Of a stretch of 64,000 bases of DNA, positions 1-64,000 are shown in pieces. A model generated the notes under the pieces. It worked only from the letters and a program-made list of their open reading frames with translations. It ran no database searches and was not told the DNA's origin. Origin of the DNA: Polymyxa betae A26-41 (lineage: Eukaryota > Protista > Endomyxa: Phytomyxea). Position 1 is the first letter of the stretch. Every line of letters starts with the position of its first letter. The translations under genes were made by a program, and so were the position numbers. The stretch covers positions 1 through 64,000 of the forward strand of contig RBZT01000500.1 of assembly GCA_003693705.1 (NCBI GenBank), given 5' to 3'.

Positions 1-102
1 GAAGGGGCTGCTGAGGTGGGCTCGGCAGATGGCTCTTCAGAAGGTTCTTCAGAAGGGGCTGCTGAGGTGGGCTCGGCAGATGGCTCTTCAGAAGGCTCTT
101 CA
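1..102. repeat. 51-bp coding tandem repeat (17-aa unit of the mucin stalk)
   Basis: gaaggggctgctgaggtgggctcggcagatggctcttcagaagg.tcttca at 1 and 52. Confidence 0.9.
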
Positions 103-725
103 GATGGGACAGTAGTGGGGTCAGCAGTTGGCTCGTCGGTTTCAGGAGCAGGTGTTTTGCGAGAACGGGTGGTTGTCTTTCTGGGTAGTGTTGTCAAGAT
201 TGTTGTCACATTGCACCAGGTAACATTGCTCAGATTGGAGGCATTGCTGCCATTGAACGGCATCGTGCAATTAGTGACATTGCTGATGTTGAGCTTGCTG
301 GTGTAAAGGGGTTTGAATGGGACCACGACTTTCCGGCATTTACAGTATTTAGCAGGGCAATCAGGCGGGAGGTTGTTGCTAATGGTCGGTTAACGTTCCT
401 CTTTATACACAGATAGTACATATTTACTAACCAGGTAGCGTCACACCAGTAGTCTGTGGCAATGGCGTTCCTAGCTTTGCATACTAATCTTTCTCCAGGA
501 GCATTTTGGCATGCGCAAAAGGATTTCGGACCTGAAATGTTGAATTTAGGCATGTATTTGAACGATTCCAGTATGCATACAGAAAGATGGATTGCTGTTA
601 CAGTTCTCATCGCAAAACTGATCGGTGGTGCGGACATCAATAGCCTTGCAAAGTTTACGAGCATGAACTTGAGAGCAGAGAGCTAGAACGCAGAGCGCAA
701 ACAAGATGTTTGATGTGAACGACAT
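1..725 (-). CDS. Secreted Cys-rich protein with two Cys repeats and a Pro/Ser/Glu/Thr mucin-like stalk (3' end runs off window)
   Basis: ATG at 725, signal peptide MSFTSNILFALCVLALCSQVHA. Two repeats of C-K-A-x5-TD-x-[FW]-C-D-x2-C...CP...C-x-C across two short introns, then EEPSAEPTSAAP repeats. Confidence 0.75.
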
Positions 726-1137
726 GATTCGAAATGATGTCCAGTATGACGACATGATCGGTTTAAATAGCGCCGCCTGGAACAGGGTGCCGGTCATTGC
801 CGACATGTGCATCACTTGCCACTGTAATGTGCACATCGTCACAGATTGAACATCCCGAATCACGTTCCTTTACGCGGAATGAACTACATCTGACTGCATC
901 AAGAGCAGAGGTAGTTTCTGAGGCTTGAACAACGCCTACTGTGTATAGTAAAGAGCATGACTTTGTCCATGCCTACCATGATACGTGCGATGCAAGTTCG
1001 GCAATTCTGGGACCATTCGGACATGAAAAGTTTTATGAACTTTACCTCGTTTTTGAAAAAGGTTGTTGAGTCAACTGTTAGTTTCACCCAATGACTAGAC
1101 TGGCACCAATGAAAAATCAGAGCTTAATAATCACGAA

Positions 1138-2030
1138 ATGCGATGTCGTGCTCGAACCACGATGTTGCTATTAATCCTAATATATTTAATATCGCCGACA
1201 TATTCATTCAGCAAACACCGAAATCAGGGCATGAAACATAGACAACATCACGGCAATCATGATGATCAGCATAAACCTAGCTGGATGGACGATTACAACT
1301 ATGATGACGAAGAGTTCGGCATGAACTTTGGTGATTGGGGTCACGATTTTGGCCACGAAGATAAAGGCCATCACCTGGATGACTTGGAGATGTTGGGAGA
1401 CCACCATCATGACGTGGAGGTTGACGAAGACTGGCATGATAATGAAGAGCATCATGAACATGAGGACGAAGATTATGATCATGGACGTGAAGAAGAACAT
1501 GACGTTCCAGGCCATCATTTTACTGGATTCCGTCATGGTCATCATGGAGATGCTCATCATAGTGATGATGACCACCACGCCGGTGCAAAGGGCCACGAAG
1601 CAACTCGATCATGGGAAGATGATCACAACGATGAATTCCATCGGGACGATGGTGTAGATGAGATCGAGGGTAAAGTCAAGGACCGTAGTACTGTCCAGAC
1701 TTCAGCTAATATCAATGCCCAAGTCAGTTGCCCAATCTTCGATGTAAGAATCGTAGCTAACTGCCGCTTGCCTAGGTCACTGGAAACGACCTACATTCTG
1801 AAAGTCACCACGATTCGCAGAATCACGAAAACGAGCATCATTCTAGTCTGGAATACGACCGCGATGACGAGACGATGGAAGAGGATGGCTATAAACGTCT
1901 GTCAAGCTATGGGGACGACGACGAAGAAATGCACGATGACGATCGTAAAGAGCATGGCGGTGATCATGGTGACAAAGATGATCACCACCATCATCATAGA
2001 CACCATCGTAGCCACCACCATGACGATTGA
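1138..2030 (+). CDS. His/Asp/Glu-rich secreted protein (family member 1), 2 exons
   Basis: Hydrophobic signal LLLILIYLISPTYS. Intron 1723-1775 (GTCAG...CTAAC...CCTAG) restores a His/Asp-rich frame ending DDHHHHHRHHRSHHHDD* (TGA 2028-2030). Confidence 0.85.
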
Positions 2031-2119
2031 CCGGCGTAGAAGTCATCTATATTCCAATCCTAAACTTAATAAATTAAATGGACAGAGTGTTCCATCGGAA
2101 ATTATGAGCAAGATTTCGT

Positions 2120-3290
2120 TACAGCCTGGTTGTATCAATTTCAAATGACAGAGCGCAGCCATCTCTAGAATGAATGATCTCATCGTCTTTCGCTCCACAA
2201 TTTGGAAACTCTTCTTGTTCAGTTCTACTGCCTCGGTCTGTTGCATGATGATACAAGGTGGCCTAATGCCCTGTATCACTGCTGTTTCCCTATCATGGGT
2301 TGCTCAATGATTGCACGAATCGTTTCCAGCTGTGGTGTCCTCGCCGATATAACCGAGTACCCCATACCACTGGATTCAGATTCTGGTAAAAACCGGGCAG
2401 CGCATAGAATTGGGTTATTCACCGCTCCCCGAAGCGCTCTAAGCTGTTCCAAGTGCAGAATCTCTCGTAATCTTTTAGCAATGCGGACGAATTCATACTA
2501 AATGAAATAGAAACCTCATTTTACAAGGACGGCGTCTGTGTTGGGGATGCGGCACCAGTGATGGTAATATCGTTTCGGGCGTGTATTGAACCATAAACAT
2601 AAGGTGTATTGAGATTCACTGAAGGCCGACTACGTCCATGAGAACGAACGGATCCCGAGATATAGGGATGATTTGTAATAAACAAAGAGAAAGTTCCAAT
2701 TTCAGTTTCGAGCCCAGCTGCACGCCAAATCCAGCAACTGATGCGGAAACTCCATCCATTGACCCACCTAATCCAGCAACCTTGGCCTCGGCGTTGCAAA
2801 ATTCGACATTGGCGAATGCATGTACGCCTGATAAACCCGCTTGTTATTTCGCCCGATCCTTGCCCTAAACCCTCAATCCGAAATTGTACATCAGCCAAAT
2901 GCCCTAAACTGACGATTTGGATAGTCTGAATAGCTCCAGGTATGGGATTCCGCTGTTTATTGTACCGATCGCACGGCTCCAATCCAAATCACAGCCTTTT
3001 TAGAGCGGGAAATCCCAATTCTAGATCAGTGAAACCCCAATTCTGAAGCGCTGCGCACGTTACGGTTATCTTACTGCATATTTCCTCTCCATACCAAACT
3101 GTGCAGTTGTGAAATAATCTGAGTGTCAGCCAGATAGTCTCCCATTTGTTTGGCCTCGCAGCCAGATGCTGCGAAGAGGGCTCCCTAATGGTTTCACACG
3201 TAGTCACAGGGTGCCATTGCAACCAATCAAAGCAGATTTCACCTACAGCATCCTCTGCATCGCTATGTCGTGAATTGTTATTCCCATCGT
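2120..3290 (-). CDS. Probable multi-exon hypothetical gene
   Basis: Several minus-strand open segments bounded by GT/AG-like sites (e.g. YEFVRIAKRLREILHLEQLRALRG). No recognisable domain; exon structure unresolved. Confidence 0.3.
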
Positions 3291-3291
3291 C

Positions 3292-6200
3292 ATGGTTAGT
3301 GATTCGATTCTGTCATCGACATCGACCCGGCCAACTTCCATACGAAGAAGGCGAAGAAAATCGATTGCTCGCTTGTTTGGGGCTCTGGTCGTCCCGGCAA
3401 ATGAAGCACAGCGAGCGAATCGCCTTCGCGATGGTTGCATCATTCCGCTGGACCTGGATCGTGTTCGACCAGATTGCTTATTGCCAGCAGAAATCGCATC
3501 GTTATATGCAGAGGCTGATAATCCTAAAGGCTCGGATGCGCTGCTCACGTCTGCAGGAAGGCTCTCCAAAGCCACCATTTATGTTCGGCTTAATTTCGTT
3601 AGGATTGCTGTTTATGAAAATCAATCCGTAGAGATTGAGATAGGCATATTCGATCAAAGTGTTGAACGATTCATCACCGATAGCATTGTTCTAGGCTCAA
3701 GTGGCAATTCTCTTTCTGATTGGGTTGGGTTCGTCGACGTGCAGATCTCTTCATCCTGTGTTATTGTAGCTCGTATCTATGCCATTGGCGGTTTGGTTAA
3801 GAATTGTTCGTCCATTCGCGACTGTCGTCGGCAAATAGGGTTCTCTTCTTTCCCCTTGTCTCACGTATTTTCTGAGGCCCCTTTGACACAACATGATCTG
3901 GCTGTATTGAGACCCAAATCAGATCAATCATTTGCCAAATTGCTCACATCATCATCTGCTGGAACTCGTTTTAGACCTTCGATGGCGTTCAAGCTGCGTT
4001 TTCAGATGGCCAATGTGATTCCATTAGGAACTCCTTATCATTGCTCATCGGGCTTATCAACTAATGGTCATCTCGAATCCTCTTCGTTGATTCGTTTCGA
4101 GCTGATTTGCGGGGAATTTAAAAACTCGTTTAAGTCGTCTCAGATGAATATCTGCATTGAGGCGTCTATTATCATTCGTGGGACCACTAAGGAATTGGCC
4201 TGTTTGAGGCGTGGCTCCGAAGGACTCTCTGTCAAATACACGTCTGCAATCGTTTATCATTGCAATTCACCTGAATTTCATGAGAGTTTTCTGTAAGCAT
4301 TCTACAGCTTTCTGGCAATGAGCTAATTCCGAATAGGGTCAATGTCAGTGCAATCCGTAATGAGGCTCAGAATTCGCATGTCTCCCTTCTGCTTCGCGCT
4401 CTTCATGTTGCCAGATATGGCACCGTAACTACTATGGGCTACATCACTTTAGTGGTTTTCGACCGAGAGTCTGGGAAGATCGCCACAACCAATAATCATA
4501 TTGTTGCCGTCCATTTACTTGACATTGCCAACAACAAGAAAACAAAGAACCGAATAATGTTCAGATCATCGGTCTCTTTTTTTGAATTTCTCAATCAATT
4601 CATAAAACGTGTCAGTAGGTTGTGTCCAAACATGAGACAGATGACGATATCTTGGCGACTGTACTAAGCGGCAAGGCATTGTATAAGGACTTGAAGCTAG
4701 CGCATACTCGTATCGAGCACACTTCAAATTTGGATGTTCTGCTACAAACAAAGCTGATGGAACACTATATTCTGAAAGGGTCACTTCAACATTATTGATT
4801 CCTGCTATTTTATTGATGAGTGTTTCAGAGCACATCGGCAAGACGCTACTTTGAATGCAGCTTGGTCACTATATTGCTTATTGAGAAAGAGAATTCTTAA
4901 CAGAGGTGGATTCTCTTTTGAGCCGATTCAAGCCGACATCTTGCTCACCAACTTGATGTTGTGTTTTCGGTTGAATTTGCCCGATCTGGTTCAGTTATCC
5001 TTAGAGATCTTCCATGGTGGGTGAAAACGTCTTGCTGAGTTTCACAAGCTTGTACTAAGCTGATATCTAGACCCGTCACTTGTTGTCATGTCAGATTGTT
5101 CAAAGAGTCTCGTTGAATCCGTCATCGTAGAAGCTGGCAGAGGTTCAGTCAGGTTGTGAGTCTCGGGATTCTCTACTGACAAATATTGCCAACAGGTTCA
5201 TGTGCTCTGACTGGGAAAAGTCTTGTTTTGCTGTTTAAACTGTTTGCCCCGGTTGTTGCTCCAGATCAGCTTCGCACTGTTTTCGACCGCCTGAGTGTTA
5301 AGCTGAATATTTACGACGCCGAAAGGTTTCTTCGAACCAAACTGGCCGAAATCTTTCATCCAGACCCGAAGATCGATCGCAAGTGCTTGATCTCTCTAGC
5401 AGCTGATTTTGCCTCATCATCTGATGGTTTGTAGTATTCTTGCTGGGCTCGCTCTTGAAGTTTGACTTCCTCATAGACAGGTGTTGCTATTTAGCCCGGC
5501 CTTTATCTATTGTGTTGCAAGCAAAGTTCTCTGAAGACAATGTTCCGAGTTTACTCTCATTGCTTCACCGACTTTATACCATACTCCACGTGCTATCAGT
5601 GGACAAGTCTCTGAGCGCTATTCAAATTCCGACCATGCAGATTTTGAGAGTTCTACATTCCAGTAGATTTGTTATCCCACCTGACGAAGTGGAGATTCAC
5701 CTAGATTATGCGTCAAGAATTTCGAATGGCTCAGCGTTGTAAGTGTATGCTGATTGATGTGTTTATGTATTGATCAAGCTCAGTAATCACTCACACATTG
5801 TTCTTCGAATTATGGAGCTACACGCAGCCATTTTGATATTGGATATGATTCCAGCGATGCCTGATGTCAATCTTTCGGTTTCTCGAACCTTGCTGATGTT
5901 GTTAAATGGGAAGGATATGCAATTACAAGGGTAAACGAAATGCCTTGCAAAATACGTTCCAGCTCAGAATAATGTTAGAATCCGAAAACGTCGATCTGCG
6001 TATGTCTCCCTTCACGTTATCCAGTGGCTTCGGCCCTGGATGTTAAAGATTCTGATGCGGCACTCTGCTACTTCTCCAGACCTAATGACTTTTGAGCTAT
6101 TAATTCACTTCATGATACGCTCAAGCTCCGATCTTGGCGGAACACAAAATTTGCTAGAAAAATGGCGAACTGTAGTCAAAAGCGGTCTATATGAGAACTC

Positions 6201-7926
6201 GGTCTGCAATGAAGTATTCATCATATTGCAAGAAAGGTTTGCTCAGAGTGCGGTTGAATGAAGCTCGGCTAAATTCCATTTAGACGTCTATATTCTTGTG
6301 CCATCGAGTTTTTCAAACATATAAGAGGATCATGGGAAAGTGAAAGCTTTCTGGTTTTTTTTACTCATTTAAGTGAAGCAGAGTTAGCTTTTTTAGAAGG
6401 AAATACTGACAGAAAGATTGACGCGTTGGTCTCTGGTCTCAACGCTGTCAGGCACATAAGCGAAGCATTGCAAATCCGCATGTATATCGTCGACGAGCTA
6501 ATTGGTCAGTACGATTCCATGCAACTTGCCGGTCCAGAACTAGCTCAGGTGCGAAGTATGATTTCGTCAGACAACTCGCACTAAACACTGTTCAGTGTTA
6601 TTTAGAACGTGGTGAAAATCAGCCCTCGACAGATATTGGTCGTCTTGGTGATTTTCGAAACGCGCTACAAATTTCAACCGATTGTTTCGAATGGGGTGTG
6701 CGCATTTTTGTGCAACGCTTTTACATACTGACTTCGAATAGAAAAAGCTGCAATGATCTGCGAAAGGATAATATATGGGTGTACGGGGCCAGATAAGGAT
6801 CCCAGCTTCGTTCCACATTTCAGAAGAATACGTGCCGATCTTCTTCGTCGCATTCAGACTGAAGATCGAGTAATGCCCCAGTACGCTCGAGTTGCTTTCA
6901 GCGACTGCAGCTTTCATCACACTTCCGGTAATTAGAGCCTTTTTACTTTGGAGTATTTAACATGTAGATAGAACGTGGGAGAGAATTTGTGTACCGTTTA
7001 AGAACTGGAGAGAGCGTTCTTGAGTTCACAGATCGGTTTCGTTTGCAGTATCCGTATGCTGAGATCAGAAATACATATGTCGACCCAGCCGAGGTCCAAG
7101 ATAATCCTGTCATAGCGATTCAAAGAGTTGAAGTTTCCAGTGGTTGTCAAAATGAAGAGAGCGGTACTGATGTCGACGCCGATTCGCTGAGTTTGCCTGT
7201 TCGATTCCGTCATTTCGCAATGCATTCAGATGCTAGTGCATTTTCGTTTGCTAGAATGGTGATTATTCCGTCCACGAGAGCGGAAGAGGATCTCAGTCCA
7301 GATACCGATAGTATGTTTTCTGACGTTTTGTGACTAATAATATGTTTCTGATTTCGCGTTCAGTTTGCCGTCAATGGTTTAAAATCCATTGCATCAAAGT
7401 TGCGAACAAATTCCCTTGCCTTTCTCGACGTCAACTTATCCTTAGCCATAAACATTACTGGCAAAGTCCCATCCAAACTGCCATTATAACTGTGAGGCAG
7501 GGCACCCAAAAATTAAAGCGTGAAATGGAGAAAATAATTTTTGCTGCTAAACAAAAGGACGGCAATATCGACGTCAGTCAGCTGTCATTGGTGTTATCCG
7601 GTTCGTTATTACTTTTTTTCAACCTCAAACTAATGCTGTCTAAAAGGTATTATTGACGCCCCTGTCAATGGCGGCATTGCAATCTACCGATCTTGTTTCT
7701 TGCCCAATTCTGAGAGATATACAGACGAACAAGAAGAACTATTGAGTGCTATCAGAAATCAAAGAAGCGTTCTAAAGAAAGGATTGACTTTATTCAAGGA
7801 TTCAATATCGCCTGCACTCTTGCCATTACACGCGGTATGAAATCCATCAAAATACTGTTTCTCATCTGACATAATCCCACTTAGCATCTAGAGAATCAAT
7901 TGCAGAAGACTTTTCCAGAGTCATAA
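3292..7926 (+). CDS. DOCK-family Rho/Rac guanine nucleotide exchange factor (DHR-1 C2 + DHR-2)
   Basis: DHR-1-like ELICGEFK...YTSAIVYHCNSPEFHE. DHR-2-like PQYARVAF, FVYR..ESVLEFTDRFRLQYP, KFPCLSRRQ, SPIQTAI, LSLVLSGIIDAPVNGGIAIYRSCFL. Last exon HLENQLQKTFPES*. Confidence 0.85.
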
Positions 7927-8208
7927 ATATACCTTACACCAATCTTGAGGACATTTGTTGAAAACAGATATATTTATACAGAGACCTTCAGTTAGGCAAT
8001 TTCACTTGCTTCATTGTGGACTAATTTCGGAACAACATCTCTTGTGACTCACGAGTTTCGGTATTCTGGTATTCGGAACTTCAAGAATGATTGAATCACG
8101 AAACCATTGGATTTCCGATGGTGGCAATAGTTCCGTCATCTGAATGCTGACATCATTTCACTTTCAAAATCCAACCAGAGTTCGAACAATATCCCATTCA
8201 CTGGAAAA

Positions 8209-8547
8209 ATGCGATCTGTGGCCATCCTTGGTGTGCTTTTGATTAGTTTGATTTCCCTCGCCTCATCTTATGAAGAAGACGCCATGCGGGAATCGAATCT
8301 GAATGAACACGATGAAGGCCATCGGGCGGGAAAGGAACATGAGGTTGAAGTGGATATCTCAGTTCAAGACCACACTCCGAGTCATGGGCATCACGCTCGT
8401 CATCATCCAGGGCACCATCACCTGGCTGAGGATGAAGATGATGAATACGGCGATGTTCATGGCCATGGCCATAATCCCCATGAGTTGTCTCACAATGAAA
8501 TGGTCGATATGCTACACGGCGACGATGACGACGACTTCTTGCATTGA
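8209..8547 (+). CDS. Small His/Asp-rich secreted protein (family member 2)
   Basis: Single exon, signal peptide MRSVAILGVLLISLISLASS, mature part dominated by H/D/E. Confidence 0.85.
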   Translation: MRSVAILGVLLISLISLASSYEEDAMRESNLNEHDEGHRAGKEHEVEVDISVQDHTPSHGHHARHHPGHHHLAEDEDDEYGDVHGHGHNPHELSHNEMVDMLHGDDDDDFLH

Positions 8548-8864
8548 GTTGCTGTTTCTGTTTGAATCATCCAATATCCTGTATTGACTTTCGAATCAAA
8601 AGAATCGATTCCAGCAAATAAAGTTTGGCCATTTCGTCATAGCAATTTGAACTGACTCATTTTTTCACTTCATGTATGCATGGTTGGGGGCTCTCTCTTC
8701 AACATAAGGTACGTCTGATGCATTTTTGTCAGACTTTATAGAAGGTACCGGAATGTCACGGGGACAGGTCGGAGCGCACAGGTTGCCAAAGCCGGTTATT
8801 AACTGGAATATCCATAGTTGAATTCCAATTAGCACGTAGCTATTGAGCTGACTCTTTCTTTTTG

Positions 8865-9889
8865 ATGGAGCTCGATCATGAATCGCTCCTGAACGCCGAC
8901 CAAGGGCATGCCTTGGTCGTTCTAAACAACTTCCGCCGGGAATTGTCGCATAATGATGCACTGTTGATAGAATTATGGAAGAGAGCATCGTTCGTAGTGG
9001 TCGCTGATGGCGCCGCAACGTACACATCAAAATTATATGAAATTGGCATGTAGGTCTTTACAAATCCTTTTTGACAGCCTGCTTATATCTCTTAGATCGG
9101 CGCCAAATGCAGTCTGTGGTGACTTTGATTCTGTAGAAGAGGCAACATTAAATGATCATCTGGATCGTGGCTCTGCCATAATCCGTTTAGATTCGCAAAA
9201 TCATACAGATCTGCAAAAGTGATGTTGAACCATTTAAAAAAAGAAACCTTAATTTCTCTGGCAGATGCGTCCATATTGTCGCTTGCAACCAACTAGGAAT
9301 TCACACCCAGAAGCAAGACGATATTTTATCGCTTGGTATGCGGTTTCGCACAGGACAATGACAATCATCAACCATAATGCAGAACTTACCGATGAGTTAC
9401 AATTGGACGTTATCGTGTTCGGGGCTTTCGGAGGACGATTTGATCACGAGATGAGCGCAATACATGAGCTGTATCGATCCCAGCATTGGTTTCGATCGAT
9501 AACTTTGCTTTCTAATTGCAATCTAGCTTGCTTGATTAGACCAGGGAGAACTGTGATTGTAGGATCAGGTTCGTTTTCAAATTTCAAAGCTGAGTAAGTC
9601 CACAGAAATGTCACAAACAATTACAGCTTGGCAGCACCTGTGGATTGCTGCCGCTGGGTTCGCCAGTGACTTCAATCTCGACAAAAGGTCGCCAGATTTA
9701 GAAACCCATCCTAGCTGACCGCTCATAGGTTTGAAATGGGATATTTTGAAGCGCAGTCTGAAGCTAGGAACCTTCGTCTCAACTAGCAATCGCATCATCT
9801 CCGATACAATAGAGATCGAATGCTCCGAACCCGTCATTTTGACAACATCGTTGACATCACAGCAATACCAACGTTCTATATTTACATAA
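8865..9889 (+). CDS. TPK1: Thiamine pyrophosphokinase
   Basis: Motifs VVADGAA, GDFDS, QNHTDLQK, GAFGGRFDHEM, CGLLPLG, TKGLKWD, VSTSN across ~6 exons. Confidence 0.92.
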
Positions 9890-10118
9890 ACCTGATAAAC
9901 TCTTTTATCGGCGGCGCGGGTAACATCCCCGGGCAAATCTGAATGCCGAATCGTGCTGGGATGTTCCAGACTGAGGATCGAGACAGATCCAGAGGATTCA
10001 TAAAGAAGAGAGGAAACAATAATGAGGATTAGCAAAGGTTCTCTATTAGTGTAGGAGGACAGGACTCACAGAGGAGGCTCCGTTCTCAGTCAAGCCTTGT
10101 TACATTCACTTTCCATTC

Positions 10119-12025
10119 ATGTTCAAAGGCTTGGTCGTTATCTTCATATCTGTCGCATTCGTCAGCGCCCATTCCGACGACGACCTTCTGCAAAGGGCTG
10201 ATGCGTTCTGTAACGCTGGTAACTGCCAAGAGGCGCTGAAGCTGCTAGGAACCGCACATGAGTCTAAGGCCAGTTTCAAGGCGGCTGGGGCAATAGCTGA
10301 ACTGTATCAAACTGGAAAGTTAAATGGAGAATCATCGCATACTGGTGCAGATTATGAGACAGCTCGGGCTTGGCTCGAAAAAGGAGCCGCTTTAGGCGAT
10401 CCCGATTGTCATCGCTCTCTCGGCTTCTTGCATGCTACAGGCATAGGATTGAATGGAACTGTAGATATGGCACAAAGTTTGTTGCAGTATTTTATGGGAG
10501 GACAAAACGGTTTATGTATGGAATGCTCAATGGCTGTGGGCTATCGCTATTTGTATGGCTATGGCGTGCAGAAAAGCTGTGATTCAGCCGTTAAATTCTA
10601 TATAGAGGCTTCAAGCGAAGGTATGAGATTCGTCGAGAGTTATGGTGCTTTTAAAATATAAATCTGATTTTCCTTAGCAATATCGAAAATTGAGACTACT
10701 AGTCCTTTCGAGAGGATTCGCCTAACAGACGAAAGTAACCGGAACAAGCCTGCAGAAGAGTCAAAAGTACTTTTGCTTTCTCCCGCCGAATTGTCCAATT
10801 AATAATCTTTCAGGACGTCATACATTATTTTGAAAATGCAGCAGATGGTGGAGATGTCGCTGCTCAATTAGCACTTGGTCAGCTCACTCAGCGTGGTCTT
10901 CGAGGCGTCCCTCAAGATATGGCGCGAGCCGCTGAGTACTTTGAACGGGCAGCGCAGCAAGGTGACGCTAACGCCATGGCTCAGCTGGCGACCGTATACG
11001 TTAACGGAGAAGGCAGACCGCAAAATAACCAGACCGCTTTGAAGCTGTTCAAAAAGTCGGCAGCTTTAGGCAATGCGGCTGGGTATACAGGCCTCGGATA
11101 CATGTACATGACGGGGAGAGGTGTGGAAAAGAATATGCAGCTGGCATTAAAATATTATAAGGAAGGCGCCGATCTCGGAGCCCCTGAAGCCCAGTATGAA
11201 CTAGCTTTGATGTATCTCGATGGAGAGCACGTAGAGCGGTCGTACGCGACAGCTCTGCATTATTTCACCCAAGCTGCCCATCAAGGTCATACTCCTTCGC
11301 TCTTCAATCTGGCCCAGCTTCATTTGATGGGAATGGGTACTATTAAGTCGTGCTCCTTGGCTGTTAGACTTCATAAAGTGGTCGCTGAGAGAGGACCTTG
11401 GGCAGCTTCTAGGCATAATCAAGGACACGAAGACTTCGTAAACGGGAATTATGAAGGTGCATTATGGTCATACAGTCAATGTGCGATGGCAGGCGATGAG
11501 ATATGCCAGTTAAATGCTGCATGGATGCTTTCCCAAGCTATAGGGTATTATCGCAGTGATCATGAGAGATTGGCGGTTGCTTTTTGGAGAATGGCAGCAG
11601 ACCAAGGTTCTGCTTACGCTCAAAGAATCCTGGGCGACCTATCGTTCTCTGGTATTATATCTGGTGGCCCTGAAGAAGCTATGAGAAGATATCAGCAGGC
11701 GGCTGATAGATCCGACCCCCAAGCTTTATTCAATCTAGGCTATATGCACGAATGGGGCCCCGCACAGGATCTGTATCTTGCTAAGCGAGCATACGATCAA
11801 TGCAAACAAGCGAGTCCTTTGGCCGCCGTCCCTGTGCAGTTGGCGCTTTTGGTTCTTTCCATCCACATGTGGTGGGTGGGTCTGCCCGATTCCTCAGAGC
11901 AGGCCAGGACGGCTCCTAAATGGCGAATCGATCTCGAATCGGCAGAGAACATTATCCTTGTTGTATTATGTGCAGCGCTGGCTCTGGTTGTGTACATTCG
12001 CCAACGCCGGATTGTACGTTCCTAG
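10119..12025 (+). CDS. SEL1L: SEL1L/Hrd3-like ERAD adaptor (signal peptide, Sel1 repeats, C-terminal TM)
   Basis: Many Sel1 repeats (LGYMYMTGRGV, A..YY..AA..G), VAERGPW motif, QALFNLGYMHEWG, LAKRAYD, C-terminal TM. Two introns near 10622-10813. Confidence 0.88.
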
Positions 12026-12329
12026 GAAGTTGTTCAAGACGACATTCTGAAGATCAGAAGTCTCTCACTATGTACATTCTAAGCCAGCAAACATAAACCT
12101 AACACACTATTTTATTGTATACGTAGATCGGGTCCATTGTGAATCTCCAAGTAGATCATTTCGAACAAGTCCCGAGCTTCCGGGAATTTCGGCGTGAATC
12201 AAATGTCCTTCATGAGTCATGTTGTTCATCGATGACTCAAGATAGCCTCCAGGTTGACATCAATCAGGTCGGAGAGCTGCCATTATCCTATTTTCGCATA
12301 ATTGACGAACCCCGATTTTTAGCTCACCG

Positions 12330-13034
12330 ATGTCCCGTCCGATTGCTATAATCCTATTGCTTGCCATATCTTTTGTCTTAGCCGACCACAGTGGTCAGGT
12401 TCTTGATAGAGACGATGCAGATGCCGTTCGCGGTACAAAGCACCTCGATTCTCGTGACTCGGAGCAAATCGCGCACCACGATGGCAAAAACCTTGATAAC
12501 AAGGGAACTGATAAGTCCAATACGAACACCCAGGCTGTATTAACAGCTACGATGAACGCCAAAGATCAGCATCAAGATTCGTATTCGCATCTGCACGATA
12601 ACGCACACGAAACTGATGCTGCCGGAGAAGGTGACCACCTGCAAGGAAATGAGGCCTTCGTTGGAATGCACAACGGCGCCGACAGCTTCGGCCATATTGA
12701 TAGCGCCCATTACGAGCATGATCACCGCGACGTAAGTCTCAGGATCTTTAGTTTCATCTTTCTAAATGCTAGACAGGAGGACCCTATGTTCCATGGACAT
12801 CATGGAATGTTTGATGGCGATGGCGTATATAACTTCGATGAAGAGCACATGCATGATTTCGGTGTGGATCCAGCTTACGCTCATGGCTTCGGTGACCCTG
12901 ATTTCCACCACTGGCGTCATGGCAATGATCACCGCATGTTGGACGCATGGGGCCGTCCCCGTGTAGATGATTATCAATACCCTGGTGCTGTAGCTTTCGA
13001 TAACGCGCATCACCGAGGTGCCCATCATCTGTAA
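12330..13034 (+). CDS. His/Asp-rich secreted protein (family member 3)
   Basis: Signal peptide; core KGTDKSNTNTQAVLTATMNAKDQHQDSYSHLHDNAHETD; probable in-frame intron starting 12732 (GTAAGT...CAG). Confidence 0.85.
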   Translation: MSRPIAIILLLAISFVLADHSGQVLDRDDADAVRGTKHLDSRDSEQIAHHDGKNLDNKGTDKSNTNTQAVLTATMNAKDQHQDSYSHLHDNAHETDAAGEGDHLQGNEAFVGMHNGADSFGHIDSAHYEHDHRDVSLRIFSFIFLNARQEDPMFHGHHGMFDGDGVYNFDEEHMHDFGVDPAYAHGFGDPDFHHWRHGNDHRMLDAWGRPRVDDYQYPGAVAFDNAHHRGAHHL

Positions 13035-13397
13035 GCAACAAGCCTATAACTCGCTCGAAAGCTAATAAAAACAGCAATCCATTATGACAATCAACCCGTT
13101 TTGTCAGTTTCCTTCAATTCAAGCTATAGCGAAGTTGTATCTGGGTGCCAGCGAAGTCACACATAGCAGTTCATAACTGCTGTACGACCATCACTTAAAT
13201 TCACGTATGTATGATATCAATCAAACTTTTATCTCGGCAGCAATCGAACATCCGATTGCAATTTCCTGACCACGATTGTCCAGCAGGAAGAACTTTACTC
13301 GAAATGCATGAGTCAACGCGCGTATTTTTGTTCAGCTATGAGTCAATGTTTGCGATATTTATGACTCATAATCTATTGTTGCTTCGTAACCCACCGA

Positions 13398-14234
13398 ATG
13401 TTGCATATTATCATGGTAAAGGCGACCTGGTCGCCATCGGTGGTTCTCCTATTCACTTCTATCCTATTATTATGCAACGTTAATGGCGACTCGAATTTAT
13501 CGCTGAACCACGAAGGCCTGGAATCAGCCGAAGGCGCGAAACATTTGGATCTACATGACAAGGCAGATGTTGCGATGCATGGAGTCAACACTCTGGCAAA
13601 CAAAGGAAAAGATAAATCCACAACTACGACGCAGGCTGTCTTAACAGCAACTATGAACGCCAAAGATAAGCATCAAGATTCATATTCGCATCTGCACGAT
13701 AATGCTCATGAAACCGATTTTGGAGCCGACCATGACGTGCTATTGGGAAACGAAGCCATAGCAGGGCATGAAAACGATGATGAAGGTGTAGACTACATCG
13801 ATCCTGAGCATTATGTGTATCATGAGTATCCACATGAAGATCACACACATGGTTATGATGGATATCCAGGAGAATACATCTACAGCGATGGTCACCCTGG
13901 TCACGTCCTTCACAGCCCAATGGTACATGCTGGAATTCATGGGTCAGTACATCCTTCTGTTCATGACCACCATACCCAAGGGCTTCATCACCAACATTTC
14001 GTTGATGGTGGGTTCGTGCCAACTATGCACCATGACAACATGCACTTCGTTCCCGATCACGGTTTTGGTGCTCCCGACCATGACTTTCATCATGGTGCGG
14101 TGCCTCATAGCGCTCATGCCAGGCGGCGATACTTTGTCAGGCCAGCCCAGACTAACGAAGTTGCCTTCGTTCCGCATTCTGATTTCAACGATGGCCACGA
14201 TATACCTTGGGTTGCAGCTGGCGATTTCCACTAA
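13398..14234 (+). CDS. His-rich secreted protein (family member 4, tandem paralog of member 3)
   Basis: Signal peptide (likely ATG near 13413); near-identical core KGKDKSTTTTQAVLTATMNAKDKHQDSYSHLHDNAHETD; His/Gly/Pro-rich tail. Confidence 0.85.
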   Translation: MLHIIMVKATWSPSVVLLFTSILLLCNVNGDSNLSLNHEGLESAEGAKHLDLHDKADVAMHGVNTLANKGKDKSTTTTQAVLTATMNAKDKHQDSYSHLHDNAHETDFGADHDVLLGNEAIAGHENDDEGVDYIDPEHYVYHEYPHEDHTHGYDGYPGEYIYSDGHPGHVLHSPMVHAGIHGSVHPSVHDHHTQGLHHQHFVDGGFVPTMHHDNMHFVPDHGFGAPDHDFHHGAVPHSAHARRRYFVRPAQTNEVAFVPHSDFNDGHDIPWVAAGDFH

Positions 14235-14320
14235 TATTCTGTCACGGTCGCCTTTAATAAATTCGATTCCACATTTAATTCGCTTCGAACATTGTCGAGC
14301 TAGCATCTATGCATAGTGGG

Positions 14321-14846
14321 CTAATTCTTGAAATCGGAATTAGGCTGGGAATCAAATTCGAATTGATTCGCCAAACTGTCAAGATGTCTTTGAGCACAAC
14401 AATGGAGAAGCGATTCAAACGATTGCGAATCACCAGGAGATTCGGCCACTTTAGCAAACGCGTTTGAGCATTGGCCATTGCTAGAATAGTCTCTAATCAA
14501 AGAATCAATGGCTTTCTCACTTGTGCTGTTTGCACATTCCGATGCAATAATCTGGGCATTTTGGCAATCTTCATCATTAGCACGGTCAGCAGCAGCACAT
14601 TTCTCCAGCAATCTAATTTGTTGATGGCAATTTTGTACGATTTTTGCACTAAGAGCTAAGCCAATCTCGCTTTCTATCTTAGACCATCAGACACAGAAAG
14701 CTCAGAAAATTCCGGATACCTTTCTTTTGCTTCATGGTAGGGACAGTGTCTAGCAGCATGAAAGCTCGCCTCTCCAGGATCTCTTGAATATATTCGCTTA
14801 CATGCGACGGCTGCGACGACGGCTGCGACGACGCCTCCATAGTCAT
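14321..14846 (-). CDS. Small twin-CX9C-motif protein
   Basis: Spliced product ...KQKKALSAKIVQN-CHQQIRLLEKC-x10-CQNAQIIASEC... contains two CX9C motifs. Confidence 0.6.
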
Positions 14847-15269
14847 GACGGTAACTGAAATGCCGAAGGCGCATAGCGCGTCTTCAGTCCGCTCATGTCT
14901 CAACAACCATAGAAACGATTATGTCTCGATAGATTAGATAGCTGTTAATTCTTCAAGCAGAGAATGACATGGCACTGCTAAGTGGCACGGGTGTGGAACG
15001 AAACCCCTATGGATGAAGCCCAGCCAGCAGTGCAAACGATGACTTACAATAATGGACTGAAACAGTCAATTGGGCAGCCAGCGGCCTCACACACGACCAG
15101 TGGCGGTTTCAACTGAAGACAACCCCCCCCCCCCCATCAGTATGCTAAATGAGAGAGCCCATCTATCGCTCCATTTAGTGGCGATTCGTTACGGAGTTGA
15201 GCGTCATTGCACATTTGAGAGGGTCTTCGTGAGACCTCGTTCGCGGGCGCATTCCAGGCTCACGGCGAC

Positions 15270-18200
15270 GATGCCGCGACGAACTGGCCCTCATGCAGCG
15301 TCGGCGAATGTCAGCATAGCTCGCGTTTGCCAGGCCGTGCTTCAGCGCTCCCAAAACGTTCCAATGTAGTCAGCCCAGTAGCTCATCCGTGTTTTGTCAT
15401 ACTGACACTAGATCAGATGCGAGGATGTAGATAAACGCTATATTATCTATGACTATTTATGCTCTGTACGGTATCGACTGCTACGAATTTTGATGATTAT
15501 CCAATGGGTATCCCGGTCGAAAGCGCCGCTGGAGCAGCTGACGATTCTGAATGACTACATCGATGAGAAAAATCGCATATACCGTAGATATGCTCATCGA
15601 TTATGCATTCAGGCAGCACAGATTGAACAGAATTTGTATTTCAATTTACTGCTTTGGGAAGCGTGATCTTATTACAATGGCAGATACCCAGCTTGGGATG
15701 TTGAGACGGCCATGCATCTGCTTTGCCATGGACGGTATCCCTGGTTCTCTGTTAAGTCTGTAAGTTGGCCTGATGTGATTCTCCCAAGGCGTAACATAAC
15801 ACAAGCACGATGTCGTAGAGACGGTCGCCATCGAGGCGCGAATTGCTGTCACGAATGGATGCTTTGATACATCGGGAGCTCGCTTGCAACCGTCTCTCTA
15901 GAGAATTATGCTTGGCAGAGCGAAAGTTAGCTGACGGTCGGCTGAAGTTCAGGGTTGGTGATGATTTCACCATGACGTTGACTCTGAGGATTCATAACGA
16001 AAAGTTGGTGATGACTCTGCAGATTAAGTGGACCCTTGCTAATATTTTGGGTAGAAGGTTGCATAGTTTGTACTGGTACGTTTTGGATTTGCATTATAAA
16101 GACAAGCCAAGGAATACGGCACTGGAACAAGATTGCAATCGACTGCTTTTTGAGCACACCTCGCCAGAAACTGCTTTAACGTCCTTGCTGTCTCATCTGC
16201 GCCATCATTCCGATAGAGAACGCTTCAAAATTCTTCAACAGGTAATGCATTTCCCAACACCAAATACTATCGGAACCGATTTCTTCAGGACGCTGCCCCT
16301 CTTTCTGATAAACATGCTTATATCAACGTTAAAGTAGTGCCTGGCAATTCGGTATTGGAAATCCATTATTGGCAGCTGGAGAAGAGCTTTCTTCCTGTGA
16401 AAGGGCACATCACTAAGTTCAGCTCGTGCGTTATTGCTTGCTCTCAGTCTGATTGATTGTTTGATCAGTGACGAAAAGGCGCAGCCGAACAGTGCTGTCA
16501 TCAGGATCTCATCAGATCCTCCAGCAGTGCTGCACATTCCATATTTTGTTGGGGCCACCGCTAGTATCTCGCTTTCACAGCCGCTCTCTGAAATTGTTCG
16601 GACCATCATAGAGCGTCGAATGATTTACAGAATTAACGAGCTTTCCTTATTACTGCAGTCATCCTCTGCTGAAATGATCTGCTGGGATCAGCTTATTGTA
16701 CTGGACAAGGTTTTGCGTATCTTCGTATTTGCCCCTGGCAAAACGGTATACTGATACATGTGACTTTGATCAAGTTGTTGTGCTAAGAGGTTTGGCTAGG
16801 TCACATTCCCGGATGGGTTCCTTGTAGAAATTTCCGTAAATCATGAGTCTGGAGCCTTCCAGCTCACATCGCCGTATGCTTACAGGAGTCCATTCTGGCA
16901 TCGACTGTTAAACAAGTTGACAATGCATTTGAATTCCTCGATATCAAAGATGCACCAGGTTCTATTGGCAGTTTGTATGAACGCTCTTATTGAGCATTTC
17001 GCTTTGCTTGCCTCGTAAGAAATCGGGAGTTTGGAATACGGTTTATTTATTTTACCTTAGGATTTCCGGATTTGACGCTTTAAGAAAATGTCCCACTGCT
17101 GATTTGCACTCATTGTGTGTACGAATCCCGAGGTTCTCCTCTCAAGGTCTTTTTATAGAGCTTGGGCAGCATGAGGTGGAGTTCAGACTCTGCTCCGATA
17201 TTCATGGCGCCAGATCGCCAGAGACTATCGAACAACTCAGCTTGCATTCTTTGTTTGCTTTGGACTCGAACATTGCCTATAGGTACTGCTCCTGTTGATC
17301 TTGTTTGGCTTATATCCTGAATGGTATCGGCTTTCTAGGCGAAGCAAATCTCATTCGGCATCGGACAAAGAAAACCCGCTTTTTTATCAGTATTTGAGCG
17401 ATATTTCCCAGATCACTCCTGTTATGTTTAGTAGTATAGTCCAGTCTTGTCAAAATCGAATCATTTTACGATATCTATTGAGAAATATGTGTGTAATCAA
17501 TCTATCTTTATTTGCAACAATTCATCTTTGTGTATAGTGAACCGACTCAATATGTATTCTGCAAAAGCAGCCTGATCTGCTGGAAACTCGATAAGTACCG
17601 TGATATGAACAGTCCCTCTCCGCTCTATGTGTTATTGTCTGTTCGAGACGGGGATCTCTGGACAGCAAAATTCGACTGTTCAGGGTTGAAAGGTTACTAT
17701 ACATCAGCTCTTCCTTACTTCAATGAAACTCCAGGTAACTGGATCGGGCCAACATCTTTGTTGACTGATTTCCAGCAGGATTCTCTGTCAATCCTAATCG
17801 GAAACACATGGAGATTTCGTATCCTATTGAAAATCTTCTTTCGCTTCAGTCCAGTGCTCTTGCCCAATGTCGAACCGATATACTGACTTTTCTACAAATG
17901 GCCCATCTCGTTTCGCAGTTCTTATCGCTCAAAGCTCTTGCTGGTAATACTTTTGTTGTTGTTCTATGCACGATTCTGAAAACCCTGAAGATGATGAAAA
18001 GTTCAAAGCATTTCAGCATTTCCAGTTAGCAGCTTTGTTCCATAAAAAGGCGTACTTTAAACTGCCGACTGGTCTAACATTAGTCATTGCAACATATGTT
18101 GTTAATGACAATTTCTACTATTCTCTCCAATTCTTGCCTAGAGCACTTCCTCATCGGTTTGGATAGTCAAATCGCCGAAAAATGTCCCAAACTAAACACG

Positions 18201-19480
18201 GTTGCAGGCAATATTTGGAGCATTTGCTGAATGCTAATGCAGATGGTCTTTTGCAGCTCTTTACTGTGCTGTATGAGTCGGAGGAACTCGTCAATGCAAC
18301 AATCGACTTTGTATGGGTATATTCTTTGGAATTTAACTCTTATATCGTTGCATTTTAGGTTCAATCGGTGGACGTCATTGACTACATCTCTCCAGATATT
18401 GACGTCGTACCGGAATCTCCAAACTGGTTACGGGTTGTATTTCGGAGTGGGAAACTCTCTGTCCATTCCTGGGTTGACCTTATTTATCTCCCCGGTTCGA
18501 TATATCGCTGCAATTAAATGGTTTCTAAACGATCTGTAGACAAAAGTGTTCGTGTGGAAACGGTGCCCCGGTCAGAAGAACCAATACGCTGCAGAGATCG
18601 ACAGCAACTGTTACAAGTTCTTTCGGATTGGAAAGCAAAATGTTTTAGGTTCGTTTGCGTTCTCTGCATCGTACTTTTGCCTTATCTTTTTAGTTTTGCT
18701 GAATACACTGGCGTACACGAGTTACTGAGAAGGAAAGAGAGTAACAACGATATGTCTCAGTGGTGTGATAACGGAGTGGAATTCAAGATCAGTGAAGAGG
18801 TAATTGGGCATCGTGCAGTTGAGTTCATAGATTCTTACAAGTTGCACGTTCAGGGTCGATCCTTTATAGGAATCGGCATTCCTAATCCTGAATATAGCAC
18901 CGTTCAGCAATACGCTGCTGTATTTGCAGTTGGAAGTAGGCTGACTGGTTTAGCGAGGATTTGTTATTCGCCTTCTGTTAGCTTTCAGCAATCCATATCA
19001 ATTTTCAGGTAAATTTATCGAGTTTTGGAATCGTGATCGTTAATCCTGATGCAGGGCAATTCAACTACAGTCGCCCCAGTTGCTTAAATGTGAATTGATG
19101 CTTCAGTGTAAGTTACCTTGGGCATATTCACACGCAACTCAAGTGCTTGCACTTTGTATCGCTTTTGGTGACACGGTTAGTTTCCTATTCACTGGGGTTT
19201 TAGCTGAATCATGCATCATAGGAAACAGGAACGTGTGTATTACGGTTGCAGATGGCCATGAACACCCATACTATTTCTCTATACGGGAAAGACTCGGATA
19301 CCATTCTGCTGAATCAGTATTTGGAAGACTGGGATAAGTCTTCATTTGGATCTGCAATCCTTCTGCTTAGGAGAAGGTCTCTAATAGAATTAGCAATGCT
19401 TAGAAATAAATGACTCAACAATTATCGCTTATTTGCTTGGATTCAGGATGTAGCAACATGTACAATGAGAGGACGCTAAA
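15270..19480 (+). CDS. MED14: Mediator subunit 14-like (Rgr1), many exons; ends approximate
   Basis: N-terminal DKRYIIYDYLCSVRYRLLRILMIIQW and KLADGRLKFRVGDDFTMTLTL resemble the Med14 N-domain. Continuous chain of short-intron exons to ~19480. Confidence 0.65.
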
Positions 19481-19560
19481 ATTCTTATAACGAAAATCCA
19501 ATCTTGGTATTTATCATATTCGCAACGTGTTTGAGAAGGCATAACTTATGTCAGCGGTCA

Positions 19561-19633
19561 TCGCCTGTAGGTCAGAGGTTAGACTGCCGTCCTTCTAAGT
19601 CGGAGGTCGGGGGTTCAAATCCCCCCAGGCGAG
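19561..19633 (+). tRNA. tRNA-Arg (anticodon UCU), intronless
   Basis: Acceptor TCGCCTG/CAGGCGA; anticodon loop CT-TCT-AA (19594-19596); T-arm GGGGG-TTCAAAT-CCCCC; 73 nt. Confidence 0.92.
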
Positions 19634-19642
19634 TTTTTTTTT
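19634..19642 (+). terminator. RNA polymerase III terminator (T-run)
   Basis: T9 run immediately after the tRNA discriminator base. Confidence 0.8.
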
Positions 19643-19828
19643 GCATTGTAATAAGTACCAAATTTGTTGATTCACGTTGAAGTTCCGGTTCAAACGGAAG
19701 ATAGTATCGGAATATGGCACTGGAAGTCCGTGACGGGGAATTATCCGCTTCGCCTCGGATCCAGTCTGCTCTGATTCCAGACTCAACATTGAGACCAAGC
19801 TGTGAAATTATTCTACCCGACACCCAAG

Positions 19829-21042
<1,214 letters not shown>

Positions 21043-21270
21043 ATGTATATGCCTAACCCAATATGCGTCATTGAGGTTCCGTATCACTAGATAATACAAA
21101 CCAACATGAACAATCAAACCCGTAACGGTTTTCTCGAATAGCCTCACTGCAGAACACCAGGAACGTAGTCTTAAACTTATAATTTTAAAACAATATCTTT
21201 GACAGAAACTATATAATGCCGCGATCCTTGTAGATGTAGTCAAACACTGCCAGTGGATCAAACAGAGCGC

Positions 21271-22662
21271 TCAGGACTCTTCTATGCCGTCGAATTCTAT
21301 GACACCAGTCTCTTCACCGAACTCGTCGTGCAACACGAGACGAGGTTGACCTCCATCTGTCATCAAAACTGGATTGGCACCAGCGATGAATCGTTCGATT
21401 ATCCTTTGAGACAGACGAGCCTCGTCTGACACAGGCTCGGGAGCAGGAGACATTTGGCCATGCTCATCAACCCATTTCGCAACGTGATCCTTGGCTTCTT
21501 CTGCGAATCCAGCCTCTTCACAAAACCGGTAAAATGATGACATAAATGTGCTATTCTGGATGAAGAAGTCAGCTCGAAATTCCACTATAATAATTGACTT
21601 ACTTCTGGGAAGATAGGGCCGAACTCAATTGTAGGCTTTTCGCGATGAAATTCCTGCCCATCTCCAAACACGAGCAATGCTGCTGACATGTTATCTTTGC
21701 TGCCAGAATCTGCAAAAAAAAGATGAGTTAGACGTACGGCATCTCACACAAATACCTAAAGCGGCCTTGAGAAGCTGATCGACAGTTTCCAGAGGATCTC
21801 CTGTTCGGTTCAGGACATCACAGACAGTGTGATGAACTTCAAGGTCTGACATTCGTTCGAATATGCCATCGCAAGCTACTAGCAGATAGCCATTATCGAG
21901 ATGACTGTTGATAGCACGTCGTGTGATATCAGGAACTGATATGACTTTCTGCTCGTCCATTTTCAAATCCGGATTGCACTTATACTTCCAGTCGCCGATC
22001 GCTCGAGACAGGGCAAGGTCGCCATCAACACGATCGCCTGCAACAAAGCCACCGGCCTTCAGGATACGTGCCATCTCTTGTTGTAGACCAGGTTTATGGT
22101 CGGTTGTTAACGTATCGAACGTATCTTTATGGTCTTCGGAACGATAACCCCAGAGCGCCCTAGAATCGCCCGTGTTGCAAACCGTGATGGCCACAGAATT
22201 TGGAATCTGTCAAAATCGTTAGATTGTGACGACCGAATTAGGAATACACATTACGAATTCAATGATAGCAAAGACACATGTCGTGCCGTGTTCGCGATTA
22301 GCGTTATCAGGCGAGCAAAATTCGAAATCAAATGCATCGATTGCCCTTCGAAGAGTCTCATCTGACCAGTCTGGAAGCAGGTCGATCTTATGTGCGAGCG
22401 TCTCAGCACAGAATTTCGAAGCGGCTTGGCCGCCATGTCCATCATAAACACCAATGAAAGCGGCATGTGGATGCAGTGGCATTTTCAAAACGACGGTATG
22501 AGCATCCTAATGGAAATTTCACTCTCAAACCAGATTTCAAGAAGGCTGCCTTCAAACCTCCATAGAAACCCTGAATCCACACATCGATGCAACGGCGACT
22601 TTTGATCGCTCATTGCCATAGCATTCATGGACTCGGGCACGGATCGGATGCGATAACCCCAT
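21271..22662 (-). CDS. PP2C (PPM) family protein phosphatase
   Basis: GFRVSMEDAH, GVYDGHGG, NTGDSRA, DHKP, LALSRAIGD, ACDGIFE, SKDNM. Confidence 0.93.
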
Positions 22663-22950
22663 TTGAGATTAGAAGTCTGTGGACGGGGACGTCAAAGTTG
22701 AAGTTCCGTCCGACAGAAGACGTTCGTTTAAAGTGTCGACGACAATGACAACGACGACAACTAACAGGTAGAGAAATGACGAAGGCGGAAGACAGCAGCT
22801 GCGGGCGGCACCCCACGCCCTCGGTTCGGGAAGTGATCACCCGTATGGAAGAAGGCCGCGCATTTAACATGGCCGACCGATACAAGTCGTATATCAAGCG
22901 GAGCCTCGTTCAGCCATTTTGAATTGCGTTTGGGACTCTCTATATTGGGC

Positions 22951-23230
22951 GGTTCCCATTTGCTTTCCAGGCTGATATTTGATGAACAGCGGTTCCCATC
23001 TGCTTTCCAGGCTGATATTTGATGAACACCGGTTCCCATCGGCGTTCCAAGCTGATATTCAATGAATATCGGTTCCCATCTGCTTTACAGGCTGATATTT
23101 GATGAATAGCGGTTCCCATCTGCTTTACAGGCTGATATTTGATGAATAGCGGTTCCCATCTGCTTTCCAGGTTGATATTCAATGAATATCGGCTCCCGAT
23201 TGCTTTCCAGGCTGATATTTGATGAATAGC
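22951..23230. repeat. 40-bp minisatellite, 7 copies
   Basis: Unit ggttcccatctgctttccaggctgatatttgatgaatagc at 22951, 22991, 23031, 23071, 23111, 23151, 23191. Confidence 0.95.
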
Positions 23231-23471
23231 CGTTCGCGTTCTTCATACGACTTGCTGGATGCCGCATAGTAATATCGTATGGCAAGCTTGTGTAATATTT
23301 TCATTGGTTTTCAAAGTAAAAGTAAACGATCGCCGTTCTGGTGTCAGTTATCGTCATGCGATTGGCTAAAGGGGTATTGAATTGAGTTAGTCAAAAAGCA
23401 TCTGTATACACAGGGAATAGTTGTAGATCTTGATTATCTAGAATGTTCTAGAAGTCGGTCAGCAAGCAGGT

Positions 23472-24788
23472 TTATTGACCGTCAGATTTGTAAACGTGAC
23501 TAATTATGAAATCAGCAATAGCATCAATTCCTCGTTGTGAAATCGCTCCGAACCAGGAGCTGATTAACGGTGTGATATGCGGCGCCATGTTTTCCTTGAC
23601 GATTTTCGTGTCTGTACTCTGCTGCGTTCGCAAACGCTCCACGAATCTGTCGATCTCCGGTGTCATGAACTCCTCTGCCCCATAGTGAACTAGGATTGGG
23701 CACGTCTTGCTAAAATCTCCTGTTGCTGGCGATGCGAATGGATTTGCCGTATCCCTGCTTGGATCTGGAAGATAGTTTCGTACGAAGTGCACCAATTGCA
23801 AAGCCGTGATGAAATCCGACTCTCGGTTTCGTTTGTCGTACTCATCGTCGAGGTTGGCGACTAGCTCCACCCAAGGCGATATTGCAATGGCAATGTCTGG
23901 ATACGGACCATTCTTCACGTCAACGTCGTCACTGGTTTTACTATACTCTGAATTGCAAATGGAACATCAGTGTCGCCAAGCCTGCTCTGCTATTGATTTA
24001 CCTTGTTTCAGATCAAGGATCGTGGAGAGAACCAGGTTTCCTCCGGCTGATTCACCCAATACGATCAACTTTCTATTTGGGAAAGTCTCTCGTAAGTACT
24101 TAAAGGCAGCAACGCTCTCCTTAATCTGTGATGGGAACTAGCATCATGTCTGATCATGCGATAGTTAGAAAAGCAAAGTAAAGACCTTGGCTTCTGGAGC
24201 TCGTTTGTATTCCAATGCAAAAACAAGGATGTTCTTCTGAGTTCGCTTTCTGACATTCTGCATGATTTCGTGAATCCCGGATAAGTATGTTAAGGCTGTA
24301 CACATACAAAATCCTCCGCCTGTATATACATCCTTAGAACAAACGATTCGAGTTTTAAGCCGTCGACCATGAATGTATAGAACAATGGGATCGTTCCCTG
24401 TTTCGGGAACATCACCAATCCAGTAACCAGAAAAGCCGCTTGCTTGGAATGGCGTTGTTTGGATTCGCTTTAACAACGACTTGTTGGCACTTTTGGTGAT
24501 GGTGATCTCGATGTCCCTGGATATCTTCATGTCGTTCTCTAGCAAATAACGAAAACAGTTCACTCCAATTTCCATCTTTATAGTCCATCCGTCAACAATG
24601 GGCTGTGAACAATGTGGTTTAGATCAAGCATTCTGCAGATTTGTATTCTCCATGCTTACTTTTCTTCTGAATAGACGCTTGATAGGAACAGCTAGCACTT
24701 GCCCCAAGTTGTACAGAACGATTCTGGGCAATTTTTTTTTCGGTAGCGGGGGCAGCTGATCGCTTTTGAGGCCCTCATAGTGTGCCAT
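23472..24788 (-). CDS. Alpha/beta hydrolase, HSL/GDXG esterase family
   Basis: LYIHG-GGF oxyanion motif (split by an intron), LEYKRAPE, GESAGGNL nucleophile elbow, ISPWV, C-terminal catalytic His region. Confidence 0.9.
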
Positions 24789-25909
24789 TCTGAGATAACA
24801 AATGATGGTACCTATACCATCAACGCGTCACATAAACTGAGCGATCATGTCGCCTAATTATGGTGGATGCAGTTTCTGTACCCCATGTGACTGACAGCCG
24901 GTCATTCACCCCATTCTGGGGCAATCTGCATGAGATGGTGGTACCCGGATCCGTGAGGGTACCGGCATTGCCGGAGTAGTAAGCCGAATCTGGAGTAGGC
25001 GGCTTTCCAACGAATCTTATGCAGTTCTGGATTCGTGAAGATAATTGCAATTCCATGCCGCTTTTATAGTTGGCGACAACTTTATGAAAATCGGACCCCG
25101 GAAAACTACCTAGATCAACCGAGCTCACTTGCTCATGACGATCGGAGTCAGCCAGATATCATATGTTGGCCAAGATTCCACCGACTGCGGAAGTCATCAT
25201 GGAGCTATAGGGCATCTCTAATGATTCTGAATGTCACAGATCCAGGGTATGTCGTAACTACATGTCATACTACACAACTGTTTTAGTACAGGTTCAACAA
25301 TCACTCCCATTATTATGAACAGGCCAAAATGTGCTAAACTTTTCAGATTCTCGAAGGAATGAGATATATATCTGCATGCTGGATCTGAAATTCAACTGTG
25401 ACTCTGACAATTCATGTCGACTGGGGCTACATTCAACACTAAAACTGTTGGCATTTGCACGTATCCATATTTCGACTCCAATTTCATTCCTTCATGTAAG
25501 TGTTTTGTGTTTCAATTTTTTCAATCAGATTCCGATTCCAAGTATGCAGGACGAGGTATGATTATGAGAACATATGCTGTACCTCCCCAACATTGCCGGA
25601 TTTACAGAATAAAATCATCGCATTTATTTGCTTGACCGTATACCCATGTAGTAATAGACTTATAGTCAAGAAATCCGAAAGAAAATTAGTCTCACCATTT
25701 ACGATAAGAGGTAGCGCTCAAGCCTTCAAGTAACTTTGAAATATTTGCTGATTTTCTAGAATGCTGATCAAAGCCAGTACAAGGCCAGGTCAGTTCGAAT
25801 TCGGTTGAATTTAAGAGACATTGAAAGCAGAAATCCATGCAATACACTTCCTCTACAGATACAGTTAATAACTGGTAACCCATGCAAGAGGCCTTCATAC
25901 CGGAATGTG

Positions 25910-27662
25910 TCACTTTATTTTCTTAAGACGTCCCTCATCACAATCCTCTTCATCGCAGCTACTATCAGATGGCCGAGACAGAGATGGTGTTTCACCCTGC
26001 CTTGGTTTATAATTACTATGTCGATGCCTGAGACTGCTCGCTTTACTAGAATCATACGGATCGCCCTCGACAGTCTCGCACGTATCAAATTGATTTCGCT
26101 TGATAATCGAATCGATCATGCGTTTGTCCTCATCTGTCAATTCCGTATTGTTTTTTCCCAGTTTCTTTCTCCCGAACTGATAAACAAGGGTCCCGATCAT
26201 GATAAACAGAAAGATAGGCGCTCTTGGCAATGACAACGTTTGCGTTATTGTCTCTGGCGTGACGTTTAACAGAAAAGTGCGAACTTGGGCTCCGCCCCGC
26301 TCCGCGATGCTCAGCCGCACATGGTTCTTAATTTTGACAGCAGAAAGCAGCGGAGTCTGACTGGAATTCGAAAAATGCAAAGGGATTGAGGAGACAATTT
26401 TCAGATTCGTTAAGGGATCTCCAGTCACATTGAGTACGAATAGGGATCTCGCAGATGCGGCGAAAACGTAATCCGATACAGCTGACACCGATAAGCCGAA
26501 TCCTCGACCGAGTTCCAAATCAAATCGCAATCCGCACGTATTCCCTTGTTAATAGTGATGAGAAATAGATAATCAATAAATAAGCCATAAAAGAAACGCC
26601 AAACAGATAGACTTTCAACATCGCAGAAACCCCAGATCGCTGTGAAAGCGCTTACTTTGATGACGGTTTCGATGAATGTCGAAAACCAGAAGACGCCCGT
26701 TTTTAGTGCCCGCGTATAGGACAGACACTTTCTTCGGATTGTGTGTGAAAGAAGCGAATTCATCAGTGTCGTCAACAAGACTACAAATCTCTGGAGAATA
26801 TGTTGACGTTGCCGTTCGAACAAATCCGATTTCTGTCGCCGTCGCATAGGTTAAATGTCGAGGTCGCTGCTGTTTGGCGCTCACGACAAAGGAGTCTTTT
26901 TCGGTTCTTTCCTGTATCGGTAAAGTTATAATGTCGTTCGACAGGGTTATAAAACTAATTAAGAATTCTGTTCAAAGGTAAACTATAACAGAATTATATC
27001 TAACTGCCGACCTGATATCGTAATGTGCCATTTCGTGTATATACCAGAAGCTCTGCCGTACCCGTTCCAACAGTAAACTGTTTCAGATAGCGATGGTTCT
27101 GAACATAAATCGAAGTTATAGGGGCCGATGTGCTTGCTAAGGTCATCTCGAATGCTACAGAGCCTCTGAGATCTCGACCAAGGGCATCTTGCCAAACTAT
27201 CACTGTTGCTATGTGAACTGTCTCGCAGCCACCTATAGCCAGAAGGTTTTCATCACCACTTTCATACCCGATTGTCAACAAATCGCATGATATCGGCAGT
27301 TGAGCCTCCACGATTTTTCGATTATTTTCTGAATACAGCGATAGCTTGCCATTTGATGTGGCAACAGCAACCAGAAATACTGGCTGTAATGTCTGGCGAT
27401 CGTTCTTCATTACAGGAACCGGAACCGACAGCGATTTCATCGCGACAATAGTAGTCTCACTAATATTGTAATCGGACACATGTTGCAGCAATGGTGATTC
27501 GTCATCGACCGAGTCGATTTTCAACAGCTGCTCGATCTGGGCTACACGCTGACGCAGTGCGGCGATCTCCTGGGTGCAGCTGTTCTGATCAGCTTGGACG
27601 ATGGCCGCCAGACAGACAGCGAGAAAGACATAAAATCTGCAGAAACGAAAGCAAGATGGCAT
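25910..27662 (-). CDS. Hypothetical type I membrane protein (signal peptide, short coiled coil, beta-propeller-like ectodomain, one TM)
   Basis: YVFLAVCLAAIVQA signal; beta-blade-like segments (VAVATSNGKLSLY, TVGTGTAELLVY, YAGTKNGRLLVF); TM PIFLFIMIGTLVYQF followed by a basic stretch. Confidence 0.6.
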
Positions 27663-27841
27663 GGCTAAAGGCGCTCCATTGAAACCCATATAGAGTTGTT
27701 GAAAGACAGAGGAGGCCAAACTGCAGCCATGGCATTCAAAGTTACAGTGAGTGCATATTCTATATAGACCCAACTCTAACCTGTAACAAACCCTAAACCC
27801 TAGATCCCTTTGAGTTCAATATCTTGACTGAATAGTCGCTC

Positions 27842-29101
27842 ATGGAGCAACCCTCTTCATCAAGCCTGACGCCACGTTACCGGCCTGTTCGAATGACAGT
27901 TGTACAAAGGTAATTATGAAAGTTGACATTCGATTGCAATTCTGTGTTGTTATTGGGGTGGCTCTTTTGTTATGGGCAATACAGATTGAATGGAGTCGAC
28001 GCCAAGGCCAAACTTATTCTTCGCCGATCGCGATCGTCGATACGATCCAGGGCATATTCTGTCCTATCGAAGTTATCGACCATCGCGAGCTCAATATGAG
28101 GTTCATGCGTTGTAATGGAACCGTTTTGGGGTGGTTATATCTGATTCCTTCCAAACCAAGCTGACATTGCTTGCAGAGGAATACACCTTCGAACTGGCGA
28201 ATCGGCATTTCGCGCGTTTGTTATCATGTCGGCGATTAAGCATACCAGTCGGCAAGCTACGAAGGCTTTAGTCGTGTCGGTAATATGCGTGTTGGTTGGG
28301 AGATCTCGAACTCATTGTTTGAAAAGAGGCCTGGGTGTTGGGTCTTTGAATAGAGACCTACAGCAACACGGTCTCCTGGTGGATACGGTCGAGATCGAGC
28401 CAGCTGTTGTTGAAGCGGCTACAAAACATTTTCAATGGCAGCCGAATGGCTTTGTGGCAATTGACGATGCATACAATTACTTTTTTCAAACGCAAAAATC
28501 ATCCGGCATCTACGACTACATAATCCTGGACGTTTTCACGGCTCGTAAACATCATCACGGATGAGATTCTTATGTCAAATGAATTTTGGTAGGTGGAAGC
28601 AAAATCTCCAGGCTCTATAGTGTTGAATCAATGAAATTGTTAAGATCGCAGCTAAGAATGGGCGGTACAATCGCTGTTAATCTGGTAACATTTATCAGGA
28701 GAAACGCAGATGGGAAACATCATCCAATCAGCGCCATGATGTATAACACTCTGAAGCAAGTATTCAAGCATGTTGACTGTTATATCGACAATAATCCTCA
28801 GCAAACCCCTGAAAATCAGGCCGTCAATTTTGTACGGTAGCGTTATTCTAATCTGCATATTGCCTGATTTGATTACTAGATTTGCTTTGCGTCAGATTCT
28901 GAAATCGTGTTTGAGCTCAGAGAGCAGAAAACTGAGGATCGAGATACTACTGACGACGTCCTTCAAAGGTTCCAGTCTTGGAAAATGGAGTTCTTTGAAA
29001 GTTCGGGAGCAATATTCACGAGACATACATACGATTTAATTGATGCCGAAGACGAAGACATCCATGAGAGCATCGAGCAGCAAATCGATTTAGTTTTGTG
29101 A
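27842..29101 (+). CDS. Membrane-anchored spermidine-synthase-like class I SAM methyltransferase
   Basis: N-terminal TM; ALVV-GLGVGSL, VDTVEIEPAVVEAATKHF, DDAYNY, YDYIILDVFT, GGTIAVN. Confidence 0.8.
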
Positions 29102-29213
29102 TTGAGGCGTTGTTCGCAATAGCATTAAAGCAATATTGGGTTTGCGTACGCGTCATTATGGCCCTGATTGAATTCTAGCCACATTCACCATTGAACCAGG
29201 TATTCGGTCAATA

Positions 29214-29978
29214 ATGCCCCATACGGGTTACCAGATCTATAGCGCGATTCTTGTCGCAATGTCTCTTGTTTTCATCAGCGGTCTCCTTTTGATCATTATA
29301 ACAGATGCCTACCAGCCTGGGCTCGATGCCTCGTCTCTCTACCGTGATCGCTACAGAAAAGGAGACGATACCGTGGAACGATATGTCGCTTCATCATTCA
29401 ACGACTCGGTGAATACTCGAGAATTTAACGGGACGCGAGAATACGGCGGCGCGGTTGCCACAGCCGACCTAGCGAACGACGTTGCCGTCGGACAACTAGA
29501 TGCCTCTCGATCGGCTGACGAGGAACGCGACTTCTACGCGAATACGAGAAGATACGAGGCCTATCTCGAAGCGAATCGATTTCATCACAATCTTGACACG
29601 GGCGATGTTCTAGAGCGCAACGACAACTTCTTGGGCCCTGATCGCGCAAAACAGCGCCGTGTTCTCGTCGAACGTCGCCATAACGACGTACTTGAGCACG
29701 ATGACGCTCTCCGACAACAAAACAAGACAACGTCGGAATTTGGGTCGAGTAGAGAAAGATTTAGGGCGGCGCGGGTCGATGAAACAAGACAATCACGAGC
29801 GGCGATCGCTCCCGATGCTGCTTCTGGAATCGATCGTGCCACAAGAGACGCAGCTGTCGATGAGGCAATGATTAATACGAGAACGAGGTTCAATTACTCT
29901 GAATTGGAACGAGGGACCGGTCAGGCGTGGGCCGACCGACTGCACTATAATGTCGATGAATCTGATGTTATCCTGTAA
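29214..29978 (+). CDS. Intronless secreted or N-anchored Arg/Asp/Glu-rich protein of unknown function
   Basis: 254-aa ORF, N-terminal hydrophobic segment, Cys-free charged mature region. Confidence 0.75.
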   Translation: MPHTGYQIYSAILVAMSLVFISGLLLIIITDAYQPGLDASSLYRDRYRKGDDTVERYVASSFNDSVNTREFNGTREYGGAVATADLANDVAVGQLDASRSADEERDFYANTRRYEAYLEANRFHHNLDTGDVLERNDNFLGPDRAKQRRVLVERRHNDVLEHDDALRQQNKTTSEFGSSRERFRAARVDETRQSRAAIAPDAASGIDRATRDAAVDEAMINTRTRFNYSELERGTGQAWADRLHYNVDESDVIL

Positions 29979-30125
29979 TCTTATAAATTTAATTATTTTG
30001 TCCGTTAATGCGGCTTCGTAGTTCGAAATCTTTCAAGAAATCTTCCTAGAAACAGGATGCTTAGCTGACCAGTTAATAAGATGGAACTTCTCGGACAAGA
30101 ACATCATTCTAGAACATCTTTGCAA

Positions 30126-31107
30126 ATGAGAACATTCAGTCTAGGTTTAATTGTCGCCGTGGCCGTACTATCAAGCTGGCGAACATCTGCTCAAACGGGA
30201 AACGGAGGATGTACAATGCATCCTTATCTATTGCAAGGTCAGTTACACATTACTCAAAACGTGCCGCTAAGAAGCCGTTTTTGCAGCAAATGTCAATGGA
30301 GCATGTGGAGATTATTATGCACAAGTTCCTTCCACAGTAAATGGCGGTTTCATCACCGCCTGGCGAGATCTTCCACCCGGTAATATAGCCGGCTGCGGCG
30401 TCTGCATCAAGGTGACATCGACCGCGACATGGAAGTCGATATTCGTGCTGGTCGTAGATCGAGGCGGCGCTCTTGGCCTGGATCTCAGCCTGACCGCAAT
30501 AGAATCTATAGATCCTGGATGGTTAACGGCAGGTCATACCCCATGCCAATGGGAAGTCGTCGATTCCAGCAACTGCCAAGGAGCTTTATACAATCCACCA
30601 ATTTTGCTGCCAAATGCACCAGCAATAGTGAGCCTGCCCGAGCCACCAGCGACCCAAGAACCAACGCCTGTTCCAACCCAAGCTCCGACGCCTGAACCAA
30701 CCCAAGCTCCAACGCCAGAACCGTCCCAAGCCCCAACACCAGAACCAACCAAACCGATTCAAACACCGAAGTCAGAATCGACCCCAGCACCGACCCAAGA
30801 ACCTTTATTGCCAGCTCAGGTACAGCATACGGAATCCGTTGCTCGTTATTCTGGGCCAGGCCGGCAAGGACGATCTCCAACCACATCTGCTTCGTCTGTA
30901 CGAAGCGGGAATGTGACTAGTGGGAATGTGATTAATGGAACATTGCAGAAAGAGTCGGCTTCTAGAGGTTACGCTAATGGTGTCATGGGGTCACCCCAAA
31001 AAGGATTAACAAACGGTGGCCATATGTTGGGGTACTATCGCAGATGTCGACGAAATCAATATAGAAACCATCGATGTCACCTATGGCATCCGTTCCATCA
31101 GAATTAA
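30126..31107 (+). CDS. Secreted expansin-like DPBB (RlpA/loosenin-type) protein with Pro/Thr stalk
   Basis: Signal peptide; intron ~30238-30287; NGACG, GCGVCIKV, VLVVDRG, LDLS motifs; QAPTPEPT repeats. Confidence 0.82.
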
Positions 31108-31524
31108 GCTGCAAACAGCATTATCAACCACTGAATACGAACAACAGCTCTTGCGTCAAGCACCCAATAAACTATCATTTGCTTATTAGCAAAATTGTGA
31201 TTAAGCTGTTCACTACCCGAAAGCTATCGTAGGGTTGCCTCCGATTTTCTCCTACATCGGCTGGCTGAGATTCAGACTTCTCAATATGATGCAACTCGCT
31301 GCCACGATATTGATACCAGAGCAGTAGCATCGCGAGCAACAATCGGTGTATGAAACAACTAGCAATGAGTACACGCGTTTAGCGGTCTATGCCTCAGGAA
31401 GATATAAGAACAACAATGTCATTAAGAGCAAGAGAGTAGTGGAATCATCACAGATTTTGATAGGAAAAATTCCAGAATTCAAAGCAAGGTTTTGTTCCCA
31501 TTTTTAAGATACAATGCAAGCAAT

Positions 31525-31541
31525 TATATATATATATATAT
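31525..31541. repeat. (TA)n microsatellite between the convergent DPBB genes
   Basis: tatatatatatatatat run. Confidence 0.8.
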
Positions 31542-31564
31542 GTTCTATATAATCCTAGACCTCA

Positions 31565-32831
31565 TTACTGGTGTCGCTGGTATCCATGATTGTCTCCTCG
31601 CATGATTCCAAATCGCTGCATGAAGCCTCTGATCATCTTGCCATAGTGTCCCATAGTATTGCCACCCATCATTCTACCTCGGTGTCCTTGTGCTCCTGGC
31701 ATCCTGTCTCCATATTGTTGGGGTGACCTCATCCCCCCATCTTGAGGCTGCGCTCCTTGGCCTTGACTCCCTCCCATTGCCATTGAATTTACTCCCTGCG
31801 ATCCAGACATTCCTGTCTGTGGCGTTCCTAATCCTCCCTGAGGTCCAGCCACTCCTCCTTGAGGTCCAGCCACTCCTCCTTGAGGTCCAGCCACTCCTCC
31901 TTGAGGTCCAGTCATTCCTCCCTGAGGTGCTGCTAGTCCACCTTGAGGTCCAACCATCCCTCCTGGAGGCCCTTGCACAGCTCCCGGTTGTCCTGCCATT
32001 TTTCCTTGGGGCCCTGACACAGCTCCATTTGGTCCCGCCATTCCTCCCTGAGGTCCTGGTACTGGTCCTTGGGGCGCTGACATTCCTCCATTCTGTCTTA
32101 ATGCACCTCCTTGAGGTCCAGATACTCCTCCTGAAGCTCCAACTGATTGTCCTGCTTTTAATGTAGGCTCTGAAGAAGCAGGTTTATTCTGCTGCGGTTG
32201 GGCTTGCGTTTGAGCTTGATTTGGGGACTGTGGCTGGGATGGCGTTTGAGCTTGTTGTGGGGAAGCACTTTGTCCTGGCGTGGAGCCGGTAGCAGATGGA
32301 TTCTTTGCGCCAGGTTGGCTTCCTGGTGATGCTGGGGCCGGACCGCCGACTGGAGGATTGTTCGAAGTTCCTTGGCAATTGCTGCTGGCGGTGACTTCCC
32401 AACGGCATGGGGTATTGCCTGCTGCTGCCCATCCTGGGTCGATTGCTTCAATCGCATTCTGGCTGAGATCCAGGCCCATGGCACCGCCTCGGTCAACGAC
32501 CAGTACGTGTGTCGACTTCGACGTCTTGGTTGAAGTCACCTTGATGCAAACGCCACAGCCTTCCTTGTTGCCGGTTGGAAGATCTCGCCAGGCGGTAATG
32601 AAACCTCCATTGACGGAGGAGGGCACTTTAGCATAATATTCACCGCATGCACCGTTGACTTTATCTGAACAAATAGACGTTCAGTGGCTATAAGGTAAAG
32701 TGGAAGTGAAGGTAACCTTGCGATAGATACATATGCATAGTACATCCACCGGTTCCCGATTGCGCTGATACTGACCAGCTGCATAATACAGCAAAACTTG
32801 CCACGAAAGCAACCTTACAAATCGTCATCAT
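31565..32831 (-). CDS. Secreted expansin-like DPBB protein with GPQGG-repeat tail (paralog of 30126..31107)
   Basis: MMTICKVAFVASFAVLCSWSVSA signal; same intron position; NGACG, GCGVCIKV, VLVVDRG, LDLS; long (G-P-Q-G-G-x-x)n tail. Confidence 0.85.
31835..32130 (-). repeat. 21-bp coding repeat (GPQGGVA heptads)
   Basis: tgaggtccagccactcctcct tandem copies, degenerating outward. Confidence 0.85.
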
Positions 32832-33309
32832 ATCGAATTGCAGAATGACGATTCTTAAGAGTTTGTTTGGGATCCAATACTAGAGCTGCACATTGGATAC
32901 TCGGTTTCCCTTAATTGCTGAAGCTGCATACAGCTGTCGAATGCCCTGAATGTCCCCGCGATGTTACCGCTGCTCGTCATCGTAGAATGCTCCGAGGTAT
33001 GCTCAACGATGTTTCCACCGTCACGTTCAACGGCGTTAGAGGCCAAGCGTTTCGATCAAAAGTATCTCACATCGATAGTTAGATGTTTCGATTTGAAAGT
33101 TCTGCATTTGGATTTAGTAAAAAATGTCGATGGAAATGTTTCACGTTGTTTTCGCAATCTTTAGTCCTCACGGCTCCTGGTCGGCACCACCTGTAACGTA
33201 CTTTAAATAGGGAGGCAAAGTACGCCTCACATCTGCTGAAGCAATCTCGGCGGACGCTCAGACATGAATATGTTGACGAATTCGTTCTAACAGAGTATGA
33301 CGCAAGCAA

Positions 33310-34190
33310 TCTCTATTTTGGTTGTAAGCTTCGAGTTTATCAATACAGTCGCTGACAAGCTACTATTTCGTTTACGTCTCGGACGCACTCCAGAAAGCAA
33401 ACTCGCCCACGATTCGGACTTTCATCAGACCCCGGATTGACATGAATGGTGCGATCCAATACAGACGTTTGAAACCAACCAAGTAATATTGGACTTGGTT
33501 CATTAGTTCATTGCATAAATGTAGAATTGGACCAATTGAGGCGGCTTTCCTAGGCATTCGAAAGCGCTCTTTTGCTAATGAAGGGCGCTTGCATAATACT
33601 TTCGCAAGAACAAAGGAGCATTTTAAATTCCAATGGGTGAGATGATGAACCGCTCCGAAGCTGGAAGTAGGAAGCATTGGTAATCGGTAGTTAATAAGGA
33701 CATGACTGCATAATATCGACCATGAGCACAAGGCCAGAGCGCCACCTGTTGGCAGAAAATCAGCGAAATAGAAAATCGAATCCAATGCAATCTGATTGAG
33801 ATATGCTGTCATGACCGGAATCAGGAATTTGATCTGTATGGGAGATAGATCTGTGATCCACCCTTATATGCACCAGTGGATAGAAGCACTCACCGCCAGT
33901 TTCTGTTAGATCCTCGAAAAAAGATTCACGACGTAGCCATCTGACCCTCTTTCAATTCGTCTACAATTTGTTTATGCTCAGGCGCTCATTGCCAATACAA
34001 TTAGAGCTACGAACTGAAATAGTATTGATTGAAGTAGATATGATGAATGCTGTCGTAGAAGTTGAAGAAGTTGAATGGATTGCTCCAGATCACCAACATC
34101 ATCTCCAATATATTGCTAAATTTCAGTTAACAATGCCAACATTCAACCTAACATGCAGCAATAGAATGCAGACAGCCATACTACCTATGA
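33310..34190 (-). CDS. Probable multi-exon hypothetical gene
   Basis: Open segments with splice-like boundaries (IGDDVGDLEQSIQLLQLLRQH; 33372-33812 ORF); no domain recognised. Confidence 0.3.
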
Positions 34191-34480
34191 TGCAGTGAAA
34201 TTTCCAGCAGCCAAGCATTTCGCCTTGCTCAAGGATGCGTTCGTGTCACTAATCCGTATTAACTAGTTGCACTGAACTGCAGAAATCCGAGTTCGAATCA
34301 TATTTAAAACGAGTGTTCATTGAATAAAAAGATATCGATCGAGGTAGATCACAAAGAGTCTTGGAAGAAATCGAATTTGGCGCGATCGCATTGTCTGAAT
34401 GGACGAGAATGAATTCGGGATCGAGGCATCAATTCATCTCCTTCGTAGCGTATCACTTTCCTTTTGTCTAGTTATCAACC

Positions 34481-34720
34481 ATGAGCAGTGACGATCTGGA
34501 GGACGCTCGCGAATTTGATGCTGGGGCCCTGACTCCATCCCATTATGGGACCATGTATCGAGGGAAAGCTGAGACCCCCGAACAGCTTGATGAGGTAAAG
34601 AAACATTCCAAATGCGGCTCTGCAGTTTCATATCGTCGTCCAGGGTCATCCTACAAAAGGTCGTCGGCCGCTTCGAACCGGGCAGACCAGACCCGATAAA
34701 TCTCGACCACATCCGTTGAA
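34481..34720 (+). CDS. Small hypothetical protein (2+ exons)
   Basis: ATG 34481, MSSDDLEDAREFDAGALTPSHYGTMYRGKAETPEQLDE then GT...AG intron; 3' end uncertain. Confidence 0.35.
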
Positions 34721-34982
34721 CAAGAAGCGGTCTCCGAGTGGCGAGCAGAAGACCTCGGTAATGAACTTCGAAACGATACTGGATCGTTAATGTCTGAATT
34801 TGTCGTTAGAGGCTAGTAGAAAACCTGATGGAGCCGGTCAATCCGTAATTGTAATGGTTCAATTTCATCATACTTTTAAATAAATAGTCAATCGAGCTAT
34901 CTAATGCTTGCTGGGCCGCCAACTGTTGTAGCAGTTTGTCACTTCTGTTGCTTGACAAGTTAGCGAGCTTGAAGACTGCCGG

Positions 34983-37900
34983 ATGGAGCAGAAGCGTGCT
35001 TCTCCTATCGATAGCCTTTCATAGTGCAGGCCTTAAAAAGATATGAGAAGGTCCCTGCCCTTTCGCTGATGGTCTCATGTGATTAGATGGGGTGATGGGG
35101 TCTTTCCCATTTACTGTCTGTTACGCAAAGACAATAATCCAATTGAAGGCTGCCTATGCCATTGTTCAAATCAGTCGCATTGTTGATGGCGGTCTGATTG
35201 CGGCTAGCGGTGTCTCATCTGCACCGGGGCTTGATGCAGATGGCGGCGCCGGCGATGGACATGGACGTCGAAGCGCTTCCAGCCAAGCCCAAGACTGAGC
35301 CTGGTTTCTCGTCCGGTCAGACGCCCTCGTTGCAAAAACTCACCCCTGATCGTATTCGCTGCATTTCGAGTAGTCTGCTGGTCTCCGAATGTGATCCGTT
35401 AGTTGATAGTTTATCGTGTTTTGCACTATTGAAGTTTCAATAGGGATTTCAAGTTACTTTTTGTATCTAAACTGGAGCAGCTTTCTCGACCGAGCCATGA
35501 TATTCAGCTTCGTCAAGCTGCTATAAATGCATTAGGAATGTTTGCGAGTCAAAATATCAAGGCCAAAATAGGTGCTTATCTCCGTGATTCACATTCGACC
35601 ATACGAACAGCTGCTGCTCGTGCTCTTCTTCGTTTATTCCATCGAGTAAGTTGTTTCTTCTTGGTGAACTTGTGTAACTGAAAAGGAGGTTGTAGAACAT
35701 TGTAATGGACGTTTCCTTATTGGAACCCATCAAGGACTGCGTTGATGACGATTACGAGCCGATTCGATTCGAAACTGCTGATCTCATTTGGGCATTGGCG
35801 TGTTCGGAACCTGATACGGCTGTATCTTTCGAATCGGTTGCTCATTCGCTCGCAGACGTCTTGTTTCTTCTGCTTTGTCAACTGAGCTTTGATAACTCTG
35901 TCAGAGTTCGAACAAAGGCGATACGTTTACTTGGTACGTTCAATTTCTTTTCTACAGTTATAGCTTTCTGTTTTTGGATGATGAGAGACAGCCTCAAAAT
36001 GATGCTGTAGGGGCATTCCCGGAAACTATTGATAAGCGCCTGATCCTACAGACTTTTTCCAAAGTTCCTCTATCAGAGTTAATCTCTGGGGCACGACTAT
36101 CGGCCCGATTTCAGTTTGATTCCACTGACGTCGACAGTTTGATGACGCAGAAAGAATTCGTCGAAATTTGTCAAAGGCAATCAATCTTGATCCCGGATCA
36201 CGTTGCTGGTGTCTTTGTGCATGGGTCTGTAGGTTCTGCAAGGGCTTATTCTGGAGACCCCTGAATGCCAAGGTCAGGTTAGAAGATGAATTTGCATCTG
36301 TTCGCCAGGCTTCGCTCGGTGCAATTTATGCGATTAGCCTCCGCATTGAAATGGTGGCTTTAACGGCGTTCGACTTTGTAGTTGACATGTTTAATGACGA
36401 ACTTCTTCAAGTTCGTATCGCTTCGATTCAAGTTTGTATCATACCCTTGCTATACGACTTGGCATTGACTCCTGTAATTACAGGCTGTATTCGGTTTAAT
36501 TCAACGCTATCCTGCGATTTCATTCAGTCAGGTTCAGTTAATGTCCCTTTTGTAAAATCCATTTTTGACATTGCTTCAGTTCAAAACTGATAATGGGTCC
36601 TAGGTGTAATTTGTCAGATTACCAGAGCTCTACGCGCCACGAGTCCCTCCGTCTTCTCAAAATTGTCACATTACGAAATTCCTCTTTGCTTCAATCTGCA
36701 ATCTTGGCTCTATTGCGCTGCTTATCGCTATTTCCCGAAGACCAAGACCTGATATTCGATGCCGTGCGAACTGTAATGTGTTTGCAACGCCATCGAATGG
36801 CAATCTTTGATAATTTAACTTTAGATTGGTACATCACATTCAGAATTAGCTCGGGCACTGATCGGAAAGTGGCATGAACAAGACAGCGCGGTTTTCGATC
36901 AGCACAGTGTCATAACTTCTGGGCCCGTTTACCTCGCTTTTCTGCTTTTTGTCCATTCGGCTGGATCAACAGGGCCGATTGGTAATTAGAAACCGCGTTG
37001 TTAAATGTCGCGTTGATATCAGTTCAGATGGATTGCCGTCGGCGTTCGAGAGTTTACTAAATCATTGCCGAGATCGCTTTCCTGCTTTGAAGTCAACGTC
37101 ATCGGATAGTATTCACTCTCAGACATGGGTCTGCCCCTACGATATCCTCAAGGTGGTTAATGAAACCTTCGAGGCCTGGATTGGGCACAAATTCAGCGTG
37201 GCTAAAACCAATGCTGATCGTCTCCGCTCAATGCTATCGCTTCAAAGTTCAGTAGCCCCAACACAGGCGTAATCATAGTCACGATTCGGGTTTCTTGAAA
37301 AAGTGACGATGTGATTTAGTGGTTTGCATTTCTGTCAATTGTATGCGGAATGGATATGGATCTGTTGCACTGTATTGTCTGGCGAATACATCAGCTTACC
37401 AATGTATGAAGAGAGGGCGAATCAGATCGCCTTTTTACTTTCCGAAACGTTTTTTGGTCTTTCGCACGAAGAGCAATCTCATATTGCTTTATTACAGAAA
37501 TTTACATCGTAAGAATTGCTTTCATCACAGAGCTTTTCAGTTTGATGAAACTATACAGAGCTTCGCCAAGGTGGTGGCCAACATCGCTTTCATTGAAAAG
37601 GCTTGAGATCTCAGTGCGATCGCCGCGATCGGATTCGAAAAATCCAGTGATCGTTCGGCCCCAAGCCGCCTCCATGATCCTGGTGGAAGCTGGTTTCAAA
37701 AACGCCTATCAGCATCAAAGGCTAGCGATTCGGGTACAGATCAGTAGCCAGCTGCAATTGCACGACATCCCTGTAAAGGATCTTTCATGCGAAAGCAGCT
37801 CGGGGTCTTTCATTTTGAAGACCAAAATTCGTATTACATGCAGCGACCTGAAAGGTACGAGCGTGTATTCCCTTATGCCTAATTCCTCCCCATCGGTGTT

Positions 37901-38002
37901 TCAGATGCAGCGTCGACCGCGTTGATCGGGTTCGTCTGGCGAGATCGAATAACTCAATGGCTTGTTGACCCAGTAAAACTCCACCTGAAAATCGTTCCAT
38001 GA
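34983..38002 (+). CDS. INTS4: Integrator complex subunit 4 (HEAT repeats)
   Basis: GVFVHG-LEDEFASVRQAS...FDFVVDMFNDELLQVRIASIQ matches the INTS4 signature; DDDYEPIR; ends DPVKLHLKIVP*. Confidence 0.85.
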
Positions 38003-38112
38003 CGAGGTTTGAAAGGTCCATTGAAATCTCGAAAAATAAAAGAAAGAAATATCCCCGGGCTTTTGTTACTGTAAATTGTAGTGCAGCTGGTGTTACATTC
38101 TCCATTTGGGGA

Positions 38113-40969
38113 ATGTATAGTGCTATTAGAAGGAGAGGGATCCTTCATTTATACTATTCGTCCTGCTGCAAATACAGACCTTGCCATGTTCGTCTGCTAT
38201 CCATATCCAGGCGGCAGAATGAAGATCGCGAGGCGTCCAGCTGGGAGGTTGTCCAACAGATTGGTCGCAACATCTGGCAGAGTAAATAACGCCATCTGGT
38301 CGCTGGGAGCTGTTCTCAGTGGTTAATAGCAAGCGATGCTGGCATGCGAACTCGTGTGGTCTCGTCGTTAGCCCTGCTGGTCGGCGCCAAAATTGTGAAC
38401 GTCCAAGTTCCATTTATTTTGAAAGACGCCATCGATTCGTTGAACATCGCCGTCGAGACTGGCACAATCGCGACCGACGTCCCAATCGCTGCATTAATCG
38501 GATGTAAAACATAGCTTGTCGCTGTATTTGTCTTACCTATCCAAGATGGTGCGGCTCGAACCGGTGCAGCCGTATTCACCGAACTTCGAACAGCTGTGTT
38601 CGCAAAGGTGAGTCATTTTACTGTTTTCTGGAACAGAACATTTTAGTCTCCTTTTATAAAGTTTATGGAGAAGCATTCATTAAACAGGAGCTTAGCTAAA
38701 TAGATAGGTGGCGCATCACACCCAGCGTGTTGTTGCATTGGATGCTTTCCGACATTTGCACAATCTCGATTTAACATTCCACTTGTCTCGTAATACGGGT
38801 GCCTTATCACGAACAATAGACCGAGGCACTCGCGGTATCGATCTGATATTGAGGTCACACTTCGTTCCTGATCGGACTTTGGCAATTTATAAACTTGTTT
38901 CCAGATCGGTGTTATTCAATGTGGCTCCGACGATTTTTGAGATCGCATTAGTCGCCGGCCTACTTGTATCTTGAAAGTCACTAGCAGATTTTCAGCCTGT
39001 TTACCTCGAATATAGGGCGTGAAGTGTGGTCCTGAATTCGCACTCGTTACGGGTGCAACGATCACGTCGTACTGTGCATATACAATTGCAATTACCCAAT
39101 GTCGGTTCTTCTGCAAGGATTTAAAACTCTGATTGTGATTTTCGTTAAGGGAGGACCAAGTTTCGTCGTGATATGAATCGGCTAGAAAATGAAGCCAACT
39201 CAAAGGCGATCGATTCATTGATTGTAAGCGATATTCAGCTCACTGTTTTGTCAGTAAACTAACTTGTTAATGGCAGAATTACGAGGTGCATGGCAATTGG
39301 GTTCATAAAATTCTGAATCTGAAATACGCTTCTAGACTGTGAAATACTTCAATAATGAAAAGCTGGAATGTGATCGCTATAACGTATCGCTGGAAGGATA
39401 TCAACAAGCGTCGTTGAAGACTTCCACCAGTCTGTCGTTATTGAATTTCGGGCAGGGTTGGGTTCTCAGCCATTGATCGCTTATTCAAACGCTGACACCT
39501 TTCGTCCAGGAACCATATTTTCTGTTGGAATGAGCGCTGTTATGGTCCTTGCTGCCAATAGTAAGAGGTTCATTTTTTCACCAACTAAGAGTCTGATGAA
39601 AATGACAATCAGGAATTGGTCGTGGCGAGTTGACCATTGGAGATCTGGTGATGGTGAACAGTTTGCTGTTCCAGCTATCTGTCCCGCTGAACTTTGTCGG
39701 CTCCGTATATCGCGATATTCGCCAATCGCTCACCGATATTGAATCGATGATGAACCTGCAAAGCATCACGCCAGCCGTTGCAGATGCCCCGAATGCCCGT
39801 CCTCTTGAAGTCAGTTAAACTTGAATCTTCATTTGCACCGATCTGCAGTTTTTGGATTTATGTTAACGGTTACTCTGTCTTCTGCTTATTAACCGGTCTG
39901 GTGATTTTGTCTACGTGTCAGCGTTTGATGTTTTCATCTTAGCTGGATGCCGGTCAAGTTGAGTTCAAGAATGTTCATTTTTCGTATGGAGCGAAGCCAA
40001 TATTTCAAGGGCTTTCCTTTTCCGTTCCAGCTGGAAAGTCAGTCGCCATTGTTGGTAAGTCTCTTACTGTTATCTTTTTTAAGGATTCACTTTTGGTGCC
40101 CAGGTAAGTCGGGATGTGGAAAATCTACACTGCTGCGTTTGCTGTACCGGTTTTATGACACTGAGAGCGGTTCGTTACCTGACTATCTAATGGACGACAT
40201 TTAATATAAAAACAGGATCCATTTCGATAGATGGTCAAGATTTGAGATCAGTTAGCCTTGCAAGCCTTCGTCGCAACATCGGTATCAGCAAGGATCTTGT
40301 TTAGAATTGAATTGATATTTCTTAGGAGTCGTGCCTCAAGATACCGTGCTGTTCAATGAATCCTTGTTTTTCAACATCGCTTACGGCAATCCATCTGCCA
40401 CTGAGCATCATGTTTGAAGTTCTAAAATAGCTTTTCTTTGCCTTACTGTGATTAGGTTTTAGATGCAAGCAAAGCGGCTCAAGTACACGACACAATTGTC
40501 CACAATATGCCCAAGGGATACGACAAATTGGTTGGAGGTCAACATCAGATGTATTGCTTTAGTCGGTTTATTCATGTTGGCGCAGAAAGAGGATTGAAGC
40601 TTTCTGGTGGCGAGAAGCAGCGTGTCGCCATTGCTCGAATGATTTTGAAGAATGCGCCTATCGTATTCTGCGATGAAGCCACCAGCGCATTAGATACGCA
40701 CACTGAAATCCAAATCTTACAGTCTTTGAAGAAGCTTACTGAAGGTACCATCGACTTCAGAGATTCCTGTAAGTTACTGAGTCTCCATAATAGGCAGAAC
40801 ATCGATCTTCGTGGCGCATCGCTTGTCAACGGTCGTCGATTGCGATCAAATCATAGTCTTAAGCGAGGGGCGAGTCGCTGAAACCGGCACGCATGCTGAG
40901 CTTTTAGCCCAGCCTAACTCTATCTACAAAGAGATGTGGAACGCTCAGCAACGCGCCCATTTGGTCTAG
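38113..40969 (+). CDS. ATM1: Mitochondrial ABC half-transporter ATM1/ABCB7
   Basis: Basic N-terminal presequence; [49 protein letters not shown]; Walker [10 protein letters not shown]; LSGGEKQR; CDEATSALD. Confidence 0.95.
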
Positions 40970-41099
40970 GTAATGCACAACTGTTTTCATACCGACATAC
41001 GATGTGAAGATCGATAATAAATAATCAGTTTAATGCGTTCGCGAGATTTTCGCCTTATTGTGAATAAATAATCGAGAATTCCCAGAAGTCGGTATTCTT

Positions 41100-41598
41100 T
41101 TGATGAAAGCCTCAACATACTCGATCTGAACTGGTAGCGGCAACCGACCAGCATTGCCGGAAACAATCTGTACCAGACGCCCAAGCTCAACGACAGATCT
41201 TTTACATAATGATGACTATGAGACACATAACGGCATGGAAGCACATACAACGGCGGGTATCGTTCAGGATAGTAAATATGACAAGCCTCCGGAAAGCATT
41301 GCTTACAATACCATGGTCCTCGAGGCAACATATCAGGTTCACGCTAACACCATCCATCAGATCAGATTCAATCTGCCATCGCAACCTTACTGTAATACAT
41401 TCAAAATGAGCACCGCGCGAGCATGCATCACAGGTGAGGCCAGTCGGCGCCGATGCATTCGAACATGGATCGCACGCGAGCCCAGTCTAACAAGTTAAAT
41501 CAGTTTAACGTCGAAAGGCGGTACGATTTCTCGCCTTTCCGGTACTTAAGGTGACATAGTAATGAGCGACTTCACTGATATCAGCTCGCCTCCTTTGC

Positions 41599-41629
<31 letters not shown>

Positions 41630-42536
41630 GCTGTTGTTGAGGGACAACAGAGGGAGGCGGCGGCGTCTGTGGCATTCCTGGACCGAATTAGACGGCGCTC
41701 TAAACGAGTAGCTCCAATCCACCTGCAGGCTGAGAAGCTGTAGGTTCGGCAGCTGTTTGATTAGGTTGTGATTGACATTGACAATGGGTGGCGGTGCAGT
41801 TTAGGCATGAAGGGCACCGGCCTTGGCGACATGTGCAGATATTACCACCGCGCTGCTTCGCCAGCAATGCTGCATACAGAACCTTCAAATCAGCCTAAAA
41901 CGAATGAGGGTTCATTGCAGCTTTTTCCCGTTCAGCTGGAGATCGTACCGGTGGATATCCTTGCTGAACAGCGTCTCGGACCTGCGCCTCCAATTCGCGA
42001 ATACCCTGCAGATCGGCTTCTGTCGTCACAGCCTAAACAATGAAATATTACAGAGCTGTTATACATAGTAGATACTCTTAGAGATGTTTTCCATCACAAA
42101 GCAGAAAGAACGAAATAATGAAATGGCAACCTGCGGCTGAGTGCGACGATGTTGTTGCTGCTGCTGTTCAAACATGGCCCGGGTCTGTTGAGAAGCCGCC
42201 AAGACGGTCATATCGCCGTTGGATCCCGACGTCGGTATCGATCCTGGACAGAGCTCAGGTGAACGGCTGCCAGACGATCGGGAGTCGAAACGAACGGGTC
42301 GGCTCCGGCTGGCGCTGGGCGATAGGCGTCGCCGGCGTCGTGGACTTCTCGTCGTCGGAATCCTCGAAGTAATCGGGCGTCATGGGCTGAATCTCCATGA
42401 GGTCATCGTTGAGCGACATGACGACGTCGGCTGGGCTGTCTGTCGCCCTAAAACTGAGAGATGGCGCTACGGGGATCGTCGCAATCCTAAACCCTAACCC
42501 TAAAAGGGTGTCTCCCGACTCGTCCACTTTCGCCAT
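41100..42536 (-). CDS. PHD-finger protein with an extra Cys cluster and polyQ tract
   Basis: Spliced product has CTCRQGRCPSCLNC...HCQC, a Q run, then CDPC...CDAC...HFEC...WYCKQC (C4HC3). 3' end approximate. Confidence 0.7.
41597..41640. repeat. (GTT)n microsatellite encoding polyglutamine on the minus strand
   Basis: gctgttgttgttg... run of about 15 triplets. Confidence 0.9.
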
Positions 42537-42638
42537 TCAAAATTTTTTGAAAACCAATCAATGAATTGATGCAATCAAGGATCAACATTCAGAGACAGAT
42601 TTGTTATTGAGGGAGAAAGCCTTTATTGTGAATTTTTT

Positions 42639-43801
42639 CTAGCTAGTTGATTCGGATTTGACGGTGAGTGATTGAGAGAGATGGCGAAGGCGCTCATTGG
42701 TGTCGTTCTCGAGTCGGGAGTTCTTTTCTCGCAGCGTCTCGATCACGATCTTGAAATGTTCGTAGAGGTCGTCGCGCTCGGCGATCGCTCGCCCGAGCCC
42801 ATGTCTGAAGATCCTCAGCTGTTTCTGCAGCTGGTTCAGTTGCAAGCGGCGACGACGAAGCCGTTTTTGAGATCGCTTGGCAGAATCGTTCGATTTCTGC
42901 AGAAATCGCTGGACGATGTTCAGCATGGCTGGGACCGACTCCGATCGCAGATCAATCAATTGTCGTGCAGCTTCCCGAAACCGTTTCTGCGCGTCGTCTC
43001 TCAATTGGACTATGCGACGCCGCTCTTGATGAAGCGCCCCAATCGATTCTTCCGAACGCGCATTCTGCAGAACGGCGTCCTCAACCTGGCTGTCCCGAAT
43101 CAGACCGCTGTTTGACGGGAACAGAGCGCCAACCTTCGAAGGCGGCGAATCGTATTAAGGACAACGGCCTGCGAGTCCTGCAGCTGTTCCCGCAATAGCC
43201 ACAACGACCTTTGATTAGCTTCAGATAGTTTCTTGCTCACGACCTGAATCGATTGTCGTCCATCTACAGCGCCCTGAACATTCCTTCTCTTGGATTCCTC
43301 CCGGAGCCGCTCAACACGCTTTCTATCTTATAGGGATTAGTCAGCGGGCCAGTACGGCCGCCTTGCAATTCCTCACAGGATTCACGCTGCCGAATCAGGT
43401 CGGATTTCCGCACCGATACGAATTCGGCTTTCTTGACGAGATGGGCTCGGACGAGCTGTTGCTGTTTAGAGACGAATTCGGCGTGACGTTGCTACAAATA
43501 GGCATTAATGTAAGAGTGAAGAGATTGCAGATGCGACCGACCTCATGAATGTATTGAGTATGACGGATCTGTAGCAGGAGGCGCCGCTTTTCGACCTGCA
43601 GCCGAGATCGCCAGAGAAGTGCCTCTTCAGAGCGGATTTCTTCATAAAGGTCACGAATCTGTTGCCGTAATCGTTTGACGCCACGAAGCGGCCCGATATT
43701 GGTGAGATCTTGAAAGACCATCTGATGTGTACTTCTACAGACTCTGTGACAGATGACGTCGAGATAATCTTCAGACTAGTCGGGAACTGAGGCGGAATCA
43801 T
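42639..43801 (-). CDS. Coiled-coil protein resembling GAS8/DRC4 (trypanin), divergent
   Basis: Long coiled coil; C-terminal AERDDLYEHFKIVIETLREKN resembles the GAS8 ERDELY.KF motif. Confidence 0.45.
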
Positions 43802-44493
43802 GAAATAGCAATGAGCGTTAACAAAGCGAGTTCGTTTATATAGCGCTGATAGATCATCAACAATTTGCTGGGAAGAGAAAATTGTTTAAAACTTAGGTTA
43901 ATATCAATAATAAAAGATGCAGATGAAAGGAAGTATCACATTGATAATGCAATCGAGGAGACGCTGGTCTATGTTGTATAACTACACTACATAGAAGAGG
44001 TAGGGCAACGCTCGGCGATCCGACGCCCAGACAACACATCAGGTGATTCAGGACCAACATCATGGTAGGAGATGAAAACGGCGAGCCCACCTCTATCTGC
44101 CGGCATCGAAAGGAATTTATGAACTTAGCTACTGTACTTATCTGACAAAAAAATTCGGAAGTAACCACTCCGACAGATCGAAAGACGTGAGGGGAAACCT
44201 TCAACAGAGCGAACACTTCCTTATGGAGGTTGCTGTTGTTAGGAGGCAAAAACTAGACAGAGGTGTCAGAAATATTGTTAGGATTCACCGAATAAGCCAA
44301 TAACTTTTCAAAATGGGGTTGGCCGCGCCCCTAAAAAAAGATTTAGAATTTTTTGGGAGCAGCCCGTTTCTATGTTACATACGCAGTGAGGTTGTTTTGA
44401 GCTTGACGGTGTCGTTGTTGTTGTTTTGGGCGGCGCCTCCCACCCCTTTATCATCGTCATATCACCTATCAATCTGTTAGGTCGTCGTCAATC

Positions 44494-45406
44494 ATGGGAG
44501 ACGGCAGCTATTCATTCTCGCTGACAACGTTCAGCCCCAGTGGTAAACTTGTCCAGATCGAATACGCTCTGGCCGCGGTCAACGGTGGCAAGACGTCGCT
44601 AGGAATCAAAGGTCTGAGCCTTAGTCTCTCTTTTTCGAATTAGGTCGTGAACTTCGATTTCAGCCAAAAATGGTGTTGTCATTGCTACTGAGAAGAAGCT
44701 TCCTTCTGTTCTTGTCGATGATTCGACCGTGAAAAAAATTCAACTCTTGACGTAATTCTCTTCTTAAGACCTGTTATTTAGCCAAGTATAAAAACGCCTT
44801 AGGAAAAACATTGGCATTACGTATTCTGGAATGGGACCTGATTTCCGACTATTAACCAGCAAGGGACGGAAGGCGTCTCAGCGCTACCATCTGCAGTATC
44901 TGGATGATATTCCAGTCTCGCAGCTCGTTCGTGAAGTGGCGACCGTTATGCAGGAATACACACAGCAAGGAGGTCGGTTCTGTCACGGTTTTTGAACGTG
45001 GTCTTTCGCCGATAATCGCCTAAAGGGGTCAGACCATTCGGTGTCTCGCTGCTGGTTGCTGGATATGACGACCAGGGCCCGCAATTGTATCAAGTAGATC
45101 CATCAGGGTCGTACTGGGCCTGGAAGGCATCGGCTATCGGCAAACGGCATCAATCAGCTAAGACGTTCTTGGAGAAAAGGTACTCAATGCGAGGACCAGT
45201 TGTAGTGTGGTTTTATGCTGTACATTAGATACAAGCCAGATATGGATATCGACGAGGCCATTCATACGGCGATTTTGACGCTGAAGGAAGGGTTCGAGGG
45301 CGCCATCAGCGAGAACAATATCGAGATCGGCGTGGTCGGTGCCGATCATCAATTTAAGATTCTATCGGCACAGGATATTAAGGACTACCTTGAAGAAGTC
45401 GAATAA
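44494..45406 (+). CDS. PSMA2: 20S proteasome subunit alpha type-2
   Basis: [56 protein letters not shown]. Confidence 0.97.
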
Positions 45407-45655
45407 TTAACCAGCAGTTAACAGCTGCATAACGCGTTTATCTAAAACAATACATTGATTGATGCGGTTTCAAACAACGATTATTTTGACGCTTTCTCCA
45501 TGATGGTTCACCAGTCATACTGGAACTGGCTGGGGTCGAGTCATACCGGACCCTGAGCTTCTGACTCGATGAAATCTGAGGTCGTCCTGCTCTGCTTCTT
45601 GACTGAATTAGGTCGCCGCTGCTAACCGTCGGATAGAGAACGCCCCGAGCCATAC

Positions 45656-47873
45656 ATGGTGATGGGTCGCATCAATTGGATCGGTTCCAGGCGAAGCCGA
45701 CGAGAACTGAGTTCGACAAGCACAACGAAGACGACGAATATGGTTCTGATTTCGAGGTGCCAACGATGTATCTCTGTCTATAAGCCTGACCTGCCTAAGG
45801 CATATTCGGATGATTTCGAAGACGACGACACGGATCAGGAAAGAGAGCAGAAGGACGTTCCCGGCATAAACGAGAACCGTCACGATCCTGATCGGCGGAC
45901 TCGTGTAGGCCGGCCTGATATCCGGGTGTCTTCATTGCTGAACGACAACAGTGGGTTCTTGAACGAGTTCACCTGATCGAGGAGAGATTCGACCTGCTAA
46001 AAATGGAGCCTGGCCTGGCGCCAAGACGTCCAGCATTGCATAAGGTGACACAATACAACGACGACTGGGTCGCAGAAGCATCGCAGACCATCACAAACGT
46101 CGCTCGAGAAGGTATTCACCGCTCCTACCAGGTTATTTATCTGAAACTTGATCAGCTGCTTGTCAATATCCAGACCAGAGTTCGGGTGGCAGCGCCTTGG
46201 TTCGTCTCGATTCTGTTCGAATGCAGAAAGTTCGATAAATGTGCAAAAATGGTTTCTTGTATCTAAGCGATGTTTGTCAGTTTGTTCGCGCTGCAACACA
46301 ACTCTGCGACGTGTTCCTGATGCATAGACGGACCGTGGCTACAACACTATCCAGGCACCATGATAACGGCGTCGAACTGGCAGCGCCCGGTATCATTATG
46401 GTTCGTGTCATCGCTCCAGATTGTCTCCGTCATCTGAAAGCACCAATCAGGGTCGTGACGTCATCTCGATCGAAGTTTGCTCGGAACATCCGCACATGGT
46501 CCTGGTCGGATACGGCCTCAGCGACACCGATCGGCGCACCAGTCTGCTATGCCTTTGGGATCTGGAACAGCCGGCGACACCCTTCCGAATTCTGTCGTGT
46601 TTCGGCGCCATATCCAGCGCTATTCTGGCACCATATGCTGGCACGATCGTGGTGGTTGCCGGCCTGCAGCATGGCAGCTTGGCGTTATGGGATCCCCGAG
46701 AGCCCGATTCCATGCATCAGAGGAAGACAGATCCATATCTGAGGCGCAGGGCGACCTTCACAACCGATGATTTCATCGAAGGGAACCATTCGGCCGCGAT
46801 CGTCGCTGTCAAATGTTTATCCAACGGTACGGCGCCGGGCGGGCGATGTTGGCCCCCGGGCCTGACGCATGTCTGACAGGGACGAGGAACGTCCAGATCG
46901 GGTCGTTAGACGCGACAGGCGCCGTCAACATCTGGACCATGATGGATGCGGCACCGGGAGCTGCTGCCGATTCTGATCCTGGATTGATTGTTGGCGGTCG
47001 TGTCAAGCTCATTTTGTAGGGAGCATATTGACGATCACGACGCCGCTCAATACGTCTTAGATCTGTCTTGGTGAGGATGTCAGCAGCCATGGGAATCGCG
47101 ACCGCTATTGAATTCTGCGGCCCCGATGCCAACGACTACCTGATCGCTCAGGGCGCCCAGGCCGTCCAGCGTGGGAAACGATTTGGTCAGGCGCCGCAGC
47201 CATCCGCCTATTACAAGCAGGGTCGTGAACCCGACCTGCCAACCGCAATCGCCTCATCGCCGTTCATCGCGCATCTCTTCGTAGTCGGTTATGCAACCGG
47301 ATCCGTCTGGTAGGCAGCGGCCGCCTTCATCACCATAGTAGTGATAGCGACTCGGTTGTAGCTTGTTCAGTCTGGCGTGTAGTCAACCGGTGTTGAGCTG
47401 GCCCAGTATGGCCAGTACGGCCATCACCAGATGCGTCTGGTCCATGAGTAACCCGTCGCAGTTCTTCGTCCTGGATGCCTCTGGGCATCTGCAGATCTGC
47501 GACGTGCTGGCCCGCGATCGCCAAGTGAGTGCAAGGCCGATTTTGAGCCGCTTTCTGATGGCTGTTTGTTTAAGGGCGCACTGCAAGAAGTCCAATTGCC
47601 GGCGGAATCGTCGGTTTTTAATGTCGTGTAGGAATGAAGATCGTCGGTTTACAAAATCGTTAACGAGTATGATAGGCCGATTAGAGGGAGATCCCATCTA
47701 CAGCCGATAACTTTCAGGAGCGAGAAGGGCGTCGTGAAAGTCAGTAATATCAAATTGGATCGGTAAGCCATATTGGGTTTGACGATCATTATGAATGAGA
47801 TCTGCATAGAGTGCTGATCAGTGATCTAAGCGCAGACCAGATGAGGGATATGGTGATGAACATGGCCGACTAA
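45656..47873 (+). CDS. WDR60: WDR60/DYNC2I1-like dynein-2 intermediate chain (start uncertain)
   Basis: Acidic N-terminal YSDDFED; LCLWDLEQPATPFRIL, AGLQHGSLALWDPRE, ATFTTD, NHSAAIV; further WD blades. Confidence 0.72.
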
Positions 47874-47902
47874 CAATCTATATAGAAATATATTTAACTT
47901 GA

Positions 47903-48703
47903 TTATTCATCACATGTGAAACTGAGTCCTGTCTCCCTCTCATATAAATGTAGCAGTACAGGTCCCAAATTCTCAGCAGGTTCCCATGTCTTAGGCCAGG
48001 GTTTACCATTACTTTGTCGACCTGCCCATTCCACCAAGAACAGCGTCTTACCTTCCTTCGGCTTCTTCACATGTTTAACGATACGTTCAGCCTCCCAAAT
48101 CTCGGTGTGCTTAACAGGGGCTGCAGAGCCTCTTTTCTCAGCACGCTCTAACTTGGAGAAATCCGAGATGAAATAGGCGGCGTCCATAATATTGCATTGG
48201 ATTTCAAAGCTGAAGCAGCGCTTCTCGCCGACCTCCATCTCCCTGAACGCGTTCTCGTAAAAACACTCATCGGCGTAGCCATCATCGCCTGAATCGACAT
48301 CATAATAATGGGTGCCGTTCATGCACGCTTCATATTCCTGAGATAAGCAGGGTTTTGGAGCAATCGACTGTGTCAATTGTTGCTCGATTCGCATCTTCTT
48401 GTGGATGTGACTAATGGATGTCGTTGCTAATGGCACAAAACCACATGTCTCAACGATTTCTGTATAGGGGGCCTCGAACTGTGTGAAATCAATGGATTTC
48501 GGTAGAGGAGTCGAGACGGCGGCCATCGGGTAATCGCGGCGTCGGTTGGGTTCGACTTTGGACCAGGTTGATAGCAGCGTCAGACGTAGGTTGTCGTAGA
48601 GGCGATCTGGGAGACGTGCGCTGCGCTCGTGCTGACAGGTCTGACCGCAGCTGATACAATCGTTGCGAAGGGAGCTAGCCGGGGCCGATTCGGATGCCAG
48701 CAT
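47903..48703 (-). CDS. Intronless C-terminal chromodomain protein
   Basis: WEAERIVKH...FLVEWAG...TWEPAENL chromodomain signature. Confidence 0.8.
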   Translation of the reverse strand: MLASESAPASSLRNDCISCGQTCQHERSARLPDRLYDNLRLTLLSTWSKVEPNRRRDYPMAAVSTPLPKSIDFTQFEAPYTEIVETCGFVPLATTSISHIHKKMRIEQQLTQSIAPKPCLSQEYEACMNGTHYYDVDSGDDGYADECFYENAFREMEVGEKRCFSFEIQCNIMDAAYFISDFSKLERAEKRGSAAPVKHTEIWEAERIVKHVKKPKEGKTLFLVEWAGRQSNGKPWPKTWEPAENLGPVLLHLYERETGLSFTCDE

Positions 48704-48805
48704 GAAACTATTGGGAGGTGGTTCATAAGAGGCGCGTCTATGTTACAGGGGCGGGACAGTCGATTTCTCCGTGATACCCCGCAGTTTTTGATTGGCGCGA
48801 CTTGT

Positions 48806-49379
48806 ACAGGTTCACTGCTTGCCCTTACGTTAACGATCCAATGGCAATCAGCACGGGCTGCGACTCATCGAGTCAACTGTAAGACTGTTATTCTATTACA
48901 GTAGTCGAAGCGGGGATAAAATTGGTCTAGTCGCAGTCGGATTACTGTCGCCGGCTTGGGCGCTCAGTGGTTGTTTCTGGACTACGACCAGGGCTTGTCA
49001 CTGTCCTTGATATATGGTGGGCTAGTGACGTTACGGTTCCAATGGCTGCGATTAGACGCCCTTTGAATGTTCTACTGTGGCTATGTTACGGAACAGGTTC
49101 ACTGCTTGCCCTTACGTTAACGATCCAATGCCCATCAGCACGGGCTGCCACTCATCGAGTCAACTGTAAGGCTGTTATTCTGTTAGTCGAAGCGGGGCAC
49201 AAGTGTGGTCGAGACGCAGTCGCATTACTGTCGCCGGCCTGGGCGCTCAGTGGTTGTTTCTGGACTACGACCAGGGTTTGTCACTGTCCTTGATATATGG
49301 TGGGCTAGTGACGTTACGGTTCCAATGGCTGCGATTAGACGCCCTTTGAATGTTCTACTGTGGCTATGTTACGGAACAG
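48806..49379. repeat. Direct tandem duplication, unit ~287 bp
   Basis: acaggttcactgcttgcccttacg... at 48806 and 49093; both copies end tggctatgttacggaacag; scattered substitutions. Confidence 0.93.
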
Positions 49380-49484
49380 ACAACTATCTCGATACTCGCC
49401 AAAGCTCTTCGTTCTGTGTTTTGATGGATGGCGATGGCGAGCGATCCGTGGTAGACGTCCCCCATCAATCCAGCTGACCATCTT

Positions 49485-49638
49485 CTGCGACATAAGACGT
49501 CGTAAAGTTCGGTGCAAGTAATCGCAATCGTCAAGCATTTATATAAATGTCTATTGCTTGTTAGATGATGGGAGGAAAACTATCTCGTTGCTAAAGCACA
49601 TCTGCCAACGACATAGATCTGCATTATTTTCTAATTGA
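49485..49638 (+). pseudogene. Degenerate copy of an exon-intron-exon fragment of the EgtD domain (source 60248-60416)
   Basis: ctgcgacataag...gttcggtgca.gtaatcgc.atcgtcaa...tgcttgttag.tgatgggaggaaaactat...gccaacgacatagatctgc.ttatttt matches 60248-60416 with indels. Confidence 0.9.
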
Positions 49639-49940
49639 TCTTGGCTATGTTCAGTATATCTGCGAATACAATCTGGCTGCTTCATATTTGACATTCATGG
49701 AGTCTTGTCTTAGGGGAATAGCCCTCAATGGCTGTTCTTTACCTTCTTCAACTCCGATAAAGTAATGTAGCAAAACCGGGATTATAGAATCGTGCATTTC
49801 CTTTATTGCCTAATCAGCGGTGCAAAGCTGAGCACCAACCTCAATGTGGTGTTGGAAAGTCAAAAAGCAATCGATGAGATATATTGAGATCGTACCTGGG
49901 TACACTCTCGGTAATTCAGCGAATTGTCTTTAAGAACAAA

Positions 49941-52900
49941 ATGGCATCGGCTGCGAAAGCCGAAGCTGTGGTCGTTATCGACCCTGAAATTGTCCAGCAA
50001 GGCCGTAAACAACAAGACATGGCGATATTATCAGAGCAAGGGTTAAGTGCCGATTTTATCGCTGATAATCTTATCTAACTCTCCTACTCAGATTCTCCAT
50101 CGTTAAGCAGAAGACGTTTCAGATGTCTCCCAACCAGGCGAAGAGATTCTGTGGCGGTGATGAAGTCATTGCGAGTCGGTTCTCGGCTGGACCAATCTGC
50201 GCCCTGATCGTCACTCGCAGCGATGATAGATCGCCTTACGAATCCTTGCGGGAAATCAATCTCGAGACGGTCTTCTTCACCAAGACACCCTATGAAGCTC
50301 TTCGGGCCAAGGTGAACGAAGCATTCGAAATGAAAATTTTGTTTAGATTTGGGTCACTGTCTTTGTTCTCAATAAGAAGCGCTAATCTGGTCATAGATGG
50401 CGCTTTTCCCGGAGCAGAAACAGTTCGAGCGAACGTTTGCTGTCGCTACTGGAGATAAAGCACTTGCTGCGTTAGAAGAAATCATCACTCGAGAAAGCTA
50501 CATCATTGTGTGGCGTGAAGAGCGAGCTCTGTCCAGCTCCGAAGCCGCCGTATTACACGTTCAGCTTTCATTCGAGCAGAAAACGTCGCCATGGTCGAAT
50601 ACACGAATCCTATCTGGTCTGACATTCTTCTGCAGATTATTCGTCCTCGATAAAGTCGGAGCTGTTAACGACCTGCAGTTAGCTGCCGGACCGCCACCGA
50701 CGCCGATTGCAGCTTCGAGTTCCGTCGCCGACGCCCTGAAGGCTATTCGTTTGCTTTGGCCGGAAGGGTTTCCTGTCATCCGAACGCTCGGTAACGAACT
50801 CTTCACTCTTCCTGCTTGCAGCTGATTATCCTGAGTCAGGTTTAATCAAACCGGATGCAGTACGACGCGGTGATCACATCGCCATTCTACAGCTTATCAT
50901 TGAATCCGGATTCACGATCGTCGCTGAGAAGCTCCTGCAACTGACCGTCGAACGGGCGAAGGAATTCTACGAGGAACATCACGGCCGCCCCTTCTTCGAT
51001 GGCCTTGTCGAATTCATGGCGTCGGGCCCGCTGGTAGGGCTTTAAGGATTTGAGGCTCACGGATTCTCAGCAATCTGTTGCCCAGGTTGCACTGGCGCTA
51101 TCACGTCCGAATGCGGTCTCGGCCTGGCGTACAGTCCTGGGTCAGCGCGACCGACAATCGCCGGTATCCAGCGCATTGACGCCAATGTACAGGGCCCACG
51201 AACTCCAATACGGCGCGAGAACTGGCGCCGACATCGTTTCGTGCTTTGTATGGGACAGATGGGCAGAAAAACGCCTGCCATGGATCGTCGTCATCGACGG
51301 CTGCCGCACGCGAACTGGCGTTCTTCTTTCCCGAACTGCCGCCTGATAACCCCAATATCACTAAGGAGGCGATCTCGTCGTTCCTGACTGATAAGCCCGA
51401 TTTCCGCCGTCAGCATGAAGTCAGCTTGAACGAAGTACGCCATGAACGGATTGAAGTCAGTCCGATCTGATTAACAATGATGTAGATTCTGATTCGCGCT
51501 TTAACACATTTGTGTCGAACGAAACCTGTCGGTTTGAATGCGATCGCTGAGCTCGGTTACTGGTTGCGCGATAACAATCCCCGCAAACCGAAAGTTATCG
51601 CGCCCTCCCAGACCTGCGAACAGAACAAAACCGATTCCGGAACGATCCTTGACAAGTCAGAATTGCATTTCGGATCCTTGATTCTCGATTTGCTTTTGCC
51701 CTCGCCAATATTCTGATTTTGCTGGTTTTTTTCGGCTGAATAAATCTTTTTCTGTTTCAAGCTTCAATTGGGATCTGGCAATGAAGGAAAATTTTTTGCC
51801 GATCATTTGAGATGGAACACCTTTGTTTCTGTCATATCAGCGAACTGGTTGATTCGTATCCATCCAGATAATCATGCGTTTAACGAGGTTTTCTTTACTT
51901 AGGCTTCGTAGCCGATCGCTCTCCAACTATGTTCGCATCGTATTCATGCTGGGCGGCCCCGGATCCGGTAAACACACGCAATGTGATCTGATGAAGCGGC
52001 ACCTCGGTCAGCAACATACTGCTTCCCATTCTCTTTTTGCTAATTGCAGCTTAGGCTATTGTCACATTTCGACCGATGATCTGCTCCGTGCCGAGATTGA
52101 CGCCAAGACCATCAAAGGACGCGCCATAGAAGAGACGCTGCAGCAAGGCAAATTGCTCAAAGACGAGATCGTTCTCGATCTGATCTTAGAACATATGCTA
52201 CGATCCGGGGCCAGTACATTCTTGATCGACGGATTCCCGAGACGCCTCGATCAAGCATTCAAATTCGAGGAGCACATCGCGCCCTGCGATTTCGTCCTGT
52301 TCCTGGACGTCCCAGATCAGGTTAGAGAACATTCACCTGTTGACGATCGTTTCTGATCCCCGTCAGACGCTGATCGAGAGACGGGCTCGGGGCTCTTCGG
52401 CCGCTGAAGAAGAGCAGGCACGAAACCAGGCTCGGAGCCAGATTGCCTGCTTGCATCAAGAACAACTGCCTGTTGTTCATCATTACGAACAATTCGAGAA
52501 GGTTCGCAAAGTCGATGCGGCCGGCACCCCAGATCAAGTGTACGACCGCATTCGACGGATTGTTGCCGCATCCGACCCAAACGCGAAACGACCGAAAACA
52601 ACGCTGGAAAGGTACACGCTTGTTTGTTCTTTATTTGATGCGGCAATTCATTCGGCGATAGACTTGAAGCGGACGCAATGGGCAGCAAGATCACGGTGGT
52701 TTTCGTTCTGGGAGGGCCCGGATCTGGGAAAGGGACACAATGTGATTTGATGAAATCGCAATTAGGTTGGGGAATGAAGACCGAGTAACGATTTCATTGA
52801 TGCTGATCTTCGTGAAGGGTTCTTCCACATTTCTTCTGGAGATCTGCTGCGTGCGGAGATCGCGAACAAGACGCCGCTGGGCCTATCGCTCCAGGAGACG

Positions 52901-53378
52901 ATCGTCCAGGGGAAGCTGGTCGACGACAACGTGATCCTAACTATGATCGAGAACGCCATGTTGAAGTCGGGAGCGAATAAGTTTTTGATCGATGGGTTTC
53001 CGAGGCGATTGGATCAAGCGTTCAAGTTTGAAAAACGTATCGCCCGGTGTGATATTGTCCTGTATTTCCAAGCTCCCGATCAGGTAAACAACTGTTTGTC
53101 CGAGTTTCTCAGTTCAAAACAATATTTGCCTTTGAAACGTTTTAACCATTAAATAGGTGCTAATCGATCGCCTTCTCGAACGTGGCAAATCCAGTGGAAG
53201 GTCGGACGATAATATCGAGACAATTCAAAAGCGGCTGCACACGTTCCATGAAGAGTCTTTGCCCGCTGTGGAGCATTATCGACTTTTCGACCGAGTCCGA
53301 ATGGTTGATGCTGTTCGTCCCAAAGATCAAGTATTCGACGACGTCAAACGAATCATGGCTAAAGAGATATCAGTTTAG
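49941..53378 (+). CDS. Multidomain nucleotide kinase: 3 NDK-like domains, Dpy-30-like motif, 2 adenylate/UMP-CMP kinase domains
   Basis: Third NDK has RTLGLIKPDA...PFFDGLVEFMASGP...NACHGS. Dpy-30-like ILIRALTHLCRTKP..AIAELGYWLRDNNP. AK P-loops GGPGSGKHTQC and GGPGSGKGTQC, FLIDGFPR twice. Junction via an in-frame intron 51656-51902 is inferred. Confidence 0.75.
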
Positions 53379-54064
53379 TTATCGGATGCGAGTTTAGTAC
53401 AGTTGTCCAATTTTGTACGCATGCGAGCCAGAACTACAATGTGGCGATTTAGCTGAATTCATGCATAGATTGTTTAACATGTCCGTCTGAGCACGATACT
53501 GTTCTTTGTAATCCGACATTAAATTGCAGTTGTCTAAAATAACAGAAGTTAACCTATGGTGCGTCATATGGCAATATCGTATACATTTGGATCTCTGAAT
53601 CCTTTTACCTTCCTGATACTTCTAAAGGCTTTAGAAGCAAAGATGGTTTTGAGACAGTATACAGACATCGATCCAGGTATAACAGGAAAACATACTTTTG
53701 ATGGGTACGTTCGGAAAATCAAATGAGATCCGGCGTCAATCGCTGCACGCAAACAACAGCCGCGCCATGGATTGCAGCAGGCTCTCGGTTGCTGCTTATG
53801 GTTGATCGCTTGAGATTCTAGCAAATGCCATTACGACACGACTAACAACACTAGAGCTGGATCAAGAAGCGCAAAAGAAGAAATCTACCAGTGGTTAGTC
53901 AGATAGTGTGATTCGTTAGCTAACACTGCTGTGCAATTTTCCTGTCTTGCTTATCAACAAGGTTGAGGTTACAGATGCAATATTAATGTCATTATGACTT
54001 GATGATTTATTCTAATGCGTTCTGGGTAAATAATCTTAACAACGCGCTCAAACTATGCATTATA

Positions 54065-56004
54065 TTAGCATACTTCAGGGCGCCGGTCTGAATACAGAGT
54101 TAGCTTTAGACTGTTCTAAATGTAGTGAACTTACAGAAAGGTGGACGCGAAGGACATTTTTCTGCCATGTGTCCAGTTATAGGTCTTTTGTTTAAATTTT
54201 GCATGTGCATTTGATAAGAGCCTGTTAACTGGCATAAATGATTTTCCGGATCTGCATTCTAAGATAACATCTTAGTATCGGGTTATGCTATGTAGAAAGC
54301 ATTATCGTTTACCTTGCAAACGACCGGCCGATTGGCGCCCATTTTGTTCTCGTCGAATATCTTCAATCCATAAATATCAGCAATCGTAAATTCACTGCAA
54401 TTGATGCTATCAGATGATGGGCCAAATAGGCCAGCAGCTTTCCAGATGCTGCAGACAAACACACAGCAGACCATCGCTCTACCGCGTGCACGTTTACCAT
54501 CACGAGTTCGATTATATAGCATTGTGTCCTAGTAGCTTATGAGCTTCCACATATAAAAGCTGAAACTTCTGACTTCTTCCACAATGGTTGGCAATGCACC
54601 ATCTGCGACGCCTTGAGATTTAGCTTCCTGAAGAAGCTGAGGAACTGTTAGGTTATAAGTTCCCAGGCGAGCATTCCATGCTTGATGGAACATTCGATCA
54701 GCAACCGAGGGGGCGAGGCGGTGCGCCCAGTGTGCCAGCAATGATACATGATGCCAGGTCAGGCCAAGCGTGAAATCAGGGGCCAGTAATGGGTAATTTT
54801 CTGAAATCGTATCTAGCCATGACCAGAGCATATTCTCGTACCCATAGTCAAATCCCTCATTGTCAGCGAAAAATTGCCACGCAGCGTTGACATCAAACTT
54901 GCTTTTGACCTCGGCTGAGAGAGGCATCCAGACCACGTTGAAGTTAGCTTTGTCAGCCAGATCCATCCTAAGACGACACATAAAGTGACAATTTAAATGG
55001 GATTGTCAGAATACCATTTCTTGAAAGGCGTTTTCTGAATTCCATTGACAGGCCAATAGCTGGATTTGGAAGTTGATTCCAGAACGAACAATTCATTAGT
55101 ACCAGGCTCTCTTAATAGAACTACTGAATGGCCAGCATTAGCGCCCATAGCCCAGGCTAGCATTGGATCGACACCATCAAGTCGCATGATAGCCAGCGAA
55201 TCTCCAGAACCAAATTGGTTCTCATCGATATTGGTGCGACCGACAGGGCGGGGTGCGAATTTCGGAGCAAACGGCTTCGATTGTTTCAAGAAATCAATAT
55301 TTGCTTCAGCTGATTTCTTCGAAACAGAGCATTGTGTCAGTGGCTGCCGGAATAGATCAACGGTGCGCAGCAAAGAAGTAATTCGTTGCTGTGTTGAGCC
55401 AATGAACCGAAACAGACGTATGCCGTTGTTCATCAGATCCCAACGTAAGGCATTGTCACTTTCATTTGGGAGGTCAAACGTGAATGTATGCAGACCAGAA
55501 CGGAATATAACGATATGACTTAAATGATTCATAGAACCAGCAATGTAGCCATCTGAGCAGAATATGTTTTTCGGAGACCCAACTTCCATCTTTAGCTGAC
55601 TATAAGCACAGATTGAGTGTGAATATCGCATAGCCGACTGCCTCCTACATCTTATTCTTTACAACTTCAGCGGTAGCATTTAAATATTCGAAGCAGGGAT
55701 GGTTGTCTAGCCGCAAGGAGATAGGAGCTCCGGGGAAGACGGAGGCTTCATAATTAGGAACGAATCCGAAATAGCGGACAGGCTCCGGGCGCTCCGGGTC
55801 CATGTCCATCTCAAATAGTTGTTGGGCGCTGAAGAAGGACGACAGCGAAGTCGACAACGAATCAAACATGTCCTTGACCTGATCATTGATGGGGCCGTCG
55901 TGTCTTTGAATGACAGGCTTGAGCTCGCCATAGTTCAGATCACTACGATAAGACCACGAATGGGCGGAGAGGAGAATGAGAATCAAGAACGAGAATAATG
56001 TCAT
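54065..56004 (-). CDS. Secreted protein with permuted papain-like (NlpC/P60-like) amidase fold, plant/protist uncharacterised family
   Basis: Signal peptide; SGDSLAI...AGHSVV...FVLES (His region), GFDYGYENMLWSWLD, MVCCVFVCSIWKAAGLF, SEFTIADIY (Cys after His). Confidence 0.7.
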
Positions 56005-56731
56005 TGCATTAAGAGATTGAGCTTAAGGCCGCTCTCACTTGGTTGTGGGAGCCCACATGCCAAACGAACGACTTGAGCGGGCAGCGCCCGACGGATGATT
56101 TACGTTCGAGCATGTCAATGACGCAAGTTCCCCGATCCGAGCGCCTTCAGGATATTTATGAAATATGATTGGCGTCCAGTTTGAGTGGCCTATCAACGAC
56201 ATCAAATACGGTTCGCTTGAATACAGTTTTCTCTTGAGAACTGACAGCTTGATAATCGTTGATTACATGTAGAAGTTTCTGGTTTTTTTGCCAACTCTCT
56301 ATAGATACGAACACGAATGTAACATACCTATAGCATTTATAGTCTTTCGTAATAGAGCGTTCTGACTTTTTCCTAATCGTGCAGTTTCTGTAGAATGAAT
56401 TGAATGGTCTCTTGATAGCAATCAGACTTGCCAACGATGGAGATGGAATTTTGGCAAAGAATTTGCTCGCTTATAAAGATTTCGCAATAGCTCAATAGTA
56501 AACATTCCAGAGTATTCTGCGTCCGTTGCATTAATTGTCACTTAAGGGAATATTCGCGCGGTCAATTCAGACTCCAGACCACTTGTGATCGGCCAACTGA
56601 GGATTCTCGAATTTGCGATAGAACGGCGACCGTTTTTTTATGCCGATCTGCCGCTGCGATTTTCATCCACTACTTTATTTTGCAGGCTATTGGTGTGGCA
56701 GAATACTAAGGCGAGCAAGGTGGCCGATTCA

Positions 56732-59700
56732 ATGTCTGCCGAGCCAACGTGCCTTTTCGACGTTTATCTTGGCGACCCATATAGCGCTAATAATCAAGAA
56801 GGCATTATTGACTTAAGCAGTGCCGAAAACCGCCTCGTCTCAGATATCACGATCCCCGAAATTCAGCGCCACATCAGCGTTGAAGACCCATCGATTTTGA
56901 AGTCAGAATCATCCCTGTTAACAAATGGTGAAAACTGATCACCTTGTAGTTATGGGCGGTCTGGTGGATCAGCATCATTACGCAGCAGCTTTAAAAGTTT
57001 CATACAACAAGTGACCAAGGCGGATATTGAAGCGGATCGATTGACAATGGTGTCTGGTGCCGAGATTGCTGTTCAGATCCTTCTACAGGTCTTGATAAGG
57101 CTTCCTATGAGAAGTAAGCTGATTCGATGTGGCCAGGCTATCTGCAAACCAGCTGATAACGTCGCCGTTGTAATCCCATGCTATCCCGGATTTACAAAAG
57201 CGATTCATTGCTTAGGATTGAATCTGCGGGAAATCAACCTCGACCTCAGCTCTGTAATACTTTCTGGGTGACGCTGCTCATTGTCATTACTAAGATTAGC
57301 AAAGGGAACCGAAATCGTAGACATCGCTAAAGACGTTCGAGCTGTGATCATTAGCAACCCAGATGTCCCTACTGGATGCTGCTGGTCCAGGTATATATAT
57401 TGAATGACTGCGCTTATTTGAATTTCATTGACTTATAGATCGGCATTGCAAGCGCTTGTTGAGGCAACCAAAGCTCAGCGCCAGCATCTGATAATCGACG
57501 AAATTGTATTAACGGCAGTCGTTAAAGAAGGAAGCTTCAGATCTGCAGCCTTTTTTACTGATGACCATGTTCATCTCATATTTGGATTATCGAAAATTGG
57601 CATGGCTGGATTGAGAGTTGGGGCCATCTATTCAAGGCTGCCTCATGCTCTTATGACTGATTTGGCCAGAATAGCTCAAATCGGTTCCATAGAGCAACTA
57701 TTGTCAGCAAACCTCCTCAGCGATAAAGCATTCGCGACGAAGTTGCTAGAAACCAGCCGACGCCGCCTCCGGGCTGCTTATGCGGTCACAGCAGGACGTC
57801 TTGAAGCCGAACGTATCCAATATAAGCTTGGGTCGGCTGGTCTGACGGTCCTGCTGAATCTGGGCGCAGAGTCGTCCGCCCAGAAGCTCATAACCGACTC
57901 GAAAGTCTTTCTGAGAAATCTGACCGAGTTTGGGTCACGCCAACAGGGATGGTTCCGCATGGCAGTGGCTGATGACAGTCAGGTAACATTTCCTCTATCG
58001 CTGATGACCATATCTGATTCTCTTACCTATAGGTAATGGGCATTCTCTGTAAGTGATCAGGGGACCCTGTCTAATTGTCATACACAGGTTGTAGCGACTG
58101 CTATAGCCCGACTGGGCGGTCACCTGCGCCAACATTCGCCTCTCTCTCTATTGCCATCATTTAGAAATAACTTCGCCGATCTCTGGAAGCGGACGGAGCA
58201 GCTATGGGAAATTCTGCAGGCAGATGTCAAATGGACGGAATCTCGTCCAATTCAATTACGCCATCCTTTCGTTTTCTACGTTGGGCATCTGGTAGGCTTT
58301 CTTTAAACGAAGTTCTCGTAAATTCAGCTCTCTTCCAGCCTGCATTCGCCATCAATCAAGTATGTTTGGCATTAGGCGAAGATAATGTTAAGCGGATTAA
58401 TGCCCAGTATGACAGACTATTGTAAGCATAACACTTTCTATCATTTTCTGCACTCAGCATATGTAGTGAACGCGGTATCGATCCAGATGTTTTATCAGGT
58501 GAAGTCCATCCGCATAGTGCTGATATCAACCATTCGAGTTGGCCTTCTATTTCCGATATCAACAGGTTTCTATGCGACGGCTGCTTGTAGATGGCTGTCA
58601 AATGAAACTGTTTTAGTTACGCTGAATCAGTACATCAAACCATATTGCAGTCTCTGCCGATGCTGCTATCTTCTGGTCATTACAACATCGTCGAAATGGT
58701 GCTTGAGCATGAAGTAATGCACCAAGAAAGTGAGTCTGTAAATATCCACTTATCGTGTTTCTGACTTTGCCGATTAGCGCTTGTTTACATGATGGCACAG
58801 TGCGAACCTTCCCAATTACAATGCCCAGCCTCTATTCAAAAACGTCCTTCTTTCCAGAGTGTAACAACTGAACAACGGACTTGTCGTATTCCAGCAGGAA
58901 ATGCAGTTCTTGGCTGTGATGGATCTGTCAACTCTTCAAAGCGATGTAATTACCAAAATCAAGTGTCATGCTCCATCATATTTGATTCGTCACTTTCAGT
59001 TGGATGGGACAATGAATTCCCCAAGACTTCCGTCCATGTGGACGAGTTCGAAGTTATGGCTTTGCCTGTGTCGAACAATGAGTTTCTTCGATTCATTGAA
59101 GATGGGGGCTACTCGAATCCGTCCCTGTGGCTGGATCGGCATTGGGAATGGTTGCAAACACAGGCGATTACACACCCGGCTTCGTGGAAATTTGATGAGG
59201 ATAAAATGCATTGGTAATGGATTTTGATACTATCCGAGAGCTATTGATCACGATATCAACTCAGGTTCGTGAGAGCATCTTTATTTGAATATTCGCCATT
59301 AGATCAGGTGCTGGATTATCCTGTGATGGTATCTTACGCTGAAGCGTCTGCCTATTGCCGCTATGTTGATGCTCGTATCATGACCGAACCTGGTAATGGC
59401 TCGTTACCTGTGACAATCTCACTCTAATTTGTCTCAGAATACCATCGTGCTGCATACGGTGACAATCCCAATCAGCCTTACCCATGGGGATATCTTCCTC
59501 CAGCAGATGTAGGCGCCAATGTTGATTTCAACTTTTGGTCTTTGCGTCCTTCTGGACTTGGAAATACAGGTAACGGATGCGATATTGAATGTGCAACTCT
59601 TTAGTTGTTAAATGTAGAAAGCTGTTTCGGCGTGGCTGATTTAGTGGGCCAAGCTTGGGAATGGACGTCCAGCACGTTTTCGCCATTGGAACAGAACAGC

Positions 59701-61178
59701 AAATTTGTCACAATGCCCACCTATAAAGGATATTCGTCCGAATTCTTTGACGGAAAACATGTTGTTATGAAAGGCGGTTCCTGGGCTACTGATCGCAACC
59801 TTTTACGACCCTCGTTTCGCAATTGGTGGGAGATTTGATCAATTGGCAACACAGCCTGCCTAAATGTGGCTTTAGGTATCAAGACTGTTACCATTATTCG
59901 TTCGGTAAATTCCGCTTGGTCTACGATTCGAGCACATGTAGGAAAAGAACCGATGGCGAAATTGTCCGTTTAATGGAGAATATCGATCATGAAGAGCAAA
60001 GACGCCATTTCGCCTCCAGTGTTAAATCTGGTCTAAAATCGACGCCAAAATCAATCCATTCAATGCATTTCTATGATAATCGCGGCTCGGAGATGTAAGA
60101 GAAGACTCCTAGCGCGAGCTGCTGATGAAAATGAATTTCAGATATGCCAAAATCACTGAACTCGATGAGTATTATCTGACAAAAACCGAGGCTGCGATTC
60201 TGGAGAACTCTGCAAATCACATTTTAGATTTGATCCGTGCCCAGCTACTGCGACATAAGAAGCATTATCTCAACGTCGTTGAGTTCGGTGCAGGTAATCG
60301 CTATCGTCAATCATTCAGATAAAAGCCAATTGCTTGTTAGGTGATGGGAGGAAAACTATACCTTTGCTAAAGCACCTCTACGCCAACGACATAGATCTGC
60401 GTTATTTTCCAATTGACATATCTGAAGGAGCGTTGCGTTCATTACAAGCCAAGTTACGAAGCAGCAACTGCAAGTTCCAGTCCAAGTTCGTTATTGGTGA
60501 TAACATTCAGGGGTTGGAGTACCTCTCAAAAGAAGCTAACGGGCACGCTTTGACACTGGTCTTATTTCTGGGTAGCTCGATCGGCAACCACAACCGAGTT
60601 GAGACAAACCAGCTTCTGCAATCAATGCATTCGAAGTTAAAACCTGGAGATATGGCTATGATTGGATTCGATTTAGTCAAGTCGACCGATACGTTGGTGC
60701 CAGCATACGATGATATGCACGGTATGTAGAAATAATCGATATAGGATGTGCACATTTCTAATGCGAAGCATCTGACAGGCGTCACAGCAGAATTCAATTA
60801 CAATCTTATTCGGCGTCTCAATGCTGAACTGGATGCTCGGATACCATTGGATGCGTTCAGGCATTATGCAACTTACAATCCTACCAAGCAGCGAATGGAG
60901 AGCTACCTGATCGCCACAAAGCCGTTAAAAGTGTCGTTAAATGCGACAATCCGAAATGATCAAGAATCCACGATCACGTTTGAGGCCTGGGAGCCGATTC
61001 ACGTTGAGGTACCGTACGGCTATGGACATTATATTCTTTGGTGCTGATCCAAATACAGAATTCGTACAAGTACACACTGAAAGATATTGAGGCTTTAGGT
61101 GCTGAAAATGGATTTCATCTGTGCCGCCACCTCCTTGACGAGAAACAATGGTTTTCGGACACAATTTTCTTCATTTAA
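56732..61178 (+). CDS. Putative trifunctional ergothioneine synthase: ACC-synthase-like PLP domain + Egt1/EgtB sulfoxide synthase (DinB + FGE) + EgtD histidine N-methyltransferase
   Basis: PLP domain: DPY...GIIDLSSAENRL, PCYPGF, IIDEI, GLSKIGMAGLRVG, GWFR. Sulfoxide synthase: RPIQLRHPFVFYVGHLPAF, FERGIDPDV, HEVMHQE, GWDNE, AWEWT, KGGSWAT, FRNWY. EgtD: GLKSTPKSI..HFYDNRGS, EYYLT, EFGAGDGRKT, PIDIS, FLGSSIGN, AYDD.HGVTAEFN, HVENSYKY. Both junctions read through within exons. Confidence 0.85.
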
Positions 61179-61531
61179 TGATCACCAATACCAATCCATG
61201 CTTTGTTCCGTTTCTGTCGTCCTTTAATCACAACTGTTTCAAATAGAGTAAACCACGAAATTGTTGAAATAACTTGATTGGAATTCGGATGAAAATCGCG
61301 GACTAATCCGACATCCCTGAGTCCAGCGAACGCCAATGTTCATTTGTTTAGTATCTTTCCGTTTATCTTTAGTTTGTGAATTGCGATGCCGTCGACGACT
61401 GCCATGCGAAAAGGCTTCAATCTCCGGCCTGGAGAGCGCATAGGAGCCGAGATTGCCGCCTGTGATATGGGTCATGAAGTTCGTTGAAAACGGCGATTCT
61501 GCGCAGAGCGATTCATTATGTCCAACAGACG

Positions 61532-62401
61532 ATGAAGAAATACCAGACGTACGAGTATCCGTGTAAGATCCAGTTCAAAGGGAAAGAAACCGACAAGGTC
61601 AAAGCATCCTGGATGAAGAACATTGGGACCAAGCCGCGAATTATTCACAGTGAATACGGCAGCCCATACGAATGCTATTTTCAAGAACCTTCTCTTCGAA
61701 AGGGCCAAAACGGCGCCGTTGTGATGACTGTAAAAGCGATCGCCAATCGTCGTCGCGACATCCCTACATTGCGCGACATCGCCCAGACGCAAAAGCCACC
61801 CGAGCCACGTGAAGAGATCAGCGCCCTGAAGAAGGATGAATACAAAGTAGTGCGATCACATTGGGCCACATCGAAATGCGGGACATGCCGCGACAGAATT
61901 CTGCCGGGGCAGATGATCGCTAGAAAGGAAATGAGGAAACGCGCTGATTCCGACCACGGTTGGAGCCATATTCATTGTCTGGCATTAGAGATGAGGATTG
62001 GTAAGGCAAAGCAAGCCAGTACGACGAAAAAGCGAGCCAGTACTACGAAAAAGCGAGGCCGGCCTAGGAAGGTTGAAGAAGCCACTGCTATTAAAAGTGA
62101 AGCGTCTCGTAAACGAAGCGCGTCCGCAAGAACCAGAAAAAACGAAGAAATCCAGGAGACGAATGGAAAGGTAACCCGAGGTCGGAAAAGGAAGGCGATC
62201 GAGGAACCAAGAGCGACGAAACGCGTCAGGAAACGGAAGACGACCGAAGGCGGCAAAGAAGTTTCTAGAAAGCAAACCCTTAAGAAGAAGACCGTTCCGG
62301 CTAACAACGTCACAACTGGTGGCGACCAAGTCCAAGTCGATGGCGCCAATACGACCATCGATACCAATAGCGACAGAAAAAGTCAAAAGAAATCCGCCTG
62401 A
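61532..62401 (+). CDS. Intronless basic nuclear protein with PARP-type Zn-finger-like motif and AT-hook
   Basis: SKCGTCRDRI...WSHIHC (C-x2-C...H-x2-C), KKRGRPRK, Lys/Arg-rich tail. Confidence 0.7.
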   Translation: MKKYQTYEYPCKIQFKGKETDKVKASWMKNIGTKPRIIHSEYGSPYECYFQEPSLRKGQNGAVVMTVKAIANRRRDIPTLRDIAQTQKPPEPREEISALKKDEYKVVRSHWATSKCGTCRDRILPGQMIARKEMRKRADSDHGWSHIHCLALEMRIGKAKQASTTKKRASTTKKRGRPRKVEEATAIKSEASRKRSASARTRKNEEIQETNGKVTRGRKRKAIEEPRATKRVRKRKTTEGGKEVSRKQTLKKKTVPANNVTTGGDQVQVDGANTTIDTNSDRKSQKKSA

Positions 62402-62409
62402 AATCACGA

Positions 62410-63624
62410 ATGGAATTCATCGATAAGCGCCATGAGGGGCGACGTAACAGGACAAATAAACCGAAAACTTTGACTGCAAATTTGAATTTGATGGCGTCGG
62501 CGGAATTCCGAGAGCGTGTGAATATTGAGGTCGCAGCAGGTCGTTCTGACCAATCTCCGCAGACCCGATTCGAGGGCGACCTGATGAGCGTCGATGATAC
62601 CCAGGTCCAGGACGTGATGGGGCGTCTGCTCACGCAGGTCGCCGGCCGCTACGACGATGACATGGAGCGCGATGCGATCGCTGCCAGCCTCGACCTGGAT
62701 GGTCTCAGCAAGACCGCTCGCAAGAAAGCCATCAATCGCGAGCTGCGCCGCCTGCAGTTCCAGGAGAATCGCAAACAGGAGAAAAGTCGCGCCCAGAAAC
62801 GCAGCCGAGAACGAAATCGGGCGGTTTGGGAAGAGCGTCGCGAGCTGGTCGAATCCGGGAAGAGTACGTAACGCCGTACTCGCCCAGGTCGCTGCTGTAT
62901 TGACCCGACCAAATCAGTGACGGAAGCCGAAGCGTTAGCCGACGCTGTTGCCAACGACACCGGGCGGGTTTCGAAGAAGGTGCGCCTGGAGAGGCATCAG
63001 CGTCTGCAGGACGCTTTCAACAGCGACGAGACGCAGCGCATCGTGATCGACTGCGCCTTCGACGATGTCATGACCGAGAAGGAGCTGATCTCGTTTCGTC
63101 ATCAGATCCGTCTGCTATGTAACATTACAAACCCTAACCCTAGGACCTCGCTAATTGGAAACCGTGCAGATGGTTCGAACAAGCGTGCCGATACGCCCGT
63201 CAAGCTGTACCTGACGGGCATGAGCGACGAAGCCGTGGCGGCATTCGCCCCGGAGACCCAACAATGGCTCCTGCATCAGTCCACACAGAACTACACCGAA
63301 CTGTTCCCGCTCCAGGATCTCGTCTACCTCACAGCTGATGCCGACCAGACCGTGGACGTCCTGGATCCCGCCAAGGTTTACATCATCGGCGGCCTCGTTG
63401 ATCACAATCGCCTGAAAGGCATCTGTCACGAGAAGGCTGTCGGGCAGGGCGTCGCCGTCCGTAGCTTGCCAATTTCCGAATATCTCGAAGGCAGCACAAG
63501 GCGCGTCCTAACCGTTAACCAGACCTTCGACATCCTGGTTCAGTACGGTTCGGGTCACGATTGGCGCCTGGCATTCGAGCGCGTAATACCGGCTCGGAAA
63601 GGGTTCAAAGCGAAGACCTCGTAA
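62410..63624 (+). CDS. TRM10: tRNA (guanine-N1)-methyltransferase Trm10/TRMT10
   Basis: IVIDCAFDDVM, LLYGSNKR (after intron 63119-63169), LVYLTAD, YIIGGLVDHNRLKG, LPISEY, VLTVNQ, VIPARK. Confidence 0.93.
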
Positions 63625-63700
63625 AACACATTTTTCTTTGTAATCAATCGATATAATTTTAATAGAAACGACTGTATGATTGAGGGCGGATGGGGTGTTA

Positions 63701-64000
63701 TTATTCAGTCGAGGCCATGGTCGCGTCGCTCCTGGCTTGGTCGACAAGCGGCTGCTGTGGCGATACGTCAAGTGTGTCATATGGCGAAGCGATGTAGTAG
63801 ACACCGGGTGCGGCGGCCATCATATCCGCAGGGTAGCCATATTCGTACATAGATGGGGTGTTGGGGTCTTCCATCATGACCCCATCATATGACATCCAGT
63901 AACCCATGGAGGCCGGGTCCACCTCACTAGGATACACCATTGGGGTCGTGGGGTGTTCCTCTGTAGTAGGCAGTTGAAATTCTTGCGCTTCTGGGTTCAT
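63701..64000 (-). CDS. 3' end of a gene with a PAM2-like motif (partial)
   Basis: MNPEAQEFQLP matches the PAM2 consensus (LNPxAxEFxP), followed by a Pro/Tyr-rich tail. Confidence 0.5.
   Translation of the reverse strand: MNPEAQEFQLPTTEEHPTTPMVYPSEVDPASMGYWMSYDGVMMEDPNTPSMYEYGYPADMMAAAPGVYYIASPYDTLDVSPQQPLVDQARSDATMASTE

What the first reader, a model, noticed from the sequence alone, without database searches (positions are those of the whole stretch)
1138..14234. Cluster of four His/Asp-rich secreted proteins with a shared ~40-aa core
Seen: four signal-peptide proteins (1138, 8209, 12330, 13398), all on the + strand, with Cys-free mature regions, interleaved with housekeeping genes. After removing intron 1723-1775, member 1 (DGVDEIEGKVKDRSTVQTSANINAQVTGNDLHSES) aligns without gaps to member 4 (HGVNTLANKGKDKSTTTTQAVLTATMNAKDKHQDS) and closely to member 3. 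This link is invisible in the ORF track. The core alternates small/hydrophobic and polar residues like a long beta-strand, flanked by His-rich disordered arms. Inference: an undescribed family of self-assembling, metal-crosslinked structural proteins (spore wall, adhesive or penetration apparatus) or metal-scavenging effectors.
Basis: partly seen in the sequence, partly recalled or inferred. Interest (0 to 1): 0.72.

Follow-up and report, generated by a model that had tools for sequence, protein, structure and literature searches.

The report
Histidine-rich beta-strand proteins of Polymyxa
Three genes of a root-parasitic protist (likely Polymyxa betae) encode histidine-rich proteins with predicted signal peptides that share a new, strictly alternating 37-residue core and appear strongly transcribed; they likely stack into a metal-crosslinked wall or adhesive material, which is untested, and the fourth gene named lacks the core.

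Summary
Partly confirmed. Genes at 1138, 12330 and 13398 share a ~37-residue core; the gene at 8209 does not. Both introns are seen as RNA joints. A profile built without member 1 finds its core better than 3000 of 3000 global and 3000 of 3000 local shuffles; member 2 scores at chance. Core conservation alternates residue by residue (p=5e-5), as in one long beta-strand. No Pfam, PDB or Atlas match was found. Seven unnamed relatives exist, including a divergent pair (P0006/P0007). In one RNA run, contig depth was 1,083-8,233 for the three genes against about 25-190 for their neighbours (a crude measure). A neighbouring gene's mature length and the gene order match a published Polymyxa betae secretome table. 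That table's clusters point to syntenic Plasmodiophora relatives and a Spongospora relative, whose sequences I did not see. Best reading (0.45): a pH- and metal-triggered, self-assembling secreted structural protein. Main rival: a metal-scavenging effector (0.25). Assembly, metal binding and location are all untested. A putative Spongospora relative is absent from a resting-spore proteome. This is a new orphan family of a known general kind.

The parts
1138..2030 (+). Member 1: 279-aa His/Asp-rich protein with a predicted signal peptide; exons 1138-1722 and 1776-2030; long N-terminal arm (His 20%, Asp+Glu 32%), core late in the chain
1723..1775 (+). 53-nt GT..AG intron that splits the member 1 core
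   Evidence: RNA-contig joint 1722/1776 in X1, X2, X3 and X10
1672..1835 (+). Member 1 core (37 aa, spans the intron)
8209..8547 (+). Member 2: 112-aa His/Asp-rich protein with a predicted signal peptide; lacks the core; low contig depth; not part of the family
12330..13034 (+). Member 3: 219-aa protein, exons 12330-12731 and 12777-13034; highest contig depth in 1-20000 among unique genes (8233 in X10)
12732..12776 (+). 45-nt in-frame GT..AG intron of member 3
12501..12611 (+). Member 3 core (37 aa)
13398..14234 (+). Member 4: intronless, 278 aa (273 aa if the second Met, at 13413, is the start); tandem paralogue of member 3
13602..13712 (+). Member 4 core (37 aa); 86-89% identical to P0001-P0003 while the arms are 45-60% identical
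1..725 (-). Head-to-head neighbour of member 1: predicted secreted protein with two 6-Cys modules and a PT mucin-like repeat; similar contig depth; runs off the window
8865..9900 (+). Intervening thiamin pyrophosphokinase-like gene (approximate bounds)
   Evidence: Pfam TPK_catalytic E 2e-6, below the curated cut-off
10119..12025 (+). Intervening Sel1-repeat gene, 600 aa when spliced (Hrd3/SEL1L-like by recall)

Best explanation
Members 1, 3 and 4 share a strictly alternating 37-residue core between His/Asp-rich arms and are likely abundant secreted structural proteins whose cores would stack as long beta-strands into a fibre or sheet, which histidine-metal links would likely harden into a wall, coat or adhesive of this likely plasmodiophorid parasite. 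Shown: shared core, period-2 conservation, stronger conservation of the core than of the arms, splicing and transcription. Computed from composition: net charge near zero at pH 5-5.5 and -22 to -50 at pH 7.2. Inferred steps: (1) export through the secretory pathway; (2) condensation in an acidic granule where the chains are nearly neutral; (3) packing of the conserved small-residue face (Thr, Ala, Leu, Ala, Met/Val, Ala) strand against strand; (4) a D-x-H-x-D-x-Y-x-H run on that same face, plus the arms, binding Zn, Cu or Ca once His deprotonates after release; (5) deposition in a spore or cyst wall or at the attachment site.
For: Period-2 conservation over 28 columns, p 5e-5, and hydropathy alternation in the central 16 columns, p 0.0035; 0% Pro and Cys in the core. 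Core 86-89% identical against arms 45-60% in 3 of 3 relatives compared; between m3 and m4, 12 synonymous against 4 non-synonymous codon differences in 39 core codons. A divergent relative keeps the same architecture of signal peptide, core and His-rich arm. Charge switch in m1, m3, m4 and P0007. X10 contig depth 8233 (m3), 1825 (m1) and 1083 (m4) against 190 for Sel1 and about 25-53 for other neighbours. All three are covered in 4 of 4 shallower RNA runs where the housekeeping genes are absent or trace, and m1 lay outside the stretch used to pick the runs. A Cys-module/mucin-like secreted gene is head to head with m1 at similar depth. His-driven, pH-triggered condensation is established for squid-beak proteins (abstract of PMC6884462). 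Plasmodiophorid resting spores have chitinous walls (passages of PMC4471660).
Against: No localisation, binding or assembly data. The AlphaFold2 model of P0007 drew the core as a helix at pLDDT about 46-63, and the core-only model had no secondary structure; both are low-confidence. A0A0H5RWI1, clustered with the probable m3/m4 entry, is absent from the S. subterranea sporosorus proteome tables (about 650 proteins, same ID format); a crosslinked wall protein could escape extraction, and its sequence was not seen. Its root transcript is 4-fold higher in the resistant cultivar (log2FC 2.0, Padj 0.002), which fits a host-responsive protein as well. Contig depth is a poor measure of expression, and the life stage in these runs is unknown. 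GHGxY repeats occur in 0 of 6 proteins.
Confidence: 0.45

Rival explanations
1. Soluble metal-scavenging or metal-buffering effectors: the arms would chelate Zn, Cu or Ni at the host interface for nutrition or to blunt metal-dependent defence, and the core would only hold a small oligomer together.
For: His 10-29% and Asp+Glu 13-36% in the arms. Transcribed in root samples. The putative Spongospora relative is up in a resistant host and missing from the spore proteome. The probable entries sit in a published candidate-effector table as disordered proteins.
Against: A 30-residue uninterrupted period-2 core under stronger constraint than the chelating arms is not needed for scavenging. The core is conserved, not fast-evolving.
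Confidence: 0.25
2. Components of the zoospore penetration apparatus (Rohr, Stachel, adhesorium): long beta-strands would build the dense rod or its sheath, hardened by His-metal links.
For: The apparatus is a mechanical projectile (passages). The family seems confined to this group: only unnamed relatives in 3 sequence searches, and the published cluster holds only plasmodiophorid IDs. His-metal hardening of animal jaws and His/Gly-rich stinging-cell spine proteins are recalled analogues, from no call.
Against: No stage data. Very high depth in bulk root RNA fits a mass-produced wall or matrix at least as well. The Spongospora transcript did not change on spore germination (log2FC 0.07, Padj 0.77).
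Confidence: 0.12
3. Granule-matrix or storage proteins: polyanionic His-rich chains would pack Ca or Zn, or store nitrogen, inside vacuoles and never form an outer structure.
For: Charge near zero at acidic pH; apparent abundance; transcript of the putative relative present in sporosori (base mean 849).
Against: The relative is not in the extractable spore proteome, where a soluble storage protein should be easy to see.
Confidence: 0.1
4. The core is a sorting, processing or receptor-binding motif (possibly helical), and the variable arms are the functional cargo.
For: The core lies early in m3, m4 and P0007 but late in m1, between unrelated arms. One low-confidence model drew it as a helix.
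Against: The moment at 100 degrees is 3.9 against 37.6 at 180 degrees. No RxLR in 6 of 6 proteins.
Confidence: 0.08

Closest known systems
Squid-beak histidine-rich proteins (HBPs)
   Same: Disordered His-rich extracellular-material proteins whose condensation starts with His deprotonation (abstract); a matching pH charge switch is computed here.
   Different: HBPs need GHGLY repeats; none occur here. These proteins are Asp-rich, with only about 9-10% Gly, and carry a unique non-repetitive period-2 core.
Functional amyloids and metal-binding cross-beta peptides (recalled, from no call)
   Same: Strict i,i+2 alternation, a small-residue face, and His/Asp at alternate positions.
   Different: One uninterrupted strand-like segment of about 30 residues with no repeats or clear turns; fibril formation untested; no sequence match in Pfam or PDB.
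Orphan disordered candidate effectors of plasmodiophorids (sequence cluster 167 of PMC12503489: PBTT_08748, A0A0H5RWI1, poly_jg7874, poly_jg7762)
   Same: Probably the same genes: secreted, disordered, pLDDT 44-50, no InterPro row seen for poly_jg7762.
   Different: Listed only as IDs in supplements; I saw no description of the core, its periodicity or its composition. The link from ID to window gene rests on gene order and one neighbour's length.
Plasmodium HRP2, cnidarian spinalin, Nereis jaw protein Nvjp-1, His-rich oocyst wall proteins (all recalled, from no call)
   Same: Secreted His-rich proteins used for metal or haem binding or for hard structures.
   Different: No sequence link; no tandem AHH array (0-3 scattered AHH per protein); Cys-free mature chains.

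Membership tests
The family defined here (period-2 core) | Significant match to the core profile: members 1, 3, 4 | tested here: met
   (m1: 0 of 3000 shuffles in each of two tests; m3 and m4 are in the profile; m3-m4 pairwise 0 of 2000)
The family defined here (period-2 core) | Significant match to the core profile: member 2 (8209) | tested here: not met
Squid-beak HBPs | GHGLY-type repeats | tested here: not met
   0 in 6 of 6 proteins; feature from the abstract
Squid-beak HBPs | pH-triggered phase separation | not testable with these tools
   only a computed charge switch
Functional amyloid / cross-beta fibre | Period-2 sequence pattern | tested here: met
   p 5e-5
Functional amyloid / cross-beta fibre | Cross-beta fibril formation | not testable with these tools
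   monomer models uninformative; multimer tool not available
Small Cys-rich effectors; CBM18 chitin-binding proteins | Disulfide-bonded Cys-rich module | tested here: not met
   no Cys after residue 30; no Pfam hit
RxLR effectors | RxLR motif after the signal peptide (motif recalled) | tested here: not met
   none in residues 21-80 of 6 of 6 proteins
Plasmodium HRP2-type | Tandem AHH repeats (recalled) | tested here: not met
   0-3 AHH per protein
Secreted proteins of Polymyxa betae (published secretome) | Predicted signal peptide, no transmembrane segment, listed ID | tested here: inconclusive
   poly_jg7759 and poly_jg7762 fit member 2 and member 3 or 4 by gene order only; no listed ID fits member 1
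Resting-spore wall protein | Presence in the spore wall fraction | tested here: inconclusive
   putative Spongospora relative absent from an extractable spore proteome; insoluble wall not covered

The most novel reading that the evidence does not exclude
These are the first molecular building blocks of the plasmodiophorid Rohr/Stachel or adhesorium: unusually long single beta-strands that stack into a rod or coat, hardened by a His/Asp metal ladder when the acidic granule is discharged, and conserved as a syntenic gene cluster across plant-parasitic Phytomyxea.
Probability: 0.12. Interest if true: 0.85.

Novelty: new variant of a known kind. Interest (0 to 1): 0.5.

Why it matters
The papers I read describe the penetration apparatus only by microscopy and name chitin-related enzymes, not structural proteins, for the long-lived resting-spore wall. 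An apparently abundant family with a defined, conserved 37-residue core gives an antibody target and a peptide that can be tested directly for fibril formation and metal binding. If structural, it would be a convergent protist version of His-metal-hardened biomaterials and a stage marker for a crop-virus vector. If it is an effector, it would be a metal-handling class not described in the passages I read.

Tried and rejected
No whole genome was held, so paralogues outside the window could not be searched; a six-frame HMM scan of the window found no fourth copy. Pfam: no family for the four proteins and only weak sub-threshold hits for P0007. PDB sequence search gave 6 non-significant hits (best E 0.33); the two alignments shown were to His-tags. 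Phage tblastn: none. ESM Atlas: no usable hit for the m4 core or for the neighbour's Cys module. Both metagenome-contig scans found no relative. A search with the first-exon core region of m1 gave 3 candidates, none at E<=1. Three raw-read RNA runs laid 0 reads each, which is no test. Both AlphaFold2 monomer models were low-confidence (pLDDT 50.9 and 55.8), so no fold search was run. Searches of earlier findings returned nothing. Peptide-motif search of the PMC12503489 supplements found nothing, but the sheets listed hold IDs and not sequences, so this says nothing. The supplement of PMC12903343 was unreadable. Rejected: member 2 as a family member; a 41-nt acceptor for the member 3 intron (frameshift, RNA shows 45 nt); reading the helix in the P0007 model as real.
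Full report
OBSERVATION. The four ORFs are at the stated starts on the + strand. Both introns appear as joints in RNA contigs. None of the four has Cys after residue 30. Signal peptides were judged by eye.

WHO SHARES THE CORE. Members 3 and 4 are tandem paralogues over about 110 residues (score 307, 0 of 2000 shuffles). Member 1 against them is marginal as a whole protein (p 0.02-0.14), because His/Asp bias lifts the background. Searches with member 4 gave P0001 and P0002 at 61% identity (2 of 107 candidates; cluster members P0003-P0005) and a distant P0006 at 42% (2 hits among 1.84 billion representatives; cluster mate P0007). Member 2 scored 1.5, at chance, and matched the profile only in its signal peptide. 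The family in this window has three members.

ANATOMY. Across m1, m3, m4, P0002 and P0007 the even positions of the core are conserved (G/V, D, S/T, T/V, T, A, L/I, A, M/V, A/G, D, H, D/E, Y/H, mostly H) and the odd positions vary. The conservation moment over 28 columns is 37.6 at 180 degrees and 3.9 at 100 degrees (p 5e-5), and the core has no Pro or Cys. This is the signature of one long beta-strand with one constrained face (inference). The core is 86-89% identical between member 4 and P0001-P0003, against 45-60% for the arms; members 3 and 4 differ by 12 synonymous and 4 non-synonymous codons of 39. Arms are 10-29% His and 13-36% Asp+Glu. Computed net charge is -13 to +5 at pH 5.5 and -22 to -50 at pH 7.2 for m1, m3, m4 and P0007. 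AlphaFold2 monomers were low-confidence: a helical core in one and no secondary structure in the other.

EXPRESSION. 14 of 24 listed runs hold part of 8000-14400, several labelled root metagenome. In 4 of 4 shallower RNA contig runs from 3 studies, members 1, 3 and 4 and the left neighbour were covered while the genes between were absent or trace; member 1 and the neighbour lay outside the stretch that chose the runs. In X10 (kind not on record, but spliced) contig depth was 8233 for m3, 1825 for m1, 1083 for m4, 1363 for the left neighbour, 190 for Sel1, 47 for the contig over member 2 and the TPK-like gene, and about 25-53 elsewhere. The tool warns that contig depth is a poor measure of expression, so this is a hint of 20- to 200-fold excess over most neighbours and not a measurement. 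Three of three raw-read runs laid no reads. The life stage is unknown.

ORGANISM AND RELATIVES. The window is 46.4% GC with 45-59 nt introns; P. betae is reported at 45.1% and S. subterranea at 45.7% (PMC6328671, part 1 of 2 of the text). The minus-strand barwin-like gene near 31.5-32.8 kb has a mature length of 381 aa, equal to poly_jg7771 in the P. betae secretome table of PMC12503489, next to a second barwin-like entry poly_jg7770. The window's second barwin-like gene came out at 280-292 aa against 211 listed, so only one of the two lengths matches. Species is therefore likely, not proven. Counting genes back (uncertain by about one) fits poly_jg7759 to member 2 and poly_jg7762 to member 3 or 4, both listed as secreted and disordered. 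In that paper's BLAST clusters (E<1e-4, 50% mutual coverage; passage) poly_jg7762 groups with PBTT_08748, A0A0H5RWI1 and poly_jg7874, and poly_jg7759 with PBTT_08752. PBTT_08746-08749 are four consecutive secreted disordered proteins, which suggests a syntenic cluster in P. brassicae. Against this: my own searches returned no named Plasmodiophora or Spongospora protein, so those relatives are either very diverged or grouped by composition; I did not see their sequences.

WHAT THE SPONGOSPORA DATA ADD. A0A0H5RWI1 has a transcript in sporosori (base mean 849, unchanged on germination; one supplement row of PMC8256667) and in roots (base mean 6371, log2FC 2.0 resistant against susceptible; 2 of 3 places seen in a cut supplement of PMC8471823; passages). 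It is not in the sporosorus proteome tables of PMC7397026 (supplement searches; about 650 proteins, passages). This weighs against an abundant extractable spore protein, and is neutral for a crosslinked wall or a zoospore structure.

MECHANISM. Best reading (0.45): exported chains condense in an acidic granule, stack through the core into beta fibres or sheets, and are crosslinked by His/Asp-metal bonds after release, giving a wall, coat or adhesive. Shown are the core, its periodicity and constraint, splicing and transcription; the charge switch is computed; every later step is inferred. The head-to-head neighbour with two 6-Cys modules and a PT repeat shows similar depth, which fits a surface-building programme; that its modules bind chitin is my recall only, as Pfam, PDB and Atlas gave no hit. 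Rivals: metal-scavenging effector 0.25, penetration apparatus 0.12, granule or storage protein 0.10, sorting motif 0.08.

COMPARISON AND NOVELTY. It may work like squid-beak His-rich proteins (abstract of PMC6884462) but is not a member: GHGxY is absent. No Pfam, PDB or Atlas match. Paper searches for Polymyxa with histidine-rich and secreted, P. betae transcriptome terms, Spongospora resting-spore proteomics with histidine, the three IDs and His-rich wall proteins showed no description of this family in listings or abstracts. Subscription papers on the P. betae genome and transcriptome are not held, and the supplements of bioRxiv 10.1101/2025.11.18.684874 (passages only) and PMC12903343 could not be seen; they may bear on this. 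Also seen as passages: PMC4471660, PMC5772912, PMC4815078, PMC12883290, PMC12503489.

VERDICT. A real, apparently undescribed three-gene family with an unusual long period-2 core; function inferred. New variant of a known kind; interest 0.5.

Noticed in passing
window 1-725 (-), 5' UTR intron 822-873: Predicted secreted protein with two tandem 6-Cys modules and a PT repeat (Pfam PF04886, E 6e-8), head to head with member 1 and at similar RNA contig depth; the Cys module had no Pfam, PDB or Atlas hit.
   Followed up: partly
window 8209-8547 (+): Member 2 is unrelated by sequence yet probably conserved in place in P. brassicae (poly_jg7759 clusters with PBTT_08752); it has one short alternating Val/Ile stretch that may be a degenerate strand but is not significant.
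   Followed up: partly
window 30126-31107 (+) and about 31565-32830 (-): Convergent pair of predicted secreted barwin/cerato-platanin-like genes with Pro/Thr-rich or Gly/Pro/Gln-rich repeat tails.
   Followed up: partly
window about 14321-14810 (-): Small gene convergent with member 4, intron 14674-14719, with paired Cys spaced 10 apart; it shares one RNA contig with member 4, which suggests overlapping 3' ends; no Pfam hit.
   Followed up: no
window 2429: An X10 contig running on from member 1 leaves the window sequence here with 255 unmatched letters; possibly a local assembly difference, a splice or a chimera.
   Followed up: no
window 1464 and 1929-1987: Length polymorphisms in the His/Asp arms of member 1 between runs: a 6-nt insertion in X2 and X3, and a 57-nt stretch replaced by 18 nt in X3, both in frame.
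   Followed up: no
window 29172-29978 (+): ORF with a hydrophobic N-terminal segment and a long Arg/Asp-rich tail; no Pfam hit.
   Followed up: no
window 58765-60729 (+): ORF pieces that resemble, by recall only, ergothioneine-pathway enzymes (sulfoxide synthase and histidine methyltransferase), another histidine-consuming pathway; not scanned.
   Followed up: no

What the first reader, a model, noticed from the sequence alone, without database searches (positions are those of the whole stretch)
56732..61178. Candidate one-gene ergothioneine pathway: PLP lyase-like + sulfoxide synthase + EgtD in one polypeptide
Seen: hand-splicing gives a single ORF. The terminal helix of the PLP domain (VVATAIARLGGHL) runs without a stop into RPIQLRHPFVFYVGHL in the same exon. 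The FGE domain end (FGKFRLVY) runs into the EgtD start (GLKSTPKSI..FYDNRGS) in the same exon. Established: aerobic ergothioneine synthesis needs EgtD (His trimethylation), an EgtB/Egt1 Fe sulfoxide synthase (HxxxHxE; FERGIDPDV and RNWY as in fungal Egt1, which uses free Cys) and a PLP C-S lyase (Egt2/EgtE). Fungal Egt1 has the order MT then sulfoxide synthase with a separate lyase. The gliotoxin enzyme GliI shows that ACC-synthase-like proteins can be C-S lyases. Inference: an ACS/GliI-like domain was recruited as the lyase, giving a permuted three-domain complete pathway. I do not know this architecture as described. Alternative: the PLP domain makes ACC from SAM, which would matter in a plant parasite.
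Basis: partly seen in the sequence, partly recalled or inferred. Interest (0 to 1): 0.95.

Follow-up and report, generated by a model that had tools for sequence, protein, structure and literature searches.

The report
One-gene ergothioneine pathway in protists
This spliced, expressed gene joins a vitamin-B6 enzyme, an iron sulfur-inserting enzyme and a methyl-adding enzyme in one protein that likely makes the antioxidant ergothioneine on its own, and related fusions occur in distant single-celled eukaryotes.

Summary
The fusion is real. Four RNA-type runs of one study each hold one 3.7-3.8 kb spliced contig over the gene. Its 18 GT-AG introns give a stop-free 1168-aa frame. Both domain junctions lie inside exons.

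Domain order: ACC-synthase-like PLP domain, OvoA-branch sulfoxide synthase with the hercynine-type (EgtB-IV-like) motif, EgtD.

It is a family. Full three-domain proteins occur in Chromosphaera (P0175) and an unnamed contig (P0037). PLP+synthase fusions occur in Rhizamoeba (P0026) and three unnamed records. The fused PLP domains form one clade (100/99), as do the fused synthases (98/96).

Best reading (about 0.63): a one-polypeptide ergothioneine pathway whose last step uses a recruited ACS-like C-S lyase, a family not reported for this step in the papers I searched. ACC synthesis is unlikely because Q98 is missing.

Main caveat: this copy keeps the catalytic Lys, Asp and both Arg but has Val at both PLP O3' contacts (N217, Y248), so its lyase site may be weakened. 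No activity was tested.

Closest known: Hydra OvoB-OvoA (one-gene ovothiol). New variant of a known kind.

The parts
56732..61178 (+). Whole CDS, 19 exons, 1168 aa. Exons: 56732-56901, 56950-57088, 57137-57253, 57305-57390, 57439-57982, 58088-58291, 58339-58421, 58467-58565, 58617-58729, 58778-58945, 59000-59213, 59265-59392, 59438-59569, 59618-59825, 59876-60094, 60142-60293, 60341-60721, 60779-61008, 61059-61178
   Evidence: Spliced contigs; model by coordinates
56584..61320 (+). Transcribed extent in the longest contig (X2, 3797 nt)
   Evidence: table 8; contigs cannot fix true ends
56732..58129 (+). ACS-like class I PLP domain, aa 1 to about 366: Y119, D192, K223, R230 and R344 kept; no Q98 equivalent; V163 and V195 at the N217 and Y248 positions
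   Evidence: AtACS7 residue roles from PMC8580319
57593..57595 (+). K223, predicted PLP Schiff-base lysine (AtACS7 K285)
   Evidence: alignment to 7DLW; census
57983..58087 (+). Intron 5, 105 nt; two intron-sized halves (50 + 55 nt) joined at an internal AG|GT
58088..58291 (+). Exon 6: last PLP helix, short linker, start of the DinB-like bundle with R410, Y416 and Fe ligand H419
58154..59924 (+). Non-heme iron sulfoxide synthase (DinB-like + FGE-like), about aa 375-818: H419/H512/H516, E518, catalytic-Tyr position Y768, N801-W802-Y803
   Evidence: motif scheme from PMC11030361
59876..60094 (+). Exon 15: end of FGE domain, linker, start of EgtD
60003..61178 (+). EgtD-type histidine N-alpha-methyltransferase (Methyltransf_33), about aa 845-1168: Y39, Y56, N166, Y206, T213, E282 and S284 equivalents kept
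   Evidence: residue roles from PMC8593015

Best explanation
This expressed gene encodes one 1168-residue protein with a PLP domain, an iron sulfoxide-synthase domain and an EgtD methyltransferase domain, which likely carries out all three steps of aerobic ergothioneine synthesis. Shown: one transcript, one frame, three domain families, a fusion conserved in other eukaryotes. Inferred from conserved residues: (1) the C-terminal domain trimethylates histidine with SAM to give hercynine; (2) the middle domain joins free cysteine to hercynine C2 with O2 to give hercynylcysteine sulfoxide, so no EgtA or EgtC is needed. Inferred from fusion and family precedent (weakest step): (3) the ACS-like domain does PLP beta-elimination, releasing pyruvate, ammonia and the ergothioneine sulfur product. 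The protein is probably a homodimer through the PLP domains, as ACS is.
For: Transcript and frame. Step 1: best PDB hit of P0037 is EgtD (E 1e-42); TIGR03438 scores 287.8 against a cut-off of 290.9; His-site residues match, including E282. Step 2: Fe triad and Tyr kept; composite motif is EgtB-IV-like with N-W where 3 of 3 OvoA have Y-A (PMC11030361 links the bulky aromatic to hercynine use); the best synthase hits by sequence and fold are EgtB-IV; the closest bacterial synthases have egtD within 5 kb in 50 of 80 loci. Step 3: PLP domain fused to the synthase in 6 other proteins, including Chromosphaera (Holozoa) and Rhizamoeba (Amoebozoa); fused PLP domains form one clade, 100/99, and fused synthases 98/96; Rhizamoeba keeps PLP+synthase without EgtD, tying the PLP domain to the enzyme that makes the lyase substrate; K, D and the C-terminal R are kept in 7 of 7 clade members; non-seed-plant ACS-like proteins are C-beta-S lyases, and D245 (kept here) is needed for lyase but not ACS activity (PMC8580319).
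Against: No activity or metabolite data. This copy has Val at N217 (Asn in 95 of 99 stand-alone relatives) and Val at Y248 (Tyr in 97 of 99); AtACS7 N217A abolishes both activities. The plant ACS-like lyase assays used cystine, and the word 'sulfoxide' does not occur in that paper. No ACS-like gene sits beside bacterial egtB (a class I aminotransferase hit in 1 of 80 loci). Dedicated lyases are often dispensable, since host enzymes finish the pathway (PMC9502471; PMC13674229). No whole genome was held, so a separate Egt2 could not be looked for.
Confidence: 0.63

Rival explanations
1. The two C-terminal domains make hercynylcysteine sulfoxide, but in this lineage the PLP domain has decayed to a weak or dead scaffold, perhaps for dimerisation, and another cellular lyase finishes ergothioneine.
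For: V163 and V195 replace both O3' contacts; N217 is also Ser in P0037 and P0050. The model has the longest branch in the fused clade (1.25). Ergothioneine forms in yeast without a dedicated lyase.
Against: K223, D192, Y119, R230 and R344 are all kept. Y248 is non-Tyr in 6 of 7 clade members, which looks like a family trait rather than random decay. OvoB lists His at H207 beside D204 (equivalence to Y248 inferred). The full domain is retained, and the Rhizamoeba homolog folds as ACS (pLDDT 89.6; TM 0.82 to apple ACS).
Confidence: 0.2
2. The PLP domain is active but serves supply rather than the last step: it cleaves cystine or cystathionine to give cysteine or persulfide for the synthase, or it transaminates.
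For: The only shown lyase substrate of plant ACS-like proteins in the passages read is cystine. PatB and beta-C-S lyases are among the weaker PDB hits.
Against: The pathway lacks exactly a sulfoxide lyase, and the ovothiol parallel (Hydra OvoB-OvoA) fuses the sulfoxide lyase in the same position.
Confidence: 0.08
3. The product is another thiohistidine (ovothiol, 2-thiohistidine or selenoneine), not ergothioneine.
For: The synthase lies on the OvoA side of the tree, and TIGR04344 OvoA scores above TIGR03440 EgtB for 4 of 5 fused homologs. AshA shows that OvoA-like enzymes can change product.
Against: Both family scores are far below their cut-offs. The fused methyltransferase is EgtD, not OvoA's C-terminal type. 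The N-W motif is hercynine-type.
Confidence: 0.05
4. The PLP domain is an ACC synthase that makes the ethylene precursor from SAM to manipulate a plant host.
For: Best PDB hits are seed-plant ACS by sequence and fold.
Against: No Q98 in 0 of 6 fused domains, and only Q98-bearing seed-plant enzymes made ACC. It falls outside the plant ACS clade. The same fusion is in Chromosphaera and Rhizamoeba, which I recall as free-living rather than plant parasites. The N217 equivalent is lost.
Confidence: 0.03

Closest known systems
Hydra/hydrozoan OvoB-OvoA fusion (Gerdol et al. 2019, as described in PMC8433421; passages and section 7 read)
   Same: One polypeptide in the order PLP lyase, DinB+FGE sulfoxide synthase, SAM methyltransferase; described there as the unique case of all three activities in one chain for ovothiol.
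   Different: Makes ovothiol (C5, ring N-methyl). Its lyase is OvoB of bacterial origin; OvoB is not among the 58 PDB hits of P0037. Here the lyase candidate is ACS-like, the methyltransferase is EgtD and the synthase has the hercynine motif, so it looks like a separate fusion converging on the same layout.
Fungal Egt1 + Egt2 (N. crassa; PMC13547098, PMC10805701 passages)
   Same: Cysteine-using route; EgtD and synthase fused; PLP lyase finishes.
   Different: The lyase Egt2 is a separate, cysteine-desulfurase-type enzyme and is not among the PDB hits of the fused domain. Egt1 has the methyltransferase N-terminal. No fungal Egt1 sequence was in my trees.
EgtB-IV (PDB 8VIG/8VIH) and bacterial egtB-egtD pairs
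   Same: Best sequence and fold match of the synthase; composite motif matches except F>Y at position 16; egtD follows egtB on the same strand in 48 of 80 closest loci.
   Different: Separate genes, and no ACS-like neighbour.
Plant ACS and ACS-like C-beta-S lyases (AtACS7 7DLW, PpACL1; PMC8580319)
   Same: Fold, Lys, Asp, Tyr160 and both Arg positions.
   Different: No Q98; a one-residue deletion after the lysine (7 of 7 clade members, against Asp in 97 of 99 stand-alone relatives); Y248 mostly replaced; fused into a thiohistidine pathway.

Membership tests
EgtD histidine N-alpha-methyltransferase | Methyltransf_33 / TIGR03438 match | tested here: met
   Pfam on 5 exon frames; P0037 305 bits. 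TIGR03438 is 287.8 and 281, just under the 290.9 cut-off, so the NCBIfam equivalog cut-off is not reached.
EgtD histidine N-alpha-methyltransferase | His-site residues Y39, Y56, N166, Y206, T213, E282, S284 | tested here: met
   All 7 kept; F47>Y, T163>S and M252>S differ, a pattern also seen in bacterial L058 and L060 beside egtB. The M252 role is recalled.
EgtD histidine N-alpha-methyltransferase | Trimethylates histidine | not testable with these tools
   needs an assay
EgtB-IV / fungal type III cysteine-using sulfoxide synthase | Three-His iron site and catalytic Tyr | tested here: met
   H419, H512, H516, Y768
EgtB-IV / fungal type III cysteine-using sulfoxide synthase | Composite motif RxYH--DxHxHYxNWFx (PMC11030361) | tested here: inconclusive
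   All fixed positions match except F>Y at position 16 (the Asp is D453). That source does not define type III.
OvoA | [quoted passage not shown] | tested here: not met
   N-W-Y here; fused homologs score 176-234 bits
EgtB-I / EgtB-II / SenA | Own composite motifs; TIGR03440 cut-off 360, SenA 420 | tested here: not met
   151-197 and 150-189 bits; opposite side of the tree, 100/100
Seed-plant ACC synthase | Gln equivalent to AtACS7 Q98 | tested here: not met
   0 of 6 fused domains
Seed-plant ACC synthase | All nine MEME ACS motifs | not tested
   motif matrices are in supplements that I did not open
ACS-like (class I) PLP enzyme | Aminotran_1_2 fold with Lys, Asp, Tyr160 and two Arg | tested here: met
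ACS-like (class I) PLP enzyme | Asn217 and Tyr248 contacts to PLP O3' | tested here: not met
   Val at both in this copy; Asn kept in 4 of 6 fused domains with letters there
EgtE/Egt2 or OvoB lyases | Sequence similarity to the solved enzymes | tested here: not met
   none among the 58 PDB hits of P0037 or the rows shown by the fold search
Ergothioneine C-S lyase (function) | Cleaves hercynylcysteine sulfoxide | not testable with these tools
   needs an assay

The most novel reading that the evidence does not exclude
An old, single-origin eukaryotic fusion, present in at least Holozoa, Amoebozoa and this organism, is a complete one-polypeptide ergothioneine synthase. Its ACS-like domain, with a remodelled PLP site, is a new class of sulfoxide lyase and would give a first physiological substrate to an orphan ACS-like enzyme outside plants.
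Probability: 0.55. Interest if true: 0.78.

Novelty: new variant of a known kind. Interest (0 to 1): 0.62.

Why it matters
If the reading holds, it matters in four ways.

1. It extends ergothioneine synthesis beyond fungi and bacteria to several protist lineages, with an architecture I did not find in print.
2. It mirrors the Hydra one-gene ovothiol enzyme, a convergence on the same layout with different parts.
3. It makes testable what ACS-like proteins of non-plants do, and supports the idea that ACS arose from C-S lyases.
4. It is a natural version of the Egt1-Egt2 fusions that engineers build for ergothioneine production (PMC13547098).

Exogenous ergothioneine inhibits Plasmodiophora resting-spore germination (PMC10094275). 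A parasite-made pool could therefore bear on dormancy, if this organism is a plasmodiophorid (inferred, not shown).

Tried and rejected
Searches that gave nothing:
- No whole genome is held, so a separate Egt2/EgtE could not be sought.
- Word-index searches with single exons found no fused homolog (0 of 7997 candidates; 22 hits, 21 EgtB-like and 1 kinase-FGE, none over 889 aa). The full HMMER scan did, so those blanks were a sensitivity limit.
- The metagenome scan gave 2 weak loci (32% over 74 aa), not followed up.
- ESM Atlas: generic Aminotran_1_2 for the exon; no usable hit for P0037.
- Raw RNA runs X6, X9 and X10 laid 0 reads, which is no test.
- Five bacterial genomes held only distant aminotransferases (best E 5e-21) to the bacterial ACS-like query.
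- Conserved neighbours of bacterial egtB-egtD were transporters and housekeeping genes, no lyase (16 ORFs scanned).

Results set aside:
- Folding the single PLP exon gave pLDDT 39.5.
- P0024, the second-best hit, is a repeat artefact.
- The EgtD tree does not resolve the three fused EgtD domains as one clade (13% of bootstrap trees) and groups them with bacterial L092, not with the acidobacterial EgtDs. A direct origin from an acidobacterial egtB-egtD operon is therefore not supported.

Ideas rejected:
- Annotation artefact or read-through of neighbouring genes: the junctions are inside exons and colinear with homologs.
- ACC synthase and OvoA (see rivals).

Papers: Jones 2014, Gerdol 2019 and Ireland 2024 were not held. 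PMC11476981 mentions ergothioneine only in a reference and PMC13119725 not at all. No complex prediction was run.
Full report
OBSERVATION. The region is an intron-rich eukaryotic gene; no whole genome is held. Exon frames hit Aminotran_1_2, FGE-sulfatase and Methyltransf_33 in that order. Four runs of one study (X2-X5) each carry a single contig of 3698-3797 nt over the gene with GT..AG joints. A root metatranscriptome of another study (X1) shows the joint from the PLP core into exon 6. Splicing by those coordinates gives 19 exons and 1168 aa with no internal stop, and an mRNA length equal to the X2 contig; 15 joints were printed and 3 were placed from the table of pieces. Both junctions are inside exons and align colinearly with a Chromosphaera protein. 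These are short-read contigs, so long reads remain desirable, but an in-frame, in-exon, homolog-matched junction is not a chance product. The organism was not identified. Introns of about 50 nt, 45% GC, root RNA and an earlier AI note on Plasmodiophora make a plasmodiophorid likely (inference).

IT IS A FAMILY. A full HMMER scan with the largest PLP exon gave 220 hits, of which 150 were listed. I scanned 33 of them (the top and the long ones) with Pfam: 4 are fused to the synthase, namely P0037 (1271 aa, also EgtD), P0026, P0029 and P0049. A fifth, P0050, runs from the PLP domain into the DinB start. A profile of four fusions found P0175, 1286 aa, with all four Pfam domains. P0175 is from Chromosphaera perkinsii and P0026 is a Rhizamoeba saxonica transcript; the rest are unnamed, and P0029, P0049 and P0050 look cut by introns. 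The model aligns end to end with P0037 and P0175 at 33-34%. P0026 ends right after the FGE domain; whether that record is complete is unknown. The six fused PLP domains tested form one clade: SH 99 among 106 rows with FastTree, together with fragment P0025, and 100/99 among 30 rows with IQ-TREE, with six long stand-alone branches added as a check. The six fused synthases form one clade, 98/96, among 36 rows. Caveats: branches are long, some rows differ in composition, roots are midpoint, and no fungal Egt1, cyanobacterial EgtB-IV or GliI was in the trees. One origin is the simplest reading; vertical descent and eukaryote-to-eukaryote transfer are not told apart. The three fused EgtD domains were not resolved as a clade.

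METHYLTRANSFERASE. The best PDB match of P0037 is EgtD. The His-site residues named in PMC8593015 (passages) are kept, including E282. Differences (F47Y, T163S, M252S) recur in two bacterial EgtDs that lie beside egtB. TIGR03438 scores fall just under the cut-off.

SULFOXIDE SYNTHASE. H419/H512/H516 and Y768 are kept. In the composite scheme of PMC11030361 (passages) it matches EgtB-IV at all fixed positions but one. It has the bulky Trp of hercynine-accepting enzymes where 3 of 3 OvoA have Ala. EgtB-IV is the best synthase hit by sequence and by fold of a Rhizamoeba model (pLDDT 89.6, pTM 0.79). The closest bacterial relatives, mostly Acidobacteriota, have egtD within 5 kb in 50 of 80 loci, 48 of them directly downstream; these were the best 80 of 582 hits. 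Against: the OvoA profile outscores the EgtB profile in 4 of 5 fused homologs, though both are far under cut-off.

PLP DOMAIN. The best PDB hits are plant ACS; EgtE, Egt2 and OvoB are not among the listed hits. AtACS7 residue roles come from PMC8580319 (passages and section 7). Census against 99 stand-alone relatives, which include near-copies and exclude P0050: Lys, D245 and R419 are kept in 7 of 7 clade members and Y160 in 6 of 6; Q98 is in 0 of 6. The Asp after the lysine is deleted in 7 of 7 (Asp in 97 of 99 others). Y248 is Tyr in 1 of 7 (97 of 99 others). N217 is Asn in 4 of 6, Val here and Ser in P0037 (Asn in 95 of 99 others). The paper reports that Q98 is needed for ACC, D245 for lyase activity and N217 for both, and that non-seed-plant ACS-like proteins are lyases without ACS activity. 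So ACC synthesis is unlikely and C-S lyase is the natural family function, but this copy has lost both O3' contacts, which is the strongest evidence against my reading. No ACS-like gene lay beside bacterial egtB (1 of 80 loci with a class I aminotransferase hit; neighbours). The recruitment therefore looks eukaryotic, with no bacterial operon support.

MECHANISM. Shown: one expressed frame, three domains, conserved fusion. Inferred with good support: His to hercynine, then hercynine plus Cys and O2 to the C2 sulfoxide. Inferred with moderate support: PLP beta-elimination of the sulfoxide to pyruvate, ammonia and ergothioneine, as EgtE does (PMC9502471 passage). Odds: 0.63 complete pathway; 0.20 decayed PLP domain; 0.08 supply role; 0.05 other product; 0.03 ACC.

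WHAT IS KNOWN. PMC8433421 (passages, section 7) describes Hydra OvoB-OvoA as the unique one-chain case for ovothiol. The ergothioneine reviews give two enzymes for eukaryotes (PMC13547098, PMC10903977, PMC10805701; passages). Ten searches listed no paper on a PLP-EgtB-EgtD fusion; I judged most by listing only. Jones 2014, Gerdol 2019 and Ireland 2024 were not held, and no supplements were opened; any of these could list the architecture. The GliI precedent is recalled only. An earlier AI note of this scan (e1-9711010) reports the same architecture in Plasmodiophora brassicae. I did not check it and do not count it as support; within this scan the idea is a repeat.

VERDICT. A real, conserved architecture that I did not find described. 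It works like Egt1 plus Egt2 in one chain and is laid out like Hydra OvoB-OvoA, but it is a member of neither. New variant of a known kind; interest 0.62, held back by the ovothiol precedent, the untested lyase and the altered PLP site.

Noticed in passing
window 57983-58087: Intron 5 is twice the length of the other 17 (45-57 nt) and splits at an internal AG|GT (58032|58033) into 50 and 55 nt units, each with GT..AG ends and a branch-like motif 17-19 nt from its end; it is the only 1 of 18 introns with an internal AGGT. Possibly a zero-length exon or recursive splice site; half-splicing would stop the frame after the PLP core. No contig shows a half-spliced form.
   Followed up: partly
proteins P0025/P0173, P0052, P0141: Fragments that share the fused clade's one-residue deletion after the PLP lysine; P0025 groups with this gene. 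Probably further members, context unknown.
   Followed up: partly
protein P0166: A lichen-fungus (Trapelia) protein joins a SAM methyltransferase to an ACS-like domain, a separate fusion of this PLP family.
   Followed up: no
L003-L082: A large acidobacterial group of OvoA-branch synthases with the hercynine-type motif, under both NCBIfam cut-offs (3 proteins scored), often followed by egtD and an AI-2E transporter and near an ABC betaine-type importer; 30 of 80 loci lack egtD within the DNA held.
   Followed up: partly
window 51853-53378: Adenylate-kinase domains in tandem, at least two by Pfam, apparently one multi-domain gene.
   Followed up: no
window 61478-62401 and 62872-63624: Downstream: a basic, Lys-rich frame with no Pfam hit, covered by a spliced contig, and a tRNA m1G methyltransferase-family gene.
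   Followed up: no
window 56640: One upstream ATG lies in the transcribed leader; its frame was not examined.
   Followed up: no
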